Of a stretch of DNA of 64,000 nt, positions 1 to 64,000 are shown piece after piece; the stretch's first letter is position 1; every line of letters begins with the position of its first letter. The notes under the pieces were generated by a model, which saw nothing but the letters and a program-made list of their open reading frames with translations, ran no database searches and was not told where the DNA came from. Location of the stretch: the IMG/VR virus record IMGVR_UViG_3300028797_000128, positions 42,088 to 106,087 of that record. One strand, given 5' to 3'. The position numbers and the translations under genes were made by a program. This stretch comes from a virus. Taxonomy: Duplodnaviria; Caudoviricetes.

Positions 1-999
1 TTAAAGAACCTGATAAGTGTGCATTGCAGAATACGCTAAAAGATTTGGATAGTGCATACAAAGGATTCTTTAAGTCGGGCAAAGGCTTTCCCAAGTTTAA
101 ATCAAAGAAAACACATAGATATTCATATAGAACTTCTTATACAAATAACAATATACAATTCTTAGGTAACTCAATCAAACTACCTAAACTTGGTAAGGTT
201 AAAATCAGAGATAAGCAGATTCCACAGGGTAGGATTCTTAATGCTACAATATCTCAAACACCTTCTGGTAAATACTATTGTTCATTATGTTGTACAGATG
301 TAACAGTAGAACCTTTTGAAAAGACTGGAAGTGTAGTTGGTATTGACTTAGGTATTAAAGAATTTGCAATAACGTCTGATAATGAACACATTGAAAATCC
401 TAAATATTTAGCAAAATCTTTAAAGAAACTCGCTCGGTTACAACGTCAACTTTCTCGAAAAACAAGAGGTAGTAATCGTTGGAATAAGGCAAGAATAAAG
501 GTTGCTAAGTGTCAGGAACAAATTGCAAATCAAAGAACAGACTTCTTACACAAACTATCTACAAGACTTGTAAAGGAATATGATGTTATTAGTCTTGAAG
601 ATTTAAATGTAAGCGGTATGCTTAAAAATCATAAACTTGCAAGAAGTGTTTCTGATGTGTCGTGGTCGCAGTTTACTACTATGTTGCAATACAAAGCTAA
701 TTGGTACGGCAAGGATATTATCAAAATAGATAGATTCTTTGCGAGTAGCCAGTTATGCAATGTGTGTGGCTATAAGAACACTGAGACTAAGGATTTAAGT
801 GTTAGGTCGTGGGTGTGTCCTAACTGTGGCACTTCACATGACAGAGATGTTAATGCTTCAATAAATATATTGAACGAAGGACTAAGGCAAATAGTCTAAC
901 ATATGTAAAGCGGTAGGAACTATCGTGTTAGCTCGTGGAGAAAGTAGGTTACGAAATCTATGAAGCGAGAACCCTACGACTTTAGTCGTGGGAGGTTCA
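1..999 (+). mobile_element. Right part of a TnpB-encoding IS, ending in a subterminal hairpin plus TTCA
   Basis: tnpB followed by gaaccctacgac-ttta-gtcgtgggaggTTCA (969-999), a typical IS200/IS605-type right end. Confidence 0.85.
24..899 (+). CDS. tnpB: TnpB RNA-guided endonuclease (IS200/IS605/IS607 family), 5'-truncated by the window edge
   Basis: GFPKFK, RuvC-I GIDLG, RuvC-II LEDL, Zn finger CNVC...CPNC, Ruv[12 protein letters not shown]; all three acidic catalytic positions present. Confidence 0.95.
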
Positions 1000-1016
1000 G
1001 GATAGCGAGGTGACGA
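860..1016 (+). ncRNA. Predicted TnpB omega/reRNA: scaffold up to 999, guide from about 1000
   Basis: TnpB RNAs span the tnpB 3' end to the IS right end, with the guide in the flank; boundaries approximate. Confidence 0.6.
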
Positions 1017-1018
1017 AA

Positions 1019-1201
1019 ATGAGATTAATATTGAGTTTAGTTCTGACAATTTGTGGCGCATATTTTATTTTCAGTTATGGAGAGTCAATGAATAGCCTAA
1101 GTTATCTCGACCAAAATCACAAACCTGTGTGGAAGGTGGCAGTCGCTTGTTTTGATTTATTAGTGGCTGGCATAAACCTTGCCAAATTTTTACAGAAATG
1201 A
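1019..1201 (+). CDS. Small membrane protein
   Basis: GAGGTG SD before ATG 1019; two hydrophobic stretches. Confidence 0.6.
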   Translation: MRLILSLVLTICGAYFIFSYGESMNSLSYLDQNHKPVWKVAVACFDLLVAGINLAKFLQK

Positions 1202-1383
1202 CTTTGCCTGTAATAAAAACCGTGTTGGCAACAGGCGACCAATACGGATCTGGATTGAAGAAGATGATGGCTTGGCTGAAGATATGTGACTTAGGCAATG
1301 TGTCAGACGCACAGGCTCAGATGTATTTAGATTATTTGAATGGAGATGATAACAATGTGTTCAGAGACAACAAGAAAGATTAA
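1198..1383 (+). CDS. Hypothetical protein
   Basis: ATGA overlap with the upstream ORF; tightly packed genes. Confidence 0.55.
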   Translation: MTLPVIKTVLATGDQYGSGLKKMMAWLKICDLGNVSDAQAQMYLDYLNGDDNNVFRDNKKD

Positions 1384-1528
1384 AGAGTTTTCTACCGATG
1401 TGAAACAAACCGACGCACTTCTTGCTTTACTCGATTATTATGATAGACCCGCCCTTATCAATATATCAGAGCAAGAGGGACTTGAATTTCTCGCAAAGTT
1501 AGAAAGTGGTGAAATTGTAATTGGGTGA
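1340..1528 (+). CDS. Hypothetical protein
   Basis: ORF track; true start may be a downstream Met; weakly resembles the preceding ORF. Confidence 0.5.
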   Translation: MEMITMCSETTRKIKEFSTDVKQTDALLALLDYYDRPALINISEQEGLEFLAKLESGEIVIG

Positions 1529-2084
1529 TATATTTCGAGGCTTCTTGCATTGTTTACTTGTTGATGTAGCTGTTGCTCTTGCATTCACCGCATTGTATGC
1601 CTATATGGATGAAAAGGCTTTTGAGATATTATACAGTGGGCGCAGAAGATTTGACGGGGAGTATAATACAGAACGACTATTATCAGCATTGGTATTCGGT
1701 CTTATTCCATTTATAGGCTTTGGAAGTTTGTGTTACTGCCTTTATACACTATCAGATAGGGTTGAGGGGCACGTGTGGAGTATTAGATTGATAAGTAGAA
1801 AGAGACAAAGCGTTCTAATCGTGCAAGAACCGTGTGATTTTAGTGCAGAATTGGCGTTGTTTATTTTACAAGGTCAAATTATATTCAGAAAACTAAGGCG
1901 CAGAATTGCCACGAGAATTACACGAATTTTTCATAAGGAGGATAAAGATGGTTCATATCATAAGCGAGTGGTATTACGAGATGGACGAATTTCAGTATGT
2001 TCTGATACGGAAATATATGAAAAGAAAAGGCATTTTCGGGCAAACTGGAAAGTATTCGGACGAAATGGTAGAGAAGAAAGATGA
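1521..2084 (+). CDS. Hypothetical membrane protein
   Basis: Two hydrophobic segments; 3' end overlaps the next gene. Confidence 0.45.
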   Translation: MGDIFRGFLHCLLVDVAVALAFTALYAYMDEKAFEILYSGRRRFDGEYNTERLLSALVFGLIPFIGFGSLCYCLYTLSDRVEGHVWSIRLISRKRQSVLIVQEPCDFSAELALFILQGQIIFRKLRRRIATRITRIFHKEDKDGSYHKRVVLRDGRISVCSDTEIYEKKRHFRANWKVFGRNGREER

Positions 2085-2244
2085 AGTGGGATATTATCAT
2101 ACTTTAGAGTCGATGATGAAGGGACTTGCAAGAATCATGGTCAAGGAGAAATACGACCGTGGAGAGATCAAGACTATCAGAGATCACATTCAGGCATTAC
2201 AGGATTTACAAGAAGAACTGCGTGATTTATTGAGGAGTGAATAA
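1948..2244 (+). CDS. Hypothetical protein
   Basis: AAGGAGG SD before ATG 1948. Confidence 0.7.
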   Translation: MVHIISEWYYEMDEFQYVLIRKYMKRKGIFGQTGKYSDEMVEKKDEVGYYHTLESMMKGLARIMVKEKYDRGEIKTIRDHIQALQDLQEELRDLLRSE

Positions 2245-2245
2245 A

Positions 2246-2377
2246 ATGATATTAAGAAGTAAATATACTATGATAGTTTGTGCGGATGATTTTGATTATA
2301 AATGGTGTTCTCGCAAAGGCGTATTTTGCCACAAAGATTCATTTGGGTTTGAATGTGGTAGCTGTCATAGGAGATAG
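2246..2377 (+). CDS. Small Cys-rich protein (43 aa, not in the ORF track)
   Basis: GAGGAG SD; MILRSKYT...CHKDSFGFECGSCHRR fills the gap between its neighbours. Confidence 0.5.
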   Translation: MILRSKYTMIVCADDFDYKWCSRKGVFCHKDSFGFECGSCHRR

Positions 2378-2380
2378 TAT

Positions 2381-2959
2381 ATGCCTGTAGGAGTGTACCA
2401 GATAAAGAATGTGGTTAATGGCAAGAGATATGTTGGTGAGTCATTAGATGTTGTCAAACGCTGGGGCGAGCACCGCAGAGATTTAGCAAAGGGCAATCAC
2501 CATTGCAAGCGTCTACAAACTGATTACAAACATTATCCCGATGCTGTGTTCAGGTATAGGATAAGAGAAAGGTTTTGGTTTACGAAACATTTTGTTAATC
2601 ACAACAAGCTTATTCTCACTCTACTACTTCGAGAAGGTTATCACATGGATAAGACTAACTCACTTCTTGCATACAATACCGACGATACTATCGGTGCTTT
2701 GAAGATGTTTGCCGATACCGGGAATAATAAGCGATTTGCAAAATATAAACGATATCGCAGATGGATTAATCGCCACATTGGTTATGCAATTCACTGGCGA
2801 CCACATATCTTAGTGGCAAGTTTATATAATTACGCAGTCCGTTTCTTCCTTTACACATTGGTGGGGGTGATAATATGGGTACTCTTATCTTTTACATCAT
2901 TCTCTTTGGAGGCGGTTACAAACTTTATAAATGGTTTCAGATTCGCAAACGGGGCATAA
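2381..2959 (+). CDS. GIY-YIG nuclease domain with a C-terminal hydrophobic segment
   Basis: GVYQI...RYVGES...RW..H; C-terminal FFLYTLVGVIIWVLLSF. Confidence 0.75.
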   Translation: MPVGVYQIKNVVNGKRYVGESLDVVKRWGEHRRDLAKGNHHCKRLQTDYKHYPDAVFRYRIRERFWFTKHFVNHNKLILTLLLREGYHMDKTNSLLAYNTDDTIGALKMFADTGNNKRFAKYKRYRRWINRHIGYAIHWRPHILVASLYNYAVRFFLYTLVGVIIWVLLSFTSFSLEAVTNFINGFRFANGA

Positions 2960-3339
2960 ATATTGTCAGGCTCGATCAGGAATTGCAAAGTCTTAACGAG
3001 CAGCGTAATCGCTTAATGGCATTGCACTCTATGATAACGGATGTAGATTTGTGTAGCCACAAAGCTCACACCTATAAGATATTTAACATCTCATGGATAG
3101 ATGATGTTACAGGCGAAAGACAAGAGTACGATTTGTTTATTGCCGATAATAAAAATGCAAACGCTAAAGCCTTGCGGACTTTGGCAACAATTGAGATAGC
3201 TGAAATCAAACCTTCTCTCAATGATGATATTGAGAGATTCAAATTGAGAAGTCATATGATGACTAAAGAGCAGAAGCAAGTCTCTAATGAGATTGAAAGA
3301 GAAGTTGAAACTATGGGAGAGACAAGTGTTCATTTCTGA
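2875..3339 (+). CDS. Hypothetical protein with N-terminal TM helix and coiled coil
   Basis: GGGGTGA SD; MGTLIFYIILFGGGY. Confidence 0.6.
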   Translation: MGTLIFYIILFGGGYKLYKWFQIRKRGINIVRLDQELQSLNEQRNRLMALHSMITDVDLCSHKAHTYKIFNISWIDDVTGERQEYDLFIADNKNANAKALRTLATIEIAEIKPSLNDDIERFKLRSHMMTKEQKQVSNEIEREVETMGETSVHF

Positions 3340-3433
3340 CCTCTCCCCTGCCGGGTTTAGGGTAGCGATTGTGCCTTTGCGGTAGATTAATCTATAAATT
3401 TTTAACCGCTATTGACGAAAGGGGAGATAAAAA

Positions 3434-3742
3434 ATGCAATGTAAGGATATTAAATATTGTGAGATGTGTGGAAAGAAAATAAGTGATATCAACGATCCTA
3501 ATACGGACTGGATGTCTCATATAAGAATTAAATATTGTCCTGAGTGTGCTGCTTATAGGAGAAAGATGAATAAACGGAATTGGGCTTCTAAAAATACCGA
3601 TGCTCATAAGACGGTTGAAGCGTTTCTCGGAGAGTATTCTGCTCTGATGAGAGAGCAGATATCGGAACTGAAAGAACAGGTTGAGTTGGTTAAGTCTGAG
3701 AATGATTTGCTTAGAAAACAGATAATTAGTCTTAGAGAGTAA
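3434..3742 (+). CDS. Zn-finger plus coiled-coil protein
   Basis: CEMC...CPEC; C-terminal heptads. Confidence 0.7.
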   Translation: MQCKDIKYCEMCGKKISDINDPNTDWMSHIRIKYCPECAAYRRKMNKRNWASKNTDAHKTVEAFLGEYSALMREQISELKEQVELVKSENDLLRKQIISLRE

Positions 3743-3808
3743 AAATGTGTAAAATATTTGCTATATTTTTGTGTGAGCAAGATAATAAATGAGTGATACA
3801 AGGGGGGA

Positions 3809-6667
3809 ATGGATAATTTGGAAACAAATTCTGTATACATACTTTCATGTGAGGCAAAAGACCTTTATGCAGCCAAGAGATTGGTTAATCCCGTAATAGA
3901 TGATAAAGGTGTGGTTCTCGGACATACCAACACTAATCTGAAGCGTTGGAAGAATACACTTGACTTCAGCCTTGATCTTATGAAACTTCGTGAAGTTGCC
4001 TATCAGCATTATCATAATCGTAGCTCATTCTTCTTTGATAAGGAGTTGGGCAAGGAATTTACTCAGCGTGTTATCAATGTAGACTTTGACTTAGCCTATA
4101 AAGAGTGGAATCGTCATGGTGACATATATGTGCGTGATGGCTACGGCATGGCAGACATTAAAGAGATTGGCAAGTATGGTGACAGGACATTCTATAAGGA
4201 CGGAATCTGTATTGGTGTAAAAGTTGGCGATGTTACAGAAGATGAAGTCGTGGTGTGGGACGGTGTGCCAAAGTATTTCGTGTATGATGAAGCTAATCGC
4301 AAAATCAAACTTGGCAAGAGTATACCGACGCTTATGAGTCGTGGAGAGCTTCGCTTTGACCTTTATGAGAATGGATTTATCTGTAATGGCATAAAGTATG
4401 TGCGTTACAAGAGATCGTCAGGCAGTAGTCGTGTTGGTAAGTGTCTTTTTATAGACGAGAATCTTTATCCCGCAATGCACAAATGGGAGTTGTGTGGCTT
4501 AAAGATTAAAGAGGGAGACAAGATTGACCTTGCCGCATTTGAAGCCTACATCTCATTACCTTCCAGTAGTTGTATTGATACTCTTGAGATACGCCCCGAA
4601 AACATACTTGTTATTGATGACTATGAGTCAGAGTTTGAAGATGATGTCGTAGCGGTCTATGGCGAGGGTGAGGATTTTGTTGCCAAAGAGGAACGAGCCA
4701 AGATAAAGAATAGCATTTGGGATGGGCAAAGTCTCTTAGATGTAAGTATGTATGGTGAGCATTACGCAGATAGAACAATGCTCCTTCTTCGTAACCGTTT
4801 CTTCAAGAGTGCATCATTCAAGACAAGAATACAGGACTGGTTTAGAGATAATGGCATTACAGAAGTATCTCAGCTTAAAGGTTATACCAGAGCAACCCGC
4901 ATAGAGGATATCAAACTTATTACTACTCCATCAAGTATAAAGTATGTGAAGTTTGGCACTATTGAGCAATGGCTTGACAATCTCTATCCGACTTTTGGAA
5001 TAGTAAAGTATGAGAAGCCTACTAAATATTTGGATGGCAGAATGGTTCAATGCCATTATCAATTACTCAACTCTCTGCAACTTACTCGTGATGATATACA
5101 AGCATTACTACAGCCTAATTTTGATTATCTCAATCTCATCCGCAAGGACGCTGCGGTAATGCGCTATCATCTCAAATACCCTTATGCTTTAGCCGATAAT
5201 GATGAACCTTGTTTGACCCGTGATGAGATTATCATGAAGGTAATTGGAATGAATAGCAAGTTTGTAGAAACAAAGTTGTATGACAACTTCCGCAAGGAAC
5301 TTGTAAAGTCTATGCTAAAAGAATATCGCAAGGGGCATATATGGATTAGTGGCAACTATGAAACCCTGATTGGCAACGGCATTGAAATGTTGCAAGCTAC
5401 TATTGGCGCGTTTAAAGGCGAGAGTGTTTTAGGTGTTGGACATATTCATACAAAGAGATTTGAGTATGGTAAGACTTTGCTTGGTACAAGATCCCCGCAT
5501 ATAAATTCAGGTGATGTTCTACTTACAACCAATGTGGCAAATGAGCTTTATGACAGATATCTGGTTTCAAGCAATGAAGTTGTTCATATTAATAGCATAA
5601 ATGAAAATATATTGCAGAGACTTCAAGGTGCTGACATGGATTCCGATTGTATACTGCTTACTGATAATGAAGTTCTTATAAATGCCGCTAAGAAAAATTA
5701 TGATAAGTTTAGAGTCCCCACAAGTTTCATTGAGGCTAAGAAGATTCAGTGGACTTATGACGCAAAATCAAAGGCACAGCTTGATATAAATACAAGTGTT
5801 AATTTGATAGGTCAGATTGTTAATCAATCGCAATACCTCAATTCAATAATGTGGGAACGCATTTATAATGAAGTAAAACAAGGTATTTCAAACGAAGATG
5901 CAATCAGGCATCAACATGAATTATATGATGATATTTGTATACTCAGTGCTGCCAGTGGATCTGAGATCGACCGAGCCAAGAAGATGTTTGATGTTGATAC
6001 GTCAAAAATGCTCACAACATTAAAAGAAAAGTACGGCATTTATACTGAGGTTAATGGTAAAGAGAAATTTACAAAACCGCTTTTCTTTCGCAACATCACT
6101 CTCGGAAACGGATATACACTTAATCCTAATCAGTATTATAGGCAGTTTGAAACATCTATGGATTATCTACAAAAGGCAATTGATAAATTCAGAGCCGATA
6201 AGATTGAAGCAAAAAATCTGCCGTTCTGTGAGATTATCAAACCTATGGACGTAGATTGGCGCAAGGCAAACTCTCGCCTGTACAACAAGGTTTATGAGAT
6301 TATAAACAAAATTAAGGCTATGCGTGAAAGCATACAGAGTGCATATATTGGGTATACGGATAAAACCAAAGATGAGAAAAAACTCATAACCAAAGAAGTC
6401 GCAGAAATCAGAAGTCACTGTGTAGACTATGTTGCAAACATTCATTTAAACGATGTTGAGATGTATTTGCTTTTAAGGGAAATAGATAAGGATAAAAATG
6501 CAGGATATGCAAGAACAATTTTCGACACATTGTTTGCAACAGGCAATGCCGACCTGTATGAAATGATAAGAAGTAGTTCTGACGAGCAGTATAAACTCTC
6601 AAAAAAGAGTAATGAAAATTGCGTAAGACTATTCAATTATGACTATTTTAAGCAAAAAATCGGCTAA
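3809..6667 (+). CDS. YonO-like single-subunit (RdRP-fold) phage RNA polymerase
   Basis: YKRSSGSSRVGKC, DGQSL, RSPH and LQGADMDSD (DxDxD metal-binding motif); position upstream of the late/structural genes as in SPbeta. Confidence 0.85.
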   Translation: MDNLETNSVYILSCEAKDLYAAKRLVNPVIDDKGVVLGHTNTNLKRWKNTLDFSLDLMKLREVAYQHYHNRSSFFFDKELGKEFTQRVINVDFDLAYKEWNRHGDIYVRDGYGMADIKEIGKYGDRTFYKDGICIGVKVGDVTEDEVVVWDGVPKYFVYDEANRKIKLGKSIPTLMSRGELRFDLYENGFICNGIKYVRYKRSSGSSRVGKCLFIDENLYPAMHKWELCGLKIKEGDKIDLAAFEAYISLPSSSCIDTLEIRPENILVIDDYESEFEDDVVAVYGEGEDFVAKEERAKIKNSIWDGQSLLDVSMYGEHYADRTMLLLRNRFFKSASFKTRIQDWFRDNGITEVSQLKGYTRATRIEDIKLITTPSSIKYVKFGTIEQWLDNLYPTFGIVKYEKPTKYLDGRMVQCHYQLLNSLQLTRDDIQALLQPNFDYLNLIRKDAAVMRYHLKYPYALADNDEPCLTRDEIIMKVIGMNSKFVETKLYDNFRKELVKSMLKEYRKGHIWISGNYETLIGNGIEMLQATIGAFKGESVLGVGHIHTKRFEYGKTLLGTRSPHINSGDVLLTTNVANELYDRYLVSSNEVVHINSINENILQRLQGADMDSDCILLTDNEVLINAAKKNYDKFRVPTSFIEAKKIQWTYDAKSKAQLDINTSVNLIGQIVNQSQYLNSIMWERIYNEVKQGISNEDAIRHQHELYDDICILSAASGSEIDRAKKMFDVDTSKMLTTLKEKYGIYTEVNGKEKFTKPLFFRNITLGNGYTLNPNQYYRQFETSMDYLQKAIDKFRADKIEAKNLPFCEIIKPMDVDWRKANSRLYNKVYEIINKIKAMRESIQSAYIGYTDKTKDEKKLITKEVAEIRSHCVDYVANIHLNDVEMYLLLREIDKDKNAGYARTIFDTLFATGNADLYEMIRSSSDEQYKLSKKSNENCVRLFNYDYFKQKIG

Positions 6668-6699
6668 ATTTGCACGATAGTAAAATAATTAACATGAGG

Positions 6700-6732
6700 A
6701 AAACGGCTATATTACGCCGTTTTTTCTCTTTT
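6700..6732 (+). terminator. Intrinsic terminator after the RNA polymerase gene
   Basis: aaaacggc-tatattac-gccgtttt followed by a T tract. Confidence 0.7.
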
Positions 6733-6806
6733 GGATAGTGGGGAATATGGATATATGAATATTTGTTCATGTATTCAAATAATAAAACACGAAAGATGTG
6801 AAATTA

Positions 6807-6995
6807 ATGATTGAAATTTCAAAAGCTGAAGCACAGTATCTCAGAAATCACGGAATCCATGAGGGTATAACAAGAACGATGAGACAGAAGTCCAAGCGCA
6901 AGCATGTATTGGTTGCTGAGGAACGTTATATTCTTGAGTTGCTTAATGAATATCGCAAGTCTCAGAATGTCGTACTCACATACGGCACAGTCTAA
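6807..6995 (+). CDS. Hypothetical small basic protein
   Basis: ORF track; first gene after the terminator. Confidence 0.65.
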   Translation: MIEISKAEAQYLRNHGIHEGITRTMRQKSKRKHVLVAEERYILELLNEYRKSQNVVLTYGTV

Positions 6996-7050
6996 ATCCA
7001 CTACGGTGGCAGTCGGATGGCTGATCTTAATTTAAGTGAGGAATTGTTTT

Positions 7051-7812
7051 ATGGCTAAGAAGAAACCAGAAACAAAAGTTGATGAAGTAATAGAGAAGGA
7101 AATCCCAGAAGGATATGTAGAAATCACGCCAGAACAGCTTATGGAATTGCAGGGCGGTGGAATCCAAACTGTAATGAATATCGGTCTTGGTGAAAAACTC
7201 GTTCTTGAAGATATGCAGGATCGCATTATGTATCTTGATGGCGAAGTAAATTCAGATGTACTTCATACAATTATTATGCAGATATATAAATTAAACGGAG
7301 TAGATATTGGTCTTGAACCAGAAGATATGCAGCCTATTATACTCATTATTAATTCTGGCGGTGGTTCTGTTATGGACGGACTTGCTTTATGTGATGCTAT
7401 TAATGCGAGTCGTGTACCTGTAATTGCAATCTGCATTGGTTACGCATATAGTATGGCATTCAACATTTTTACTCAGTGCGACTTGAGACTTGCTACTAAG
7501 AACGCCTCATTCCTTTACCATGATGGCTGGACTTGTGATAGTAATGTTTCAAGCAAAGTTAAGGATGCGGCTAAGTTCTACGACAAGGTTGATGAACGAG
7601 TAAATAAGCTCATTGCCAACAGGACAAAACTTACAGTAGATTATCTTTCGAGTATAGCAAGAGCAGACACATATTGGTTTGCCGATGAAGGCAAAGAAAA
7701 TGGATTTGTTGATGCTATTATAGGCGAGGATATTGATATAGCAGAGATATTTGGCTTTATGGGGGATATACCTTGTGAGTGTGACCACGACAAGTGCGAT
7801 TGCAAGAAGTGA
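7051..7812 (+). CDS. ClpP-like protease
   Basis: INSGGGSV, AYSMA (Ser), LYHD (His), GFVDAI. Confidence 0.9.
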   Translation: MAKKKPETKVDEVIEKEIPEGYVEITPEQLMELQGGGIQTVMNIGLGEKLVLEDMQDRIMYLDGEVNSDVLHTIIMQIYKLNGVDIGLEPEDMQPIILIINSGGGSVMDGLALCDAINASRVPVIAICIGYAYSMAFNIFTQCDLRLATKNASFLYHDGWTCDSNVSSKVKDAAKFYDKVDERVNKLIANRTKLTVDYLSSIARADTYWFADEGKENGFVDAIIGEDIDIAEIFGFMGDIPCECDHDKCDCKK

Positions 7813-7823
7813 GGTGAAGCCTC

Positions 7824-9245
7824 ATGGCAAAGAATAAAAACGCTATGCGAGTTTCGTTCTGTGGGAGTAATGCAACAGAGGTAACGGGAAGTCGCACATT
7901 GTTGACCGTAGCTGACAAACAATATCTTTTTGAGTGTGGATTGCACCAGTCCTCTAAGTCAATATGGGAAGAATATAAAATCAACTCAGCTAAGTTTGAT
8001 TTTAAGGCAAAAGATATTGATGCGGTATTTGTCGGACACGCACATTCAGACCACGTGAATCTATTACCATTGCTTGTAAAACGTGGATTTACTGGTAATA
8101 TCTATATCCCGAAAGACAATTTTGACCTCATGCGTATTCTTATGGAGGATTGTGCTCATATATGTGACAGAGACGCAGAGTTCTTAAATCGCACAGAACA
8201 TTCAGTCGAGCCATTATATACAGAAGAAGATGTGCAAGCTACATTAGATAGAATGGTTGAGTTGCCGTTTGGTGAAAAGATTGTTATTGATGACCATGCA
8301 ACATTACGTTTCACTCATAGTGGGCATATCACAAACTCAGCTCATATAGAGTTATGGGTGACAAACAATAATGTGATGAAGAAAATTTATTACACTTCGG
8401 ATTTAGGAAACACATCTGTTCCCTGTTATTATGTTCATCCTATAGAACCTGTTTCAAATGCAGATTTGGTAATTGCTGAAGCAACATACGCAAATCCTAA
8501 AAGGCAAATTAAGCCAAAAGATAGGCAATGTGATATTGATAAGATTAAAACGGTAGTAGAGCAAACTGTTGAAAAGGGTGGCAAAGTTCTATTCCCTGTT
8601 TTTGCAAATCACAGATGTCAAACTATTCTTACGGTTCTATATGAGATATATGGCAACGATGAGAATTTTAATACTCAAATCTATGTGGACAGTCCGATGG
8701 CGGTTAAGATATGCAAGCTCATGTGTCACATAGTCAACGAGAAGCAAATGCACGTTTGGGAAAAGGTTATGACTTGGAAGAATGTTCATTTTATTAGTGA
8801 ATATGCGGACAGCAAGGCGTTGCAGGAAACAAATGAGTCTTGTATCATACTGGCAAGTAGTGGCATGATGTCGGCGGGCAGATCGGTGTCATGGGCGCAG
8901 AAACTCTTAGGCAGCACCAAGAATCACTTTGTATTCTGCGGTTACAGTGCCGAAGGTAGTCTTGCCGATAAGATTAGAAATAGTATGCAAAAGACTATTA
9001 CGATTGATGGTAAGGTTGTACCTAACAAGGCGTATGTCACAACGCTGAATAGTTTTTCAAGTCACATACAGCATAATCAGATGTTAGAGTATTACTCAGA
9101 TATAGATTGCAACAAGATTGCAATTGTTCATTCCAATTTCAATGATAAGGAAAAGTTTTGCAAAGAATTGCAAGAAGAATATTCAAAGAAATCTAAAAGC
9201 ACAAAGGTGGTTTGTGTTAATAGTGGAACGGTAATCAGCTTATAA
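7824..9245 (+). CDS. Metallo-beta-lactamase/beta-CASP ribonuclease
   Basis: EVTGS, HAHSDH, SGH, TSDLG, EATY, SSGM, FSSH, VHS motifs. Confidence 0.9.
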   Translation: MAKNKNAMRVSFCGSNATEVTGSRTLLTVADKQYLFECGLHQSSKSIWEEYKINSAKFDFKAKDIDAVFVGHAHSDHVNLLPLLVKRGFTGNIYIPKDNFDLMRILMEDCAHICDRDAEFLNRTEHSVEPLYTEEDVQATLDRMVELPFGEKIVIDDHATLRFTHSGHITNSAHIELWVTNNNVMKKIYYTSDLGNTSVPCYYVHPIEPVSNADLVIAEATYANPKRQIKPKDRQCDIDKIKTVVEQTVEKGGKVLFPVFANHRCQTILTVLYEIYGNDENFNTQIYVDSPMAVKICKLMCHIVNEKQMHVWEKVMTWKNVHFISEYADSKALQETNESCIILASSGMMSAGRSVSWAQKLLGSTKNHFVFCGYSAEGSLADKIRNSMQKTITIDGKVVPNKAYVTTLNSFSSHIQHNQMLEYYSDIDCNKIAIVHSNFNDKEKFCKELQEEYSKKSKSTKVVCVNSGTVISL

Positions 9246-9358
9246 GGTAGCCTGTAGGCGTAGAGATTATAGGGTACTTCCCTGCTCACCTTTCTGCAAA
9301 AGCTTGATTATGCAGAAAATCATGCAAATAAAAATCTTGATTTGTGTAAGGAGATAAT

Positions 9359-9547
9359 ATGGCAAAAGCAAATGTAATACGCAAGAACTCTCTTGGTATT
9401 AAGGGTGTTCTGAATGTAGATAAAGACAGCAATAGCGTTGTTATAGAGATTGAGGACGGCGAGGCTTTAGAGTTGGCAAGTCTGCTTGATGATTTTAACG
9501 GCTCGGAAGTCTCGATCTCAGTTGGCGAGTCAATTGACATCGCATAA
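9359..9547 (+). CDS. YonK-like protein
   Basis: 62 aa, KGVL...LLDDFNGSEVSISV pattern; same relative position as in SPbeta. Confidence 0.65.
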   Translation: MAKANVIRKNSLGIKGVLNVDKDSNSVVIEIEDGEALELASLLDDFNGSEVSISVGESIDIA

Positions 9548-9603
9548 ATTCAGTGAAACGTGATTCAGTAAATCACAATTAGAATTTAAGGAGGAAAAAT
9601 CAG

Positions 9604-10572
9604 TTGAAGAAATTCACGACTGAGCAATACTGTCGTATCTTCGAGGTTTGCAATAGTAAGCCAAAGGATAGGACTTGGGACGATGTAGCGATACAACTCA
9701 ATTCTGAGTTCAATAGTGATGTAAGTTCCAGTGCATATAGGAAGTGTTACCAATATTATACTTTAATGAATAACGCTCTCAAAGCAAAAGGTGATACCTC
9801 TGTAGCAACTCGCATACTTAGCATATCGGACACACACGTTCCTTTTGAACTGCCGATAGAGATGTTATCAGCCTATAAAGGCAGAGTTGATATACTTCAA
9901 CTTAATGGCGACATCTGTGATTGTCAGGCTATTTCAAAATTCAATAAGGTTTATCGTGTGTCCCCTATGGAAGAAATTATTAAGGCTCGTAAATATGTGA
10001 TTGATATGATTGAATATTTGCAACCCAAGAAAGTGGTTGTAACATACGGCAATCACGATCTGCGCTTTCAGAACTACATAGCTAAAAATCTTGACAATGA
10101 AATGGCTGAGCTTATGCCGAGAACAAGTCTTGAATTAATCTTTGTAGACGGTTTCTTTCATTATGATAAAAGAGAAGGGACTAAATCTTGGTATACTCCT
10201 ATAAAAGAACTGTTCCCCACTATTGAGATTGACTATACCGATGATTGGTGGGTACAGATTGGCGACACAATATTTGCTCATCCGTCAGCATTTTCATCGG
10301 GAGTTCTCAAGACTGCGGAAAAAGCGATGTATTTCTTCAGGAATGAAGGTATGCAGTTTATGGAACTCGTAATGGCTCATACTCATAGAGTTGGTGAGTA
10401 TTACATCGGTAACACAAGAATAATTGAACAGGGTGCGTTTAGTGACGTATCTAAGAACAATTATAATAACGGTCAGCTTTATAATTCTCAGAAAGAGGGT
10501 TTTGTGTATCTGTGTCAGGATATAAACGGCAAAACTATGCGTGAGAAAACAGAGTTGGTCGCACTGAATTAA
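9604..10572 (+). CDS. Calcineurin-like metallophosphoesterase
   Basis: SDTH, NGD, GNHD, AHTH motifs; AAGGAGG SD with TTG start. Confidence 0.85.
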   Translation: MKKFTTEQYCRIFEVCNSKPKDRTWDDVAIQLNSEFNSDVSSSAYRKCYQYYTLMNNALKAKGDTSVATRILSISDTHVPFELPIEMLSAYKGRVDILQLNGDICDCQAISKFNKVYRVSPMEEIIKARKYVIDMIEYLQPKKVVVTYGNHDLRFQNYIAKNLDNEMAELMPRTSLELIFVDGFFHYDKREGTKSWYTPIKELFPTIEIDYTDDWWVQIGDTIFAHPSAFSSGVLKTAEKAMYFFRNEGMQFMELVMAHTHRVGEYYIGNTRIIEQGAFSDVSKNNYNNGQLYNSQKEGFVYLCQDINGKTMREKTELVALN

Positions 10573-10661
10573 GCAAGATTGGTCTTTCTGTGTGAAAGAT
10601 AAGTAGAATTACAGGGTTGTCCCCTATCTACGCCTTTCTATTTTAAAGGAAAGAGGATAAT

Positions 10662-11408
10662 ATGTCTTGTGGAATTTATTGTATTGAAAACAAAGTGAAT
10701 GGCAAAAGGTATGTTGGGTTAAGTCGTAATATTGAAATCAGATGGAAATCACATAAAAACAGACTTAATTCAGGAAATCATATTAATACTCATTTACAAG
10801 CGGCTTGGAATAAATATGGTGAAAGTAATTTTGATTTTATTATTATAGAATTATGTTCCGATGATGTCATAAAAGATAGGGAAATTTATTATATTTCTTT
10901 ATACAAAACGCAAGATAATCGTTTCGGATATAATCAAACCGCTGGCGGTGATGGTATAAAAAATTTAAATGAGGATTGTGCAGACAAAATTTCTTTAGGC
11001 GAAACACTTTACCCAGTGGTTAAATTAGATTTTGATGGCAACTACATATGCGAATATAGAAATTGTAGATTTGCAGCGGAAGATACTGGATTGTTTACTG
11101 AAAATATAAGATATTGTTGCGATAAAAAAGGTAAACGCAAAACTACTGGTGGATATATTTGGATGTATAAATCTGATTATGAACAAAACGGGTGCGATGT
11201 AGAATACTATAAAATTTTAAAAAGAGGAACGCCTGTTAGTCAATTTACAAAAGACGGGCAATATATTGCAACATACATATCAATGCATGAAGCGGAAAGA
11301 CAAACAGGATGTCCATTTAAAAACATATCTGCGGTTTGTAATGGGACAAAACATACTTGCATGGGGTATGTATGGAAATTCGCAGATGAAAGCATACTAT
11401 TAAATTGA
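10662..11408 (+). CDS. GIY-YIG homing endonuclease with NUMOD1-like repeats
   Basis: GIYCI...YVG, GYNQTAGG, two ...GYIW/GYVW repeats. Confidence 0.9.
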   Translation: MSCGIYCIENKVNGKRYVGLSRNIEIRWKSHKNRLNSGNHINTHLQAAWNKYGESNFDFIIIELCSDDVIKDREIYYISLYKTQDNRFGYNQTAGGDGIKNLNEDCADKISLGETLYPVVKLDFDGNYICEYRNCRFAAEDTGLFTENIRYCCDKKGKRKTTGGYIWMYKSDYEQNGCDVEYYKILKRGTPVSQFTKDGQYIATYISMHEAERQTGCPFKNISAVCNGTKHTCMGYVWKFADESILLN

Positions 11409-11429
11409 ATTAAAAGGAGAGTATCTTAA

Positions 11430-11852
11430 GTGATTATATCTGAATCTGTTTGCAAGAAATATGATAGATACGAGGATTTTACATCTGAGTTTGTGCGCAC
11501 CGCTATGGAGAATGGAGTTACGTTCCTCATAGTGAATTGGCAGGATGCGCTTGGCGTGTGTCAGCTGCTTAACGCCTTTACCATTAATGGAAATAGCATT
11601 GCTATGCGTGGCGAGTTCACAGATGAGGCTTATGCAGATATTCAGTGTGTTAAAGAATACGATGGCAACACGCTAATAACATTATTTGATAATGGCGAGA
11701 TGATTTGCGAAAAGGCTCTGAATGATGAAACCGCATATGTGGATGACGCTATGTATTTTGTTGAATACAGTGCAAAAGAAGTAGTTCTGCCTTTACACGC
11801 AAAGGTTGTACCTTTCAAGATCGAAACTCAGATTTTTGAGAACGTATTTTGA
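11430..11852 (+). CDS. Hypothetical protein
   Basis: AAGGAG SD with GTG start. Confidence 0.7.
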   Translation: MIISESVCKKYDRYEDFTSEFVRTAMENGVTFLIVNWQDALGVCQLLNAFTINGNSIAMRGEFTDEAYADIQCVKEYDGNTLITLFDNGEMICEKALNDETAYVDDAMYFVEYSAKEVVLPLHAKVVPFKIETQIFENVF

Positions 11853-11874
11853 TTATATAGTCGCAAGTCGGCTT

Positions 11875-12230
11875 ATAATTCTCGCCTAAAGCTGTGGCGA
11901 GTAACTAAATGACGGAACGGGGCATAGATTAAGCCCCGTATGTGGAAAGCAACTGCAATGATGTTGTAATCTGCACCAAAGCAAATCTCGGAGAACAACT
12001 TCACGGTTAAACTGTTGTCGCAAAATCCGAGGTTTTATGTACCTACCACGCCTCTGTTGTAAGCGTACCACGGTGGGTCTTTAAGACAAAGCTCTTTACG
12101 AGCACTTATTAGGAAAGAGTTTTCAAGCATCTCTTGCATTGTGGTGTCTGTGCGCACAGGTATCGCTTTGATTTTCGTGCTTGAATGCTGCGCATTATGG
12201 GATTTAGAGCACAATCTAAACTTGCGCATT
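11875..12230 (+). ncRNA. Candidate structured ncRNA (about 350 nt)
   Basis: No credible ORF; at least 8 consecutive stems; abuts the tRNA. Confidence 0.45.
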
Positions 12231-12232
12231 AT

Positions 12233-12306
12233 GGCAGTTTGGTGAAATGGTATCATATAAGGTTCATACCCTTATGTTCCAAGTTCGACTCTTGGGGCTG
12301 CAACCA
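12233..12306 (+). tRNA. tRNA with CAT anticodon (Met/fMet or Ile2), encoded CCA
   Basis: Cloverleaf: GCAGTT/GGCTGC acceptor, GTGA/TCAT D stem, TAAGG-TTCATAC-CCTTA anticodon arm, CCAAG-TTCGACT-CTTGG T arm, ACCA end. Confidence 0.92.
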
Positions 12307-12331
12307 AGCGTATCTTCAACGCTATAAGCAT

Positions 12332-12432
12332 TAAAGGCAGATAGAGAGAACCGATCATTCTCTTGACAAGTGTCACCATTCACTTCTGCCTTTACAAGTT
12401 TAAAATGGTGAGATTGGAAATGGTGCATATGA
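12332..12432 (+). promoter_or_regulatory. Three-way-junction RNA leader with a loop complementary to the SD region
   Basis: P1 taaaggcag/ctgccttta, P2 agagaa/ttctct, P3 aagtg/cactt; loop tcaccatt complementary to aatggtga 12404-12411. Confidence 0.55.
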
Positions 12433-13323
12433 ATGTTAGATGTGAGGACACAAGATGTTACGATTATAAGTAATTCTACGGGTGAAGATATTACGGAGCA
12501 GTATGCGTTGTTAATGACGCAAGATGAGAAAGAAAGAAAAGATAAACAACAAAAAGAAAGAGATAAAAAGACTTATAAAAGATTATGCCAAAACGAAAGA
12601 GGGTATTTTACTATGATGCTCTACGAGATGAAAAAGGCTTTGGAATTAGGTGTTTCTCAACCGAATGTGACACGATTAATGTATCTCGCAACATACATGG
12701 ATTATGATAATATTTTAAGAGCTGGAAATAATACCTTGATGACTAAAAGAAGTATGCAAAAATGTTTGAGATTAAAAGAAGATACTTTTAGAAACTTTTA
12801 TAAGGATTGTATAGATGCAAAACTTATTCAATACAAAGAAGATAAGTATTTTTTGAATCAGTCTATTTTCAAGCGTGGTCGTATAACGCAAGAACAAGCT
12901 AAGAACGACAACACAATGTTCTTGTATCATAAAGGCATTAGAGAAATTTACGAGAATAGCAAGATTTCAGAGCATAAGATTTTAGGCTATGTATTCTTAG
13001 TAATGCCTTATGTTAATCAAACTTTCAACGTCATTTGTAAAAACCCTAAAGAGGAATCATTTCAAGAAATGGAATGTTTAGATTGGAATGATGTTGGAGA
13101 TATACTTCAAATAAATGCTATTCGTAATTTAAAAATGAAATTCAAAAGATTCACTGTTGGTGGACAATATGTTTTTGTTGACGCATCTACTGATAGTAAA
13201 TCCTTTATATTTGTGAATCCTCAAATTTATTATACTGGCAAAAATTGGGAACAGGTAGAATGGATAGAAGGGGTTTGTTCTTCGTCTCAGTTGGAACGGA
13301 AGGGCGAAATTCACAGCACATAA
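12433..13323 (+). CDS. Putative DNA-binding protein, probably two winged-helix-like (RepL-like) domains
   Basis: RLMYLATY, YFLNQSIF and FVNPQIYYTG resemble RepL-type wing motifs; low certainty. Confidence 0.45.
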   Translation: MLDVRTQDVTIISNSTGEDITEQYALLMTQDEKERKDKQQKERDKKTYKRLCQNERGYFTMMLYEMKKALELGVSQPNVTRLMYLATYMDYDNILRAGNNTLMTKRSMQKCLRLKEDTFRNFYKDCIDAKLIQYKEDKYFLNQSIFKRGRITQEQAKNDNTMFLYHKGIREIYENSKISEHKILGYVFLVMPYVNQTFNVICKNPKEESFQEMECLDWNDVGDILQINAIRNLKMKFKRFTVGGQYVFVDASTDSKSFIFVNPQIYYTGKNWEQVEWIEGVCSSSQLERKGEIHST

Positions 13324-13437
13324 GCTATACGTTGATATATAGGCAAATACAAAGATTTTTGCAAACCGAAAAAAGTCAACATAATGACATACTTTTTCGG
13401 AAAATAATTAACAAAACGAGCGTAAGGAGATGATTGA

Positions 13438-14466
13438 ATGGAAGGCAGATCGACGGTCTATAATAAGATTACAAGTGATGAAAAGATTAAGCAGATCAAC
13501 CCCGAAAACGCTCAGTTGAGCAAAGACTTTCTTGATTACCTTGCTTCAATTGACAGAAGTCCTAAGACTATTTTTGCATATAATTCTGACCTTGAAATAT
13601 TCTTTGTTTGGAACTTAGAAGAAAATGCCAACAAGGATTTTATAAAGATTAGTAAACGTGACTTTGCGAGATTTCAGAATCACGCTCTCAATGTGTGGAA
13701 ATGGAGTCCTCGTAGGATAAGGCGAGTTAAATCTACAATTTCTTCTCTTAGCAACTATATCATGAATATGCTCGACGAAGAAGAAGGGTATGAAGATTAT
13801 CGCAGTATTATTAAGAAGATTGAATCTCCCGCAAATGAGGCTGTTAGAGAAAAGACTGTGCTTTCTACAGAACAGGTGCAGAGGTTGCTTGATGAACTTG
13901 TAAAGCGTGAAGAATACGATAGAGCTGTTTGTATTGCAATTCTCGCTTATTCGGGTATGCGTAAGGCGGAACTGCTTCAAATGAAAATGGAATACTTTAA
14001 CGCAGACCACTTAGAGTTTGGCTGCCTTTATAAAACAGATAAGGTGAGAGCCAAAGGTTGTGGTGTGCGCGGCAAACAGATAAACAAGTATGTAATGAAT
14101 AAAGTTGATACCTATATGGATTTATGGCGCAAGAAGCGTGAAGAATTAGGTATTGACAGCGAGTGGGTTCTTGTTATAAAGCGTGGTGACGTTTGGGAGC
14201 AGAGAACGGATATTGAGAGTTGGAAAGATGAGTTTACTCAGATTCTCGGTTGCCCGTTCTATTTTCATGCCCTTAGGCACGCATTGTGTACTGAGCTTGT
14301 TCAAATGAACATACCGTCAGAAGTTATAAAAGAATTTTTCAAATGGGAGTCTGTAGAAATGATTAGCCATTACAATGATGCTTCTGCGGCTGATGACTTT
14401 GGTAAATACTTTAGTGCAGATGGCATTATACAGCAAGAAAATAAGGGTATTGCTGATATAAAATAG
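13438..14466 (+). CDS. Tyrosine recombinase
   Basis: SGMRKAEL, HALRH, C-terminal HY catalytic Tyr. Confidence 0.92.
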   Translation: MEGRSTVYNKITSDEKIKQINPENAQLSKDFLDYLASIDRSPKTIFAYNSDLEIFFVWNLEENANKDFIKISKRDFARFQNHALNVWKWSPRRIRRVKSTISSLSNYIMNMLDEEEGYEDYRSIIKKIESPANEAVREKTVLSTEQVQRLLDELVKREEYDRAVCIAILAYSGMRKAELLQMKMEYFNADHLEFGCLYKTDKVRAKGCGVRGKQINKYVMNKVDTYMDLWRKKREELGIDSEWVLVIKRGDVWEQRTDIESWKDEFTQILGCPFYFHALRHALCTELVQMNIPSEVIKEFFKWESVEMISHYNDASAADDFGKYFSADGIIQQENKGIADIK

Positions 14467-14590
14467 AACCCACATTTTATTAGAAATCTACAAATCATAT
14501 ATTCCTCCTTGCCCTCTTTGAGAGGGCTTTTGTGTTGTCTGACTGCGATGATGTTGGACGGCGCACCAATACTATGAAAAGAGGAAAGAT

Positions 14591-14782
14591 ATGCCAATAT
14601 ATAATTATGTTTGCCCAAACTGCGATAATAAGTTTGAGACAGACAAGAAAATAAGTGAGTATAATCCTCATGAATTATGCCCTAAATGTGGAGAACCTGC
14701 AAATAGGAATATGACCAAGAACTATTGCAATGGCAACTACGTTGTGAAATGCGATGGGTTCTATGGAAAAACATCAAAGTGA
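14591..14782 (+). CDS. FmdB-family Zn-ribbon protein
   Basis: MPIYNYVCPNC...CPKCG...GFY. Confidence 0.85.
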   Translation: MPIYNYVCPNCDNKFETDKKISEYNPHELCPKCGEPANRNMTKNYCNGNYVVKCDGFYGKTSK

Positions 14783-14886
14783 ATAACAATATATGGGAGT
14801 AGCTACCCATATATGAGGGCGGTTTTCTATCCTGCCGCCCTCTGTTATTTATAAATATAAAAGAAGGATAGAGAGAGGATAGAACA
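14782..14886 (+). promoter_or_regulatory. Three-way-junction RNA leader with a loop complementary to the SD
   Basis: P1 aataaca/tgttatt, P2 atatatggg/cccatatat, P3 gagggcgg/ccgccctc; loop ttctatcct complementary to aggatagaa 14876-14884. Confidence 0.6.
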
Positions 14887-16209
14887 ATGTTAATTACGAC
14901 AGAAGTCCAAGTGGTAGTAGCCAGTCGCACTCTATATTTTTATCGTAATCTTGGCTACGATTGTAAGATAGGCGACACAATTACCGTCCCGGTAGAAAAG
15001 ACTCATAATGGGTGTAACGAGAAGATTTGGTATAAATGTGACATTTGCAATAAGCAAAAACAAGTATCATTAAAATCGTTTAAGGCAACGCGGGGTTTCG
15101 ATGAACCTATGTATTGCGTAGAATGCGCAAATCTTTTACGGTGTGGCAAGTCAATTGATGATATTCGGGAATATATTAGTTTAAAAGCAAGAGATGGATA
15201 TAGAATATGCAAAAAATGTAACAGAGAATTACCTCTTGATATAAAATATTTCAATCCCGATGTAATGTGTGCAGACGGTTTACGGTTTGTTTGCAGAGAA
15301 TGTTCTGGTGATCCATTCAAAACACATGAAGATGATTGGAGTAGAGAGTGGACTGATGATGAATTGTCCTTGCTTAAACAACATTACGCAGATTGCACCA
15401 CTAAAGAATTACAGGAGAAATTCTTTCCAGATAGAAGCATTCGTGGAATCCGATGTATGGGAAACAAATTGCATATTGCAAAAAGTGAAATAGCTAAAAC
15501 CAAAAGCAATGAAAGCAGAGCAAATCTATGTCGGGAGGCATTTACTGGTAGAAAATTAAGTGATTCAGCAAAAGAAAAATTGTCTGTTAAAGCAAGGGAA
15601 AGGTATGAAAAATATGGGAGTCCATTAAAGGGTAGACCTTTTACTTTGACTCACAAACAAAACATAAGTAAAGGGCTTAAAGAGTCTGGAAGATGGAAGG
15701 GCGAAAATAACCCTCGTTATGCTAATCCTTTATGCGGAAAAGACAACCCTAATTGGAAGGGTGGTTTAACGCCATTATATCAAGAATTGAGAAGTGACAC
15801 GAGAGATTGGTTTGTCGAATCTGGAGAATTGTCGAATTTTAAATGTGTTATAAGCGGATTAAAATTAGACAATGTTCATCACTTGATACCGTTTAAAGAT
15901 ATTGTAAAAGAGGTCTTTGATGTTTTAAATCTTGAATTTAAAGACAGTATTGCTGATTATACCGCCACTGAAGAAAGTCAAATAAGAAATCTTCTAAAAG
16001 AACTACATATACAATATGGATTAGGAGTAGGACTGAATAAGGAGGTTCACAAATTATTTCATGATAATTATGGGTATAGCAATGTCACTAAAGAGGATTT
16101 TAAATCTTTTTTGATTGGAATACAAAACGGTGTGTATGATGAATATTTTGCGGAACATAATTTGCCTATTATGTTAAACGTGTCTGCGATAGACGTATTA
16201 TTAAATTAA
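14887..16209 (+). CDS. Multi-domain HNH-like homing endonuclease (Zn fingers, Myb-like HTH, NUMOD3-like)
   Basis: Several CxxC pairs, WTDDEL, NPNWKGG, VHHLIPF...VHKLFH. Confidence 0.7.
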   Translation: MLITTEVQVVVASRTLYFYRNLGYDCKIGDTITVPVEKTHNGCNEKIWYKCDICNKQKQVSLKSFKATRGFDEPMYCVECANLLRCGKSIDDIREYISLKARDGYRICKKCNRELPLDIKYFNPDVMCADGLRFVCRECSGDPFKTHEDDWSREWTDDELSLLKQHYADCTTKELQEKFFPDRSIRGIRCMGNKLHIAKSEIAKTKSNESRANLCREAFTGRKLSDSAKEKLSVKARERYEKYGSPLKGRPFTLTHKQNISKGLKESGRWKGENNPRYANPLCGKDNPNWKGGLTPLYQELRSDTRDWFVESGELSNFKCVISGLKLDNVHHLIPFKDIVKEVFDVLNLEFKDSIADYTATEESQIRNLLKELHIQYGLGVGLNKEVHKLFHDNYGYSNVTKEDFKSFLIGIQNGVYDEYFAEHNLPIMLNVSAIDVLLN

Positions 16210-16223
16210 GGAGGAATGGTGCG

Positions 16224-17330
16224 ATGCCACAAAAGAAGCGAAAGAAAGCTCCTCGTGCAGCGCAAAAGAAAATTTGCACTTGTTGTGGCAAGGAGTTGTC
16301 GTTAATTAATTTTTATACGGCATCTAACCCGCTAACATCGAGTGATGGCGAGAGAGTGAACGTTTGCAAAAATTGTGTTAAGAAAGAGTCTTTGAATGAA
16401 GATGGCTCATTGAATATGGAAAAATTCAAGCAAATGTTAATGTTAATGGATAAACCACTTGTCCCACAAGCATTAGATTCTGCAATAGCTGAAACTGATA
16501 AGGCAAAAGAATTGGGAAAAGGACGCACCGATATAATTGGTGTGTACATGAAAAACATTATTACTCTACCCCAGTATTCAAAATTGTCTTTTATGGAGTC
16601 GATGGCTCTCTTAGAAAGTGGGCAGACTGTATCTGCTAATGTGACAACTGCCGAAAGGCGTGTAAGACCAAATCCAAAAGAAGATGTGTATATAAGGCAA
16701 GTTGATGATTTTGTAGTCACTGATGAAATACTTGATCGTTTTGGAGAAGGATATTCTAAGAGCGATTATCGCAAAATGCAGAGAAAGTATGATAAGCTAA
16801 AGCAAAATTATCAGATTTCGACAAATCTGCACGAAGAAGCTTTGGCTACCTATGTAAGATTTAAGGTTAAAGAGGAACAAGCTACTGCAAATGGAGATGT
16901 GGGTGGAGCAGAAAAATGGAATAAGGCAGCTCAAGAAGCTGCGGACAAAGCGAAACTTACCCCTAAGCAATTATCACAAGCGGATTTGCAAGGTGGTATA
17001 ACTGCCATATCTGAAATCTCAAAGGCTGTTGAAGAAGCGGCTGATATTGTAGAGATATTACCGAGATTTAAATATTCTCCTAATGATGCCCCTGATTTTA
17101 TTATTTGGTGTTATGTTAATTTTTGCAGAAAACTCAAAGGACTTCCAGAAGTTGATTATAAGGATGTTTATTCATTTTATGATAAAAAGAAAGAAGAATA
17201 TATTGCTCAATATGGTGATCCTTACAATATTTTTGCAGATGATACCACGGAGAAAAACAGGGGTGCAGTAGAGAAATTCATTAAACTCCCCAAAGATTAT
17301 AATACTGGTGGTGATGATAATGGCGAGTGA
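16224..17330 (+). CDS. YonG-like protein, probable terminase small subunit
   Basis: N-terminal Zn finger; directly upstream of and overlapping the large subunit gene. Confidence 0.55.
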   Translation: MPQKKRKKAPRAAQKKICTCCGKELSLINFYTASNPLTSSDGERVNVCKNCVKKESLNEDGSLNMEKFKQMLMLMDKPLVPQALDSAIAETDKAKELGKGRTDIIGVYMKNIITLPQYSKLSFMESMALLESGQTVSANVTTAERRVRPNPKEDVYIRQVDDFVVTDEILDRFGEGYSKSDYRKMQRKYDKLKQNYQISTNLHEEALATYVRFKVKEEQATANGDVGGAEKWNKAAQEAADKAKLTPKQLSQADLQGGITAISEISKAVEEAADIVEILPRFKYSPNDAPDFIIWCYVNFCRKLKGLPEVDYKDVYSFYDKKKEEYIAQYGDPYNIFADDTTEKNRGAVEKFIKLPKDYNTGGDDNGE

Positions 17331-18975
17331 AAGAATCAAGGCGTTAGCTGACGATACAGTGTTTGGTCGAAATATAGCCAACTACCATGACTTCATTAGC
17401 TTTTGTCGCTGGTATCCTGATTTGATGTTTGATTTGCTTAAACCATCAAAGGGCGGAATAAATCTACATCTTGACCAAAGAATATTTTTAAGGTGTGATG
17501 TAAGATTTTTTAGTATGTATGGCGATTTTAGCCGAGGTTACGGAAAGACCTATGATGAGGTAATGGCGGCTGTTGCGGTTGCGTTATTGTACCCCAATAT
17601 GTCTCTTGCAATTTCTGCACAGACTAAAGAGAACGCAGCAGATCTCTTAACTGATAAGTGGAATGAATTGACTAAGCACTTCCCTTTGTTGGTTAATGAG
17701 CTTTCGGACAAACCAAAGTTTTCGAGGGGTATTGCTGTTATCAAATTCAAAAACGGTTCTGAGATTGATGCTATTGCAAATTCTCAATCAACTAAAGGTC
17801 AAAGACGTAGAAGGTTAAAAATTGAGGAATCTGCTTTACTTAATAATGCGTTGTTTGAAGATGCTCTTGCACCTGTTGTTGAAGTGCCACGTTTAACCGC
17901 TGGAAGATTAAGTGTTCCTGATCCTTGTGAATTAAATCAGCAAATACACTTCTTCACCACAGCGGGATTTAAAGGTAGCGACGAGCATACAAGAATTGTT
18001 ACTATGGTTGACGAGATGGAAAACCTTAAAGGTAAGATTGTTCTTGGAGCGAGTTGGATGTTACCTTGTTGGTATGGGCGTGGTTCAAGCAAGAGTCAAA
18101 TTCTAAACAAGAAGAAAAATATGTCTTTGGTTGCATTTGCACAAAACTATGAACAGGAATGGGTTGGTGCAAGTGACGGTGCGTTAGTGAATATTAATAG
18201 GCTTTTAAATTGCCGAGTAATTCCTCATGTTGTCCCAAACTGCAATAATGAAGATGAAGAATATTATATGGGCGTGGACGTTGCTCGTTCTCAAAAGACA
18301 TCAAACAATCAATCTTCTGTAGTTGTTGGTAGAGTTATACGCAATGCTGATAGATCAAGAATTGTGGCTGTTGATATAGTGAATATTATCAACATACCAA
18401 ATATCTTAAATTTTTCGGCACAGGCAGTTAAGATAAAACAAATCCAAAAGGCGTATAACGCTAAGATGGTTGTTTGTGACGGAAACGGTCTTGGTGCGGG
18501 ATTGATAGATTGTTTATTGATGGAGTCAATTGATCCAATCACTGGTGAAAGTTTAGGCTGTTGGGACACTATAAATGATGACAATGCTCCTGAAATACCC
18601 AACTCTCCGCAAATTGTATATAACTTAAAAGCACAGTCTTGCCAAAACGAAGTTATCACTACGTTTATCGATTATGTTGATAGCGGGAAACTTAAACTTC
18701 TTGAACGTAGACTTGAAAATGATTTCACAGAAAAAGAATGGGAGAATCCAGACGACATGATTCGTCCGTTTGTTGAAACAGATGCTTTTATAGAAGAAGC
18801 TGCTAACTTAAAAATGAAACACTTATCTAATGGTGGCATTACTATTGAGAAGGCTGTAAAGAAAATAGATAAAGACCGTGTTTCGGCTTTAATCTATATG
18901 CTTTGGTATGTAGAAAAATTTGCAAAGGATTTATCTATTGAGACTGAGTATTCAGTTGGAGTGTATGTAAATTAA
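17320..18975 (+). CDS. terL: Terminase large subunit
   Basis: Walker A SRGYGKT, Walker B LKIEES, nuclease GVDVA...CDGNG...KDRVSA. Confidence 0.92.
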   Translation: MASERIKALADDTVFGRNIANYHDFISFCRWYPDLMFDLLKPSKGGINLHLDQRIFLRCDVRFFSMYGDFSRGYGKTYDEVMAAVAVALLYPNMSLAISAQTKENAADLLTDKWNELTKHFPLLVNELSDKPKFSRGIAVIKFKNGSEIDAIANSQSTKGQRRRRLKIEESALLNNALFEDALAPVVEVPRLTAGRLSVPDPCELNQQIHFFTTAGFKGSDEHTRIVTMVDEMENLKGKIVLGASWMLPCWYGRGSSKSQILNKKKNMSLVAFAQNYEQEWVGASDGALVNINRLLNCRVIPHVVPNCNNEDEEYYMGVDVARSQKTSNNQSSVVVGRVIRNADRSRIVAVDIVNIINIPNILNFSAQAVKIKQIQKAYNAKMVVCDGNGLGAGLIDCLLMESIDPITGESLGCWDTINDDNAPEIPNSPQIVYNLKAQSCQNEVITTFIDYVDSGKLKLLERRLENDFTEKEWENPDDMIRPFVETDAFIEEAANLKMKHLSNGGITIEKAVKKIDKDRVSALIYMLWYVEKFAKDLSIETEYSVGVYVN

Positions 18976-18988
18976 CAAGAATTTAGCC

Positions 18989-19024
18989 AGAAATCCCACT
19001 GGCTTTAGACGGTGGGTAGTTCAC
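18989..19024 (+). mobile_element. Solo IS200/IS605-type right-end hairpin (relic)
   Basis: gaaatcccactggc-ttta-gacggtgggtagTTCA resembles the end at 969-999. Confidence 0.6.
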
Positions 19025-19043
19025 CAAGAAAGGAAGTGAGATA

Positions 19044-20615
19044 ATGTCAGAGAAAAAGGCAAATGAAGAAACTATAAACGAAACTAATGCTTATCATTTC
19101 TTTAGGGATGTAACTACTGGAACTATGTTTACGGGGCTGTTGCATGATTATACTGCTGATCCATCACATCTGTTGTGGATTATTCAGCACCCTATGGACT
19201 TTAACAAAGAAATCAGGGATATATCAAACCGCCTTTATTCAAGTAATGGTAACTTTAGAAACACAGTAGATTACATGAAGGCACTTCCTACTCTTGATTA
19301 CGTTGTCACAAATTATATTAAAGACAATGGTTCAAAGGCTCGTAAGGAGATTATAGAGTATGCGCTTGGTAAGATTAAGCATAAAGAGATTATAAGAGAT
19401 GCCATTCACAAGGGCTGTGTTGACGGCATCGCTTTTTATTATCTTGTTGTTGGAGAGCGCAAACTTAGCAACAAGAAATCAGTGAGTTATTGGGACGTAC
19501 ATGATATTAGTGAGATTAATTCGTTGAAGCCAAAACTTTCAAAGATGAATCTGTCTGTTATTAATCTGCCAGTAGACTATTGTAGAATCATTGGCTTTAA
19601 AAACAATTCTTATATTGTGGCATTTGATCTTGAATATTTTAATGAGGGTGAGGAGACAAACGAGAGTAAGCTTCGCAAATACCCCAAAGAAATACAAGAA
19701 GCTTACAATAAATGGCACAATGGAAAAGGTCAACAGGAAGTAGTTCTCGACAATACCAAAACTATGGTTTTCAAAATATCATCAAAGAGAGATGAGCCGT
19801 GGGGCAGACCACTTGTTTTAGCGGCAATTCTTGATATTCTTTATGGGGATTATTTTACTAATACTAAGCGTAAAACTCTTGATGAAGTTAATAACAAACT
19901 GGTGTACGAAACATTCCCAGAAGGTAAAGCTACTGGCACATCTGCCTTGACTGATAAGCAGCAAAAGGAACAGCATGATGCAGTCAAGAGCGTTATTGCT
20001 ACAAAGAATACAAGAGGTGCGACATCATTTGTATCTGTTGCGGCTGGCACAAAAATAAATGTTATTGATACAAGCACAGATATTTTTGATGATAAATATG
20101 AGAGCAAGCTCGACGAAAAGATTGGAACGGATTTAGGATTTGCGGCTACATTGCTTAATGCAAGTGCTTCAAGTTCATATTCTGCGCAGCAAACCAATCT
20201 TGAACTTGTTACGGCTCAGATATTCAAGTGGATTGAAGAAATAACTGCGGAGTTAAATAAAGTGTTGAACTTCAATGTTCTTAATCTGAATTATATAGAT
20301 GTAAAGGTAAACTATTTACCTATTACGCATCTTAATAAACAACAGATGATTGGTTATGTGAAAGACTTATATTTACAAGGCAAAGGTAGCTTGACTCTAT
20401 GGGCTTCGGCAGTTGGTATTTCGTCAGATGTATTTTATGCAATGCTTGATGAAGAATTAGAAGATGATATTGAGAATAAATATCCTGTCCATCAAACAAG
20501 TTATACGCAGTCATCAAAAGATGCTGGCAGACCTACGGTTGATAATCCAACTAACGAAAATACGATTCAAAGCAAAACCAATAATTCAAACGGGCAACCA
20601 AAGCCCAATAGTTAA
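19044..20615 (+). CDS. Portal protein
   Basis: Position after terL, 523 aa, EPWGRP motif, C-terminal GRP. Confidence 0.8.
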   Translation: MSEKKANEETINETNAYHFFRDVTTGTMFTGLLHDYTADPSHLLWIIQHPMDFNKEIRDISNRLYSSNGNFRNTVDYMKALPTLDYVVTNYIKDNGSKARKEIIEYALGKIKHKEIIRDAIHKGCVDGIAFYYLVVGERKLSNKKSVSYWDVHDISEINSLKPKLSKMNLSVINLPVDYCRIIGFKNNSYIVAFDLEYFNEGEETNESKLRKYPKEIQEAYNKWHNGKGQQEVVLDNTKTMVFKISSKRDEPWGRPLVLAAILDILYGDYFTNTKRKTLDEVNNKLVYETFPEGKATGTSALTDKQQKEQHDAVKSVIATKNTRGATSFVSVAAGTKINVIDTSTDIFDDKYESKLDEKIGTDLGFAATLLNASASSSYSAQQTNLELVTAQIFKWIEEITAELNKVLNFNVLNLNYIDVKVNYLPITHLNKQQMIGYVKDLYLQGKGSLTLWASAVGISSDVFYAMLDEELEDDIENKYPVHQTSYTQSSKDAGRPTVDNPTNENTIQSKTNNSNGQPKPNS

Positions 20616-20673
20616 AATCTCTCCGTCGTAATGTCGGGGATTTTTTATATATTACGGAAGAAAGGAGGTAAGC

Positions 20674-21843
20674 ATGAAAAGTTTTGAACTTTCGTCTAAG
20701 AAACGAAAAGACGGCAAGAGGAGATTTACTGCGCTTCTTTACAAGTTGCAACCTCCCGAATCCGTAGTCAACAATGTCGGCACAGACGGGCATTGGAATG
20801 AAAATGGCATAACTTTTATTGAAGAATATGCCGCACAGAATCTTGAATCTATAAAGGATATGAGTATGACTTGTGATTTTATAGATGCGGATAAAACAGA
20901 AGTTTCAGGACATGGGGAAACTGGTGAAATCACAGATGACGGTTTACCTAAGTTTGAAGCGGATATAATTGGTCATTTTACAGAGGGTTTTATTGCAGAG
21001 TTTGACGATAATGGAACTACAAGCAAAGCTGTATTTGGCAAGGGTGTTATTGATGAAATGCGCCATGCTGATTTTGTAGCTCAAATTGAAACCAATATGG
21101 CAAATGGCATTGCTCCAAGCGGTAGTATTGAAATACTACATCCCGAAGATAGTGATAGCATCATTTATCTTAATGGCAAATTCGAGCAAGGTCGTGTGCC
21201 TGTAAAGTATGTTCACAGTGGTTTTTCTTTAGTATCAAATCCTGCGGATAAAGCTTCTAAGATGATTGAACTGAATAATAAACGAGAAAGTGAGGATGAG
21301 ACAATGGATGAGAAAACAATTAATCTGATTTGTGATTCTGTAAAGAACGCAGTATCAGAAACAAATTCAAAGAATGCCGAGTACGAAGCAACAATCTCTG
21401 AACTTAATACTTCTGTTGCCGATAAGGATAATCAGATAGCAGAACTTAACGCTTCTGTTGATTCACTTAAAAAGGCTATTGCAGATATGGAGGTAGAGCG
21501 TGACGCTTGGTGGGCTGAAAGAGATTCGCTTCAGAAACAGCTTGGCGAGGCTCTTGCTGCTCAGAGACTTGGTGAACTCAATTCTGCTATTGAAGGTTTT
21601 ACTGATGAGCAGAAGGCTTTCGCAAAGGATGAGATTGAGGCGTTCAAGGCTGATCCTATGAACGGTGAAATCAATTCTATCACAGATAAGATTTATCGTG
21701 AGATAGGCAGAACTGCACTTGAGAGTGCAAAGGTTGTTGAAACAAATTCTGTTGATGACACAACAGATATTTTTGGCGAAATCAATTCAACAAATGCAAA
21801 CACCGATGGCGAAGATATAGACATTTTCGCAACTGTACTTTAA
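20674..21843 (+). CDS. Prohead protease/scaffold (YonD-like)
   Basis: Position; GHG and GSIEI motifs, coiled-coil C-terminal half. Confidence 0.7.
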   Translation: MKSFELSSKKRKDGKRRFTALLYKLQPPESVVNNVGTDGHWNENGITFIEEYAAQNLESIKDMSMTCDFIDADKTEVSGHGETGEITDDGLPKFEADIIGHFTEGFIAEFDDNGTTSKAVFGKGVIDEMRHADFVAQIETNMANGIAPSGSIEILHPEDSDSIIYLNGKFEQGRVPVKYVHSGFSLVSNPADKASKMIELNNKRESEDETMDEKTINLICDSVKNAVSETNSKNAEYEATISELNTSVADKDNQIAELNASVDSLKKAIADMEVERDAWWAERDSLQKQLGEALAAQRLGELNSAIEGFTDEQKAFAKDEIEAFKADPMNGEINSITDKIYREIGRTALESAKVVETNSVDDTTDIFGEINSTNANTDGEDIDIFATVL

Positions 21844-21865
21844 TTGAGAAAGGAAGGGTAATATT

Positions 21866-22321
21866 ATGGTAAGATTTCATTCTGTAGAGGAAATTGAGCA
21901 CTCTGCTCATAGCGTTCCTAATGTAACTGCACACGCAGATATGCCTAATGGCGCACTCGTTGGTCTGACATATACTAATGCTTCAAAGGTGACAAAAGCA
22001 CCTGCAACAGCTAACGATCTTTATGTTGTTATTAACACACAGACAGGCGACAATGAGTACATCACAAACTACACAATCAAGCAGGGTGAGTATGTAAACC
22101 TCTTTAAGCTTGAGAATTGGGTAGGCAAGGAGCTTGACGTAACTAAGGATAATGTTACAGGTACATATGCAAACATTGCCGCTGGTGATACTCTTACATT
22201 CGATGCTACAACATTTAAGTTTAAGGAAGATACACCTGCCGCTGCTGGAGATATCTGCTTCAAGGTTCTTGAACTCGCTCCTTATGGTCTTAGAGTTCTT
22301 GTACAGGTATATTCTGCTTAA
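21866..22321 (+). CDS. Capsid decoration/cement protein
   Basis: Between scaffold and capsid genes; beta-rich; strongly biased codon usage. Confidence 0.6.
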   Translation: MVRFHSVEEIEHSAHSVPNVTAHADMPNGALVGLTYTNASKVTKAPATANDLYVVINTQTGDNEYITNYTIKQGEYVNLFKLENWVGKELDVTKDNVTGTYANIAAGDTLTFDATTFKFKEDTPAAAGDICFKVLELAPYGLRVLVQVYSA

Positions 22322-22347
22322 TTATGGGGAAAGGAAGGTAAAACAAT

Positions 22348-23439
22348 ATGAGTTACACAGTTGAACTTAATTCTGCTCGTAAGGATGCAGATTTCGTAAC
22401 AAAGGAGTATAATGCTCACACTGGTGTAGTAGAAGTATTTTCTGCTATGGTAAACGGAAAGTCTCTTGATAAGTTTGGCAAGAATATGGCAGATAAGTCT
22501 GTTAATTATATTAAGGAACTTGCAAGCAAGGCTTCAAATGGTGACGGTTCTGCTATTGCCGAGCTTAACACAATTCGTAAGTACACAATTGAGCCTGAAC
22601 TTCTCAAGGAAATTCAGCTTCTTGGTTTCTTTGGTTCTTATGAGAATGTTGGTTACGGCGAAAGCATTGAGCGTGAAGTAATTGATACTCAAGGCGAGCT
22701 TTCAAGAGCACAGGCTGCTAACGGTGATGTTCCTCTCGGATTCCTTGCTTCAAAGAAGTACCCTGTTGCTACACAGAATATTTCTGCTGGCTATCAGATA
22801 GACTATCGCAAGCTTCAGTTTGGTGATCTTTCTGCTGAGAACGCTCTCAAGGAAAACATCAAGAGAGATATGAGAAACAAGGCTGCTCGTTATGCTATCA
22901 ACACAGTTTGGAACTCTATTAAGAACGCTGTTGGCGTTAAGAACTATTCTGAGGCTGCTGGCGTCACAAAGAGTGCTGTTGACAACGCTCTCAAGTTTGC
23001 TCGTAGATTTGGTGTTCCCTCAATCGTTGGTGACTACAGCGTAGCTTCACAGGTTAATGATTTTGCACCTTATAATTCTTCTACATTTAGCTTCACAGAT
23101 ATTTCTCCTGAAGCTATGGAAGAAATTCGTAAGACAGGTCTTGTTTCATGGTACAATGGCGCACCTGTTTATGCAATCCAGAACGCATTTGACACCTCAA
23201 AGCTTAATGCTGCTGGCACTGGCTTTGATACTGTTGCTCCAGAGGGACTTCTCTTTGTAATTCCTGCTGGCATCGATTCTCCTATTAAGCTTTGGACTCG
23301 TGGTGGTCTTACAAGCTTCACAGGCAATGATGTAACTACTGGCAGACAGCTTACAAGATATGACCTTGAGGTTGCTGTTGACGTTGCACAGGGCAGAGAG
23401 TATGAGATTGGTCTTATCAGAGACACAAACTTATTCTAA
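22348..23439 (+). CDS. Major capsid protein
   Basis: 363 aa, position, strongly biased codon usage, followed by a hairpin. Confidence 0.8.
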   Translation: MSYTVELNSARKDADFVTKEYNAHTGVVEVFSAMVNGKSLDKFGKNMADKSVNYIKELASKASNGDGSAIAELNTIRKYTIEPELLKEIQLLGFFGSYENVGYGESIEREVIDTQGELSRAQAANGDVPLGFLASKKYPVATQNISAGYQIDYRKLQFGDLSAENALKENIKRDMRNKAARYAINTVWNSIKNAVGVKNYSEAAGVTKSAVDNALKFARRFGVPSIVGDYSVASQVNDFAPYNSSTFSFTDISPEAMEEIRKTGLVSWYNGAPVYAIQNAFDTSKLNAAGTGFDTVAPEGLLFVIPAGIDSPIKLWTRGGLTSFTGNDVTTGRQLTRYDLEVAVDVAQGREYEIGLIRDTNLF

Positions 23440-23448
23440 TTAATATTT

Positions 23449-23475
23449 AAGGGGAGTTGAAAAACACTCCCCTAC
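23449..23475 (+). terminator. Hairpin after the capsid gene
   Basis: aggggagt...actcccct. Confidence 0.5.
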
Positions 23476-23501
23476 TATTATATTGAAAGGAGACTTAGTA
23501 A

Positions 23502-23963
23502 ATGAGTCTTAATATGGACGAGAAAATCACAATTAAGAATCTTTGTGATTTTTACCTCTATTTTAACCGCATAAACGGAGTTGGCGATATTGCAATGCCT
23601 CCGAGAACTTCTATGCGTATTGATCGTGGAGAAGTTATTTCTCAGGCGCAAATTAACAACATTATGTTTGTGGGTGAAGATGGTAATGGTAGTCACGCAA
23701 GGATTTTTATTGATGATAAAGATACTCGTATCGAGCTTGGCTTTGAAACAGAGGAAACTCCACAGGTTGTTATTAGCGATGACAAGGTGAAATCCGCCTT
23801 TGGTGCTAAGACAAAGACTGCGTTCAAGAAAGCTATCGAGGAACTTGCTCACACTTATCCTGAGAAGGTTAGTCTCGTAAAGGCTGTTAAGAAGCTTGGC
23901 TTAAATGAGTATGACAAGATTAAATTTATCGAGGAATACACTGGCTTAAAGGTTGAAGATTAA
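23502..23963 (+). CDS. Hypothetical virion assembly protein (YonA-like position)
   Basis: Synteny. Confidence 0.55.
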   Translation: MSLNMDEKITIKNLCDFYLYFNRINGVGDIAMPPRTSMRIDRGEVISQAQINNIMFVGEDGNGSHARIFIDDKDTRIELGFETEETPQVVISDDKVKSAFGAKTKTAFKKAIEELAHTYPEKVSLVKAVKKLGLNEYDKIKFIEEYTGLKVED

Positions 23964-23965
23964 GG

Positions 23966-24373
23966 ATGGTGATGACATTGGGTGAAGCAACAAAGAAAAG
24001 CGATGTTATCAGAAGTTTTCATTCTCACCCAATGGCAAAACAGGCTTTGCCAGAGGGCTTAGAAGATGAGTTCTTTCTTTCGGCATTAGCTGAATATGAG
24101 CTTGACGTAAAGGAAATTGGCTACGACGATTCAACTTATGAGTTTCAGAATACTCTTGACAGAGCCGTGATATATACTTTGGGACTAATGATGTATTCGG
24201 AGTATCTTACTCGTGAGCTTTCAAGACTTGAAAAGTTGCAGGGCTTTTATGGCAAAGACATTCATCTTACAGGAAATGACGCTTCAAAGAATGTAACCTA
24301 TAAAGATTTAGTTCTTGAACAAGAGCGAGTTCAAATGCTTTTACATAAGCAGAAAAATCATTCGTATAATTGA
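23966..24373 (+). CDS. Putative head-tail adaptor
   Basis: Synteny; helical, 135 aa. Confidence 0.5.
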   Translation: MVMTLGEATKKSDVIRSFHSHPMAKQALPEGLEDEFFLSALAEYELDVKEIGYDDSTYEFQNTLDRAVIYTLGLMMYSEYLTRELSRLEKLQGFYGKDIHLTGNDASKNVTYKDLVLEQERVQMLLHKQKNHSYN

Positions 24374-24382
24374 GGTGATAAT

Positions 24383-25399
24383 ATGCAAGAATGGTATGTT
24401 ATTAATCCTCAGCCTACAATGTTGGACGGTCTTGAAAAAGATGAATGGGATGCTTGGGTTACAGATAGTTTTGACGAGTTAATCACTGAAACGCCTTTAA
24501 GAGATGATGTAAAACTTTGTCGTGGACAATTCAACGGAGAAACTGGTGAATTTGAAGTAGAAGTTGAAACTCAGGCTATAATTCAAAATAGAGATTTTGA
24601 TGCTTATACGCAAGGTTGGAAACGTCAGATCCTTACAAGAATATCTGATAATCTTGCAGAATACAAGTATGTTAAATCTGTAGATACACTTGGCAATACT
24701 CAGATTTATCTCATTATGACTATGCCTGAAAGTAATAAGATATATACCAAAGCCGTTTTGCATGAGTGTAACTATACGCTCAAATGGCAGGACAATGATG
24801 GTACGATATATTATTACCCCACATATACCGCAGATGCTACGCAATACAATACTGGTGTTGAGAGAAACGGTAATTATCTGGAAACAGGTTATATTCAGTT
24901 AATGAGTTGGATATCGCTTGATAATGTAACGAAAGAGTTATATCGTGATAAGCGAATGTTTATTGATTTGGCAGAAGAAAAACCCGACACTTACATTATT
25001 ACATCAACTTCAAAAGTTCCTTATTCATATAACGAAATGCGTATTATGCGTATAACATTTACAGAATGTGAGTATAATCCCGATACAGACAGAATTGACC
25101 TTATGCTTTGCGATTACAAGACAGCTCCTACGCCTACGTCACCTATTCTTATCACTTATAGTGGCAATGCAGAATTACGCATCGGTGGTCGTAAAACCTT
25201 TACGGCTGAGACTGCTAATAATGTGGTGTTCACGCTTATATCCGCTTGGGGCGATAAGATAACGATGACTCAGACTGGCAACAAGTGTGTTGTCAAGTGT
25301 GCTAATGATTCTGCAATGGTTGGCGCAAGCTTCAAGATTGAAGTCGCAGGTGGCGGTCAGAGAAGTGAATTGCTTGTCAGTATAATCGGTGCTGTGTAA
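24383..25399 (+). CDS. Putative head-closure protein with C-terminal Ig-like domain
   Basis: Synteny; CNYTLKW motif; beta-rich tail after a PTPT linker. Confidence 0.5.
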   Translation: MQEWYVINPQPTMLDGLEKDEWDAWVTDSFDELITETPLRDDVKLCRGQFNGETGEFEVEVETQAIIQNRDFDAYTQGWKRQILTRISDNLAEYKYVKSVDTLGNTQIYLIMTMPESNKIYTKAVLHECNYTLKWQDNDGTIYYYPTYTADATQYNTGVERNGNYLETGYIQLMSWISLDNVTKELYRDKRMFIDLAEEKPDTYIITSTSKVPYSYNEMRIMRITFTECEYNPDTDRIDLMLCDYKTAPTPTSPILITYSGNAELRIGGRKTFTAETANNVVFTLISAWGDKITMTQTGNKCVVKCANDSAMVGASFKIEVAGGGQRSELLVSIIGAV

Positions 25400-25904
25400 G
25401 GAGGTGTTGGGAATTAGCCGTTCAAGTTGTATAAGAGACTGGAAGAATAAAATTGTCTCCGAATTATCGCAAGATGATGAGATTATTAATGCTTTAGGGC
25501 TTAATGATGATGAATCATCTGATGACCTTGTTTACAATAGGATATTTCCTTTTCTCTACATTGAAAATACACAGGAAATTGTTAAGACATATATTCTTGT
25601 CGAAATCAACATTCCAGAGCGCAGACAGCGTTACGGCAGTAGCAGTAGTTCTATCTGGACGTACCCGGTTATCATATTCAACGTGCTGACTCATCAGGAC
25701 GATATGCGTATGAATATGACAGGCGAAAGTGGTACTCGCATGGACTATCTGTCGGAGCTTATCGAGGATAAGTACAGTGGCAGACAGGACTTCGGTGTCG
25801 GCACTCTGCAACTCAAATCCGATGTGGCAGGTAGTGTGAACAATACGTATCGCTTCAGGGAGCTTATCTTTGAGGCTGTGGACGTAGACGGAGTTTGTGG
25901 GTGA
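25389..25904 (+). CDS. Putative tail terminator
   Basis: Synteny; RIFPF motif; true start probably slightly downstream. Confidence 0.45.
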   Translation: MLCKEVLGISRSSCIRDWKNKIVSELSQDDEIINALGLNDDESSDDLVYNRIFPFLYIENTQEIVKTYILVEINIPERRQRYGSSSSSIWTYPVIIFNVLTHQDDMRMNMTGESGTRMDYLSELIEDKYSGRQDFGVGTLQLKSDVAGSVNNTYRFRELIFEAVDVDGVCG

Positions 25905-25908
25905 TTGA

Positions 25909-26649
25909 ATGTTTGCAGTTGATGAGATTAGACTGCTCTCTGGCAAACCATTTGATATTGGCATTGGGATAACCTTGTATCAGCCCACGGTGAGGGAAAT
26001 TTCGGATTTTGGAGAAAGCGAATATATGAGTTTGGTGAACGCTCTCACTTCAGAACCATTTGATATGCCATATTACTTGGATCAAATGGGAATTGATTTC
26101 GAGGAAATTAAGCCGTTTGAACTATTTTGTATTCTTACTTCTGGAATCCCGAAGGAAACATCTAAACTATTGTTGGGGGATTTGGACTTGTCTCAGTTCA
26201 AGCCCGCGGAGCAAAACGGAGATTTGGTACTCGTTAATAATCGTGGGATAATTATTGACTCGTTAACGAGGGAGAGACTGGCGGATTGCATACGACGTAT
26301 GCATTGTTTGCCAAAGAATATCCTTACATCTTGCGAAAACAAGTTTACTCACGATTTAATGATAAGACAACAAAAGAAGAATATTGACAGAGAGCAACGC
26401 AAAAAAGAATTGTTTGGCGACCATTCTCAGTACGCTCCACTTATTTCTTCTTTGGCGTGTGAATGGCACGACTATGATAAGGTTTACGATTTAAAAATAG
26501 GTCAGTTTTTTGACGCTATTGTCCGTATGGGCTATAGGCAAAATTCAAATAATTTATATCGTGGACTGTATGCAGGAACGGTGTCATTCAAGGATATACA
26601 TAAAACGGATCTTGATTGGATGCGTCCGATTAAGATTAAAACTTTATAA
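25909..26649 (+). CDS. Hypothetical tail-module protein
   Basis: LYQPTVREI motif; synteny. Confidence 0.55.
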   Translation: MFAVDEIRLLSGKPFDIGIGITLYQPTVREISDFGESEYMSLVNALTSEPFDMPYYLDQMGIDFEEIKPFELFCILTSGIPKETSKLLLGDLDLSQFKPAEQNGDLVLVNNRGIIIDSLTRERLADCIRRMHCLPKNILTSCENKFTHDLMIRQQKKNIDREQRKKELFGDHSQYAPLISSLACEWHDYDKVYDLKIGQFFDAIVRMGYRQNSNNLYRGLYAGTVSFKDIHKTDLDWMRPIKIKTL

Positions 26650-26664
26650 GAAAGGTGGTAAAAT

Positions 26665-27501
26665 ATGGCTATAAATAGTATTGCTATTAAGCAGATTATC
26701 GGCGCATGGGCTTTCGACTCAGCAGAAAATGTTAAGTGGATGTGTTCTCAAGTTGAAAATCTGCAAATCACTCAGGACGGTGAGGTTACAGAAAAGCGTG
26801 ATGCTAATGGTTCTGTTATCTTTACAATTGACAGAAATAAGTCTTGTCAGATAACATTCGATTCATCTGTTTTAGATCTTAGCCTCGTGGCTGCGTTGAA
26901 TGGTACAGAGAAGTTTACGGCAGACAGTGACCACGCAATGCGTGTTCCTTATATTGACAGATTTGTGTTAAAGGCAGCAGACGTAAGCGCAGGTTATGTT
27001 ACTCTGACTAAAACTCCTGAAGCAGAGGTTGGCGGTGCATATAAAATTTCATTCCACACTCTGACTGAGGATAACTCTCTTGAGGATAACTATGAACAGG
27101 TATCTTCAGCAGCCACATCAACTAAGTTCTACTATGATTCTACAAATCATAGAGTTTACTTCCCTACAGATGCTACAATATTTAAAGCTGGCACAAAGAT
27201 AGAGATTATTTACGAATACTCTGTAACTGCCGGTGTTAAGGTTGTTAATGCTGCCGATAAGTTCCCTGATGCTGCAAAGGTAAGATTCCTTGTTCTTGCT
27301 GTGTCGTTATGTGACCAGTCAAGGGTTAAGGCTTTGTGGATTACCGCTAAAAATTCTAAACCACAGACAGGAAATACTATCGGTTTTAACTTAGACGATA
27401 CAATTTCGGTAACTTTAGACCTCGCCTACTCATATTGTGATCAGTCTAAGGATTTCTACGAAATCACAGTCGCAGACGAGACTTTCGTTCCTTCTTGGTG
27501 A
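26665..27501 (+). CDS. Major tail tube protein
   Basis: Beta-rich, 278 aa, position upstream of chaperone and tape measure genes. Confidence 0.7.
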   Translation: MAINSIAIKQIIGAWAFDSAENVKWMCSQVENLQITQDGEVTEKRDANGSVIFTIDRNKSCQITFDSSVLDLSLVAALNGTEKFTADSDHAMRVPYIDRFVLKAADVSAGYVTLTKTPEAEVGGAYKISFHTLTEDNSLEDNYEQVSSAATSTKFYYDSTNHRVYFPTDATIFKAGTKIEIIYEYSVTAGVKVVNAADKFPDAAKVRFLVLAVSLCDQSRVKALWITAKNSKPQTGNTIGFNLDDTISVTLDLAYSYCDQSKDFYEITVADETFVPSW

Positions 27502-27507
27502 TAATAT

Positions 27508-27819
27508 ATGAGCAACATGATAAGGTGTTGGGTTTGCGGTAAAGAGCATGAATATTGCCCTACCTGTGGTCAAACTCATGGTTGGAGATTTGTTGCCGAC
27601 ACCGTTGAGCATTATCTCATACATATGACCATTGAAGAATATCGTAGCGGTTCTCTTACTAAGGAACAGGCTGTTGAAAAATTCAAAGAAAAGTGTGATG
27701 TAAAGGCAGAAGATGATTTATCGTGGATGCTCCCTAATGTCGAAAAGGGTGTTAGAGAAATAATTGGCGACAAAGCAAAAACAGTAAAAACCACAAAGAA
27801 ATCTAAATTATTTGAATAA
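27508..27819 (+). CDS. Small Zn-finger protein
   Basis: CWVC...CPTC. Confidence 0.7.
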   Translation: MSNMIRCWVCGKEHEYCPTCGQTHGWRFVADTVEHYLIHMTIEEYRSGSLTKEQAVEKFKEKCDVKAEDDLSWMLPNVEKGVREIIGDKAKTVKTTKKSKLFE

Positions 27820-27824
27820 ATGAA

Positions 27825-27866
27825 AGGGGTAAGTAACTTTTACAGAAACTTACCCCTATTTTTTAT
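27825..27866 (+). terminator. Intrinsic terminator
   Basis: aggggtaagt...acttacccct followed by a T tract. Confidence 0.7.
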
Positions 27867-27878
27867 ATTGGAGGAAAT

Positions 27879-28424
27879 ATGAAACGAGTTTTGAGCATAG
27901 ATCAGTCAACTTCCGCAACAGGGGTTGGCTTTTTTGCTAATGGCAAATTAAAAGATTATTGCCTAATAAAACCAAAAATGAGTAAACGAGCTGATGAGAT
28001 GTGGGTTGAAGAAGAACCGCACTTTGTCAGTATTATTATGCCCGAATCAGAGTATGACACTACCCTACTCCGCATAACGGCAATAACAGATCAACTCGAA
28101 AAGCTGATTGAGGAATTTAAGCCAGACGAGATATGGTTTGAAGAAATATTTGAAAATGCGAATCCGAAAGGGTTTAGGTCACTTGCGAGACTGCAAGGAT
28201 TCATAGCACACATTGCCCACAAACATGGCATTAAGTATACCATTGTGGAGGAAACAAAGTGGATAACAGCGTGGGGCAAGTATGGCAGAGGTGTAAAACG
28301 TGCAGAACGCAAACAAGATATAAAACAGAAAGTAAATGATTATTATAATCTTGATATAAAGGTAGATGACATATCCGACGCTATTGCCATTGGGCGATAT
28401 GCGGTCGAGTCTCAAATCGACTAA
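27879..28424 (+). CDS. RuvC-like Holliday junction resolvase
   Basis: LSIDQS, WFEE, DDISDAIAIG. Confidence 0.85.
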   Translation: MKRVLSIDQSTSATGVGFFANGKLKDYCLIKPKMSKRADEMWVEEEPHFVSIIMPESEYDTTLLRITAITDQLEKLIEEFKPDEIWFEEIFENANPKGFRSLARLQGFIAHIAHKHGIKYTIVEETKWITAWGKYGRGVKRAERKQDIKQKVNDYYNLDIKVDDISDAIAIGRYAVESQID

Positions 28425-28490
28425 TCGTGCTTATATCATTACGGGCATAAGCACGAAAGTCGCAATTCTAATTATAAAGGAGATTTAATT

Positions 28491-29006
28491 ATGGCAAACA
28501 TTATTGAAATCACTGACAAGAACCCACTCGTCAATAAGACGGTGCGAATCGGCAAAGTGGCAGTAACAGTAAAAAGCTATCTCAGTGCAGATATCTACGC
28601 TGAAATAGCCAATACAATTGCAAATTCTTCGTTTGATGAGACAGGAGCATATCGTCCCGAATACCGTGAAATCGCCCGTCGCTATGTTGTGCTGAAGTAC
28701 ATGACAGACCTCGACTTGGGTGAGATGGACACAAGTGAGATATTCAAAGTTACACAGTCTGGAACATGGTACAACACTATTATTAACGAGGTGAACAAGC
28801 TCCCCGTATGGGCAGAACTTGAGCAGTCCGTGGACGAAATCATCAACTATAAGTTGCTCACTCGCAAGACATCATTTGATGACCTGTGTGAAACTCTCTC
28901 CGCATTTGCAGAGAAAATGAGTGACACAAAGTCGCTTGATGAGATTGCTGAAAAACTCACAAACCTTGATGATAAGGCTGTGGTTGAAACTATTGTAAAC
29001 AAGTAA
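28491..29006 (+). CDS. Hypothetical protein, possible tail assembly chaperone
   Basis: AAGGAG SD; synteny. Confidence 0.5.
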   Translation: MANIIEITDKNPLVNKTVRIGKVAVTVKSYLSADIYAEIANTIANSSFDETGAYRPEYREIARRYVVLKYMTDLDLGEMDTSEIFKVTQSGTWYNTIINEVNKLPVWAELEQSVDEIINYKLLTRKTSFDDLCETLSAFAEKMSDTKSLDEIAEKLTNLDDKAVVETIVNK

Positions 29007-29442
29007 GCGTTTCTAAAACATCTCCAAAGATGAGATTGAGTCCTTTCTTTTGTAAAGCAACAACTTTCTTGGCTTTGGAGATTAACTTTTTGCGATCCTT
29101 GTGAGGTATCTGTACGGGTGTTCCGTCACCGAGATATTCGTTCTTGATATATTTGTCTGTTGCCGGACACATATTTTGAAGGAGAACAGCCTTTCTGTGA
29201 CCGAGAACATCACAGAAATCTATGGTATCGCACTTGCCGTATCTTGCAATCTTTTGGTTGTAGATACGCTCAAATTTTTCTACGTGAGAAGAAATTGGTA
29301 TAAGCCAAAATGCGCTACCGTCTGTAAAAGCGCAGAAGTAGGGACGATTGTGATTCTCATCCTTATGGGCGTTCATAAAATGCGGATTAGGGAAATCTTT
29401 AGCGTATTGGTCATTGAGAAAATAGAAGTGTCCGATAGTCAT
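28990..29442 (-). CDS. cptN: Type III toxin-antitoxin endoribonuclease toxin, CptN family
   Basis: GHFYFL..D...DFP, NRP, WLIPISS, CDTI, LLQNMCP; upstream terminator hairpin plus pseudoknot repeats. Confidence 0.88.
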   Translation of the reverse strand: MTIGHFYFLNDQYAKDFPNPHFMNAHKDENHNRPYFCAFTDGSAFWLIPISSHVEKFERIYNQKIARYGKCDTIDFCDVLGHRKAVLLQNMCPATDKYIKNEYLGDGTPVQIPHKDRKKLISKAKKVVALQKKGLNLIFGDVLETLTCLQ

Positions 29443-29461
29443 GGTATTCTCCTTATAAAGA

Positions 29462-29487
29462 AAGCCTCGCTGATTAGAGCAAGGCTT
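29462..29487 (-). terminator. Attenuating terminator between antitoxin repeats and toxin
   Basis: aagcct...aggctt stem, followed by TTTCTT on the minus strand. Confidence 0.65.
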
Positions 29488-29494
29488 AAATTTG

Positions 29495-29580
29495 AGCCGA
29501 TATATTTATGCGACGCTTATCGGTAGCGACAAACATATAAAGCCGACATATTTAAGTCGCTTGTCGGTGGCGACAATAAG
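29495..29580 (-). ncRNA. cptI: CptI-like antitoxin RNA, two ~46 nt pseudoknot repeats
   Basis: Minus-strand units ttgtcgccaccgacaagcgacttaaatatgtcggct and ttgtcgctaccgataagcgtcgcataaatatatcggct; stems gtcgc/gcgac and ccgaca/tgtcgg. Confidence 0.85.
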
Positions 29581-29607
29581 CAATAATATAGGTTTCCCTA
29601 TGATTGT

Positions 29608-29636
29608 ATTATATCACAATGAAACGAATTTGTCAA
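29608..29636 (-). promoter_or_regulatory. Consensus sigmaA promoter driving cptIN
   Basis: TTGACA-17 nt-TATAAT with extended -10 TG. Confidence 0.9.
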
Positions 29637-29663
29637 GTATTTTTTTGAAAGGTGGTGGAGAGT

Positions 29664-30182
29664 ATGGCAGATAGCATAAAAACGCAGTTGGCACGTATAA
29701 TGGCTGGTAAGACAAAAATGGGTAACGGATTAACCATAAGACAAAATCTTGAAAAAGCAGTAGATTATCTCTATGACTGTGTGGACAACTTTATACAGGA
29801 ATATTATCTGTCATATACTCCTAAAATATATCAACGCACAAATGATTTTCAAGATTCTCTTTATGCAGAGGATTTTATTCATGCAAGAGTAAACGGAAAC
29901 AGGATTGAACTTAGTGTATCATTTAGACCGTCAATGGCGTATCATAAGAATTTGTTTGGTGACCATATGTCCTACGTTCCACTTCTTATTAATAACGGAT
30001 GGCATAGTAAAAAACTGGAAGATAGAATTGGAGAAGTGCCACGTTTTACCAGATATGAGGGCTATCATTTTTTAGAAAAAGCGGTTCAGATGTTCAACCG
30101 TACAAATCCTTATGGTGTCTACATTTCTCCTAACGACATAGAAGCTCAATGGGAAGGTCGAGACATTGAATTTAGTTGGTAA
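29664..30182 (+). CDS. Hypothetical tail-module protein
   Basis: YTPKIYQRT motif; directly precedes the tape measure gene. Confidence 0.55.
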   Translation: MADSIKTQLARIMAGKTKMGNGLTIRQNLEKAVDYLYDCVDNFIQEYYLSYTPKIYQRTNDFQDSLYAEDFIHARVNGNRIELSVSFRPSMAYHKNLFGDHMSYVPLLINNGWHSKKLEDRIGEVPRFTRYEGYHFLEKAVQMFNRTNPYGVYISPNDIEAQWEGRDIEFSW

Positions 30183-30197
30183 AAAGAAAGGAGTGAT

Positions 30198-33100
30198 ATG
30201 ATGGCAAATGATAGTAAGATAGTAATAACTGCGGGATTGCAAATACCTGAAACAGTCAGCACCGTTGAAAAAGAATTAAAAGTTGTCGGGGAAAAGGTAT
30301 CAGCAGATCGTGCATTAAAGATAGTAGCGAATGTGGATTTGAGCAAGACTACTCAGCGTATTCAGTCACAGTTAACTACTCTTAGTAAAAATCTTAAGCT
30401 TGATATTAATACTGTAAATGTTAATGCTCATGGAATCAATGGTGTTCAACAGAACATACAGCAAACATCCGCATCAATTGATGATGCTAACAAAAGAGTT
30501 CAGCAATTGAATAATAGCCTTGCTGATTTAAAAGACTCATATTCACAACCAATCAAAGCAGTTTTAGATAAGCAAGGTTTTGTAAAAGCATCTGAAACGA
30601 TGCAGGAACTCAAAAAGCAACTTGCCGATCTTGGTACGGTTTCGGTTCAAGGCGTTTATGGAGACACTAACGGAACAAACAAACTTGAAAAAATGATTGC
30701 CACTGTTAAATCGGCTTATGGAGAATTAAGAACTCTAACCTTTGAGCTTGGAGATAACGATTTCTTTAGATTTGTTAGTGGTAAGTTTGATAATGATGGT
30801 ATTCGTAAGCAAACTGAAGAAATAACCAAGTTTGTAGACCAGTACACATCAAAACTCAATTCTTTAAAGGCAAAAGTCGGAGAGAACTTTGCCCCTAATA
30901 TATCTGCAACCATTGGCGAAGATATTGACAAGACAATTGTCACATTTGACAGTTTTGAAAAGAAGTTAGCAGAATTGAAAAGTGGCAAAGGGAGCATTGA
31001 GGAGCTTCGTGCTGAGTTTGTTGCTCTCGATGGAACTGTATCAAATTTAGGTTCTCTGTTGCGTGGCGGTGATTCGTCACTCAATCAGTTTACTAATGCT
31101 ACTATTAAAGCAAGAAACTTTGCTAATGACTTAAAGGCTTTAGAGGTTGAATTTGAGAATCTTAGTGCAGTTACTCAAAACGACAAACTGTTTAGTTCTC
31201 TTGCAGAGGCAGAACAAAAACTTGTGGCTTTGCAGAATGTTCAGAAGAATGAGGGCTACACCGAAAATTGGATAAAACAATACCAAGAATTAAGTGTTGC
31301 CATCAAACAGGCTACGGAAGATGTCAAGTTAGCAAAGAAACTTGAACAGCAAGATGCATCGTCTGCTACCAAAAAGCAAGCCGACGCATTAAGAGAGGTT
31401 GCTTCTGCATACAAAGAGATTAATCAGTATACAAAAACTCTTTACTCTACTTCTGCAACCGATGTTGAAAAGGGACTTGTGGGTGCTCATCGTGGAGATC
31501 AATACGCTCTTATTGAGCAGATCAAACAACGCCTTGAATCAGAAGGACTTCTTGACGATGTATTAAAACAGGAAATCCAGAATTATGAGGCTATAGCCAA
31601 AGAAATTGAATTAATTGCCAAGTCAAGGAGAGATGCGACACAAGCTCACAGAGAAGAAGTTGAAGCAGAAAAGGCAGAAAAACAAAATCTGCAAGATGTC
31701 AACAGACTAATTAACGACAACATTAAATCTCTTGAAAAGTTCAACAATAGCACTGTCGCAAAGAATAACGCAAGTAACTCAGCAGTTGCAAGTCAAACTG
31801 GATTAAATGCGGATTTGATTAATCAATTGCGTGGCTTACAGGAGTCTTTGGCAAATGACAAATCTCCTGAGAATATCGCAAGAATTACTGCACGTTTGAA
31901 TGAACTTGGCGGTTCTTTGAAAGACGCAACTGCTCGGAGCGCAGAGTTAAATCAGAGTTTAAAAGACAATGATGCGTCTGCCAAATTCAGTGCAAAACTC
32001 AATCAGCTCAAAAATCAGGTTGATGTATTTGCCAACACAAACCGCAGAGCGACAGAATCTTTGCGTTTAATGCGTGATGGTCAGACAACATTTGCACAGG
32101 GTTTTCAGAATATCAGAGATGCTTTAAGTAGAGGAAATCTTGATGCTGCTGGTTTGCAACGATTAACTGAACAGTTCCGCAACTTCCGTGGCGAGGCAGA
32201 TGCGGCAGGAATGACGGTAAGCCGTTTCTTCCAGAGTATGCAGTCTCAGCTTCGCATGGTGCTTCAGCGTTGGATAAGTCTGTATGCTGTAATTGGATAT
32301 ATCCGCAAGATGATAGATAATGTCAAGGAACTTGACAATGCTATGATAAACCTGCGGAGAGTTACTGACGAAACCGATGCTGGTTATCAGAGATTTTTAG
32401 AAGATGCTAATAAGTTGGCACGACAGATGAAAACCACAACGGCAAGTCTTGTGGAAATGAGCTACCAGTGGAGTAAGCTCGGCTTTGAAATGAACGAGGC
32501 GTTAGAGTTGTCGAAAGCGTCTACTATCTTTATGCGAGTTGCTGACGTTGGACAGGATCAGGCTTTGAGCAACCTTGTTACATCTTTAAAGGCATTTAGA
32601 CTTGAAGCAAGTCAAACTATGGATGTAGTTGACAAACTTGATAAACTGAATAACGAGTATGCTGTAAGCGCATCTGGTTTGGGTCAGGGTCTTGAGCGTT
32701 CTGCTTCGGCTATGGCAATGACAGGAAACAGTCTTGAAGAAACTCTTGCAATGTTGACTGGCGCTGGCGAAATAACTCAGAATCTTGAAAATACGGGAAA
32801 TGCCCTTCGTGTAATTTCGCTCAGACTTCAAAATATGAAAGGTAAATTAGAGGAGTTAGGTGAGCCAGTAGACGACCTTATGGAAGTCAGCAAGGTTCAA
32901 ACTCAAATTCTCAATCTCACTCATAATCAAGTTGACATTATAGACCAAAGTACGGGGGAATTTAGAAGTACATATCAGATACTACAAGATATCGCAAAGG
33001 TGTGGGATTCTCTAAACTCGCAAAGCCGTAGTTCATTGTTGGAAATTATAGCTGGTAAGAACAGAGCCAATATCGGTTCTGCGCTCATACAGGCATTTCA

Positions 33101-36100
33101 GTCTGGACAAATTCAATCTGCCTTTGATGCTGCTAAAAATGCCGCAGGAACGGCAACTGAAGAATATGGCAAAATGATGCAGGGTATTCAAGCTCAGTTC
33201 GATGCGTTTAAAGGTGCGTTCCAAGAGTTCTCAAATGCATTCGTCAATTCGGATTTGCTTAAAGGATTAGTAAAATTCGGAACTCAGTTCATTAAGTTCC
33301 TTACTGCCGTCACTGATAAGGTTGGTGGGCTGATTGTTGTGCTTACACCAATTTTGATGTATTTTGGAGGTAAAACTGGCACTAATATTTTTTCAGTTAT
33401 CATTAATGGACTTAAAGGATTGGTTGCAGCGGAGACAGGTGCTATAACTGCAACTGGTGCATTAACAACCGCTTTAAAGACTATGGGAGGCGCACTTTCA
33501 GGTCTTGCGATAGGACTTGCAATCGGTGCTATCTCAGCCATTGTAGATAAACTTGTTGTTACATCGGCTGAAACAGAGGCATCTATCAAAGATATTACAA
33601 GTGCAGTTGGCGATTTAGCCAATGCGACAGAAGAACTCGAAAAATCTCAAACAGATATAGAGAACATTGCACAGAGCTATTCTAAAATTGCGACTACAGT
33701 CGGTGATGTAAATGAGCGTAAAACTCAATTGCTCGAATTACAGAATCAGTTGTCAGATAAATTTAAAGATGAGGCGGATGGAATTGACCTTGTAAACGGC
33801 AAGTATTCTGACCAAATTAAGAAAATAAAAGAACTTGCTGAAGAACAGCGTAGACAGTATGAAATTGAAAATGCTGATAAAATTGCAAAAGCAAGAAGGT
33901 TAGCTAATTTAAGAGTTGAAGAACCAAGTTATGTGTCTGCTGGGGATAACTTAACATCTCCTAATGGCTATTACGACCGAATTGATGATAAAAAAGGAGA
34001 TAGGGCGTTATTCACATTAAAAGGGTTGAATAAAGAAGCTATGATTGCCGCCACTAATATAGAGGGGGTTTATAGAGCAAGTGATTTTGCAGGAGTTTAT
34101 CTCAGCGGAACTCTTGAAGATGCACGAAATCAACTCAAACAAATTATTGACAATTATAGCAAACTTAGAGATGTCGATTCTGAAACACTCGAAAAACTCA
34201 CGGCTCGTTATAAAGAACTTAATGATGCGTTGAATGATATAAAAGAAGTAACGCCTTATATTGAAGATATTGAGTTTAAACCTGTTTTTACTGGCATATT
34301 TGATGGATTTTCTGATGCTGTTAATCAAGCGGTTTCAGATGTAACAATGCAACCATTTTATGACAAACTTGATGAAGCGCAAGACAAGTTAAGGCAACTT
34401 GCAAACCCAAGCGATCTCACCATTGCCGAATATGACACTCTTTATAAAGATGTGCAGAAACTCGAAGGCGAGTTATATAAAATAGCTGGTGATAGTGAGG
34501 ATTCAAAGAGAGCCGTAGCCGATTTGTTTAATGGCTTTAAACAAGGCACATCAGAAAACGGCGACCACTTAGAGCAGTTCGTGGAACAGTTTAATACTAC
34601 TCTTGAAGATTCGTTCAAGAAGGTTGCTGAGACTGTAACTGGTGTGCAGGACGCTATAAACAAATTAGCAGAAGGTAAAGGTCTTAGCCATTCCGAAGCA
34701 TGGAAATTGCTCAAAGAAGATACAGATGGTTATTTGCAGTCTATTAAACTTGTTAATGGTGAATACTACTTATCACAAGAAGAATTAATTAAGTTTAAGG
34801 ACGCTAAGATAAAAGCGTCAATAGATGAATTAAAGGCTTCTAACGAGCAGTATGTACAAGAAAGAGAAAATTTAATAAAGCAGTTGGGTTTATTAAAGGA
34901 AGATCTCAAGGTACAGTTGAAAATATATAATCTTAAAGTGAAGCAAAGATCGGCAACGCAAACTGATCTTAGAGAAATCGAGAAAATTAAAATTGATATT
35001 TCTGAGACTGAGGGTTCAATCAAGAGATGTAACGATTTGTGGACACGCAACAATTATCTCATTGAAGAACTCAATCAAAATCTTGGCGATACTCGTATAC
35101 TTTCGCTTGCAACAGAAACGGAATTAAATAATGCTATCAAATCGTTTGAGAATGAAATCAAATCAATAGAGGATTCAGTTGATGTTCTCAATGACCGCAA
35201 AGACGCTCTTGAATCTGAGAAAGACCTTTTGCAAGATCAGCTTGATATCCTCAATGAGCAGAAAGAAACTATTGAGGACACAATCAAAAAATATGATGCT
35301 GTTGCTGATGCTGTAAGTGGTTATGCAAAGGCTCAGACTGATGCTATTCAAGAACAGATTGATGCAATGGAAGAAGCTGCTGAGTCTATCAAAAAGGATT
35401 ATGATGACCAGATTAGTGAGCTTGAAGAACAAAACGAAGAACGTGACGATGCCATTAAAAAGGAAAAAGCACTTGCCGACCTTCAAAATGCGCAGAATCA
35501 GAAAAAGCGTGTGTTCTCTGCTGAACGTGGCTGGGAATATCAATCCTCAAAGGAAGATATACTTACGGCTCAAAAAGAACTTGCTGACATTGAAACCGAG
35601 CAAAGGATTAAGTCTCTTGAAAAAGAACGTGATACTAAACTTGCCGAGATTGATAACCATAAAGAAGTTTATGAGTTGCAAATTAAGGCTTATGAGGACT
35701 ACGCTAAGAAATATTCAGACATCTCATCTAACATCAAACAAACAGAAAACGAATTATTAGCAGATCAAATACTTGGTGCTGATTGGCGTGAGAAGATAAC
35801 AGAAGAAGCACAAAGTAGTATCGAAACTCTGTTTGGCAATTGGGGTACATTTGGTGGCTTAGACATTGCTTTTACGCCTGTGCTAAAGACATCTAATAAC
35901 TCAACAGAAGTTCTTGATTCTCAAACCATATCCGATTATATCAATGCCATAGTTCAAAAAGCAGGTGGCGATTTAAGTGCAGCCAATATTCTCAAGCTTG
36001 ATTCTACGGGTCTTGATATTGGTGGTAAAACGATTAAAAATATCATAGCTGATGTAGGTACTACGGCAGAACAGACAAGCAAGATTATTCGTTATATTGG

Positions 36101-37001
36101 CAAAAACGGAGTTTACAATCTCGTATCAGAACAGATTGGTAATGTTACGTCTACTCTTGATATAGGCATTGACAAAGTTCACGAAACTAATGAAGCACTT
36201 CTTGGTAATACAGAAATGCTTAATAGGTTTGAGAGCGAATATAAAGAATATAATAATCAACTCAATAATCTTATTAACAACGAAATTAAGAACTTGCAAG
36301 ACAGTATTGATATGAAACAGTCCGAGATAGATAAGATTGATGACGAAATCAAGGCTTACAACAAATATAAATCTGCTGTCCAAAGCAATTTGAACGATGC
36401 AAAAGATGCACTTGAAAGCTACAAGAACACCGTAAATACGGTCAAGACAGATACAATTAATTATATGAATGAAATGTCTGGCACTGTTGGCGGTGCTTGT
36501 GGAGCGATCGGCGCTGCTATTGCAGGAATGGAAAATTCTATCTGGAACAATCATAATAAGATATTAGATTGGTTTAGGGACATAGGCAACGCCGCAAGAG
36601 AGATGTATGATGAAGTTGGACAAGGCGCAACAGGTGCAGGATTTTTAGGCTTAAAACTTGCAGGATTTTCAAAGGGCGGTGTCAATGACTACACTGGACT
36701 TGCTATGCTTCACGGTACAAAACAGAATCCAGAGACAATCTTCAATGCTAATGATTCTAAGAAACTGTACGATCTTGTGCATAATACTCCAAACTTGATA
36801 GATAGCATTGTAAAACGGGCTGGACAAATCAGTAGTTTTACTCCAACAACTATCAACAACAGAAACGATACAAATTCAAGCAATATAAGTGTAAATATCG
36901 GTCAAGTTGTGGCTAATAACCCGCAAGAATTGACACGTAATCTCGACACGCATCTTGACAGCTATTTTAGACGTAAGCTGACAATGGGATATGTACAATA
37001 A
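30198..37001 (+). CDS. Tail tape measure protein (2267 aa)
   Basis: Length, coiled coils, TMP core (ELDNAMINLRRV...GNALRVISLRL...IAGKNRAN), hydrophobic segments, C-terminal GG..YTGLAMLHGT. Confidence 0.93.
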   Translation: MMANDSKIVITAGLQIPETVSTVEKELKVVGEKVSADRALKIVANVDLSKTTQRIQSQLTTLSKNLKLDINTVNVNAHGINGVQQNIQQTSASIDDANKRVQQLNNSLADLKDSYSQPIKAVLDKQGFVKASETMQELKKQLADLGTVSVQGVYGDTNGTNKLEKMIATVKSAYGELRTLTFELGDNDFFRFVSGKFDNDGIRKQTEEITKFVDQYTSKLNSLKAKVGENFAPNISATIGEDIDKTIVTFDSFEKKLAELKSGKGSIEELRAEFVALDGTVSNLGSLLRGGDSSLNQFTNATIKARNFANDLKALEVEFENLSAVTQNDKLFSSLAEAEQKLVALQNVQKNEGYTENWIKQYQELSVAIKQATEDVKLAKKLEQQDASSATKKQADALREVASAYKEINQYTKTLYSTSATDVEKGLVGAHRGDQYALIEQIKQRLESEGLLDDVLKQEIQNYEAIAKEIELIAKSRRDATQAHREEVEAEKAEKQNLQDVNRLINDNIKSLEKFNNSTVAKNNASNSAVASQTGLNADLINQLRGLQESLANDKSPENIARITARLNELGGSLKDATARSAELNQSLKDNDASAKFSAKLNQLKNQVDVFANTNRRATESLRLMRDGQTTFAQGFQNIRDALSRGNLDAAGLQRLTEQFRNFRGEADAAGMTVSRFFQSMQSQLRMVLQRWISLYAVIGYIRKMIDNVKELDNAMINLRRVTDETDAGYQRFLEDANKLARQMKTTTASLVEMSYQWSKLGFEMNEALELSKASTIFMRVADVGQDQALSNLVTSLKAFRLEASQTMDVVDKLDKLNNEYAVSASGLGQGLERSASAMAMTGNSLEETLAMLTGAGEITQNLENTGNALRVISLRLQNMKGKLEELGEPVDDLMEVSKVQTQILNLTHNQVDIIDQSTGEFRSTYQILQDIAKVWDSLNSQSRSSLLEIIAGKNRANIGSALIQAFQSGQIQSAFDAAKNAAGTATEEYGKMMQGIQAQFDAFKGAFQEFSNAFVNSDLLKGLVKFGTQFIKFLTAVTDKVGGLIVVLTPILMYFGGKTGTNIFSVIINGLKGLVAAETGAITATGALTTALKTMGGALSGLAIGLAIGAISAIVDKLVVTSAETEASIKDITSAVGDLANATEELEKSQTDIENIAQSYSKIATTVGDVNERKTQLLELQNQLSDKFKDEADGIDLVNGKYSDQIKKIKELAEEQRRQYEIENADKIAKARRLANLRVEEPSYVSAGDNLTSPNGYYDRIDDKKGDRALFTLKGLNKEAMIAATNIEGVYRASDFAGVYLSGTLEDARNQLKQIIDNYSKLRDVDSETLEKLTARYKELNDALNDIKEVTPYIEDIEFKPVFTGIFDGFSDAVNQAVSDVTMQPFYDKLDEAQDKLRQLANPSDLTIAEYDTLYKDVQKLEGELYKIAGDSEDSKRAVADLFNGFKQGTSENGDHLEQFVEQFNTTLEDSFKKVAETVTGVQDAINKLAEGKGLSHSEAWKLLKEDTDGYLQSIKLVNGEYYLSQEELIKFKDAKIKASIDELKASNEQYVQERENLIKQLGLLKEDLKVQLKIYNLKVKQRSATQTDLREIEKIKIDISETEGSIKRCNDLWTRNNYLIEELNQNLGDTRILSLATETELNNAIKSFENEIKSIEDSVDVLNDRKDALESEKDLLQDQLDILNEQKETIEDTIKKYDAVADAVSGYAKAQTDAIQEQIDAMEEAAESIKKDYDDQISELEEQNEERDDAIKKEKALADLQNAQNQKKRVFSAERGWEYQSSKEDILTAQKELADIETEQRIKSLEKERDTKLAEIDNHKEVYELQIKAYEDYAKKYSDISSNIKQTENELLADQILGADWREKITEEAQSSIETLFGNWGTFGGLDIAFTPVLKTSNNSTEVLDSQTISDYINAIVQKAGGDLSAANILKLDSTGLDIGGKTIKNIIADVGTTAEQTSKIIRYIGKNGVYNLVSEQIGNVTSTLDIGIDKVHETNEALLGNTEMLNRFESEYKEYNNQLNNLINNEIKNLQDSIDMKQSEIDKIDDEIKAYNKYKSAVQSNLNDAKDALESYKNTVNTVKTDTINYMNEMSGTVGGACGAIGAAIAGMENSIWNNHNKILDWFRDIGNAAREMYDEVGQGATGAGFLGLKLAGFSKGGVNDYTGLAMLHGTKQNPETIFNANDSKKLYDLVHNTPNLIDSIVKRAGQISSFTPTTINNRNDTNSSNISVNIGQVVANNPQELTRNLDTHLDSYFRRKLTMGYVQ

Positions 37002-37055
37002 TAAACTATCTCCCCTATTAATTTAGGGGAGAATTATTTTTAAGGAGGTGAGTCA

Positions 37056-38960
37056 ATGTTACAGTACCCGACAAACCTATATCCAGACGGTGCAACATTT
37101 GACCCGTCTGTGCTTGATGAAAAAAATAAGATATCTTTCACCTTTAATGGCGATTTGCTCACAGGCGTTGCTTTTAAAGTTTATGACTATGATACAGGTG
37201 AAATTATATACATAAATGACAAACCATATCCTCAACCCGACATATATCAAGATTATCATCCTATAAAATATAATGAGGAAGAATACCAAACACCAACTGG
37301 CTATCTTAGCAGATTACAGGCTGGAAAAGATTACGGCTTACAATTAGAACTCGTACAATATACGGCAGATGGTACGAGTCCTTTATGTGATATGTTTGTT
37401 TTAAGAGGACTTACACAAGAGGATTATACTCCACAAGCTCAGAATGACTATATTGTCATAAAAAGTAATATTGATAATATCTACGAGTGGGACACAAATC
37501 CAGAAAACGAGGGTGTGCGCACAAGAAAAACGACTGAATACGGCGCAATATTAGACCAGATGGAGATTGTCATTAATGGTGAAAGAAAAGCGTTTTGGGG
37601 ATATAACACTATTGCTGGTTATATACTTCTTTTGGACTCATTTTCTGAGCCAATACCAGCAGGAACGCCATTTCAGATATATTGCAACTATAAAGTATCA
37701 CCATTATATTTCTTTAAGTGCAGAAGCAACCCAACAGCGACAGCAACGCTCACAGTTATTAATAATGGTGGAAGAAACGATGCTTCTCTTGGCTTTCATG
37801 TGGATGGGACATATCTTCAAGACGAAGGTAGTTTTATAAATTATTATACTATTAGTCTATATTGGTGTTGGAAAGATGATGGCACTGTCCCGTGGAGATT
37901 TCTTGACAAAACAGATAAAATATATTCTCAGAATATAGAATATACATTTTATGACGATTTTGTTCTTAGATATAAAAAACGTGTTCATGGCGTTGTTGTT
38001 GATGTTTCTGCTGATGAAGCAACGGATATGTACTATAAGGCTGTTGTTGATATAGTAACTGCGGATGGAGCAACCATCTCTGTTTCTTCTGACTCAATTA
38101 ACAGAGGCGGGACTAATGCCGACTTCCCTTATGCTGATATACAAAACTTTATCATTCATAATAGTGACATAGCCGATTTATATTATCCAGATAGTATTGA
38201 TGCCCCGATTAATGAATTATCATCAAATTATAAACATTGGATTCATATTGTTGGTGGAGGTATTCATAGGCAAGATTTGCCAGAAGGAACAAAGTTTACT
38301 TACTATCGAGAAAACCTACAAACAGGCGAATTAAAGATGATTGAAACCGCCGATGATATTACTGTGCCAACTAAGGGGAAATTTAGATATTATGAAGTTC
38401 CACGTAATTCTTCGGGACGAGCCTATTTGAAAGGAATAGCATATCGAGATATTGAATTAGGATCTGATAATATGAACGGATATACAATTTCAGAACTCAT
38501 TCCAGAAAACGATGAAGGCACAAGAAAAACATATCGCTTAGGGCAACAGTGGAAATTCGTTGGAGATATTAATGACACAACATATACTCAGAATTTAGAT
38601 AAATATGTTCATGTGGGATATAATTCTTATCCAAGTGTAACTTCAACACAAACAAAATATTTGTCAGGAACATTATCTGCGATGATGGGATATGCAGATT
38701 GTACTACTATTAAATTTATGGATGAGATTGATAAAGTACGTGCGTGGAGAGATTTTATTACAAGGCAATCTATTTATATGCTAAAATCTCAAAAAGGCGA
38801 CGTACTTATTATCGCTATATCAAATAATCCTACTACATCTTATAGTGAAATGTCACAAGAATTACTCACAACATTTTCATTTGATTGGGTTGAAGTATGT
38901 AATGTAAATGATATCAAAGTCTATATAGATATTGGATATGACCCAAATCGTGATTATTAA
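37056..38960 (+). CDS. Tail tip protein (distal-tail-like with accessory domains)
   Basis: Directly after the tape measure gene; C-terminal ...FDWVEV. Confidence 0.55.
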   Translation: MLQYPTNLYPDGATFDPSVLDEKNKISFTFNGDLLTGVAFKVYDYDTGEIIYINDKPYPQPDIYQDYHPIKYNEEEYQTPTGYLSRLQAGKDYGLQLELVQYTADGTSPLCDMFVLRGLTQEDYTPQAQNDYIVIKSNIDNIYEWDTNPENEGVRTRKTTEYGAILDQMEIVINGERKAFWGYNTIAGYILLLDSFSEPIPAGTPFQIYCNYKVSPLYFFKCRSNPTATATLTVINNGGRNDASLGFHVDGTYLQDEGSFINYYTISLYWCWKDDGTVPWRFLDKTDKIYSQNIEYTFYDDFVLRYKKRVHGVVVDVSADEATDMYYKAVVDIVTADGATISVSSDSINRGGTNADFPYADIQNFIIHNSDIADLYYPDSIDAPINELSSNYKHWIHIVGGGIHRQDLPEGTKFTYYRENLQTGELKMIETADDITVPTKGKFRYYEVPRNSSGRAYLKGIAYRDIELGSDNMNGYTISELIPENDEGTRKTYRLGQQWKFVGDINDTTYTQNLDKYVHVGYNSYPSVTSTQTKYLSGTLSAMMGYADCTTIKFMDEIDKVRAWRDFITRQSIYMLKSQKGDVLIIAISNNPTTSYSEMSQELLTTFSFDWVEVCNVNDIKVYIDIGYDPNRDY

Positions 38961-38974
38961 GGGGGCGTATATTA

Positions 38975-40306
38975 ATGGAGTATTTTAATAATTATACCCC
39001 TGAATATGAAAAAGCATTAAAAAACAATTCAGTTATAAGATGCTTACTGAAAATCGAGTTATTATCCTCAAATGAGAGCGTAATTGGCGAAATTACTAAA
39101 GACCTCACTTATGATACACAAGGGCAAATCAATATAAATTACAATCAGTTAGTGCGCAGATCGTGCAGTTTAACGGTTGCAAATGTGGATAACAAGTATA
39201 TCCCCTCCCCTAACAATCCTATTTGGTATAATAGGAAATTCAAGTTATGGGTGGGGGTTCTTGATGATAAAGGCGATGTTTACTGGTGGTCGCAAGGAGT
39301 TTATTATAGTCGTTCTGTAACAGCAAACGCCCATACAATTTCTATTGAAGCCGTTGACAAAGGCGGCGCATTAGATGGTACTCTAAAAACAAATCTTGCC
39401 GATGCGCAATACATTATAGAGGCAGGAACAGCCATTAGTGACGCTGTTAAGGAAACATTGGCTCTTAATATTGGTGCTAATATCAAAATGAATAATTCTG
39501 ATAGTTATGCGGGAATAAGTATGCCAATAGACCCAGTAAAGCCTTTAGTTGATTTAAGTTATAACAATAAGATACTTCAAGCCGATGTGTCGGTTGATAC
39601 TAACGGCTATATAGGCGAATTGCTTACGTCCCTTGCAGATAGTTATGGTGCAGACGTTTATTATGATACGGAGGGACGTTTGCGCTTTACAGGCATAGCA
39701 GATATTTTCTTCATTGATGGCTACCGTTGTATGGCTCATCAATGGGATTTTATCAATTTGTCGGCAGGTTTCGCAAATCCAAATTATGAGTATAGTTTTG
39801 ATGGTATTAATGCTGTTACAGTGTATACAAATCTTAGTTCTGATGCACAAGCTTTGGCAAATGCGCAGACGGAAGCAAAGACTGGCGATGTGCCTCAAGA
39901 CGAATCAGAAAAGGTTCAAAATATATCGTATACAGCCTATAATGTCAATCCTCGATCCCCTTTACGTGTAGGTGCTATTGGTCTTAGACAAATGGCGAGT
40001 CAGGAAATTGAGTACATAGACACAACTCAAAGCGATATGGAAACACGCTGTCAGCAATATGCGGTATCTTTACTCCAAAAGGAAAGTTTGAAAGGAATGA
40101 GTTTGAGTTTTGAATGTCCGCTCATTCCGCATCTTGATGTAAACAAAACAATAGGAATTACCGACGAGTTTCAGAATATCAATGCTGGAACTTTTATTAT
40201 TCAGTCTATAACAATACCGCTTGGTGCAAACTCAATGAAAATTTCGGCAACAAATGTAAACTGGATGCCAGTAGATTCAAATATTGAAGGAATGGGGGCG
40301 AGGTAA
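38975..40306 (+). CDS. Baseplate hub/Tal-like tail protein
   Basis: RRSCSL, YYDTEGRLRF, IPHLDVN, IQSITIPL motifs. Confidence 0.65.
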   Translation: MEYFNNYTPEYEKALKNNSVIRCLLKIELLSSNESVIGEITKDLTYDTQGQININYNQLVRRSCSLTVANVDNKYIPSPNNPIWYNRKFKLWVGVLDDKGDVYWWSQGVYYSRSVTANAHTISIEAVDKGGALDGTLKTNLADAQYIIEAGTAISDAVKETLALNIGANIKMNNSDSYAGISMPIDPVKPLVDLSYNNKILQADVSVDTNGYIGELLTSLADSYGADVYYDTEGRLRFTGIADIFFIDGYRCMAHQWDFINLSAGFANPNYEYSFDGINAVTVYTNLSSDAQALANAQTEAKTGDVPQDESEKVQNISYTAYNVNPRSPLRVGAIGLRQMASQEIEYIDTTQSDMETRCQQYAVSLLQKESLKGMSLSFECPLIPHLDVNKTIGITDEFQNINAGTFIIQSITIPLGANSMKISATNVNWMPVDSNIEGMGAR

Positions 40307-40950
40307 TGGCAGATGTATTAGAAGAATATGTGACACAAGTCATTGATAAAAAAATGCAGAATAGCGATTATCTCATTGCTATTCCTTCAAAAGTTATGCA
40401 AGTTTTATCAAATGGAATGTATGTGGTACAACTTATCTCAAACGGTTCAGAATATTGCGTTCCGAATTGGAGTGGCGCTGACCTTGAAGTCGGAGATAAT
40501 GTTCATCTTTATTATAAAGGCAAAATATTGTCAGATAGAACTGCATACATTGGCGCAGCATTTCATCAAAACAATCATCTTGAATTTATTGTTGGTAATT
40601 CGCAGACAGGCAGAATTGTACCTGATTCTGCTCCTGCGACTTTTGCAACTATTAATTTCACCGCAACAATCAAGACAAATATTTTTGTGTGTTTCAATGC
40701 AAATCTCATAACTAATTCTATGGGTTCAAATACTGTGACGGTTTATTTAGATAATGTTCCGCACACATATCAACATGATCTCAATTTATCAAGAGGTTGG
40801 AAGTATACACAGAACTTCACGCTTCCGTTTGAAGCTGATGCAGGTGAACACACGGTTTTAGTCAAGATAAATGGTAGTGGAGATGTGACTTATGCGGCAG
40901 TTTATGCATATGTTTTCGGTCAAGGAATAAAGGAGGTGGAGAATGGATAA
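40306..40950 (+). CDS. Tail tip protein (OB-fold-like N-terminus)
   Basis: Synteny; LEVGDNV. Confidence 0.5.
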   Translation: MADVLEEYVTQVIDKKMQNSDYLIAIPSKVMQVLSNGMYVVQLISNGSEYCVPNWSGADLEVGDNVHLYYKGKILSDRTAYIGAAFHQNNHLEFIVGNSQTGRIVPDSAPATFATINFTATIKTNIFVCFNANLITNSMGSNTVTVYLDNVPHTYQHDLNLSRGWKYTQNFTLPFEADAGEHTVLVKINGSGDVTYAAVYAYVFGQGIKEVENG

Positions 40951-41845
40951 GTTTTTTATAAGAGAAATTGCTGCGGTTTGGGCGTTTGATAAGCAGAATG
41001 AAGCTGTGTGGAAATGCACCAATATTGGCAAATTGAAGATTACTCAGGACGGTGAAACAATCCGCAAAAAAGATTCTCAGGGCGCAACAATTTTTAAAAT
41101 GGACACGGCAAAAAGTGCAAGTATAAGTTTTGAGGTGAATTACTGGGACTTCAATATTTTATCAATGATTTCGGGAGCAGATAAACGCACTCTTGATGGC
41201 ACTGATAATCCGTATATAGTAGAACCTATAAATGTTCCTTATGCACAGGACATCGTACTCACTGTTGAAGATATTGAAAACGGATATGTGGAACTCGATG
41301 AAACACCACGCAGAAACGAATATGGAGTATGTGAGATGTCTATGTTTCGCACTGGTAAGGGAGATACAATATTGCAAAATTATAAACAGGGATTATTCGC
41401 TGACGAAACTCATTTTGCCGTTGAAGGGAATAAACTTATGTTTCCTACTTCTCTATCGGACGAGGATAGATTTGAAATAGTTTATGAATTTAATTCTGCG
41501 GTTGGCGTGGAGTTGATTAATTCTGCTGATAAAGTCCCTGAAACATGGAAGGTCAGAATCCTTATGCTTGTATCTCCGATTTGCAATACAGACATTGTAT
41601 CTGCGGTATGGCTAACGGCTAACAACGCAACTCCTGATATGAGCGTTTCGCTTGATTTAGGCACAGAGGATAATATTCCTGTGAGCCTTGAATTGGGTTA
41701 CAGCATTTGTGACGACAAGAAGGAATTGTATAAAATCGTTTCCGCATATGCTGTCAGCGATGAAAGCTATGGTATACCGTTGCGCACAAATGACAGAAAT
41801 ACAGTATATACTTACGATCAAGATCCGGTAAGGACGATATCGTAA
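40943..41845 (+). CDS. Tail-tube protein paralogue
   Basis: Aligns by eye along its length with 26665-27501. Confidence 0.75.
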   Translation: MDKFFIREIAAVWAFDKQNEAVWKCTNIGKLKITQDGETIRKKDSQGATIFKMDTAKSASISFEVNYWDFNILSMISGADKRTLDGTDNPYIVEPINVPYAQDIVLTVEDIENGYVELDETPRRNEYGVCEMSMFRTGKGDTILQNYKQGLFADETHFAVEGNKLMFPTSLSDEDRFEIVYEFNSAVGVELINSADKVPETWKVRILMLVSPICNTDIVSAVWLTANNATPDMSVSLDLGTEDNIPVSLELGYSICDDKKELYKIVSAYAVSDESYGIPLRTNDRNTVYTYDQDPVRTIS

Positions 41846-41861
41846 GAGAAAGGAGAAATAG

Positions 41862-44456
41862 ATGGGAAAATTAAGTAGAAACTATCCCACATCTGAAGCG
41901 GTTGAAGCTGCGTTAAACAGAGCCAATAAAGCTGAAGCTGATATAAACAACTTACAGGCACAAATAGATGAGATAGTTATTTCATCTTCTGCTGAAGCTA
42001 TTGTTGCGCCTGAAGTTGCACAAGCAAGAGTCGGTGAAGATGGTACTGAATATACAACTCTGAAAGATAGATTGGATTCCGAAGTCAAATTGATTCGTGA
42101 TGATTTACTCAGCACAGTTGTTGAAGATATTTATGTGTTGGGCGACATTACAGACGGAGAATATTATGACATTGATGGAGAAGTTCAGAGTAGTCAATAT
42201 TGGAGCACCTGCACAATTAATGTGTTACCATATAAGAGAATAATTTATTCGGGTGTTACACATACCAGCGACAATTTGCGTTCAGTATTCATAAACAAGA
42301 ACAATCGTGTTATCGCTACATTCCCAATGGAAACAGGGCAAAATGTCATAGACGTACCGAAAGATGCGAGTGTAGTTGTGTTTTCTATTCACACGGCTGA
42401 AAAAGATGATTTTGTAAGTCTGGGAATTAATCGCAATGTCTTTATTGATGATTCCCAAATTGTTGAACACAATAATTATCTTGATTTATCAAATTATTCG
42501 GGCAATGGAATTACCATAGTAAGGAATGAAGATGACACATTAACGATTAATGGAGCGGCATCTCTTGTAACAGATGTGACAATTTGCACATTACAGGCAG
42601 GAACATATACGGCTCTTTACAAATTTGTAAGTGGCTCAACAACTTCTACTTCAGATATTTCTGTTAGAGTTAATGATGAAAGATGGGTAAATAACCATAC
42701 AAAAGTGTCAACCGTATCTCTTACTGGCATTACAGAAGTTAAATTGCGTATCTCAGGTGGGGCAGTTTTAAATAATGCCAAGGTTGAAGTTGTTATTAAC
42801 AAGGGAACAGAGGTTGATGAAGAAGCAAACTGGAGGTATACGGCATTGGATCAAAAAGCGAGAGAGATGTCAACAAAAAACGCAAGTGACATTTCTGATA
42901 ATAGCGATCTCATATCCATTATATCTGAAGAATCTTCAAATATGTTCTACGTGACAACAGTTCCTCAAACGCTTGGTGGTATTACAATTACGACCGACAC
43001 TAAAGGAAGAATTGTGATTAACGGTACAAGTTCTGGAAGTGTTAAGATACCGTTAATGGGCGCAGTAAGTGCAAGTAACACGAATTTGCCAGCGGGAACA
43101 TATACAGCAAAGATAGAGAGAGTTTCAGGTACGATTTCAACAGCAGGAAATATTAGTCTGAGATATGGTGATGTAAGTTCTGGTTCAGGTACAAGATGGG
43201 TAATTAGCACAACGCCAATCGAAACAGATACTTTTGAGAGTGACCAAAGCGTAATTTTGTATATTTCACCTAATACGGAATTTCATGATGCAACTTATGA
43301 GTTGCAAATTGAACAAGGAGAAACGGTTGGTAATTTCTATCCTTATGGGTTTATTACAGGCTATGACAAAATTGCAAGAGACAAAATCGCTGAAATAGAA
43401 GCCGAAATAACAGACGTTCCAGAATTGAGTCTTACCGATTTTGAGTATGAACTTATAGGCGGAGGCTTAAATGCTCTTAACTCTCTTTATGATGTGACAG
43501 GCAAATTATTTAATGTGAGCTATGTTACAGACACCCATATCGACATTTATCAGAATACACGACACGGGGAAGATTCTTTTAAATTATTCAATTCAATAAC
43601 AAACTACTGTGATATCTCTGTGCATATGGGTGATGTTGTACAATCAACAGGACGTACACGTGCTGAGGCTTTGCATAATTTTGAGGTTGCAGATTATCTT
43701 ATGAGAGATGCTAAAAGTTGTGTGATTTGTAGAGGTAATCACGATACCAACGTAAGAGCGGGATATCCAATAAATACAGCAGTCTTTAACACAATGGAAA
43801 TGCGCAGACGACCTGCTAATTTTATATCAAATCCAAATGATACTAATAAAATGTACGGATATATGGATTTTGCAGAGTATAAGTTGCGTGTGTATTTCTT
43901 AGACCCATACGATGATCTCACTCTTGCGCATTCAGGTTCTTCTTCTGCTCCGTATAATGACGTTGCCATAATAACCGAAAACCAACTTGACTGGCTTTTT
44001 GTGCAAAATGCCGTTACGGACACAACATGGACTGCCCTCATATTCTCTCATAACTCAACAGCTTCTACTTTAAAATACCAAGAAGCCGACTCGAAGAATA
44101 GCTCGTTTAGAACCAAACTGGCTACAATGATAGGCAATGGAATCCCCGTTGTCCTTTGTCATGGCAACAATCATAAAGATGCATGGCAATCTGTTGTTTG
44201 CGGAAATTCGGTTGGTAATATTTTAGATATTACATTTGAAAATGGTTTCTACAACTTTAATGATTCAGATGATATCGCAAAAGGATATTATTTTGATGGA
44301 CAAGGAAATCTGATCCCTAAAGATTTATATTGCGTAGGCTTTATTAGTATTGATACAACAAATCACATAATTTACGATACCAGAATTGGTAGAGGCAGTA
44401 GTAGAACTTGGCACTACGGATTATCCGATTCGGATATTTATGAAATTTCAAACTAA
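41862..44456 (+). CDS. Tail-associated protein: N-terminal anchor, two repeated beta domains, C-terminal metallophosphoesterase
   Basis: EVAQARV...LKDRLD; duplicated GIT...INGxxS...AGTYTA...RWV; TDTH, MGD, GNHD, FSH, HGNNH. Confidence 0.75.
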   Translation: MGKLSRNYPTSEAVEAALNRANKAEADINNLQAQIDEIVISSSAEAIVAPEVAQARVGEDGTEYTTLKDRLDSEVKLIRDDLLSTVVEDIYVLGDITDGEYYDIDGEVQSSQYWSTCTINVLPYKRIIYSGVTHTSDNLRSVFINKNNRVIATFPMETGQNVIDVPKDASVVVFSIHTAEKDDFVSLGINRNVFIDDSQIVEHNNYLDLSNYSGNGITIVRNEDDTLTINGAASLVTDVTICTLQAGTYTALYKFVSGSTTSTSDISVRVNDERWVNNHTKVSTVSLTGITEVKLRISGGAVLNNAKVEVVINKGTEVDEEANWRYTALDQKAREMSTKNASDISDNSDLISIISEESSNMFYVTTVPQTLGGITITTDTKGRIVINGTSSGSVKIPLMGAVSASNTNLPAGTYTAKIERVSGTISTAGNISLRYGDVSSGSGTRWVISTTPIETDTFESDQSVILYISPNTEFHDATYELQIEQGETVGNFYPYGFITGYDKIARDKIAEIEAEITDVPELSLTDFEYELIGGGLNALNSLYDVTGKLFNVSYVTDTHIDIYQNTRHGEDSFKLFNSITNYCDISVHMGDVVQSTGRTRAEALHNFEVADYLMRDAKSCVICRGNHDTNVRAGYPINTAVFNTMEMRRRPANFISNPNDTNKMYGYMDFAEYKLRVYFLDPYDDLTLAHSGSSSAPYNDVAIITENQLDWLFVQNAVTDTTWTALIFSHNSTASTLKYQEADSKNSSFRTKLATMIGNGIPVVLCHGNNHKDAWQSVVCGNSVGNILDITFENGFYNFNDSDDIAKGYYFDGQGNLIPKDLYCVGFISIDTTNHIIYDTRIGRGSSRTWHYGLSDSDIYEISN

Positions 44457-44475
44457 ACAGAAAGGAAGATGAACT

Positions 44476-44787
44476 ATGGCTAACAAATATACGGTTGTAA
44501 GTGATGAGCTTTATGCAAACGGGGTTGCCAAAGAGGTTAAAATATATAATCTTACTGGCTCTGACCTCCGCATTAAGGCTACTGGCACTGGTTCTTGTCA
44601 GGTGGTTGGAAAGCTGACTGCTAATGACGATTGGAAAGTGTTGTCCCTTGTAAAGCTTAAAGGCTTTGACGTTGTGGACACGATTACAGATAATGAAATT
44701 TATGCTGCCGATGTGAGTGGTATCTATGCTATTTCTGTGCAGAATGCCTCTGGCTTTTCTAAAGTCTGGGCTACGGTTCTTGCGTAA
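44476..44787 (+). CDS. Hypothetical beta-rich structural protein
   Basis: SD; synteny. Confidence 0.6.
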   Translation: MANKYTVVSDELYANGVAKEVKIYNLTGSDLRIKATGTGSCQVVGKLTANDDWKVLSLVKLKGFDVVDTITDNEIYAADVSGIYAISVQNASGFSKVWATVLA

Positions 44788-44800
44788 GGAGGTGTAGCAT

Positions 44801-45211
44801 ATGGATGTTGTAACATTAGGTGCTGCTCTTAATGGCAGTAAAACATATACAGATAATGCAGTTGCCGCCCTTGTGGGCGGTGTGCATTACAAGGGTAGTG
44901 TCAACTATTATGCTGACCTACCAAACAATGCAAGTGAAGGCGATGCTTACACGGTAAAATATTTAGGTACAAGTGGAACTGATATTGACGGTGGAGAGTA
45001 TGTCTGGGGATATGACGACGATTTAAGCGACTACGCATGGATTAGCTTTTCTAAAAGCTGTTATACAAAAAGCGAAGCTGATACTCTATTAGATGGGAAA
45101 GCAGATTGCGGTAATGATTATTTGGAACTCCCCAACGGTAAAAGATTATATATATCATCAACTGCGCCTACTGGCAATATCCCCGATGGCTCAATCGGTG
45201 TCGGTTGGTAA
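44801..45211 (+). CDS. Hypothetical tail/fibre-associated protein
   Basis: YKGSV..YADLP...GDAY motif seen in fibre proteins. Confidence 0.55.
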   Translation: MDVVTLGAALNGSKTYTDNAVAALVGGVHYKGSVNYYADLPNNASEGDAYTVKYLGTSGTDIDGGEYVWGYDDDLSDYAWISFSKSCYTKSEADTLLDGKADCGNDYLELPNGKRLYISSTAPTGNIPDGSIGVGW

Positions 45212-45226
45212 GGCGGTGAATAAAGC

Positions 45227-46033
45227 ATGAATTTTAAGAGATACGTAGAGAGTAGCGGCACATGGGTTGACTCTCACTATATTCGTGGAACATCAACCGA
45301 CACGATAACTCTACCAACAACCATATACGGCGACGGCACAAATGCAAGTTTGACTATCAAGGGTAACACCGTCCAGAACGGAACGCCGTCACCGAGTAAT
45401 CCTGTATCAGTGGACGGAGTGGGAGAATTAGAAACATCGGGAGAACACGCAGGAGATTATAAAATCCCGATTTTAAACGGACAGACCACAACGCCTGTAT
45501 ATTTGGGAAGTGTGGAGAGTGAGAGGAAGATTAAGAAGTTAGTCTTTGATGGCACTGAAGGTTGGACAAAAAGCAGAAACGATGATACTGCATTTTTTAA
45601 ATTGCAGTTGTCAGATTATAAGCTTCAAACCGTTGCGTTTTGTTCTCATTTTGAATATGCAAATGTTACGCAAAGCGGAACAACATTAGGGTTTTATATT
45701 GTGCTTGGTTCAGGCATGATAAGAATACGTCCAGAAAATGTTGCAACAACAAGCCTTGAATCATTTTTATCATTCCTTTCAACGCAGTATTCTAATGGCA
45801 CAGCTGTAACAATTTATTACGTATTGGACACGCCCGAAACTATAATCTCTAATGAGCCTTTATATAAAATTGATAACTATTCTGATTCCATCTCGACTTC
45901 AATCCCCACGACAGACGAAGCAAACACACTCTCAGTTGGCACTACGGTACAGCCGAGTGAGGTAACTGTCACCTTTAAAGGGTGGCATCCTGTTGCGGAT
46001 GTCCATGAACACACAAACGGTGCATGGACATAA
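45227..46033 (+). CDS. Putative receptor-binding/tail protein
   Basis: KGNTVQNGTPSPSNPV; VTIYYVLDTP motif. Confidence 0.6.
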   Translation: MNFKRYVESSGTWVDSHYIRGTSTDTITLPTTIYGDGTNASLTIKGNTVQNGTPSPSNPVSVDGVGELETSGEHAGDYKIPILNGQTTTPVYLGSVESERKIKKLVFDGTEGWTKSRNDDTAFFKLQLSDYKLQTVAFCSHFEYANVTQSGTTLGFYIVLGSGMIRIRPENVATTSLESFLSFLSTQYSNGTAVTIYYVLDTPETIISNEPLYKIDNYSDSISTSIPTTDEANTLSVGTTVQPSEVTVTFKGWHPVADVHEHTNGAWT

Positions 46034-46113
46034 CTGAATAAAAAAAAGGTAATTTCAACTAAGGCGTGGTCATTAATTTGGTCACGCCTCTAATTATGAA
46101 AGGAAGTATGCCG

Positions 46114-46632
46114 ATGCACGAAATATTCAAGAAATTATCAAATCATATGGTTGGTGCTATGATGATTCACACTCAGCTTACGGAATTGTTTAATTTCATT
46201 GACCTTGAAGCTGACGCTAAACGACAGAAGAAGCAACTGCACGAAGAATCGGACGGTCTTTTGAAGTTAGAGAAGTATGCTACACAGCATCATCACATAC
46301 TGATAACGTCAGATAATCCTCCACAGGTAGACATATTGAATCTTGATATATTAGAACGTCCAAACGATAAATTATCGCCAGATGATAAAATTCATCTCAT
46401 TCAGTACGCCCTTAAAGAGTGGATTGAGTGGGAAAAGAAAAGCAAAGTAATATATGAGGACTCCTATCACAACCTTGTGGATATGTCAGAAATAGCCGCC
46501 GCAGACTTTGTTTTGCAATACGTCAAGGACGTTGACAAAGAACTGAGAGATGCAGAACTGCTTTACAGAGTTAGGGATGCTATTGATTGGGACTTGGCAA
46601 CTATTTACGATGAACAAGCAAGAAAGACGTAA
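46114..46632 (+). CDS. Ferritin-like four-helix-bundle protein
   Basis: Helical; His/Glu pattern (MMIH, HEE, EWE, DVDKE). Confidence 0.5.
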   Translation: MHEIFKKLSNHMVGAMMIHTQLTELFNFIDLEADAKRQKKQLHEESDGLLKLEKYATQHHHILITSDNPPQVDILNLDILERPNDKLSPDDKIHLIQYALKEWIEWEKKSKVIYEDSYHNLVDMSEIAAADFVLQYVKDVDKELRDAELLYRVRDAIDWDLATIYDEQARKT

Positions 46633-46641
46633 GGAGATTTT

Positions 46642-47025
46642 ATGTATGTAAACTTCAATGAAAACCCTCGTGGAAACTACTACGCTGGCGACTGTGTGAT
46701 AAGAGCCATTAATATTGTCACAGGAATATCGTGGGACGAAATCTACACTACTCTTTGTGCTGAAGGTTTTTACTTAGGTGATTGGGGCAATACAAACGCA
46801 TCGTGGGACTGGTATCTTAGAAGTTTGGGCTTTAAGAGATATATCTGCCCTAATGACTGTCCGTTTTGCTATTCACTTGTAGATTTTGCAAACGATCACC
46901 CGACTGGCAAATACATAGTGGCGACTGGCACTCATGCCGTAGCAGTAGTTAATGGTGATTACTATGACGCTTTCGACAGTGGTCATGTAACACCGATATA
47001 TTATTACACGAAAGAAGGTGAGTAA
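46642..47025 (+). CDS. Putative papain/C39-like cysteine peptidase fold protein
   Basis: GDCVIRA...HAVAV...YDAFDS (Cys-His-Asp order). Confidence 0.45.
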   Translation: MYVNFNENPRGNYYAGDCVIRAINIVTGISWDEIYTTLCAEGFYLGDWGNTNASWDWYLRSLGFKRYICPNDCPFCYSLVDFANDHPTGKYIVATGTHAVAVVNGDYYDAFDSGHVTPIYYYTKEGE

Positions 47026-47418
47026 ATGGCTTATGGTTATATCCCAAACAATTACAACCTTTATGGGCAACAATTTCAGTCTGCGCAGCAATATATGCAA
47101 CCGCAAACTAACAACATAGTTCACGTTCAAAATGAGCAACAGGCTCGTGCGTGGACGGTTGCTCCAAACAGTTCTGTGATGTTCATTGATGATAGTAGCC
47201 CACATTGTTATACAAAGACAATGGGAATGTCACAATTAGAGCCCCCCGTATTCAAGTGCTTCAAACTTGTAGAGGTGGAGACTTCACAGCAACAGGTTCA
47301 AGAACCGCAACAAAATGCTGATTTATCTGCCTTTATGACAAAAGAAGAATTTGAGCCATATAAGGCGATAATAGAAGAAATGCAGAAAATAGCAAAGGAG
47401 CTGAATGGAAATGAGTAA
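47026..47418 (+). CDS. Hypothetical protein with Q/N/Y-rich N-terminus
   Basis: SD; composition. Confidence 0.75.
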   Translation: MAYGYIPNNYNLYGQQFQSAQQYMQPQTNNIVHVQNEQQARAWTVAPNSSVMFIDDSSPHCYTKTMGMSQLEPPVFKCFKLVEVETSQQQVQEPQQNADLSAFMTKEEFEPYKAIIEEMQKIAKELNGNE

Positions 47419-47623
47419 TCCTTTGAATGTAGGGAGACAGCAACAGCCTGATATGAACGCATTATATCAGCAGTTTGCGCAGAATCCTATGCAATATCTT
47501 ACGGGAATGAATATCCCAAAGGAGCTTACAACTCCACAACAAATTGTACAATACTTAGCCGATAATGGCAAAATCCCACCAATGCTTCAACAGCGTGTAA
47601 ACGCAATGCTTGGCAGGAAGTGA
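47411..47623 (+). CDS. Small Q/M/P-rich helical protein
   Basis: NPMQ and PQQIVQYL motifs. Confidence 0.75.
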   Translation: MSNPLNVGRQQQPDMNALYQQFAQNPMQYLTGMNIPKELTTPQQIVQYLADNGKIPPMLQQRVNAMLGRK

Positions 47624-47773
47624 GTTATAGTGTAAAGCTATGGCTCACAATGAGTTATAGTCTTTACCTTTCTAATGGTATTAAGGCAATTCCGCCTTGA
47701 TATATAACGCACCGTTCACACATAAGGATGTGAACGCTCACCCCTAAAAGTTATGGGGAGAAAGGAGGGCTTT

Positions 47774-48730
47774 ATGGCTCTTACAGAAAACGGAATGGAC
47801 ACAACAATGCTTGTATCTCCTACTGGTGGCTACGGCGGTGGCAACGGACTCTTTGGTGGCGGAGACTCATGGCTCGGCATACTGTTCCTCATCGCACTCT
47901 GTAACGGTGGCTTTGGCTTTGGCGGCTTTGGCGGCGGTTATGGCGCAATGATGGGAATGGGCATGGCAGATGGCTTCGGTCTTTATCCGTGGCTCAACAA
48001 CAGCCAGAACATCAACGATGGATTCCGTGACCAGATGCTTAACTCCACAGTACAGGGCATCCAGAACTCTATCACAAGCGGATTTGGTGACGTACAGCTT
48101 GGCATTGCAGGTGTAAATCAGAACATCTGTCAGACTGGCAACGGCATTACAAGTGCAATCAATCAGGGATTTGCAAGCACAAATCTCGGTATGTGTCAGG
48201 GCTTCAATGGCGTGAATAATTCTATCTTTGGAGCACAGACTGCAATTTCTCAGCAGCTTAATGGTAATGAGATAGCAAATCTTGAAAGAAGTTTTGCTTC
48301 ACAGACAGCTAATTCTCAGGGCTTAAACGCTATTCAGTCACAGCTTGCTAACTGCTGTTGTGAGAATCGTGCAGCTACCGCTGACGTAAAGTACACACTC
48401 GCACAGGAAGGATGTGCTACAAGAACCGCTGACGCTCAGAATACCAATGCGCTTCTCACAGCCTTTAATAGTGGTATTCAGAGCATTAAGGATCAGCTTT
48501 GCTCAGACAAGATTGAGAGCAAGAACGACATCATTGCACAGCTTCGCTCAGAGCTTATGTTCGCTCGTGGACAGGCTTCACAGGATGTTCAGACAGGGGT
48601 TATCCAGCTTGGTCAGAGAAATCTCGCTAACGAAATAGAGCAGTATGTTGCTCCAAAGGCTATCCCCGCTTACATGGTACAGAACCCTAATTGCTGTGCC
48701 AACGCTTGCGGTTGCAACGGCTCATTTTAA
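47774..48730 (+). CDS. Gly-rich, membrane-segment, coiled-coil, Cys-cluster protein
   Basis: AAGGAGG SD; GGYGGG...WLGILFLIALC...GGFGFGG; repeats; NCCCEN; C-terminal CCANACGC. Confidence 0.85.
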   Translation: MALTENGMDTTMLVSPTGGYGGGNGLFGGGDSWLGILFLIALCNGGFGFGGFGGGYGAMMGMGMADGFGLYPWLNNSQNINDGFRDQMLNSTVQGIQNSITSGFGDVQLGIAGVNQNICQTGNGITSAINQGFASTNLGMCQGFNGVNNSIFGAQTAISQQLNGNEIANLERSFASQTANSQGLNAIQSQLANCCCENRAATADVKYTLAQEGCATRTADAQNTNALLTAFNSGIQSIKDQLCSDKIESKNDIIAQLRSELMFARGQASQDVQTGVIQLGQRNLANEIEQYVAPKAIPAYMVQNPNCCANACGCNGSF

Positions 48731-48748
48731 TGATGGGCGGTGATAACT

Positions 48749-49237
48749 ATGGCAGCAGAATACAGCAGTAATGCTACACAGGTAGTACAGGCTACCGCAC
48801 CTGTAATCTTTACGGAATCCCCCGTTCCTTGCAACGCAGGACTTGTATTCCATAGAGATGAAAGCGGAATCTTCTTACTCGCAAACAATGCACCTACTTT
48901 TAAAGGTTGCTATGAGTGCAGACGAGTATATGAAACACTTTACAACGTGGAGTTCCACGGCAATATCAGTTTGCCCGAAGAACCCGCAGGAACAGTTGAA
49001 CCTATCAGCCTTGCAATTGCAATAGGCGGTGAAACTGATCCGAGTTCCATTATGACAGTAACCGTACCTCTGGTTTCAGACGTATCGGGCGATAATGTCG
49101 GAGCTTCAATAATCGTGGCAGTACCAAGTCTTTGTGGCTGTCAGAGTGTTTCAGTACGCAACATAAGCACACAGGCAATTAATGTGATGAACGCTAATAT
49201 TATCTTTGAATATATTGGCACTCGCAGGATTAGATGA
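48749..49237 (+). CDS. Beta-sandwich protein, possibly BclA-CTD/C1q-like
   Basis: Alternating beta pattern YNVEFHGNI...ISLAIAIGG...VSVRNIS. Confidence 0.5.
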   Translation: MAAEYSSNATQVVQATAPVIFTESPVPCNAGLVFHRDESGIFLLANNAPTFKGCYECRRVYETLYNVEFHGNISLPEEPAGTVEPISLAIAIGGETDPSSIMTVTVPLVSDVSGDNVGASIIVAVPSLCGCQSVSVRNISTQAINVMNANIIFEYIGTRRIR

Positions 49238-49251
49238 AAGGTAGGTAGAAC

Positions 49252-49686
49252 ATGGATAAGAAGTTAGATACCCTGTATGACCTTTGCGAAACAGTGTCAA
49301 AGGAACTTGAAAGTGCAAACGAGAAGATTAATGGTGCAGGTGGTGAACTGAGTGCTGGCGATTTGGAATACCTTGACAAACTCACCCACACAATGAAGTC
49401 TCTCAAGACCACTATCGCTATGATAGAGGCAGAGGACGGACACAGTGGCTATTATATGGGCGGCAGATATTACTACGACAATGATATGTCTATGGAAGGC
49501 AGAGGCGGTCGTTCTAACGCTCGTGGTGGTCGTAGTTCTTATGCAAGACGAGGCTCATACGCTCGTGGCTACAGCAGAGATGATGCGAAAGAGGACTTCA
49601 TCGACGAGATAGAAGAACTCGTGGAGAAAGCTCCTGATGAGCGTACTCGCAAGAAATTTGAAAGATTCCTTTCCGAAATGAAGTAA
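49252..49686 (+). CDS. Helical protein with RGG/SYAR low-complexity repeat
   Basis: GRGGRSNARGGRSSYARRGSYARGYSR. Confidence 0.8.
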   Translation: MDKKLDTLYDLCETVSKELESANEKINGAGGELSAGDLEYLDKLTHTMKSLKTTIAMIEAEDGHSGYYMGGRYYYDNDMSMEGRGGRSNARGGRSSYARRGSYARGYSRDDAKEDFIDEIEELVEKAPDERTRKKFERFLSEMK

Positions 49687-49800
49687 GCTAAGGCTCTTTC
49701 GGGTGGTGGTGTAACAGCCATCACCCCTCAAATATGGAAATTCAGGTGGCAAGATAATGTCGCCTTTAATATATAAAAACTAAATGAAAGGAGTGATCGC

Positions 49801-49998
49801 ATGAAATTAATACTCCAAAAATTAGCAAAACTCATTGATGTAAAAACGTTTGTGACTTTCTCACTAACGGCAACATTTGTGTATCTATGTGTGTTAGACA
49901 AAGTTGAACCTCAAATATTTTTGACAATCTACAGTTCAGTATTGGGTTTTTATTTTGGCACACAGCATGAAAAAAAGAATAGTGATGGAAAGGAGTGA
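49801..49998 (+). CDS. Holin-like protein
   Basis: Two TM segments, FYFGTQ, basic C-terminus; upstream of the endolysin. Confidence 0.75.
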   Translation: MKLILQKLAKLIDVKTFVTFSLTATFVYLCVLDKVEPQIFLTIYSSVLGFYFGTQHEKKNSDGKE

Positions 49999-50002
49999 AA
50001 GA

Positions 50003-50752
50003 ATGGCAGGTAAAGCACAAGATTTAACTGGGTTAGTGTTTGGGAGATGGAAAGTGTTGGAAAGAGCTGAAAATCGTTATTATTCAAATGGTAGGCAAGC
50101 CGTATATTGGAAATGCCAGTGTCAATGTAGCAACGGAACAATAAGAGATGTATTGGCTACAACATTAAAAACCGGCAAGTCAGTTTCGTGTGGCTGTTAT
50201 CAAAAGGAAATCGCAACACAAACAATAGCCGAAGTCCGCAAAAAATATAATGCTTATGTTGTTCATGATGATTATGTCATTTTATATACTTATAAAAATG
50301 AACCATTTTTCGTAGACATAGAAGATTTTGGACGGATTCATAAATACTGCTGGCATAAAAATGATAACGGATACTTGGTTACAACAATCAATCATACTAC
50401 AGTTTACTTGCATAGAATGATTATGAATGCTCCACCTAATATTGATGTTGACCATGAACACGGCTCAAGCACAAAGCATGACAATCGCAAAAGTAATCTT
50501 CGCCTTGCAACGATATCTCAAAATGGCATGAATAAAGAAAAACAATCCAATAATACATCGGGTTATGTTGGTGTTTCATGGAGTAAAAAATCTAATAAAT
50601 GGAGATCGCGCATCTGTATCAATAAAAAGGAAATATTTTTAGGGGAATATGTCAATATCCAAGATGCTATTGATGCGAGGCGCAAGGCAGAAGAAAAATA
50701 TTTTGGCGAATTTGGGTATAAACAAAGCAGAGGAAAAGGACGAGAGGAGTGA
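50003..50752 (+). CDS. HNH homing endonuclease with AP2-like domain
   Basis: DLTG..FG, SCGC, LHRMI...VDH...DNRKSNLR...N, NTSGYVGVSW. Confidence 0.9.
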   Translation: MAGKAQDLTGLVFGRWKVLERAENRYYSNGRQAVYWKCQCQCSNGTIRDVLATTLKTGKSVSCGCYQKEIATQTIAEVRKKYNAYVVHDDYVILYTYKNEPFFVDIEDFGRIHKYCWHKNDNGYLVTTINHTTVYLHRMIMNAPPNIDVDHEHGSSTKHDNRKSNLRLATISQNGMNKEKQSNNTSGYVGVSWSKKSNKWRSRICINKKEIFLGEYVNIQDAIDARRKAEEKYFGEFGYKQSRGKGREE

Positions 50753-50758
50753 AAACAT

Positions 50759-51727
50759 ATGGCATTTTTAAACCCCGATAAAACTTATGACGCAAACGGT
50801 GTCACGGTAAAAGAGTATTTACTTACCAATCACAATCCAAACGGAATTGCGATGCCTACGGCGGCATTACCCACAAAGCCCATAGGCATTACAGTTCATA
50901 ATACTGATTGGATTGCAACGGCAAATGGAACTCACCCATCAGAACAATATTCTCGTGCTACCGTGAATGGCAACATGAATGATGTACGTGTGCATTACTA
51001 TGTGGATAATGTATGCGCTTGGCAGATGTTGCCTCTCACTCTTTCAGGTTGGCACGCGGCAGACGGTGGCGGAGATGGTAACCGTAAAACAATATCAATA
51101 GAGTGCATTATGTCGTCTGCTTATAATGACACCGATAAGAAGTCTGAGGATAACTGTGCAAAGTTAGTAGCCTATCTTTTGCACAAATATGGTCTTAATG
51201 TAGACGATCATCTTTATACGCATACTCACTGGCTGAATGTAAGGGATGGCATCAAAGGTTCAAATGATTATCTTAATACTCGCAAACATCCTTATAAGTG
51301 GTGTCCTTTATATATACTCCCTCACTGGGCTGCATTTAAAGAAAAAGTTAGGACATATCTTAATGCTCTCAATGGGGCAAGCACCTCACCCGCTGGCTAC
51401 ACTAAGACTCTTGATAAAGGAACACCAATCTATAAAGTTATAGGCGAGAATAAAACCGGTGAAATCACAACGACCACAAAATACACTATTGTTGAAGAAA
51501 AGATTGTAGGGAATATTAAATACGGCAAATTAAAATCTGGTGCTGGCTGGGTTGAACTTGAAAAGATTGAACGCAAATTTGACATTAACAATTCTAATGA
51601 TGTAAAAGAGCTACAAACAGCCCTTAACGAGCATGGCTTCAATTGTGGCGATATAGACGGTATTTTAGGTTCAAAGTCTTACAACGCTATGTTTCAAGCT
51701 TTGTGTAAGTTATGGCTTGTAGAGTAA
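50759..51727 (+). CDS. Endolysin, N-acetylmuramoyl-L-alanine amidase (Amidase_2) with C-terminal cell-wall binding domains
   Basis: ITVHNT, VHYYVD, WHAADG, SIE, HTHW, CP; GKLKSGAGW; LQTALN...DGILG. Confidence 0.9.
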   Translation: MAFLNPDKTYDANGVTVKEYLLTNHNPNGIAMPTAALPTKPIGITVHNTDWIATANGTHPSEQYSRATVNGNMNDVRVHYYVDNVCAWQMLPLTLSGWHAADGGGDGNRKTISIECIMSSAYNDTDKKSEDNCAKLVAYLLHKYGLNVDDHLYTHTHWLNVRDGIKGSNDYLNTRKHPYKWCPLYILPHWAAFKEKVRTYLNALNGASTSPAGYTKTLDKGTPIYKVIGENKTGEITTTTKYTIVEEKIVGNIKYGKLKSGAGWVELEKIERKFDINNSNDVKELQTALNEHGFNCGDIDGILGSKSYNAMFQALCKLWLVE

Positions 51728-51752
51728 ATATCATTAAGAAAGGAGGCATTTC

Positions 51753-51974
51753 ATGTTGACTCAGGAAGATTACGCTTTACTGGATAATCGCTACGTGCGA
51801 AAAGACGACTGTAATGAGAGACATACCATTGAGACAAACAAGATTACTGAATTAACTGTGTCACAGGCTAAGATGAACACACAATTGGGACTTCTTATTA
51901 AAATCAGCTCCGTAACTCTTGGCACAATCATTACAGCTATTATTGGCGCAGTAATGGGAATGATACTGAAGTAG
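51753..51974 (+). CDS. XhlA-like holin/membrane protein
   Basis: Coiled coil followed by a C-terminal TM helix. Confidence 0.6.
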   Translation: MLTQEDYALLDNRYVRKDDCNERHTIETNKITELTVSQAKMNTQLGLLIKISSVTLGTIITAIIGAVMGMILK

Positions 51975-51987
51975 AAGGTGATTTCTC

Positions 51988-52344
51988 ATGGATTGTAGAC
52001 AATGTGAAGATAGAAATTGGAGAAATCATTATATAGTAGCACAAGAAAGGTTTGACAAAGTAGTAGCAAGACTAACAATTGGCACAATAATTGCTTTCAC
52101 AATTGCAGTCCTATGTCTCTTTGCCACTATTATAACAATATGGCGAGTGCAGAAATTTATCAACGAATTTGAATATGTAGAAGAAACTGAGATACAAATA
52201 GAACAGGATTGTAGAGGTGAAAACACCGTTATATTAAGCGATGATTCGGAGGTAAGAAATGGGGCAGAAGTACACAGAGAAAAAGAAGAGTTATTGGCGG
52301 AAGAAAGCAACAACAAAAACAACACCATTACTGTCTACAAATGA
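51988..52344 (+). CDS. Single-pass membrane protein
   Basis: TM IGTIIAFTIAVLCLFATIITIW; acidic tail. Confidence 0.65.
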   Translation: MDCRQCEDRNWRNHYIVAQERFDKVVARLTIGTIIAFTIAVLCLFATIITIWRVQKFINEFEYVEETEIQIEQDCRGENTVILSDDSEVRNGAEVHREKEELLAEESNNKNNTITVYK

Positions 52345-52399
52345 GAATGAAAAAGAAAGTTTATGGCAGAAGATAAAGAAGATATTCACCAAAAAATAA
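52259..52399 (+). CDS. Small basic peptide (46 aa, not in the ORF track) overlapping the previous gene
   Basis: GGAGGT SD before ATG 52259; MGQKYTEKKK...SLWQKIKKIFTKK. Confidence 0.55.
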   Translation: MGQKYTEKKKSYWRKKATTKTTPLLSTNENEKESLWQKIKKIFTKK

Positions 52400-52401
52400 T
52401 T

Positions 52402-52450
52402 ATAGGGTGCATATTAGGTCTAATTGACTTGGTATGCACCCTATTTTTTT
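52402..52450 (+). terminator. Terminator ending the late operon
   Basis: atagggtgcata...tatgcaccctat followed by a T tract. Confidence 0.8.
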
Positions 52451-52499
52451 GTCTATAAATAATCACTCGTGACTTCTTCAAGTGTCTATTTATAGGCAA
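52449..52499. other. Candidate attP site for the serine integrase
   Basis: About 50 bp imperfect inverted repeat (14/17 match) next to the integrase 3' end at the strand switch. Confidence 0.5.
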
Positions 52500-52554
52500 A
52501 AGCTACCACCAGCCGTTTCATTTTGTACGGTTCGGAGAAGCGGAGCGTACAACT

Positions 52555-54072
52555 TTACACGCGCCACACGATTTCGATATGGTCTTGAAAAACCAAAATT
52601 TTGTCGATTAATAGGTCTATAACAGCTTTTTTGTCATCAAAAGAAAGCTCGCTCCATTTGCTTACTGCGTTTGATATTCGTGACTGATTTAACTGTTTTG
52701 TTTCTTGTTCTGACTGGATAGTTTGTATCTCGGATTCGATCTTTCGTTTCTGAGAATCCAAGTCGGCTATCTTCTTTTCTATATAACTTATGGCTACTTG
52801 ATTAGATGTGGCTGCGAGAGTGTTTACTATGTTTTCAATCTCTGTCGAAATTTTTTCTCTTTGTAGGTTTAGGCTATCAATTCTGCTATCCACAAGAGTT
52901 GTCTTTTCGCATCTTTTAATTGTTAATGAATCTAACTTGTTTTTGATATGCTCTACGATATCGGCTTCAAATTCATTAGCTTTTAAAGATGGGAGTTTTA
53001 CGGGGCAACAATGCATGAAAGAATATCCAGAATCTACAAAGTAACGCACATCTTCACTTCTGCGTCTTTGTGAAATTCTGACTACAAAGGCGTAGCCACA
53101 ATGTCCGCATTTTACTTTGCCAGCAAGGAATGAGTTCTTGGCTTTACAGGTTTTGATTTGATGATTTGCCAAGAGTTTCTTGCGGCAGATGAGCCATGTT
53201 GTTGAATCTATTATGGGTTGATGTGGTGCTACAACAATATTGTGATTTGATAAATCCCATGTTTTCCGATTATGGTTTTCGCCTTGAAAAAGATATAAGC
53301 TTGTCTCTCCTGTAAAATCGTCAATTGGGTTGATTATGTTGCAACCTTGAGTTTTAAAGAAATTATATGTATCTCTGTTCGCATAAGTATAAATCGGATT
53401 GCGCATTACCTCTGAGATTCGAGATGTTTGCCATGTGTAACCGTCGCGTTTGGTATTAAGCCCTCTTTTGGTTAGTTCTCTTAATACGTCGCCCAAAGTG
53501 ACTGATGGCTTTGAGTAAAGTTCATAAATAAATCTTATAACCTCTGCTTCTTCAGGCTGTTGCTCGTACATTGATGTTTTGACACCGTTTATTATTATAG
53601 GCACTTTTATATAGCCATATGGTATCTTGCCACCCATATAGAAGCCTTTCTTGCTTCGGCTTGCATAAGCATCTGCCACACGTTGTTGTATTGTTTCGCG
53701 TTCAAGCTGCGCAAATACAATGCAGATATTTAGCATTGCTCTGCCCATAGGCGATGATGTGTCAAAGTGCTCGGTTGCCGACACAAAGGCGACATTCATC
53801 TTTTGAAACAAGTCCATCATTCGGGAAAAATCAAGGATTGAACGGCTTATACGGTCAAGCTTGTAGACAATAACCTTGTTAATCTTTTTGCTCTTAATGT
53901 CCTCTATCATGCGCTGATATTCTGGGCGATCTGTATTCTTGCCTGAGAAGCCGTTATCGGAGTAAACGATACTTTCTTCACCTTTGGCTTCGTACTGACA
54001 ATGTTCGATTTGAGACTCAATTGAGATAGAGTCCTCTCTAAAAACAGATTTTCTTGCATATATTGCAATCAT
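52555..54072 (-). CDS. Large serine recombinase (integrase)
   Basis: IYARKS, FSG..TDRP, KLDRISR, recombinase domain, CGHCG Zn ribbon, coiled coil. Confidence 0.95.
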   Translation of the reverse strand: MIAIYARKSVFREDSISIESQIEHCQYEAKGEESIVYSDNGFSGKNTDRPEYQRMIEDIKSKKINKVIVYKLDRISRSILDFSRMMDLFQKMNVAFVSATEHFDTSSPMGRAMLNICIVFAQLERETIQQRVADAYASRSKKGFYMGGKIPYGYIKVPIIINGVKTSMYEQQPEEAEVIRFIYELYSKPSVTLGDVLRELTKRGLNTKRDGYTWQTSRISEVMRNPIYTYANRDTYNFFKTQGCNIINPIDDFTGETSLYLFQGENHNRKTWDLSNHNIVVAPHQPIIDSTTWLICRKKLLANHQIKTCKAKNSFLAGKVKCGHCGYAFVVRISQRRRSEDVRYFVDSGYSFMHCCPVKLPSLKANEFEADIVEHIKNKLDSLTIKRCEKTTLVDSRIDSLNLQREKISTEIENIVNTLAATSNQVAISYIEKKIADLDSQKRKIESEIQTIQSEQETKQLNQSRISNAVSKWSELSFDDKKAVIDLLIDKILVFQDHIEIVWRV

Positions 54073-54095
54073 ATCATACCTCCTATATAATAAGA

Positions 54096-54143
54096 GGCTG
54101 ATGGTAGCCTTTATATTATAGCACACCATCAGCCATTAGTCAA
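54096..54143 (-). promoter_or_regulatory. Integrase sigmaA promoter with overlapping inverted repeat
   Basis: TTGACT-17 nt-TATAAT (54143-54115); ggctgatggt/accatcagcc flank the -10 box. Confidence 0.75.
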
Positions 54144-54229
54144 CAATACTTTATAAAGATGTTGTAGAGCTGTTCTTCTACTGTCTCCTTATCGGCGGGA
54201 TTGTTGGCGACAATCTCTTTTATCTCCAT
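54140..54229 (-). CDS. 29 aa peptide upstream of the integrase (not in the ORF track)
   Basis: AAGGAG SD; MEIKEIVANNPADKETVEEQLYNIFIKYC. Confidence 0.6.
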   Translation of the reverse strand: MEIKEIVANNPADKETVEEQLYNIFIKYC

Positions 54230-54292
54230 AGTATCTCCTTACGGGATTAGTTGATAGTATCGTTTTGATAATATCAGTTAATCCCTATTTTT

Positions 54293-54808
54293 TTATTTTG
54301 TGGTGCTACCCATGCCACCATTACGCACACCATCAGCATCGTCATCATCTGTCTTAAAGAACTGCTGAATGATACCCTGACACATTGCTTCGCCTTGCTT
54401 TATAGTAATTGTCTTACCATCTGGACTGTCGTTGTAGAACTTTACCCACATATGTCCCTCATTGTCTGAGCCGCTATAATCTGTATCTATTACCGGAATA
54501 GTATTCCACATCTGCATCTTATACTTAAAGCCAAGCCCCGATCTCGGATATATTGCAAGGAACTTATCATCATCAAGAATTGCCCTTATGCCCGTGGGCA
54601 CTTTGACTGTTCCTTTAGGTGGAATAGTGATATTGTATGGGGCAAAAATATCGTAACCTGCCGAGCCTGTTGTTGCTCTCTTTGGTAGCTTAATCATGTT
54701 GTAGATTGCTCTACCGTCCCTTACATCTAAGCACTCCTCATCAAGATACTCGGCAAAGTCAATGAAGAACTGTCTTTCGCTTATCTTCTCGAATTTATTC
54801 ATTCTCAT
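54293..54808 (-). CDS. dut: Trimeric dUTPase
   Basis: SAGYD, PRSG, VID.DY, QGI, RNGGMGST. Confidence 0.95.
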   Translation of the reverse strand: MRMNKFEKISERQFFIDFAEYLDEECLDVRDGRAIYNMIKLPKRATTGSAGYDIFAPYNITIPPKGTVKVPTGIRAILDDDKFLAIYPRSGLGFKYKMQMWNTIPVIDTDYSGSDNEGHMWVKFYNDSPDGKTITIKQGEAMCQGIIQQFFKTDDDDADGVRNGGMGSTTK

Positions 54809-55376
54809 TCTCCTTTATAAAGGTTTCTATTGTTTTTATTCTGTCGTAAATTCCCCACCAACTATATGCTCTCAGCAAATTCGGGATATTGCCCTCTGTC
54901 TGATTCCACGGGTAATCAAGTACAATGCCCACATACTTCCTATCCGGGTGCAATAGATGCCCCAAACAGTCATCAATAAGGACATCTACGTCCAGCAGAC
55001 TTTTATCTTGTAAATTAATGGTGTGTCTCCATACAAAATCTTTCGGCAGAAATGGTAAATTGCGAGATAGATGGTTTATCTTTTTACGCAGGTTTTCGGG
55101 CAAACTACTTGTAGCAAACCAAATGCTGTTACCTTCTCTGTAAAGGCGTTCTATGGTTTCGGCTGCTTGTGGTATCATAGCGACTTTCTTCCAAAACAAA
55201 GCATCTCTAAATCCATTTTCAACTACCCATTGGAAAGGCTTGGGTAAAGCATCTTCTATGCGATATGTTTTTATATTGTTGATTTCTAAATGAATTGGCA
55301 ATCTTTCATTGATATATTCTATCATTGCAAATGGTGTGTTTACTACCACTCCATCCAAATCAATCGCTATTTTCAT
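54795..55376 (-). CDS. 5'(3')-deoxyribonucleotidase (HAD/NT5C)
   Basis: IDLDGV, LIDD, YPWN. Confidence 0.85.
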   Translation of the reverse strand: MKIAIDLDGVVVNTPFAMIEYINERLPIHLEINNIKTYRIEDALPKPFQWVVENGFRDALFWKKVAMIPQAAETIERLYREGNSIWFATSSLPENLRKKINHLSRNLPFLPKDFVWRHTINLQDKSLLDVDVLIDDCLGHLLHPDRKYVGIVLDYPWNQTEGNIPNLLRAYSWWGIYDRIKTIETFIKENENE

Positions 55377-55395
55377 ATTCCAGTCTCCTTTGGCA

Positions 55396-56277
55396 TTATA
55401 TTTTCTGACTTGAGTCATATGACCATTTACCAAAATATTTTTCTTCCGCTTGTTTTCTTACTTGTATTGCATCTTCAAAAGAATCAAATGTGCCGAGGTG
55501 AACGTTTTGACCATTAACTCCAATAAAGGCTCTCCATTTATTTGAAGCCTTATGCCAATTAACCCCAGTAACACCTGTTGTATTATGTTTTGCAGTTTGA
55601 TGATTCATACAATTTTCTTGGGTTGTGGCAAGCCTCAAATTATATTTACGGTTGTCATTTCTTGATGACTCTCCGTGTGCATGATCGACAAGCATATTCT
55701 CAGGTGCATTCATGATAAAACGATGCAACAAGACGTTTCTTTTGTTTACATGACCAGTTATATATCCATATTCATTTTTGTGCCAACAGATATCTTTTAC
55801 TTTCCAAAAATCTTCTAAGTCCACAAAGAACGGCTCACCTTTAGTGGTGTACATAATCACGTAATCTTCTTGAACTTCGTAGTCATTATATTTTTTACAT
55901 TGCTGATAGCTAACTTCTTTTCTTAAACATCCGCAAGACTTAGTATCTCCTTGTTGCAACTGACTTGTAGGAACAGTGCATTTGTTTCCACATTCACATA
56001 AACAATCCCAACGTGACTTACATTCTTTGTTCCGATTAAGAACCAATAGCTTCCCGAATTTTAGTCCAGTTAAGTCATTTCGTTCATATCTCATGCAACC
56101 ACAAGATTTGACAGTTCCGTTTTTTTAATATTTACCTATTGTTTTCCTTGAACAGCCACACTCACATCTACATAACCATTGTACTCGTGTTTCGCCATTT
56201 GAAAAAATATAATCTTCTATTCTTTCTACAACAGTTAATTTACCGAATTTTTGACCAGTCAAATCTTCAAACTTCAT
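55396..56277 (-). pseudogene. HNH/AP2 homing endonuclease interrupted by an in-frame TAA at 56125-56127
   Basis: MKFEDLTG...TIGKY*KNGTVKSCGC runs in frame into MRYERNDLTG...; HNH and AP2 motifs downstream. Confidence 0.8.
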
Positions 56278-56278
56278 A

Positions 56279-56527
56279 TTAGTCACCCCAAAACGGAAAG
56301 ATGTTGTCAAACAGCTTGGTCACATCCTTAGCTCTGCCGATGTAGATGCCGAGTGTATCATTATACTTCTTGTTGTACTCTGTCACGGCATTCTGGATGT
56401 TCTGCAAGTCATTCTGCTTTTCTTCTCTTGCCTTGCGTTTCAGTTCTTCTTGCTCTGCCTGTTCCTGTTCTCTGAGATCAGCAAGTTCCTGTTCAAGTTT
56501 CTTAATCTGTTCTGCTGTTGTTTCCAT
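56279..56527 (-). CDS. Coiled-coil hypothetical protein
   Basis: AAGGAG SD. Confidence 0.7.
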   Translation of the reverse strand: METTAEQIKKLEQELADLREQEQAEQEELKRKAREEKQNDLQNIQNAVTEYNKKYNDTLGIYIGRAKDVTKLFDNIFPFWGD

Positions 56528-56538
56528 TTTTACTCTCC

Positions 56539-56736
56539 TTATTTGATATATTTATTTAAGTCGAGAGGATTATCGCTCGACCATTTTGTTTTCTTTGACC
56601 CCTTCCAGAGTTGATATTCGTTGCGGAAGATATCACTCACCACATAATAGGTAGCTTCACTCTCTCCTTTGATAGTCACCCATAAAATGAGACTTTTATC
56701 GAACTGGAATTGGCTATATACCGTTGTTTCAAGCAT
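56539..56736 (-). CDS. Hypothetical protein
   Basis: ORF track; coupled to its neighbours. Confidence 0.6.
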   Translation of the reverse strand: MLETTVYSQFQFDKSLILWVTIKGESEATYYVVSDIFRNEYQLWKGSKKTKWSSDNPLDLNKYIK

Positions 56737-56929
56737 CGGTTTTTACCTTACAGTACGCCCCACAATGACATTCGCCCTCTGTAGTCTGCTCACGGAACTC
56801 TAAGCAGGGGCATTTAGTCGAAGGTGTCCTTTCGAGACGACACGGACAGTAGCCATCATTAGCCTTTACCTCTGCAATCACAGATTTAAAGGTTTCTTCA
56901 TCAGGATTCTTGATTATCTTTAACATCAA
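56729..56929 (-). CDS. Ferredoxin-thioredoxin reductase catalytic-domain-like protein
   Basis: CPC...CPC...CHC motif. Confidence 0.85.
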   Translation of the reverse strand: MMLKIIKNPDEETFKSVIAEVKANDGYCPCRLERTPSTKCPCLEFREQTTEGECHCGAYCKVKTDA

Positions 56930-57387
56930 TAATCTACTCCTTTCTTGTAAATATGTTGATTAGCAGAAGCAAGAACCACACCATATTCGACATGATTGGC
57001 TGTTTTTAGTTCTTCTTCATATCTTCCACATTTAATATAGTCAAACAAATCAGATAGTATAATTGTCCCCATTAATCGCCCTTTAAAATCATTGCCAGTG
57101 TACAGCATTGTCTGCAACCCCTGTCGCTTTGCTTCTTTTGCAAGAGACAAGCATTCATTTAGTTGTAATGTCCATTCGAGTCCTGCGAATATTATACCTT
57201 TGTTGAATGGATCTGCTTTGACTTCAGCTATTATGTCATCGCAACTCTTTGCTATTGTAGGCAACTCCTTTATGTGCTGATTAAAACAGTTTGGACAATT
57301 AAACTTGCAGTCGCAAGCCGCTATGAGAGCACCCACAAAGGGTGCATCTTCACAACGCTCATGCTCTATAGTTTTATAATTAATCAT
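56926..57387 (-). CDS. nrdG: Anaerobic RNR activating enzyme (radical SAM)
   Basis: CKFNCPNC, LYTG, GRY; adjacent to nrdD. Confidence 0.85.
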   Translation of the reverse strand: MINYKTIEHERCEDAPFVGALIAACDCKFNCPNCFNQHIKELPTIAKSCDDIIAEVKADPFNKGIIFAGLEWTLQLNECLSLAKEAKRQGLQTMLYTGNDFKGRLMGTIILSDLFDYIKCGRYEEELKTANHVEYGVVLASANQHIYKKGVDY

Positions 57388-60172
57388 CTTCGGGACTAAG
57401 CTGTTTTCTTTCATAGAACTCTGCCTTTTTACCATCGTTATAATTATCTACGCAGCGAAGGTAGCCTGTTATTCTCTGATACATTTTAAGATTTGAGTTG
57501 CATATAGGGCATTTATCAACCTTGTCTGCAATGTAGCCATGTTCAGGGCAATATCTGTTCAGAGGGGAAATGCTTACATACGGAACTTTATATTCGTGAC
57601 ACACGGTATCAATAATATTCTTTGCTGTTTCGCCACTAATAGCACCAGAGGTAAATATGTGGATCACCGTTCCGCCCGTAAAGAGTATCTGTAAATCTTC
57701 TTGATTGTCAAACGTGTTCTTTATGCTTGTTATCTTGTTTACAGGTATGTGGCAGCTATTTGTGTAATAAGGTGCTTTCGCTGTTCCTCTTGTGATGATG
57801 TCAGGAAACTCCTCTTTGTCCTTCTTAGCAAGGCGATAAGATGTCGATTCTGCGGGAGTGGCTTCAAAATTATAGAGGTTGCCTGTCTCTTTCTGGAAAT
57901 CTAACAGTTTATTCCTAATGTGTTCTCCGACTTCAACAGCAAACTGCTTGCCCTCATCCGTAAGAATGTCTCTACCTTCTCCAAAGAAATTCTCACACAT
58001 TTCATTCATAGACACGATGCCGATGGTCGAAAAATGATTTCTCATTGTTCCAACATAGGTGTCAAAAGCAGGGATAAGTCTTGTGTCAATAACATTCTTC
58101 TGAAGCCACGCTCTCTTAATTTCAAGGGAGTCCTTTGCAATATTAAGAACGCGGTCGAGTTCTGTAAAGAACGCATCCTTGTCCCCTTTTGTCTTATAGG
58201 CTATACGAGGAAGATTAATTGTTACAACGCCAATTGAACCCGTGCTATCTCCACTACCAAAAAGACCACCATTACGTTTCTGAAGCTCGGTTAAATCCAG
58301 TCGTAAGCGACAATTATGTGTTACAATACCATTGGCGAGCATAAATTCTTCTGGCGCATCGTCATCTAAAACTTCTAAGCAGTAAGAACAAGAAGCTGAA
58401 TTGTGCGGAGTATAGGCAACATTCTGAATCTTAAACCAAATATAATTGTCATCTATAATATATACATCTTTCTGTTTTGTTTTCAAGCCATGGGTGTAGT
58501 ATCTTACGCAATAACAAGTATTTTTGCCAAGTCTACCATCTCGATTATCTTCATTTATTCTTACGCCCATACCAAGAGTAGCAAATAAGAGAGTTAAATC
58601 CTCTACCATATTCTTGCTACTTGTGTATATACGATTTGAGTTACCACCATCGGTTTCATAAAGTCCGTCTACAATACCTTTTCTAAACTCCTCACTTGTA
58701 CTTATTATATCAGCAGAAAGCGACTTGTTAAGTGCATTATCTCCCGAAATAAACTGATTAATAAGCCCAGTAAGAGACTTAGATGCAACTCTGATATTTG
58801 TACAACTTGTTTTGCCACTGATTTCTGATGTACAATCATATTCGCTAATCTTGGCATTATAATAATTAACTGCATAATCATACAGAAAATCTATCAAATG
58901 TTGCTTAGTAGAACGATTTAAACTAAATATAATCGTTCCATCACTTTGCTGGCTGCCGTCACCAATATACATTCCTACCAGTTTACCTTGCTCATATGTC
59001 ATTGCATTAGATACATTTGTAGGTCTTTTGTATACGGGCAAATAGTCATCTGTTGTTAAATCTTTGGTCTGAATATAGTCTTTGCCATATACTTTATTTA
59101 AATGGTTTGCTGTGGTTCTAAGAGAGAGTCCATTGCATAGACTTATTGTATAATCAGCAGGGATGTTAAACTTGTTAATCCTACAATTTATTATTTTGCC
59201 ATTTGCAATAGTCTTGATAACAGCTTCGTTGTGATCTCTCATATGGTTTTGATATACTTCTTTAACACTTAATTTGTGCCATTTTTGGAGTCGATTGCTA
59301 TAATATAATATTTGAGTATCACCTTTTAAAGGGCACATACTTCTTGCATCTTCTGGTTTCATATCGCTGTTGAGGAAATTTGCAAAATAGGGATAGCCAT
59401 ACTTGCCAGCCATTTCCCAAAGGAGCTTGTTGTTAGGATTGTCCCAATCAAAACGCTCGTGAATATTATAGGTTGGAATAGGATATGCAAACGGTCTGCC
59501 ATTACTATCACCTGCTATCATAAGTTCGCAAAAAGCTCTATTAAACATATCCATTTCACGCTGACATTCCTTATAGGTGAAATCTGCAAGTCCATCGCCT
59601 ATCATGGCGTACTCATTGAGTAAATCCTTTGGTGGCGTGAGGTCAAGGGTAATGTTTGAGAACGCTGGTTCTGCGCCACCTCTGCTATTTGAATTTATAC
59701 TAAAGATAAAGTTCTGCAAAGCCTGTTTTACTTCGCTATACTTTAACTCATCTTTCTTTATAAAGGGGGCGAGCAATGTATCTACCGAGCTAAAAGCAAC
59801 AGCACCCATAATTTCATTTTGATATACTGTTACCATATTTGAAATCTGATTTAAGATTGAATCAAAATGTTTCGCGGGTGATGATGTCGGAATATTTGGA
59901 ACGCCTTTAACACCAGTGGTTATGAGTTTTGAGAGAGAATAACCGCAGCAATAAAGGGTAAGACCGCCAAGATCGTGAATGTGTATTGAACCATCTAAAT
60001 ACTCTTTGGCAATATATTCAGGATAAACTTCTCTAAGCCAATAATCCTTTGATACTTCTGCTATCATGTGTTTGCCAAGACCGCCGTAGGAATAAGGAGA
60101 ATTTGAGTTCTCCTTAACTCGCCAGTCCTGCTTTTTTAAATATCCTTCTACTATATTCTTGCTACTTTTCAT
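57380..60172 (-). CDS. nrdD: Class III anaerobic ribonucleoside-triphosphate reductase containing an intein
   Basis: KENSN, IHIHDL, YCCG, RSMC/CRLRLD split by the intein, EATPAES, C-terminal Zn site, RITGY glycyl-radical motif. Confidence 0.95.
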   Translation of the reverse strand: MKSSKNIVEGYLKKQDWRVKENSNSPYSYGGLGKHMIAEVSKDYWLREVYPEYIAKEYLDGSIHIHDLGGLTLYCCGYSLSKLITTGVKGVPNIPTSSPAKHFDSILNQISNMVTVYQNEIMGAVAFSSVDTLLAPFIKKDELKYSEVKQALQNFIFSINSNSRGGAEPAFSNITLDLTPPKDLLNEYAMIGDGLADFTYKECQREMDMFNRAFCELMIAGDSNGRPFAYPIPTYNIHERFDWDNPNNKLLWEMAGKYGYPYFANFLNSDMKPEDARSMCPLKGDTQILYYSNRLQKWHKLSVKEVYQNHMRDHNEAVIKTIANGKIINCRINKFNIPADYTISLCNGLSLRTTANHLNKVYGKDYIQTKDLTTDDYLPVYKRPTNVSNAMTYEQGKLVGMYIGDGSQQSDGTIIFSLNRSTKQHLIDFLYDYAVNYYNAKISEYDCTSEISGKTSCTNIRVASKSLTGLINQFISGDNALNKSLSADIISTSEEFRKGIVDGLYETDGGNSNRIYTSSKNMVEDLTLLFATLGMGVRINEDNRDGRLGKNTCYCVRYYTHGLKTKQKDVYIIDDNYIWFKIQNVAYTPHNSASCSYCLEVLDDDAPEEFMLANGIVTHNCRLRLDLTELQKRNGGLFGSGDSTGSIGVVTINLPRIAYKTKGDKDAFFTELDRVLNIAKDSLEIKRAWLQKNVIDTRLIPAFDTYVGTMRNHFSTIGIVSMNEMCENFFGEGRDILTDEGKQFAVEVGEHIRNKLLDFQKETGNLYNFEATPAESTSYRLAKKDKEEFPDIITRGTAKAPYYTNSCHIPVNKITSIKNTFDNQEDLQILFTGGTVIHIFTSGAISGETAKNIIDTVCHEYKVPYVSISPLNRYCPEHGYIADKVDKCPICNSNLKMYQRITGYLRCVDNYNDGKKAEFYERKQLSPEDD
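58313..59332 (-). mobile_element. Intein (340 aa) with LAGLIDADG endonuclease; Pro at position 1
   Basis: PLKGDTQI...TTANH...LVGMYIGDG...GLYETDGG...SYCLEV...NGIVTHN|C. Confidence 0.9.
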
Positions 60173-60175
60173 TGC

Positions 60176-60376
60176 TTAACCCCTTTCGTTTATCCAGTTT
60201 ATTGCTTCAGAGTAATTCATAATTTGACCATCTACTTCTAATACAGGCATAAAGTCAAATCCTTTATGCTCCATCTCATCTCTGTCTCTGCACACTTCAT
60301 ATTGAATACTTCTCTGTTCAAGTGTTTTTTCAAGCCTTTTACATTTTGGACAGTCAATTGTATACAACGTTATCAT
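60176..60376 (-). CDS. NrdH/glutaredoxin-like protein
   Basis: CPKC, MPVLEVDG. Confidence 0.88.
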   Translation of the reverse strand: MITLYTIDCPKCKRLEKTLEQRSIQYEVCRDRDEMEHKGFDFMPVLEVDGQIMNYSEAINWINERG

Positions 60377-60570
60377 TCTATCACCCTTTCTTTCAAATAT
60401 CTTTTTGCCTTTTTATAATTAAGCTCCTTACCATCAAGCACCAACAACGGCAGACGTTTGCCTTCTGCCTCGCACTTGTACCGGATTTCGTACTCGACAT
60501 CTGTTTTATCAAGCCACTCGATAAGTTCAGAACTTTCGTGTCGATCATCTACATACAAAATATTAGCCAT
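60373..60570 (-). CDS. Glutaredoxin-like paralogue lacking CxxC
   Basis: LPLLVLDGKELNY matches its neighbour; the CxxC site is replaced by RHES. Confidence 0.6.
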   Translation of the reverse strand: MANILYVDDRHESSELIEWLDKTDVEYEIRYKCEAEGKRLPLLVLDGKELNYKKAKRYLKERVIE

Positions 60571-61105
60571 TATAATACCTCATCAGCATATCTATAAACT
60601 CACAAATATCATTGCAACGGTCTTGATTGGAGTTGTCGCACACAAAATTGCAGTCATCCTTTGCACCCTTAAAGGCTTCGCTGTCATGCTGTAATCTTTT
60701 CATAATGGCTTCGTTATCATCACCTCTACGTTCCATTCTCTCAGCGGCAATCGAACTATCTACGTCAAGAAAAATGCTGATAACTGATTTGTTTTTATAA
60801 TTTCTTCTTAAATCTTTAATCCCCTTAACATCAACAACATATATGTCTGCATTATCAAGCTGTTCTTCGGTAACAAAATAAAAATTATTTGCAAACCAAC
60901 TTGAACATACTATCTGTTCTTTCATTTGTTCAGCTTCTTCAAGGGTACAGAATGTATGACTGCTTAAATCTGATTCATCATTTTCTCTTGGTAGTCTGGT
61001 TGTATAAGACTTTAATACAGTCATACCATATTTCTTACTTACCTTATTAGCAAGAGAAGTCTTTCCACTACCACTGATTCCTGTTAGTGTAATTAAAGGT
61101 TTCAC
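60563..61105 (-). CDS. gmk: Guanylate kinase-like protein
   Basis: GISGSGKT, SYTTRLPR, ERRGD. Confidence 0.85.
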   Translation of the reverse strand: MKPLITLTGISGSGKTSLANKVSKKYGMTVLKSYTTRLPRENDESDLSSHTFCTLEEAEQMKEQIVCSSWFANNFYFVTEEQLDNADIYVVDVKGIKDLRRNYKNKSVISIFLDVDSSIAAERMERRGDDNEAIMKRLQHDSEAFKGAKDDCNFVCDNSNQDRCNDICEFIDMLMRYYNG

Positions 61106-61779
61106 TTTAAATATTCCTCCTTTACAATTTCACATAATCTCTTATGTCTACCGCAAGTTTTCTTTTCGCTCTCTGTGCAATATGGGATTTCATGTGCTTC
61201 ACACTTTGGTACACAATAGTTTTTAGCATGAGGACACTTCTCGATAACCAGTTTTGCCATTTCTTTTGCGATATCTCTTATTTCCTTTTGAGCGTTAAAA
61301 CAAAGTCTCTCGTTAAGGAAGTGGAAAAAATTACGGAAATCCATTGTTATATAAATCTCTGTCTCACAAGCATTTGGTAAAAGATATCTTGCATCTTCTG
61401 CTTTAACTCCCATATCAAGAAGCCATTTATAATTAGCCTGTATATTGTGGATAACTTGATTATATATTTCAAGAGCCTGTCTATCGTTAGCAATAGAATC
61501 TGGAATATAATAATCAAAGCCATCTTCCTTACAATAACGCTGAGAACGCTGTGTAAACTTGCCTGTTCTATGTCTTACAAGCTGATGCGAACACGCTCTT
61601 GAACAAGTTATCTTAAATGTTACATCCGAATGTTCTGCAACTGACATATGACCTGACTTCATGCAACCATGAAAGATACGATAATTTTCTGTTGGTTCAC
61701 TATCATAGCAAACAGAAGCAATCTTTTCTATCTTTTCAATAGCATCAGGTGTGATATAAACTAATTCAACCTTATTCAT
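61102..61779 (-). CDS. thyX: FAD-dependent thymidylate synthase
   Basis: GHMSVAEH, HQLVRHR...SQRY, EDARYLLP, AQKEIR. Confidence 0.95.
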   Translation of the reverse strand: MNKVELVYITPDAIEKIEKIASVCYDSEPTENYRIFHGCMKSGHMSVAEHSDVTFKITCSRACSHQLVRHRTGKFTQRSQRYCKEDGFDYYIPDSIANDRQALEIYNQVIHNIQANYKWLLDMGVKAEDARYLLPNACETEIYITMDFRNFFHFLNERLCFNAQKEIRDIAKEMAKLVIEKCPHAKNYCVPKCEAHEIPYCTESEKKTCGRHKRLCEIVKEEYLK

Positions 61780-61964
61780 ATCTCAATCTCCTTTATATAA
61801 TTATAATTTCCATTCTCAAAAATTTCTTTCTTTTCTTTATCGGTAAGCTGTCTTGTTTTAACTACTGCGTTTTCATTTTCTTCTTCTGCACGTTTTATAT
61901 TTCTCTTTGTTTCTTCTGTAAATCGTGCTTTCCACATTGCCGCTGAATTAACTGGAATTGTCAT
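61776..61964 (-). CDS. Hypothetical protein
   Basis: GGGAGG SD. Confidence 0.6.
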   Translation of the reverse strand: MTIPVNSAAMWKARFTEETKRNIKRAEEENENAVVKTRQLTDKEKKEIFENGNYNYIKEIEI

Positions 61965-61986
61965 TTATCAATTTTACCCTCCCCTC

Positions 61987-62580
61987 TTAATTAATGACTG
62001 TAATAGTTATTGGAACTCGACCTGCCTGTGATAAATCATAAGGCACTTCTGAATTGTCATAAAAATAAAAATCAATTGTATTATAGTTTCCAACACCGCA
62101 ATCATCTACACGGAATGTACCGCTTATATAATCTGATTCAATGTATAACAATGTACCATAATCAAAGTAATCACTGGCTACTGAATATCCTGATATAAGC
62201 TGATTGCCACTCGCACCGCAAGGTGGAGTAGTGTGACCGAGGGCGGTGGCACTGTAATAAGTTGCGTCCCAATACCCACTTAAAGGCTCTGTGTGGCAGA
62301 TGTCTCCACCACACGTTGTCTCTGTTTCAATCACTACATCTGCAACTTCTGCCTCAGTCTCGGTCAATGTACTCGTCGTCGTTGTCTCTGTAGCCGTCGT
62401 CCTCGATTCCGTTGTTGCCGTGGTAGTGGTTGTCGTTGTCTTGCTCGCCGCTGCTGTGGTGCATTGGCTATCACTCCTTGTGTTGATATGTTTTGCCTTT
62501 GGAACTGTTCTACATGATGTAGTTGCCATTCCTATTACAACCGCCATTGCAGAAATCATCAATTTGTTTCTTAAAGACAT
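61987..62580 (-). CDS. Exported (possibly lipo-) protein with Thr-rich linker and 3D domain
   Basis: Signal peptide ending TTSC, poly-Thr linker, ATYY...VASD...VDDCG...IDFY. Confidence 0.75.
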   Translation of the reverse strand: MSLRNKLMISAMAVVIGMATTSCRTVPKAKHINTRSDSQCTTAAASKTTTTTTTATTESRTTATETTTTSTLTETEAEVADVVIETETTCGGDICHTEPLSGYWDATYYSATALGHTTPPCGASGNQLISGYSVASDYFDYGTLLYIESDYISGTFRVDDCGVGNYNTIDFYFYDNSEVPYDLSQAGRVPITITVIN

Positions 62581-62656
62581 TGGTCTGTTCCTTTCTTTCA
62601 CTCATTTATTGTCTTGTCATGGGAAAACAAGATAGCAGTATCTCTGCTACAATTAT

Positions 62657-62685
62657 ATTATATCACTAATTTCATATTTTGTCAA
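62657..62685 (-). promoter_or_regulatory. Consensus sigmaA promoter
   Basis: TTGACA-17 nt-TATAAT with extended -10 TG. Confidence 0.85.
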
Positions 62686-62704
62686 GAGTTTTTTAGAAAT
62701 TTTT

Positions 62705-63121
62705 TCAAGAAATTTTTACATCTGCCTCCTGATACTTCTTTGCTACAATGACGGTAGCTTCTGAACTATCGCTATCACATTTATAGGCAAAAACTATAGT
62801 ATCACCACTTGATCTGAAAGAATACTCTGTGTCGTTGTCGAGATTATCAAGACACTCTTTAATCCACTCATTAATCTCATAGTCTTTTACACCCTTGCCA
62901 TTATATGTATAAAAGTCTTTAGGGTACTGGATTGTATCTATTGTTGGAATACTATCTATGTCAATATCGCTGCAACAACATGGACAAACTACATATGCTC
63001 CTTCATATTTTTCTCTCAAATCGGCATCATAGTATGTGAGTTTTGAACTACAATATGGGCAAACAACATCATGTTCTACATTGTTTTTATTTCCTGTATA
63101 ATTATTCTCAATTACTCTCAT
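62705..63121 (-). CDS. Hypothetical protein with Zn ribbon
   Basis: GGAGG SD; CPYC...CPCC. Confidence 0.7.
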   Translation of the reverse strand: MRVIENNYTGNKNNVEHDVVCPYCSSKLTYYDADLREKYEGAYVVCPCCCSDIDIDSIPTIDTIQYPKDFYTYNGKGVKDYEINEWIKECLDNLDNDTEYSFRSSGDTIVFAYKCDSDSSEATVIVAKKYQEADVKIS

Positions 63122-63130
63122 AAATCCTCC

Positions 63131-63364
63131 TTAATCGCAGCAAGTTGATGTGCTGTAGCTCACGATGTATGTGTTCTCGTCCGTGAACGCATTGTATCTC
63201 TTACAGGCTATCGGACTGAGCACTCCGTAGCCACACAGGTCAGATGTGCTGAATATTTCTTGTAGATCAGCTTCAGTCACGTAGCCGTTGTTAAGTTGTG
63301 CTCTTTCGTATTGCTCTTTTGTTATGGGTTTCTCGGCTCTTACAATCATTTCTTCACTCCTCAT
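63131..63364 (-). CDS. Hypothetical protein
   Basis: ORF track. Confidence 0.6.
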   Translation of the reverse strand: MRSEEMIVRAEKPITKEQYERAQLNNGYVTEADLQEIFSTSDLCGYGVLSPIACKRYNAFTDENTYIVSYSTSTCCD

Positions 63365-63508
63365 TAAATGTTTCTTCTATGGCATAAAAGCAGAAATTTA
63401 TCATTTTCTTGTGTTCCTTGTAATATCATCAAGTTGAAGGCTGATTATAATTAATAGCACAACAACAACTATTTTGAATATCATTTACTCACCTCATAAA
63501 ACATAGGT

Positions 63509-63787
63509 TTAAAGTTGTTGCGAATTAGCACCAATGAGTTCCAAAAAATCCTCGTCAGTGTAAATACCAAATAAGTCAATATACTCCTCACCTTCCCACC
63601 AATCAGTCTCCCAAATAAGATCAATACAATTACATTGCCATTCAAGAACTTGTAATTCGTAAGGGGATTCCAACATTTCTTTCTCTGTATAACCCTTTTT
63701 TAGTACAACAAAGAAATCTGATGCCCAAGTATGGCTCATTGCAAAATCATCCACCATCTTATCAAGCTCGTCGTATGTAACTCTCAT
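63509..63787 (-). CDS. Hypothetical acidic protein
   Basis: GAGGTGA SD; DWWEGE. Confidence 0.65.
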   Translation of the reverse strand: MRVTYDELDKMVDDFAMSHTWASDFFVVLKKGYTEKEMLESPYELQVLEWQCNCIDLIWETDWWEGEEYIDLFGIYTDEDFLELIGANSQQL

Positions 63788-64000
63788 CTGCTCACCTCAC
63801 TTAAAACGAATCTTTTATTGCCTTTTTAATGCTTATTTGTGGCTGTTTTGCGTACCACTATTTTAGGTTCTCTTTGTCCACCTTGCATTGTAGTGAGTGA
63901 AGGAGAAATACCCCCCCACTGTAACAACGCTTGATAACATCCATGCCTTTAATCGGCAGATTTGCTATCACTTTTATCTCGTTCTTCATGTTTGCTCCTT

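Follow-up and report, generated by a model that had tools for sequence, protein, structure and literature searches.

Organization of the Locus

The window, the whole 64,000-nucleotide stretch of phage DNA analysed here, carries within its late operon, between tail-fibre genes and a holin, seven tightly packed, co-oriented open reading frames (ORFs), g1 to g7. The first-pass annotation had described these ORFs on the + strand and a hairpin at either end; all seven are in place, and both hairpins are present and fold far better than shuffled sequences. The features are as follows.

46062–46089, + strand: upstream hairpin, 11-bp stem (−15.3 kcal/mol, z −5.3 versus shuffles)
46111–46632, + strand: g1, 173-aa helical protein; alternative GTG start at 46066
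46642–47025, + strand: g2, 127-aa putative papain-like Cys-His-Asp enzyme; phrog_3754
47026–47418, + strand: g3, Q/P/Y-rich N-terminus, then a small conserved beta domain and a C-terminal helix; phrog_21718
47405–47623, + strand: g4, 72-aa small helical protein, Q/M/P-rich
47624–47773, + strand: structured leader 5′ of g5, with an AAGGAGG ribosome-binding site at its end
47774–48730, + strand: g5, 318-aa predicted stalk protein; phrog_16490; alternative ATG start at 47753
48749–49237, + strand: g6, 162-aa stand-alone TNF/C1q-like jelly roll; phrog_20016
49252–49686, + strand: g7, helical N-domain, R/G/S/Y-rich disordered middle, helical C-domain
49701–49726, + strand: downstream hairpin, 10-bp stem (−18.3 kcal/mol, z −4.5 versus shuffles)
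49801–49998, + strand: holin-like ORF; lysis context, outside the cassette
49955–50752, + strand: HNH/AP2-type endonuclease ORF among the lysis genes, outside the cassette
50759–51727, + strand: amidase; lysis context, outside the cassette
51753–51974 and 51988–52344, + strand: two small membrane proteins; lysis context, outside the cassette
52402–52444: terminator 3′ of the lysis genes

Neither flanking hairpin has a U-run on its 3′ side, and they are therefore not canonical terminators. The compositions originally read from the translations of g3 (Q/N/Y-rich), g4 (Q/M/P-rich) and g7 (RGG/SYAR) were recovered as well. The leader of g5 has a minimum free energy of −63.3 kcal/mol versus −36.0 kcal/mol for shuffles (z −6.8), and two alternative hairpins within it both use the segment GCTATGGCTCAC. 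It has no match in Rfam; the spacer before g5 is structured (z < −2) in 16 of 52 spacers, that of the window among them. Further downstream, the 118-aa membrane protein of the lysis region belongs to a family found after the lysin in 21 other loci.

A Mobile Six-Gene Cassette

By gene content and order, the conserved unit is the six genes g2 to g7 (46642–49686), with g1 outside it. The order g2-g3-g4-g5-g6-g7 is kept in 43 of 83 viral loci, most of the remainder being partial or cut by contig ends, and in 19 of 27 genome loci, while g5 identity across loci of the cassette falls to about 31%. The seven-gene module first proposed thus stands as a unit for g2 to g7 and fails for g1, which is present in a few close relatives only: L085, the window's own record (L111) and L002, where it forms the C-terminal domain of a longer protein (9140–10147; BLASTP E 3e-13). 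Judged by this distribution, g1 is an optional add-on to the conserved block. It has no Pfam, NCBIfam, PHROG or PDB sequence match, which leaves its description as ferritin-like unsupported, and the role of metal/redox helper suggested for it finds neither conservation with the block nor a ferritin signal.

Co-occurrence of the genes as a block, proposed as a check of the module, is borne out: g2 to g7 recur in fixed order among phages with otherwise unrelated virion genes. The capsid, tube and portal proteins of the window have no homologue (E <= 0.001) in 28–29 of 29 near-complete carrier records. Placement also differs among relatives that share tail-fibre homologues, the cassette lying 5′ of the lysis genes in the window and in L085 and 3′ of them in L004. 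In light of these comparisons, the cassette is a mobile accessory unit that moves among numerous phages of gut and rumen Clostridia. The carriers include a Butyrivibrio fibrisolvens phage and a Eubacterium ruminantium contig, and the hosts are mostly monoderm Clostridia. A short form of the cassette has an analogue, g4b, in place of g4. We found no paper in the literature describing the six-gene cassette.

A contractile-sheath gene was found in none of 48 carrier records, an observation that could point to an association with long non-contractile tails and hence to a virion or injection-related role.

Most loci have the cassette 3′ of the lysin, with an amidase-family lysin on its 5′ side in at least 19 viral loci and an integrase just 3′ in 19 loci; its usual slot lies between the two. 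Near-complete carriers encode a recombinase in 25 of 30 cases, and 5 of the 30 have neither integrase nor recombinase. In about 40 of the 83 viral loci a small regulator family resembling sigma region 4 lies 5′ of the cassette, in L092 with a terminator between the regulator and g2.

A slot between lysin and integrase is classic for accessory cargo and brings to mind lysogenic conversion or superinfection exclusion, with anchored stalks expressed from the prophage blocking DNA entry or altering the lysogen envelope. Exclusion proteins known from Gram-positive hosts target DNA injection by siphophages, and all carriers examined are sheathless; the dedicated regulator family, the terminator seen in at least one locus and the frequency of recombinases agree with such a role. 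The window copy, however, has neither a regulator of its own nor a clear promoter and sits inside the late operon, the capsid-like codon use of g5 (see below) fits a late, abundant protein, and some carriers have no integrase. The cassette genes also match no PADLOC defence model. We consider conversion or exclusion very unlikely.

The Predicted Stalk Protein g5

The family of g5 comprises more than 7800 homologues, none of them named. Its outline, as the first-pass annotation had recognized, combines Gly/aromatic sequence around a single hydrophobic helix (WLGILFLIAL) with a CCC motif and a Cys-rich tail: a short acidic N-tail precedes the hydrophobic helix, which is followed by a long helix and a terminal tail rich in Pro, aromatic residues and Cys. 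AF2, run on the single chain, predicts residues 84–292 as one helix of about 209 residues (about 31 nm) that carries C194–C196, C214 and C243. The repeats of roughly 11 residues reported earlier correspond to a hydrophobic period of 3.67, that is, hendecad periodicity, and family members vary in length only by steps of 11 residues, their segment lengths falling in the series 55/66/77/88/99/110, 59/70/81/92/103 and 18/29/40. C194 and C214 lie 20 residues apart in 78 of 79 sequences.

Besides the capsid gene itself, g5 alone in the window has capsid-like synonymous codon use, as had been claimed by eye. The share of C-ending codons among NNC/NNT synonymous pairs is highest in g5 in 25 of 46 loci, with a mean of 0.52 versus 0.40–0.47 for the other cassette genes. 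By this measure, g5 has the codon signature of abundant, highly expressed proteins, and the earlier picture of an abundant, long coiled coil is supported by predicted helix, periodicity and codon use alike.

Among the cassette proteins only g5 has an N-terminal hydrophobic segment, and none has a signal peptide or lipoprotein sequence. The hydrophobic helix is short (about 13–16 residues) and Trp-flanked, with positive charges on neither side, and the topology of g5 is therefore weakly determined. Its N-tail averages 0.55 K/R and 3.0 D/E.

Does g5 act in lysis? In sequence outline it resembles the i-spanin Rz and phi29 p16.7, in which a coiled coil likewise follows an N-terminal hydrophobic helix, and it shares conserved cysteines with the spanin; Rz forms intermolecular Cys links, and its gene lies in a lysis cassette. 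It is conceivable that g5, with its Gly-rich hydrophobic peptide, long coiled coil and Cys locks, is a membrane-active, spanin- or fusogen-like accessory of lysis or egress, primed by g2 as a protease, that disrupts the membrane or an outer layer or keeps released virions off cell debris. The cassette adjoins lysis genes in the window and often follows a lysin elsewhere, and the carriers with neither integrase nor recombinase make a lytic-cycle role plausible. Yet a holin-like gene, an amidase and genes for two small membrane proteins are already available in the window, capsid-level production would be unusual for lysis proteins, and six genes are many for such a role. Unlike spanins, the cassette includes no lipoprotein partner and no signal sequence for an outer one, and its hosts are mostly monoderm. 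In addition, g5 is two to three times longer than spanins and p16.7, and no DNA-binding domain was detected. We regard a role in lysis or egress as quite unlikely.

The Jelly-Roll Protein g6 and Its Link to g5

The beta-sandwich assigned to g6 proved to be of the C1q/BclA type. Its single-chain AF2 model (pLDDT 88.4; Foldseek E 1.7e-7) matches the C-terminal domains of F-BclA (Z 17.3; rmsd 1.8 Å over 124 residues) and BclA (Z 16.5) as well as ExsFA (Z 15.1). Pfam, BclA_C included, matches none of 66 family members. The homologues form 1180 clusters at 50% identity, and the top 150 representatives are all stand-alone. A Cys pair, C129/C131, is conserved.

The presence of g6 varies together with the Cys-rich tail of g5 (69/6/0/4; Fisher p 1.4e-4, the co-loss amounting to about 2–3 independent events). 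In four loci g7 directly follows g5, with g6 cleanly missing, and the g5 tail has no Cys; in the six exceptions to the pairing, a different Cys-rich small protein occupies the g6 slot. This pattern supports a functional tie between the g5 tail and g6.

A comparison with exosporium and F-ENA structures of the Bacillus cereus group (PDB 1wck, 7r1m, 8d02, 9h38, 9h3d) is instructive. In the BclA and F-Anchor systems, the long stalk protein is a trimer whose Pro-rich terminal peptide is bound by a trimeric head, ExsF/BxpB capturing the leader peptide of BclA or F-Anchor (PMC12357932). With the BclA–ExsFA/BxpB and F-Anchor/F-BclA–ExsF pairs, g6 shares the TNF/C1q jelly-roll fold (Z 15–17), and, like ExsF/BxpB, it stands alone at about 160 residues; the joint loss of g5 tail and g6 head recalls stalk–head capture, and g5, like BclA-type stalks, varies in length by repeat number. 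In contrast to BclA, the cassette stalk is built as an alpha-helical hendecad coiled coil and not as a collagen, it bears a hydrophobic anchor of the membrane type, docking would involve a C-terminal instead of an N-terminal peptide, and the cassette is borne by phages, including those of non-sporulating hosts.

The subunits of S-Ena endospore appendages are disulfide cross-linked through N-terminal Cys connector peptides. The cassette likewise pairs clustered Cys on a flexible terminal peptide (g5) with a beta-sandwich holding a conserved Cys pair (g6), but there is no Pfam match to the Ena family DUF3992, g6 has a TNF-like and not an Ena jelly-roll fold, and nothing points to a helical pilus.

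Could the products, then, form an occlusion-like protective matrix around virions, or modify the host spore surface into an exosporium-like nap? Exosporium proteins are the best structural matches of g6, the Cys-, Tyr-, Gly- and Gln-rich cassette proteins resemble those of spore coats, and the restriction of an export-type hydrophobic segment to g5 would suit assembly within a mother cell and release by lysis. Butyrivibrio fibrisolvens and Eubacterium ruminantium, both represented among the carriers, are non-spore-formers, which makes the spore-surface modification first suggested unlikely; moreover, sequence membership in the BclA_C, Ena or YjcZ families, a collagen-like repeat and an exosporium leader are all absent. 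Matrix and spore surface together appear extremely improbable.

Placing a TNF-like knob on a coiled-coil or collagen stalk is a classic design for viral attachment, and T4 fibritin, reovirus sigma1, the adenovirus fibre, PRD1 P5 and the lambda side tail fibres are built on a stalk-and-knob plan. The cassette has a comparable long stalk, here probably trimeric, and a jelly-roll knob: g6 also matches receptor-binding heads of PRD1 (P5), a cyanophage, TM4 and a lactococcal phage at Z 10–13, a fibritin and collagen/C1q fibres are among the viral fold matches, and one protein (P0121) joins a g6-like domain to an N-terminus resembling a tail protein. The products might accordingly form an accessory virion fibre, with the N-terminus of a trimeric g5 coiled coil on head, neck or tail and g6 at its tip, binding reversibly to host or mucus glycans after maturation by g2 as a protease. 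Such a reading is favoured by the location of the window cassette in the late operon, immediately 3′ of tail-fibre genes, by the capsid-like codon use of g5 and by the lack of sheath genes among the carriers; moreover, accessory fibres can be dispensable. Against this stand the separation of stalk and knob into two genes, unlike in known viral fibres, the resemblance of the g5 N-terminus to a membrane anchor, its Trp-flanked hydrophobic helix being odd in a virion, and the position 3′ of the lysin in most loci, often with a regulator family of its own on the 5′ side and in L092 behind a terminator. No common docking partner is evident, because the capsid, portal and tube proteins of the carriers have no similarity to those of the window. 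The fibre role initially put forward is weakened further because the cassette moves across unrelated virion modules and because g6 is its most conserved protein, the opposite of what is seen in receptor-binding heads. We judge a virion fibre unlikely.

Two narrower candidates were set aside. A virion part needing a specific dock is unlikely given the unrelated capsid, portal and tube genes of the carriers, and so is a host-range knob, as g6 is the most conserved cassette protein (mean pairwise identity 0.52).

A Model for the Cassette Products

We propose, with about even confidence, that g2 to g7 form a mobile accessory cassette building a stalk-and-head protein assembly. Its most likely product is a coiled-coil stalk, abundant and anchored in the membrane, with a small protein of spore-surface-like fold as its cap. 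In this model, g5 would form a parallel oligomer, probably a trimer, held in the cytoplasmic membrane by the one Trp-flanked hydrophobic helix of each chain. The short acidic N-tail would lie outside and the stalk in the cytoplasm, since the N-tail is almost free of Lys and Arg and no other cassette protein has a signal peptide. The Pro/aromatic, Cys-rich tails may dock on a g6 trimer, where disulfides or a bound metal would lock them to the conserved Cys pair of g6. Because the cassette sits inside the late operon, its products would be made late, in quantity, and released at lysis. We rank a role within the infected or lysogenic cell, either in its cytoplasm or at its envelope, above one as a virion part.

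In the proposed assembly, g2 would process or cross-link a cassette component. Across 60 homologues, D17, C18, R21, H98 and D109 are invariant, and g2 matches phrog_3754 (E 6e-22). At about 130 residues, with Cys at ~18, His at ~98 and Asp at ~109–112, g2 resembles Peptidase C39, whose triad is similarly spaced, and its weak language-model neighbours carry DUF261 or Peptidase_C39, the latter on 20% of members of one cluster. Unlike Peptidase C39, none of the 60 members has a Pfam match, the hhalign alignment to C39 has a probability of 0.15%, and neither an ABC transporter nor a double-glycine leader substrate was identified with g2; the PDB yielded no sequence match to any peptidase. The peptidase-like character first ascribed to g2 is not confirmed: Cys18, His98 and Asp109 are invariant, but at the sequence level g2 falls in no known peptidase family.

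The low-complexity proteins g3, g4 and g7 could serve as adaptors or matrix proteins; the nucleic-acid binding first suggested for g7 found no support. They are present in 74, 60 (after profile iteration) and 55 of the 83 loci, respectively. Homology links the N-domain of g7 to the N-domain of its counterpart in the short cassette form (hhalign probability 90%), and a g7 variant in two loci (L066 and L082) matches Pfam DUF7841.

Membership and distribution of the cassette

The window takes up the right-hand 64 kb of an IMG/VR virus record 106 kb long, and its + strand carries the late operon of a long-tailed phage (large terminase, portal, capsid, tube, a 2267-aa tape measure and tail-fibre genes). 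Seven ORFs, g1 to g7, lie between the tail-fibre and holin-like genes, where a first-pass annotation had placed them:

45227-46033, + strand, last tail-fibre gene, the 5' boundary of the seven-ORF stretch
46111-46632, + strand, g1
46642-47025, + strand, g2
47026-47418, + strand, g3
47405-47623, + strand, g4
47774-48730, + strand, g5 (318 aa)
48749-49237, + strand, g6 (162 aa)
49252-49686, + strand, g7
49801-49998, + strand, holin-like gene, the 3' boundary
52402-52444, strong terminator closing the late operon, followed by a minus-strand serine integrase

The two hairpins described as bracketing these ORFs are real (fold z -5.3 upstream and -4.5 downstream), but a U-run follows neither, and hence they are not canonical terminators. 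An Rfam scan of window positions 45500-52600 returned no family. At blastn sensitivity the phage collection yielded no DNA similar to the window, and a single partial match was to a plasmid or chromid; few close relatives of the window's tail-fibre gene were found in a search for a sister phage lacking the cassette.

For comparison, 80 viral loci fetched by g5 alignment were combined with three annotated phages (Butyrivibrio phage Ceridwen and two faecal phages), and the ORFs of these 83 loci were searched with iterated profiles of each window protein. Genes g2 (61 loci), g3 (74), g4 (60), g5 (81), g6 (70) and g7 (55) recur widely, g1 appears in one locus, and the window's tail-fibre and holin genes turn up in no more than two or three. 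Gene order is g2-g3-g4-g5-g6-g7 in 43 of the 83 viral loci, the remainder being mostly partial or ended by contig edges, and is unchanged in 19 of 27 genome contigs, which come mainly from Clostridia MAGs and also from Eubacterium ruminantium. Unsupervised clustering of all locus ORFs gave, as widely shared families, exactly g2 to g7. The proposal of a co-occurring module is therefore borne out as an ordered block, with its number corrected from seven genes to six; we refer to g2-g7 as the cassette.

Of 399 Clostridia species genomes in an even sample, 7 carry the head gene g6, placing the cassette in about 2% of them. Clustered at 90%, the g5 family exceeds 7800 members, and the g6 family comprises at least 1180 clusters at 50% identity. 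For none of the g2-g7 proteins did we find a name, Pfam family or publication, and literature searches, including those on BclA-like proteins in Lachnospiraceae prophages, returned no description of the cassette. Ceridwen is the only cassette-bearing isolate in the phage collection, with all its cassette genes annotated as hypothetical; its g5 and g6 homologues are QHJ73768 and QHJ73769. Pfam, NCBIfam and PADLOC scans of g1-g7 gave nothing significant, and PHROGs only families of unknown function; no PADLOC model of a known anti-phage defence system matched at E <= 0.1.

Mobility and genomic context

For the capsid, tube and portal proteins of the window, searches of 29 near-complete carrier records detected no homologue in 28-29 of them, in contrast to the cassette proteins, which are 30-86% identical. 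By these sequence comparisons, the cassette is mobile and is not tied to the virion module. Among phages with homologous tail-fibre genes it precedes the lysis genes in the window, L084 and L085 and follows them in L004; in most loci its position is 3' of the lysin and 5' of the integrase. A recombinase is encoded by 25 of 30 near-complete carriers and by none of the other five.

In about 40 loci, small sigma-region-4-like regulators (two families of ~70 aa) lie directly upstream of g2, examples being L092 (4432-4728), L086, L090, L094-L098 and L101. In L092 a strong terminator (13-bp stem, T-run) separates regulator and g2, lying 6 nt before the latter. Neither such a regulator nor an L092-type terminator is present upstream of g2 in the window, and g1 occupies the place of the absent regulator.

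These data bear on one reading of the cassette, that of a virion fibre, which we consider unlikely. Its attractions are the classic fibre-and-knob design of the encoded proteins and the absence of sheath genes from all carriers: a contractile-sheath gene (PF04984) was found in 0 of 48 carrier records (G001-G045, W01-W03; 29 near-complete), and it may be that only phages lacking a contractile tail carry the cassette. Movement across unrelated virion modules, however, and the usual post-lysin position with its own regulator speak against a virion part needing a specific dock and against a receptor-binding role.

g6 encodes a putative head with a TNF/C1q-like fold

The AF2 model of g6 adopts a ten-strand jelly-roll fold of the TNF/C1q type (pLDDT 88.4), in agreement with the earlier description of a C1q/BclA-like beta-sandwich. 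VIA matched it to the C-terminal domains of F-BclA (9h38, Z 17.3; rmsd 1.8 A, 124 residues) and BclA (1wck, Z 16.5) and to ExsFA/BxpB (7r1m, Z 15.1 over 138 residues), and Foldseek reached E 1.7e-7, with 8d02 and 9h3d also among the matches. Eukaryotic C1q/TNF domains and several phage receptor-binding heads ranked next. At the sequence level, g6 matched no Pfam family at E <= 0.1, BclA_C (PF18573) was detected in 0 of 66 family members at E <= 0.05, and the g6 profile retrieved nothing from PDB sequences at E <= 10; membership of BclA_C was rejected despite the shared fold.

Unlike BclA, in which an exosporium leader, a collagen-like GXY stalk and a C-terminal head form one chain, g6 is a stand-alone 162-aa protein without GXY repeats, and the best 150 representatives of its family are all stand-alone proteins of 100-196 aa. 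In this it resembles ExsFA/BxpB, likewise a stand-alone TNF-like protein of about 160-170 residues. The trimer clefts of ExsFA/BxpB bind the terminal leader peptide of a fibre protein; by analogy, binding of the g5 tail is a candidate function for g6. A search of longer proteins and of the best 150 representatives found no g5-g6 fusion, a weak negative. Among the long proteins found, one alone carries a g6-like domain at its C-terminus: P0121 (metagenome, 394 aa), whose N-terminal 250 residues by eye resemble a siphophage tail protein of the distal tail/endopeptidase type.

g6 is the most conserved cassette protein. This is the opposite of what is seen in host-range knobs, and the conserved head thus argues against a receptor-binding role and against a virion part that depends on a specific dock.

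g5 encodes a predicted coiled-coil stalk

AF2 predicts for g5 a disordered Gly/aromatic N-terminal region with one short hydrophobic helix, a single unbroken helix from residue 84 to 292 (about 31 nm) and a disordered Cys-rich tail. The hydrophobic period in the N-terminal half of the long helix is 3.67, segment lengths in 79 homologues form series spaced by 11 residues, and the spacings of CCC, C214 and C243 are fixed. Together, model and alignment mark g5 as a putative hendecad coiled-coil stalk whose length is under selection.

Several features point to abundant production. Besides the capsid gene, g5 alone in the window has capsid-like synonymous codon use, a likeness noticed earlier by eye. 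Over 46 complete cassettes, C-ending codons take a larger share of the two-fold codons in g5 than in the other cassette genes, an excess known to mark high expression in low-GC Firmicutes. Upstream of g5 lie a leader with strong secondary structure and a consensus ribosome-binding site. The g4-g5 spacer (47620-47780) folds far better than its shuffles (z -6.8) into mutually exclusive hairpins at 47620-47648, overlapping the g4 stop codon, and at 47637-47661, followed by a weak T-rich run; both use the segment GCTATGGCTCAC. Such spacers are structured (z below -2) in 16 of 52 cases, the window included; an exact-match search for alternative hairpins in the others misses even the window's own, which contain G-U pairs. 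The spacer hairpins may act as an attenuation-like switch setting the level of g5-g7.

A hydrophobic N-terminal segment is found in g5 only among the cassette proteins. Since the preceding tail is acidic and nearly devoid of Lys and Arg, the sequence speaks for an anchor with N-out, C-in orientation, or for no insertion into the membrane, rather than for an exported stalk. The combination of membrane anchor and coiled coil is also that of an i-spanin, but the outer-membrane lipoprotein partner of an i-spanin/o-spanin pair was not seen: the N-termini of the other cassette proteins show neither a hydrophobic segment nor a lipobox. A relation of the g5 N-terminus to YjcZ/tiny_TM_bacill proteins was rejected (no TIGR01732 match in the phage record at E <= 10, and none in the NCBIfam scan), and its N-terminal motif shows no relation to the presence of g2.

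Coupling of the g5 tail to g6

In four loci g6 is cleanly missing and g7 directly follows g5; in these, g5 lacks its Cys-rich tail. Wherever g5 has a Cys-rich tail, the next gene encodes g6 or, in six loci, g6', a small Cys-rich protein unrelated to g6 (Fisher p 1.4e-4, with the co-loss of tail and head amounting to only about two or three independent events). The g6' proteins are 123-139 aa long, start with MACK..C..C and belong to no Pfam family; hhalign (probability 0.3%) rejected them as diverged g6. No covariation was seen between the g6 Cys pattern and the two g5 tail types. The g6' genes are located as follows:

L002 8716-9135, g6'
L015 8778-9182, g6'
L066 8929-9300, g6'
L075, L078 and L082, g6' also present

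The remaining proteins

g1 had been called ferritin-like, a description that we do not retain: the protein matches no Pfam, NCBIfam or PDB sequence, including ferritin, Dps and rubrerythrin profiles, and lacks paired ExxH motifs. Elsewhere it occurs in close relatives only and as a domain in a protein 3' of the head gene in a variant cassette; g1 is an optional add-on.

For g2, the suggested Cys-His-Asp constellation is conserved (D17, C18, R21, H98 and D109 are invariant in 60 sequences), but the peptidase assignment is not upheld: Pfam matched 0 of 60 members, the profile retrieved no peptidase from the PDB, only chance matches to carbazole oxygenase, and hhalign against an alignment of 10 C39 domains rejected Peptidase C39 (probability 0.15%, E 0.39). 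The protein atlas offered weak leads only for g2 and nothing for g3. In g3, g4 and g7 alike, small conserved domains occur alongside low-complexity sequence rich in Q/P/Y or R/G/S/Y. In variant cassettes, the protein in the g7 position (L066 9316-9954, L082 9262-9900) matches Pfam DUF7841 at E 7e-26. No such match is seen for the window's g7, and a literature search found no mention of this domain.

Models for cassette function

What might such a cassette build? The co-loss of tail and head, the codon signature of g5, its possession of the sole hydrophobic segment and the conservation of g6 lead us to propose that an abundant g5 stalk would capture a trimeric g6 head through its terminal tail and be Cys-locked to it. 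The closest known design is the docking of BclA or F-Anchor on ExsF, although the cassette uses unrelated sequences, an alpha-helical stalk and a membrane-type anchor; the proposed lock may be likened to the Cys-connector cross-linking of Ena fibres. We rank first an envelope- or cytoplasm-associated role in the infected or lysogenic cell.

A spore-surface role, also raised at first pass, is unlikely because carriers infect non-sporulating hosts. ExsF is an exosporium component of a sporulating host, whereas the cassette also occurs in Ceridwen and on an Eubacterium ruminantium contig; Butyrivibrio fibrisolvens, the host of Ceridwen, and E. ruminantium are not known to form spores.

A more specific and quite improbable version of a cellular role is a phage-built structure of a kind not described before: a dense 'nap' locked by redox chemistry or metal, in effect the exosporium nap in portable viral form. 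Hendecad stalks of 25-34 nm, their height tuned in 11-residue steps, would be fixed in the host membrane and bear TNF-like trimers as caps, with the cassette's putative Cys enzyme maturing the structure and the low-complexity proteins embedding it. It could serve as a spike that acts on membranes; alternatively, as a scaffold, it could give order to the late infected cell or shield lysis-released material.

An intact block across unrelated virion genes, together with capsid-level codon optimisation in one gene, implies strong selection, and the selected function would be something absent from the current list of phage biology. A membrane-anchored stalk-and-head layer, if true, would be a new virus-encoded structure in gut and rumen Clostridia; a virion fibre would be a widely portable attachment module. 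On either reading, head-captures-stalk assembly of the BclA/ExsF type would reach beyond spores. Butyrivibrio fibrisolvens and Ceridwen provide a cultivable system.

Insertions and accessory genes

Some copies of the cassette carry insertions. In three loci (L048 3724-7764, L074 4805-7791, L091 2832-5992), 3-4 kb of other DNA lie exactly between g4 and g5, and g5 is split into two ORFs in L099 (a gap of about 310 nt, 5709-6019), L104 and L110; g5 and its junction with g4 resemble hot spots for insertions or introns. Endonuclease genes interrupt other cassettes at g6/g7 or g3/g4 (L001 9118-9981, L028 9307-10098, L049 9343-10197, L034 5174-5815). A related HNH/AP2-type ORF in the window (49955-50752) lies between the holin-like gene, whose 3' end it overlaps, and the amidase.

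Elsewhere in the window, the proteins at 26665-27501 and 40943-41845 both match phrog_2729 (virion structural protein). The 118-aa membrane protein encoded 3' of the amidase (51988-52344) belongs to a family with a conserved VPY.VHEG.MAR.ER motif and one transmembrane helix that also follows the lysin in 21 other loci, and is probably a lysis accessory protein.
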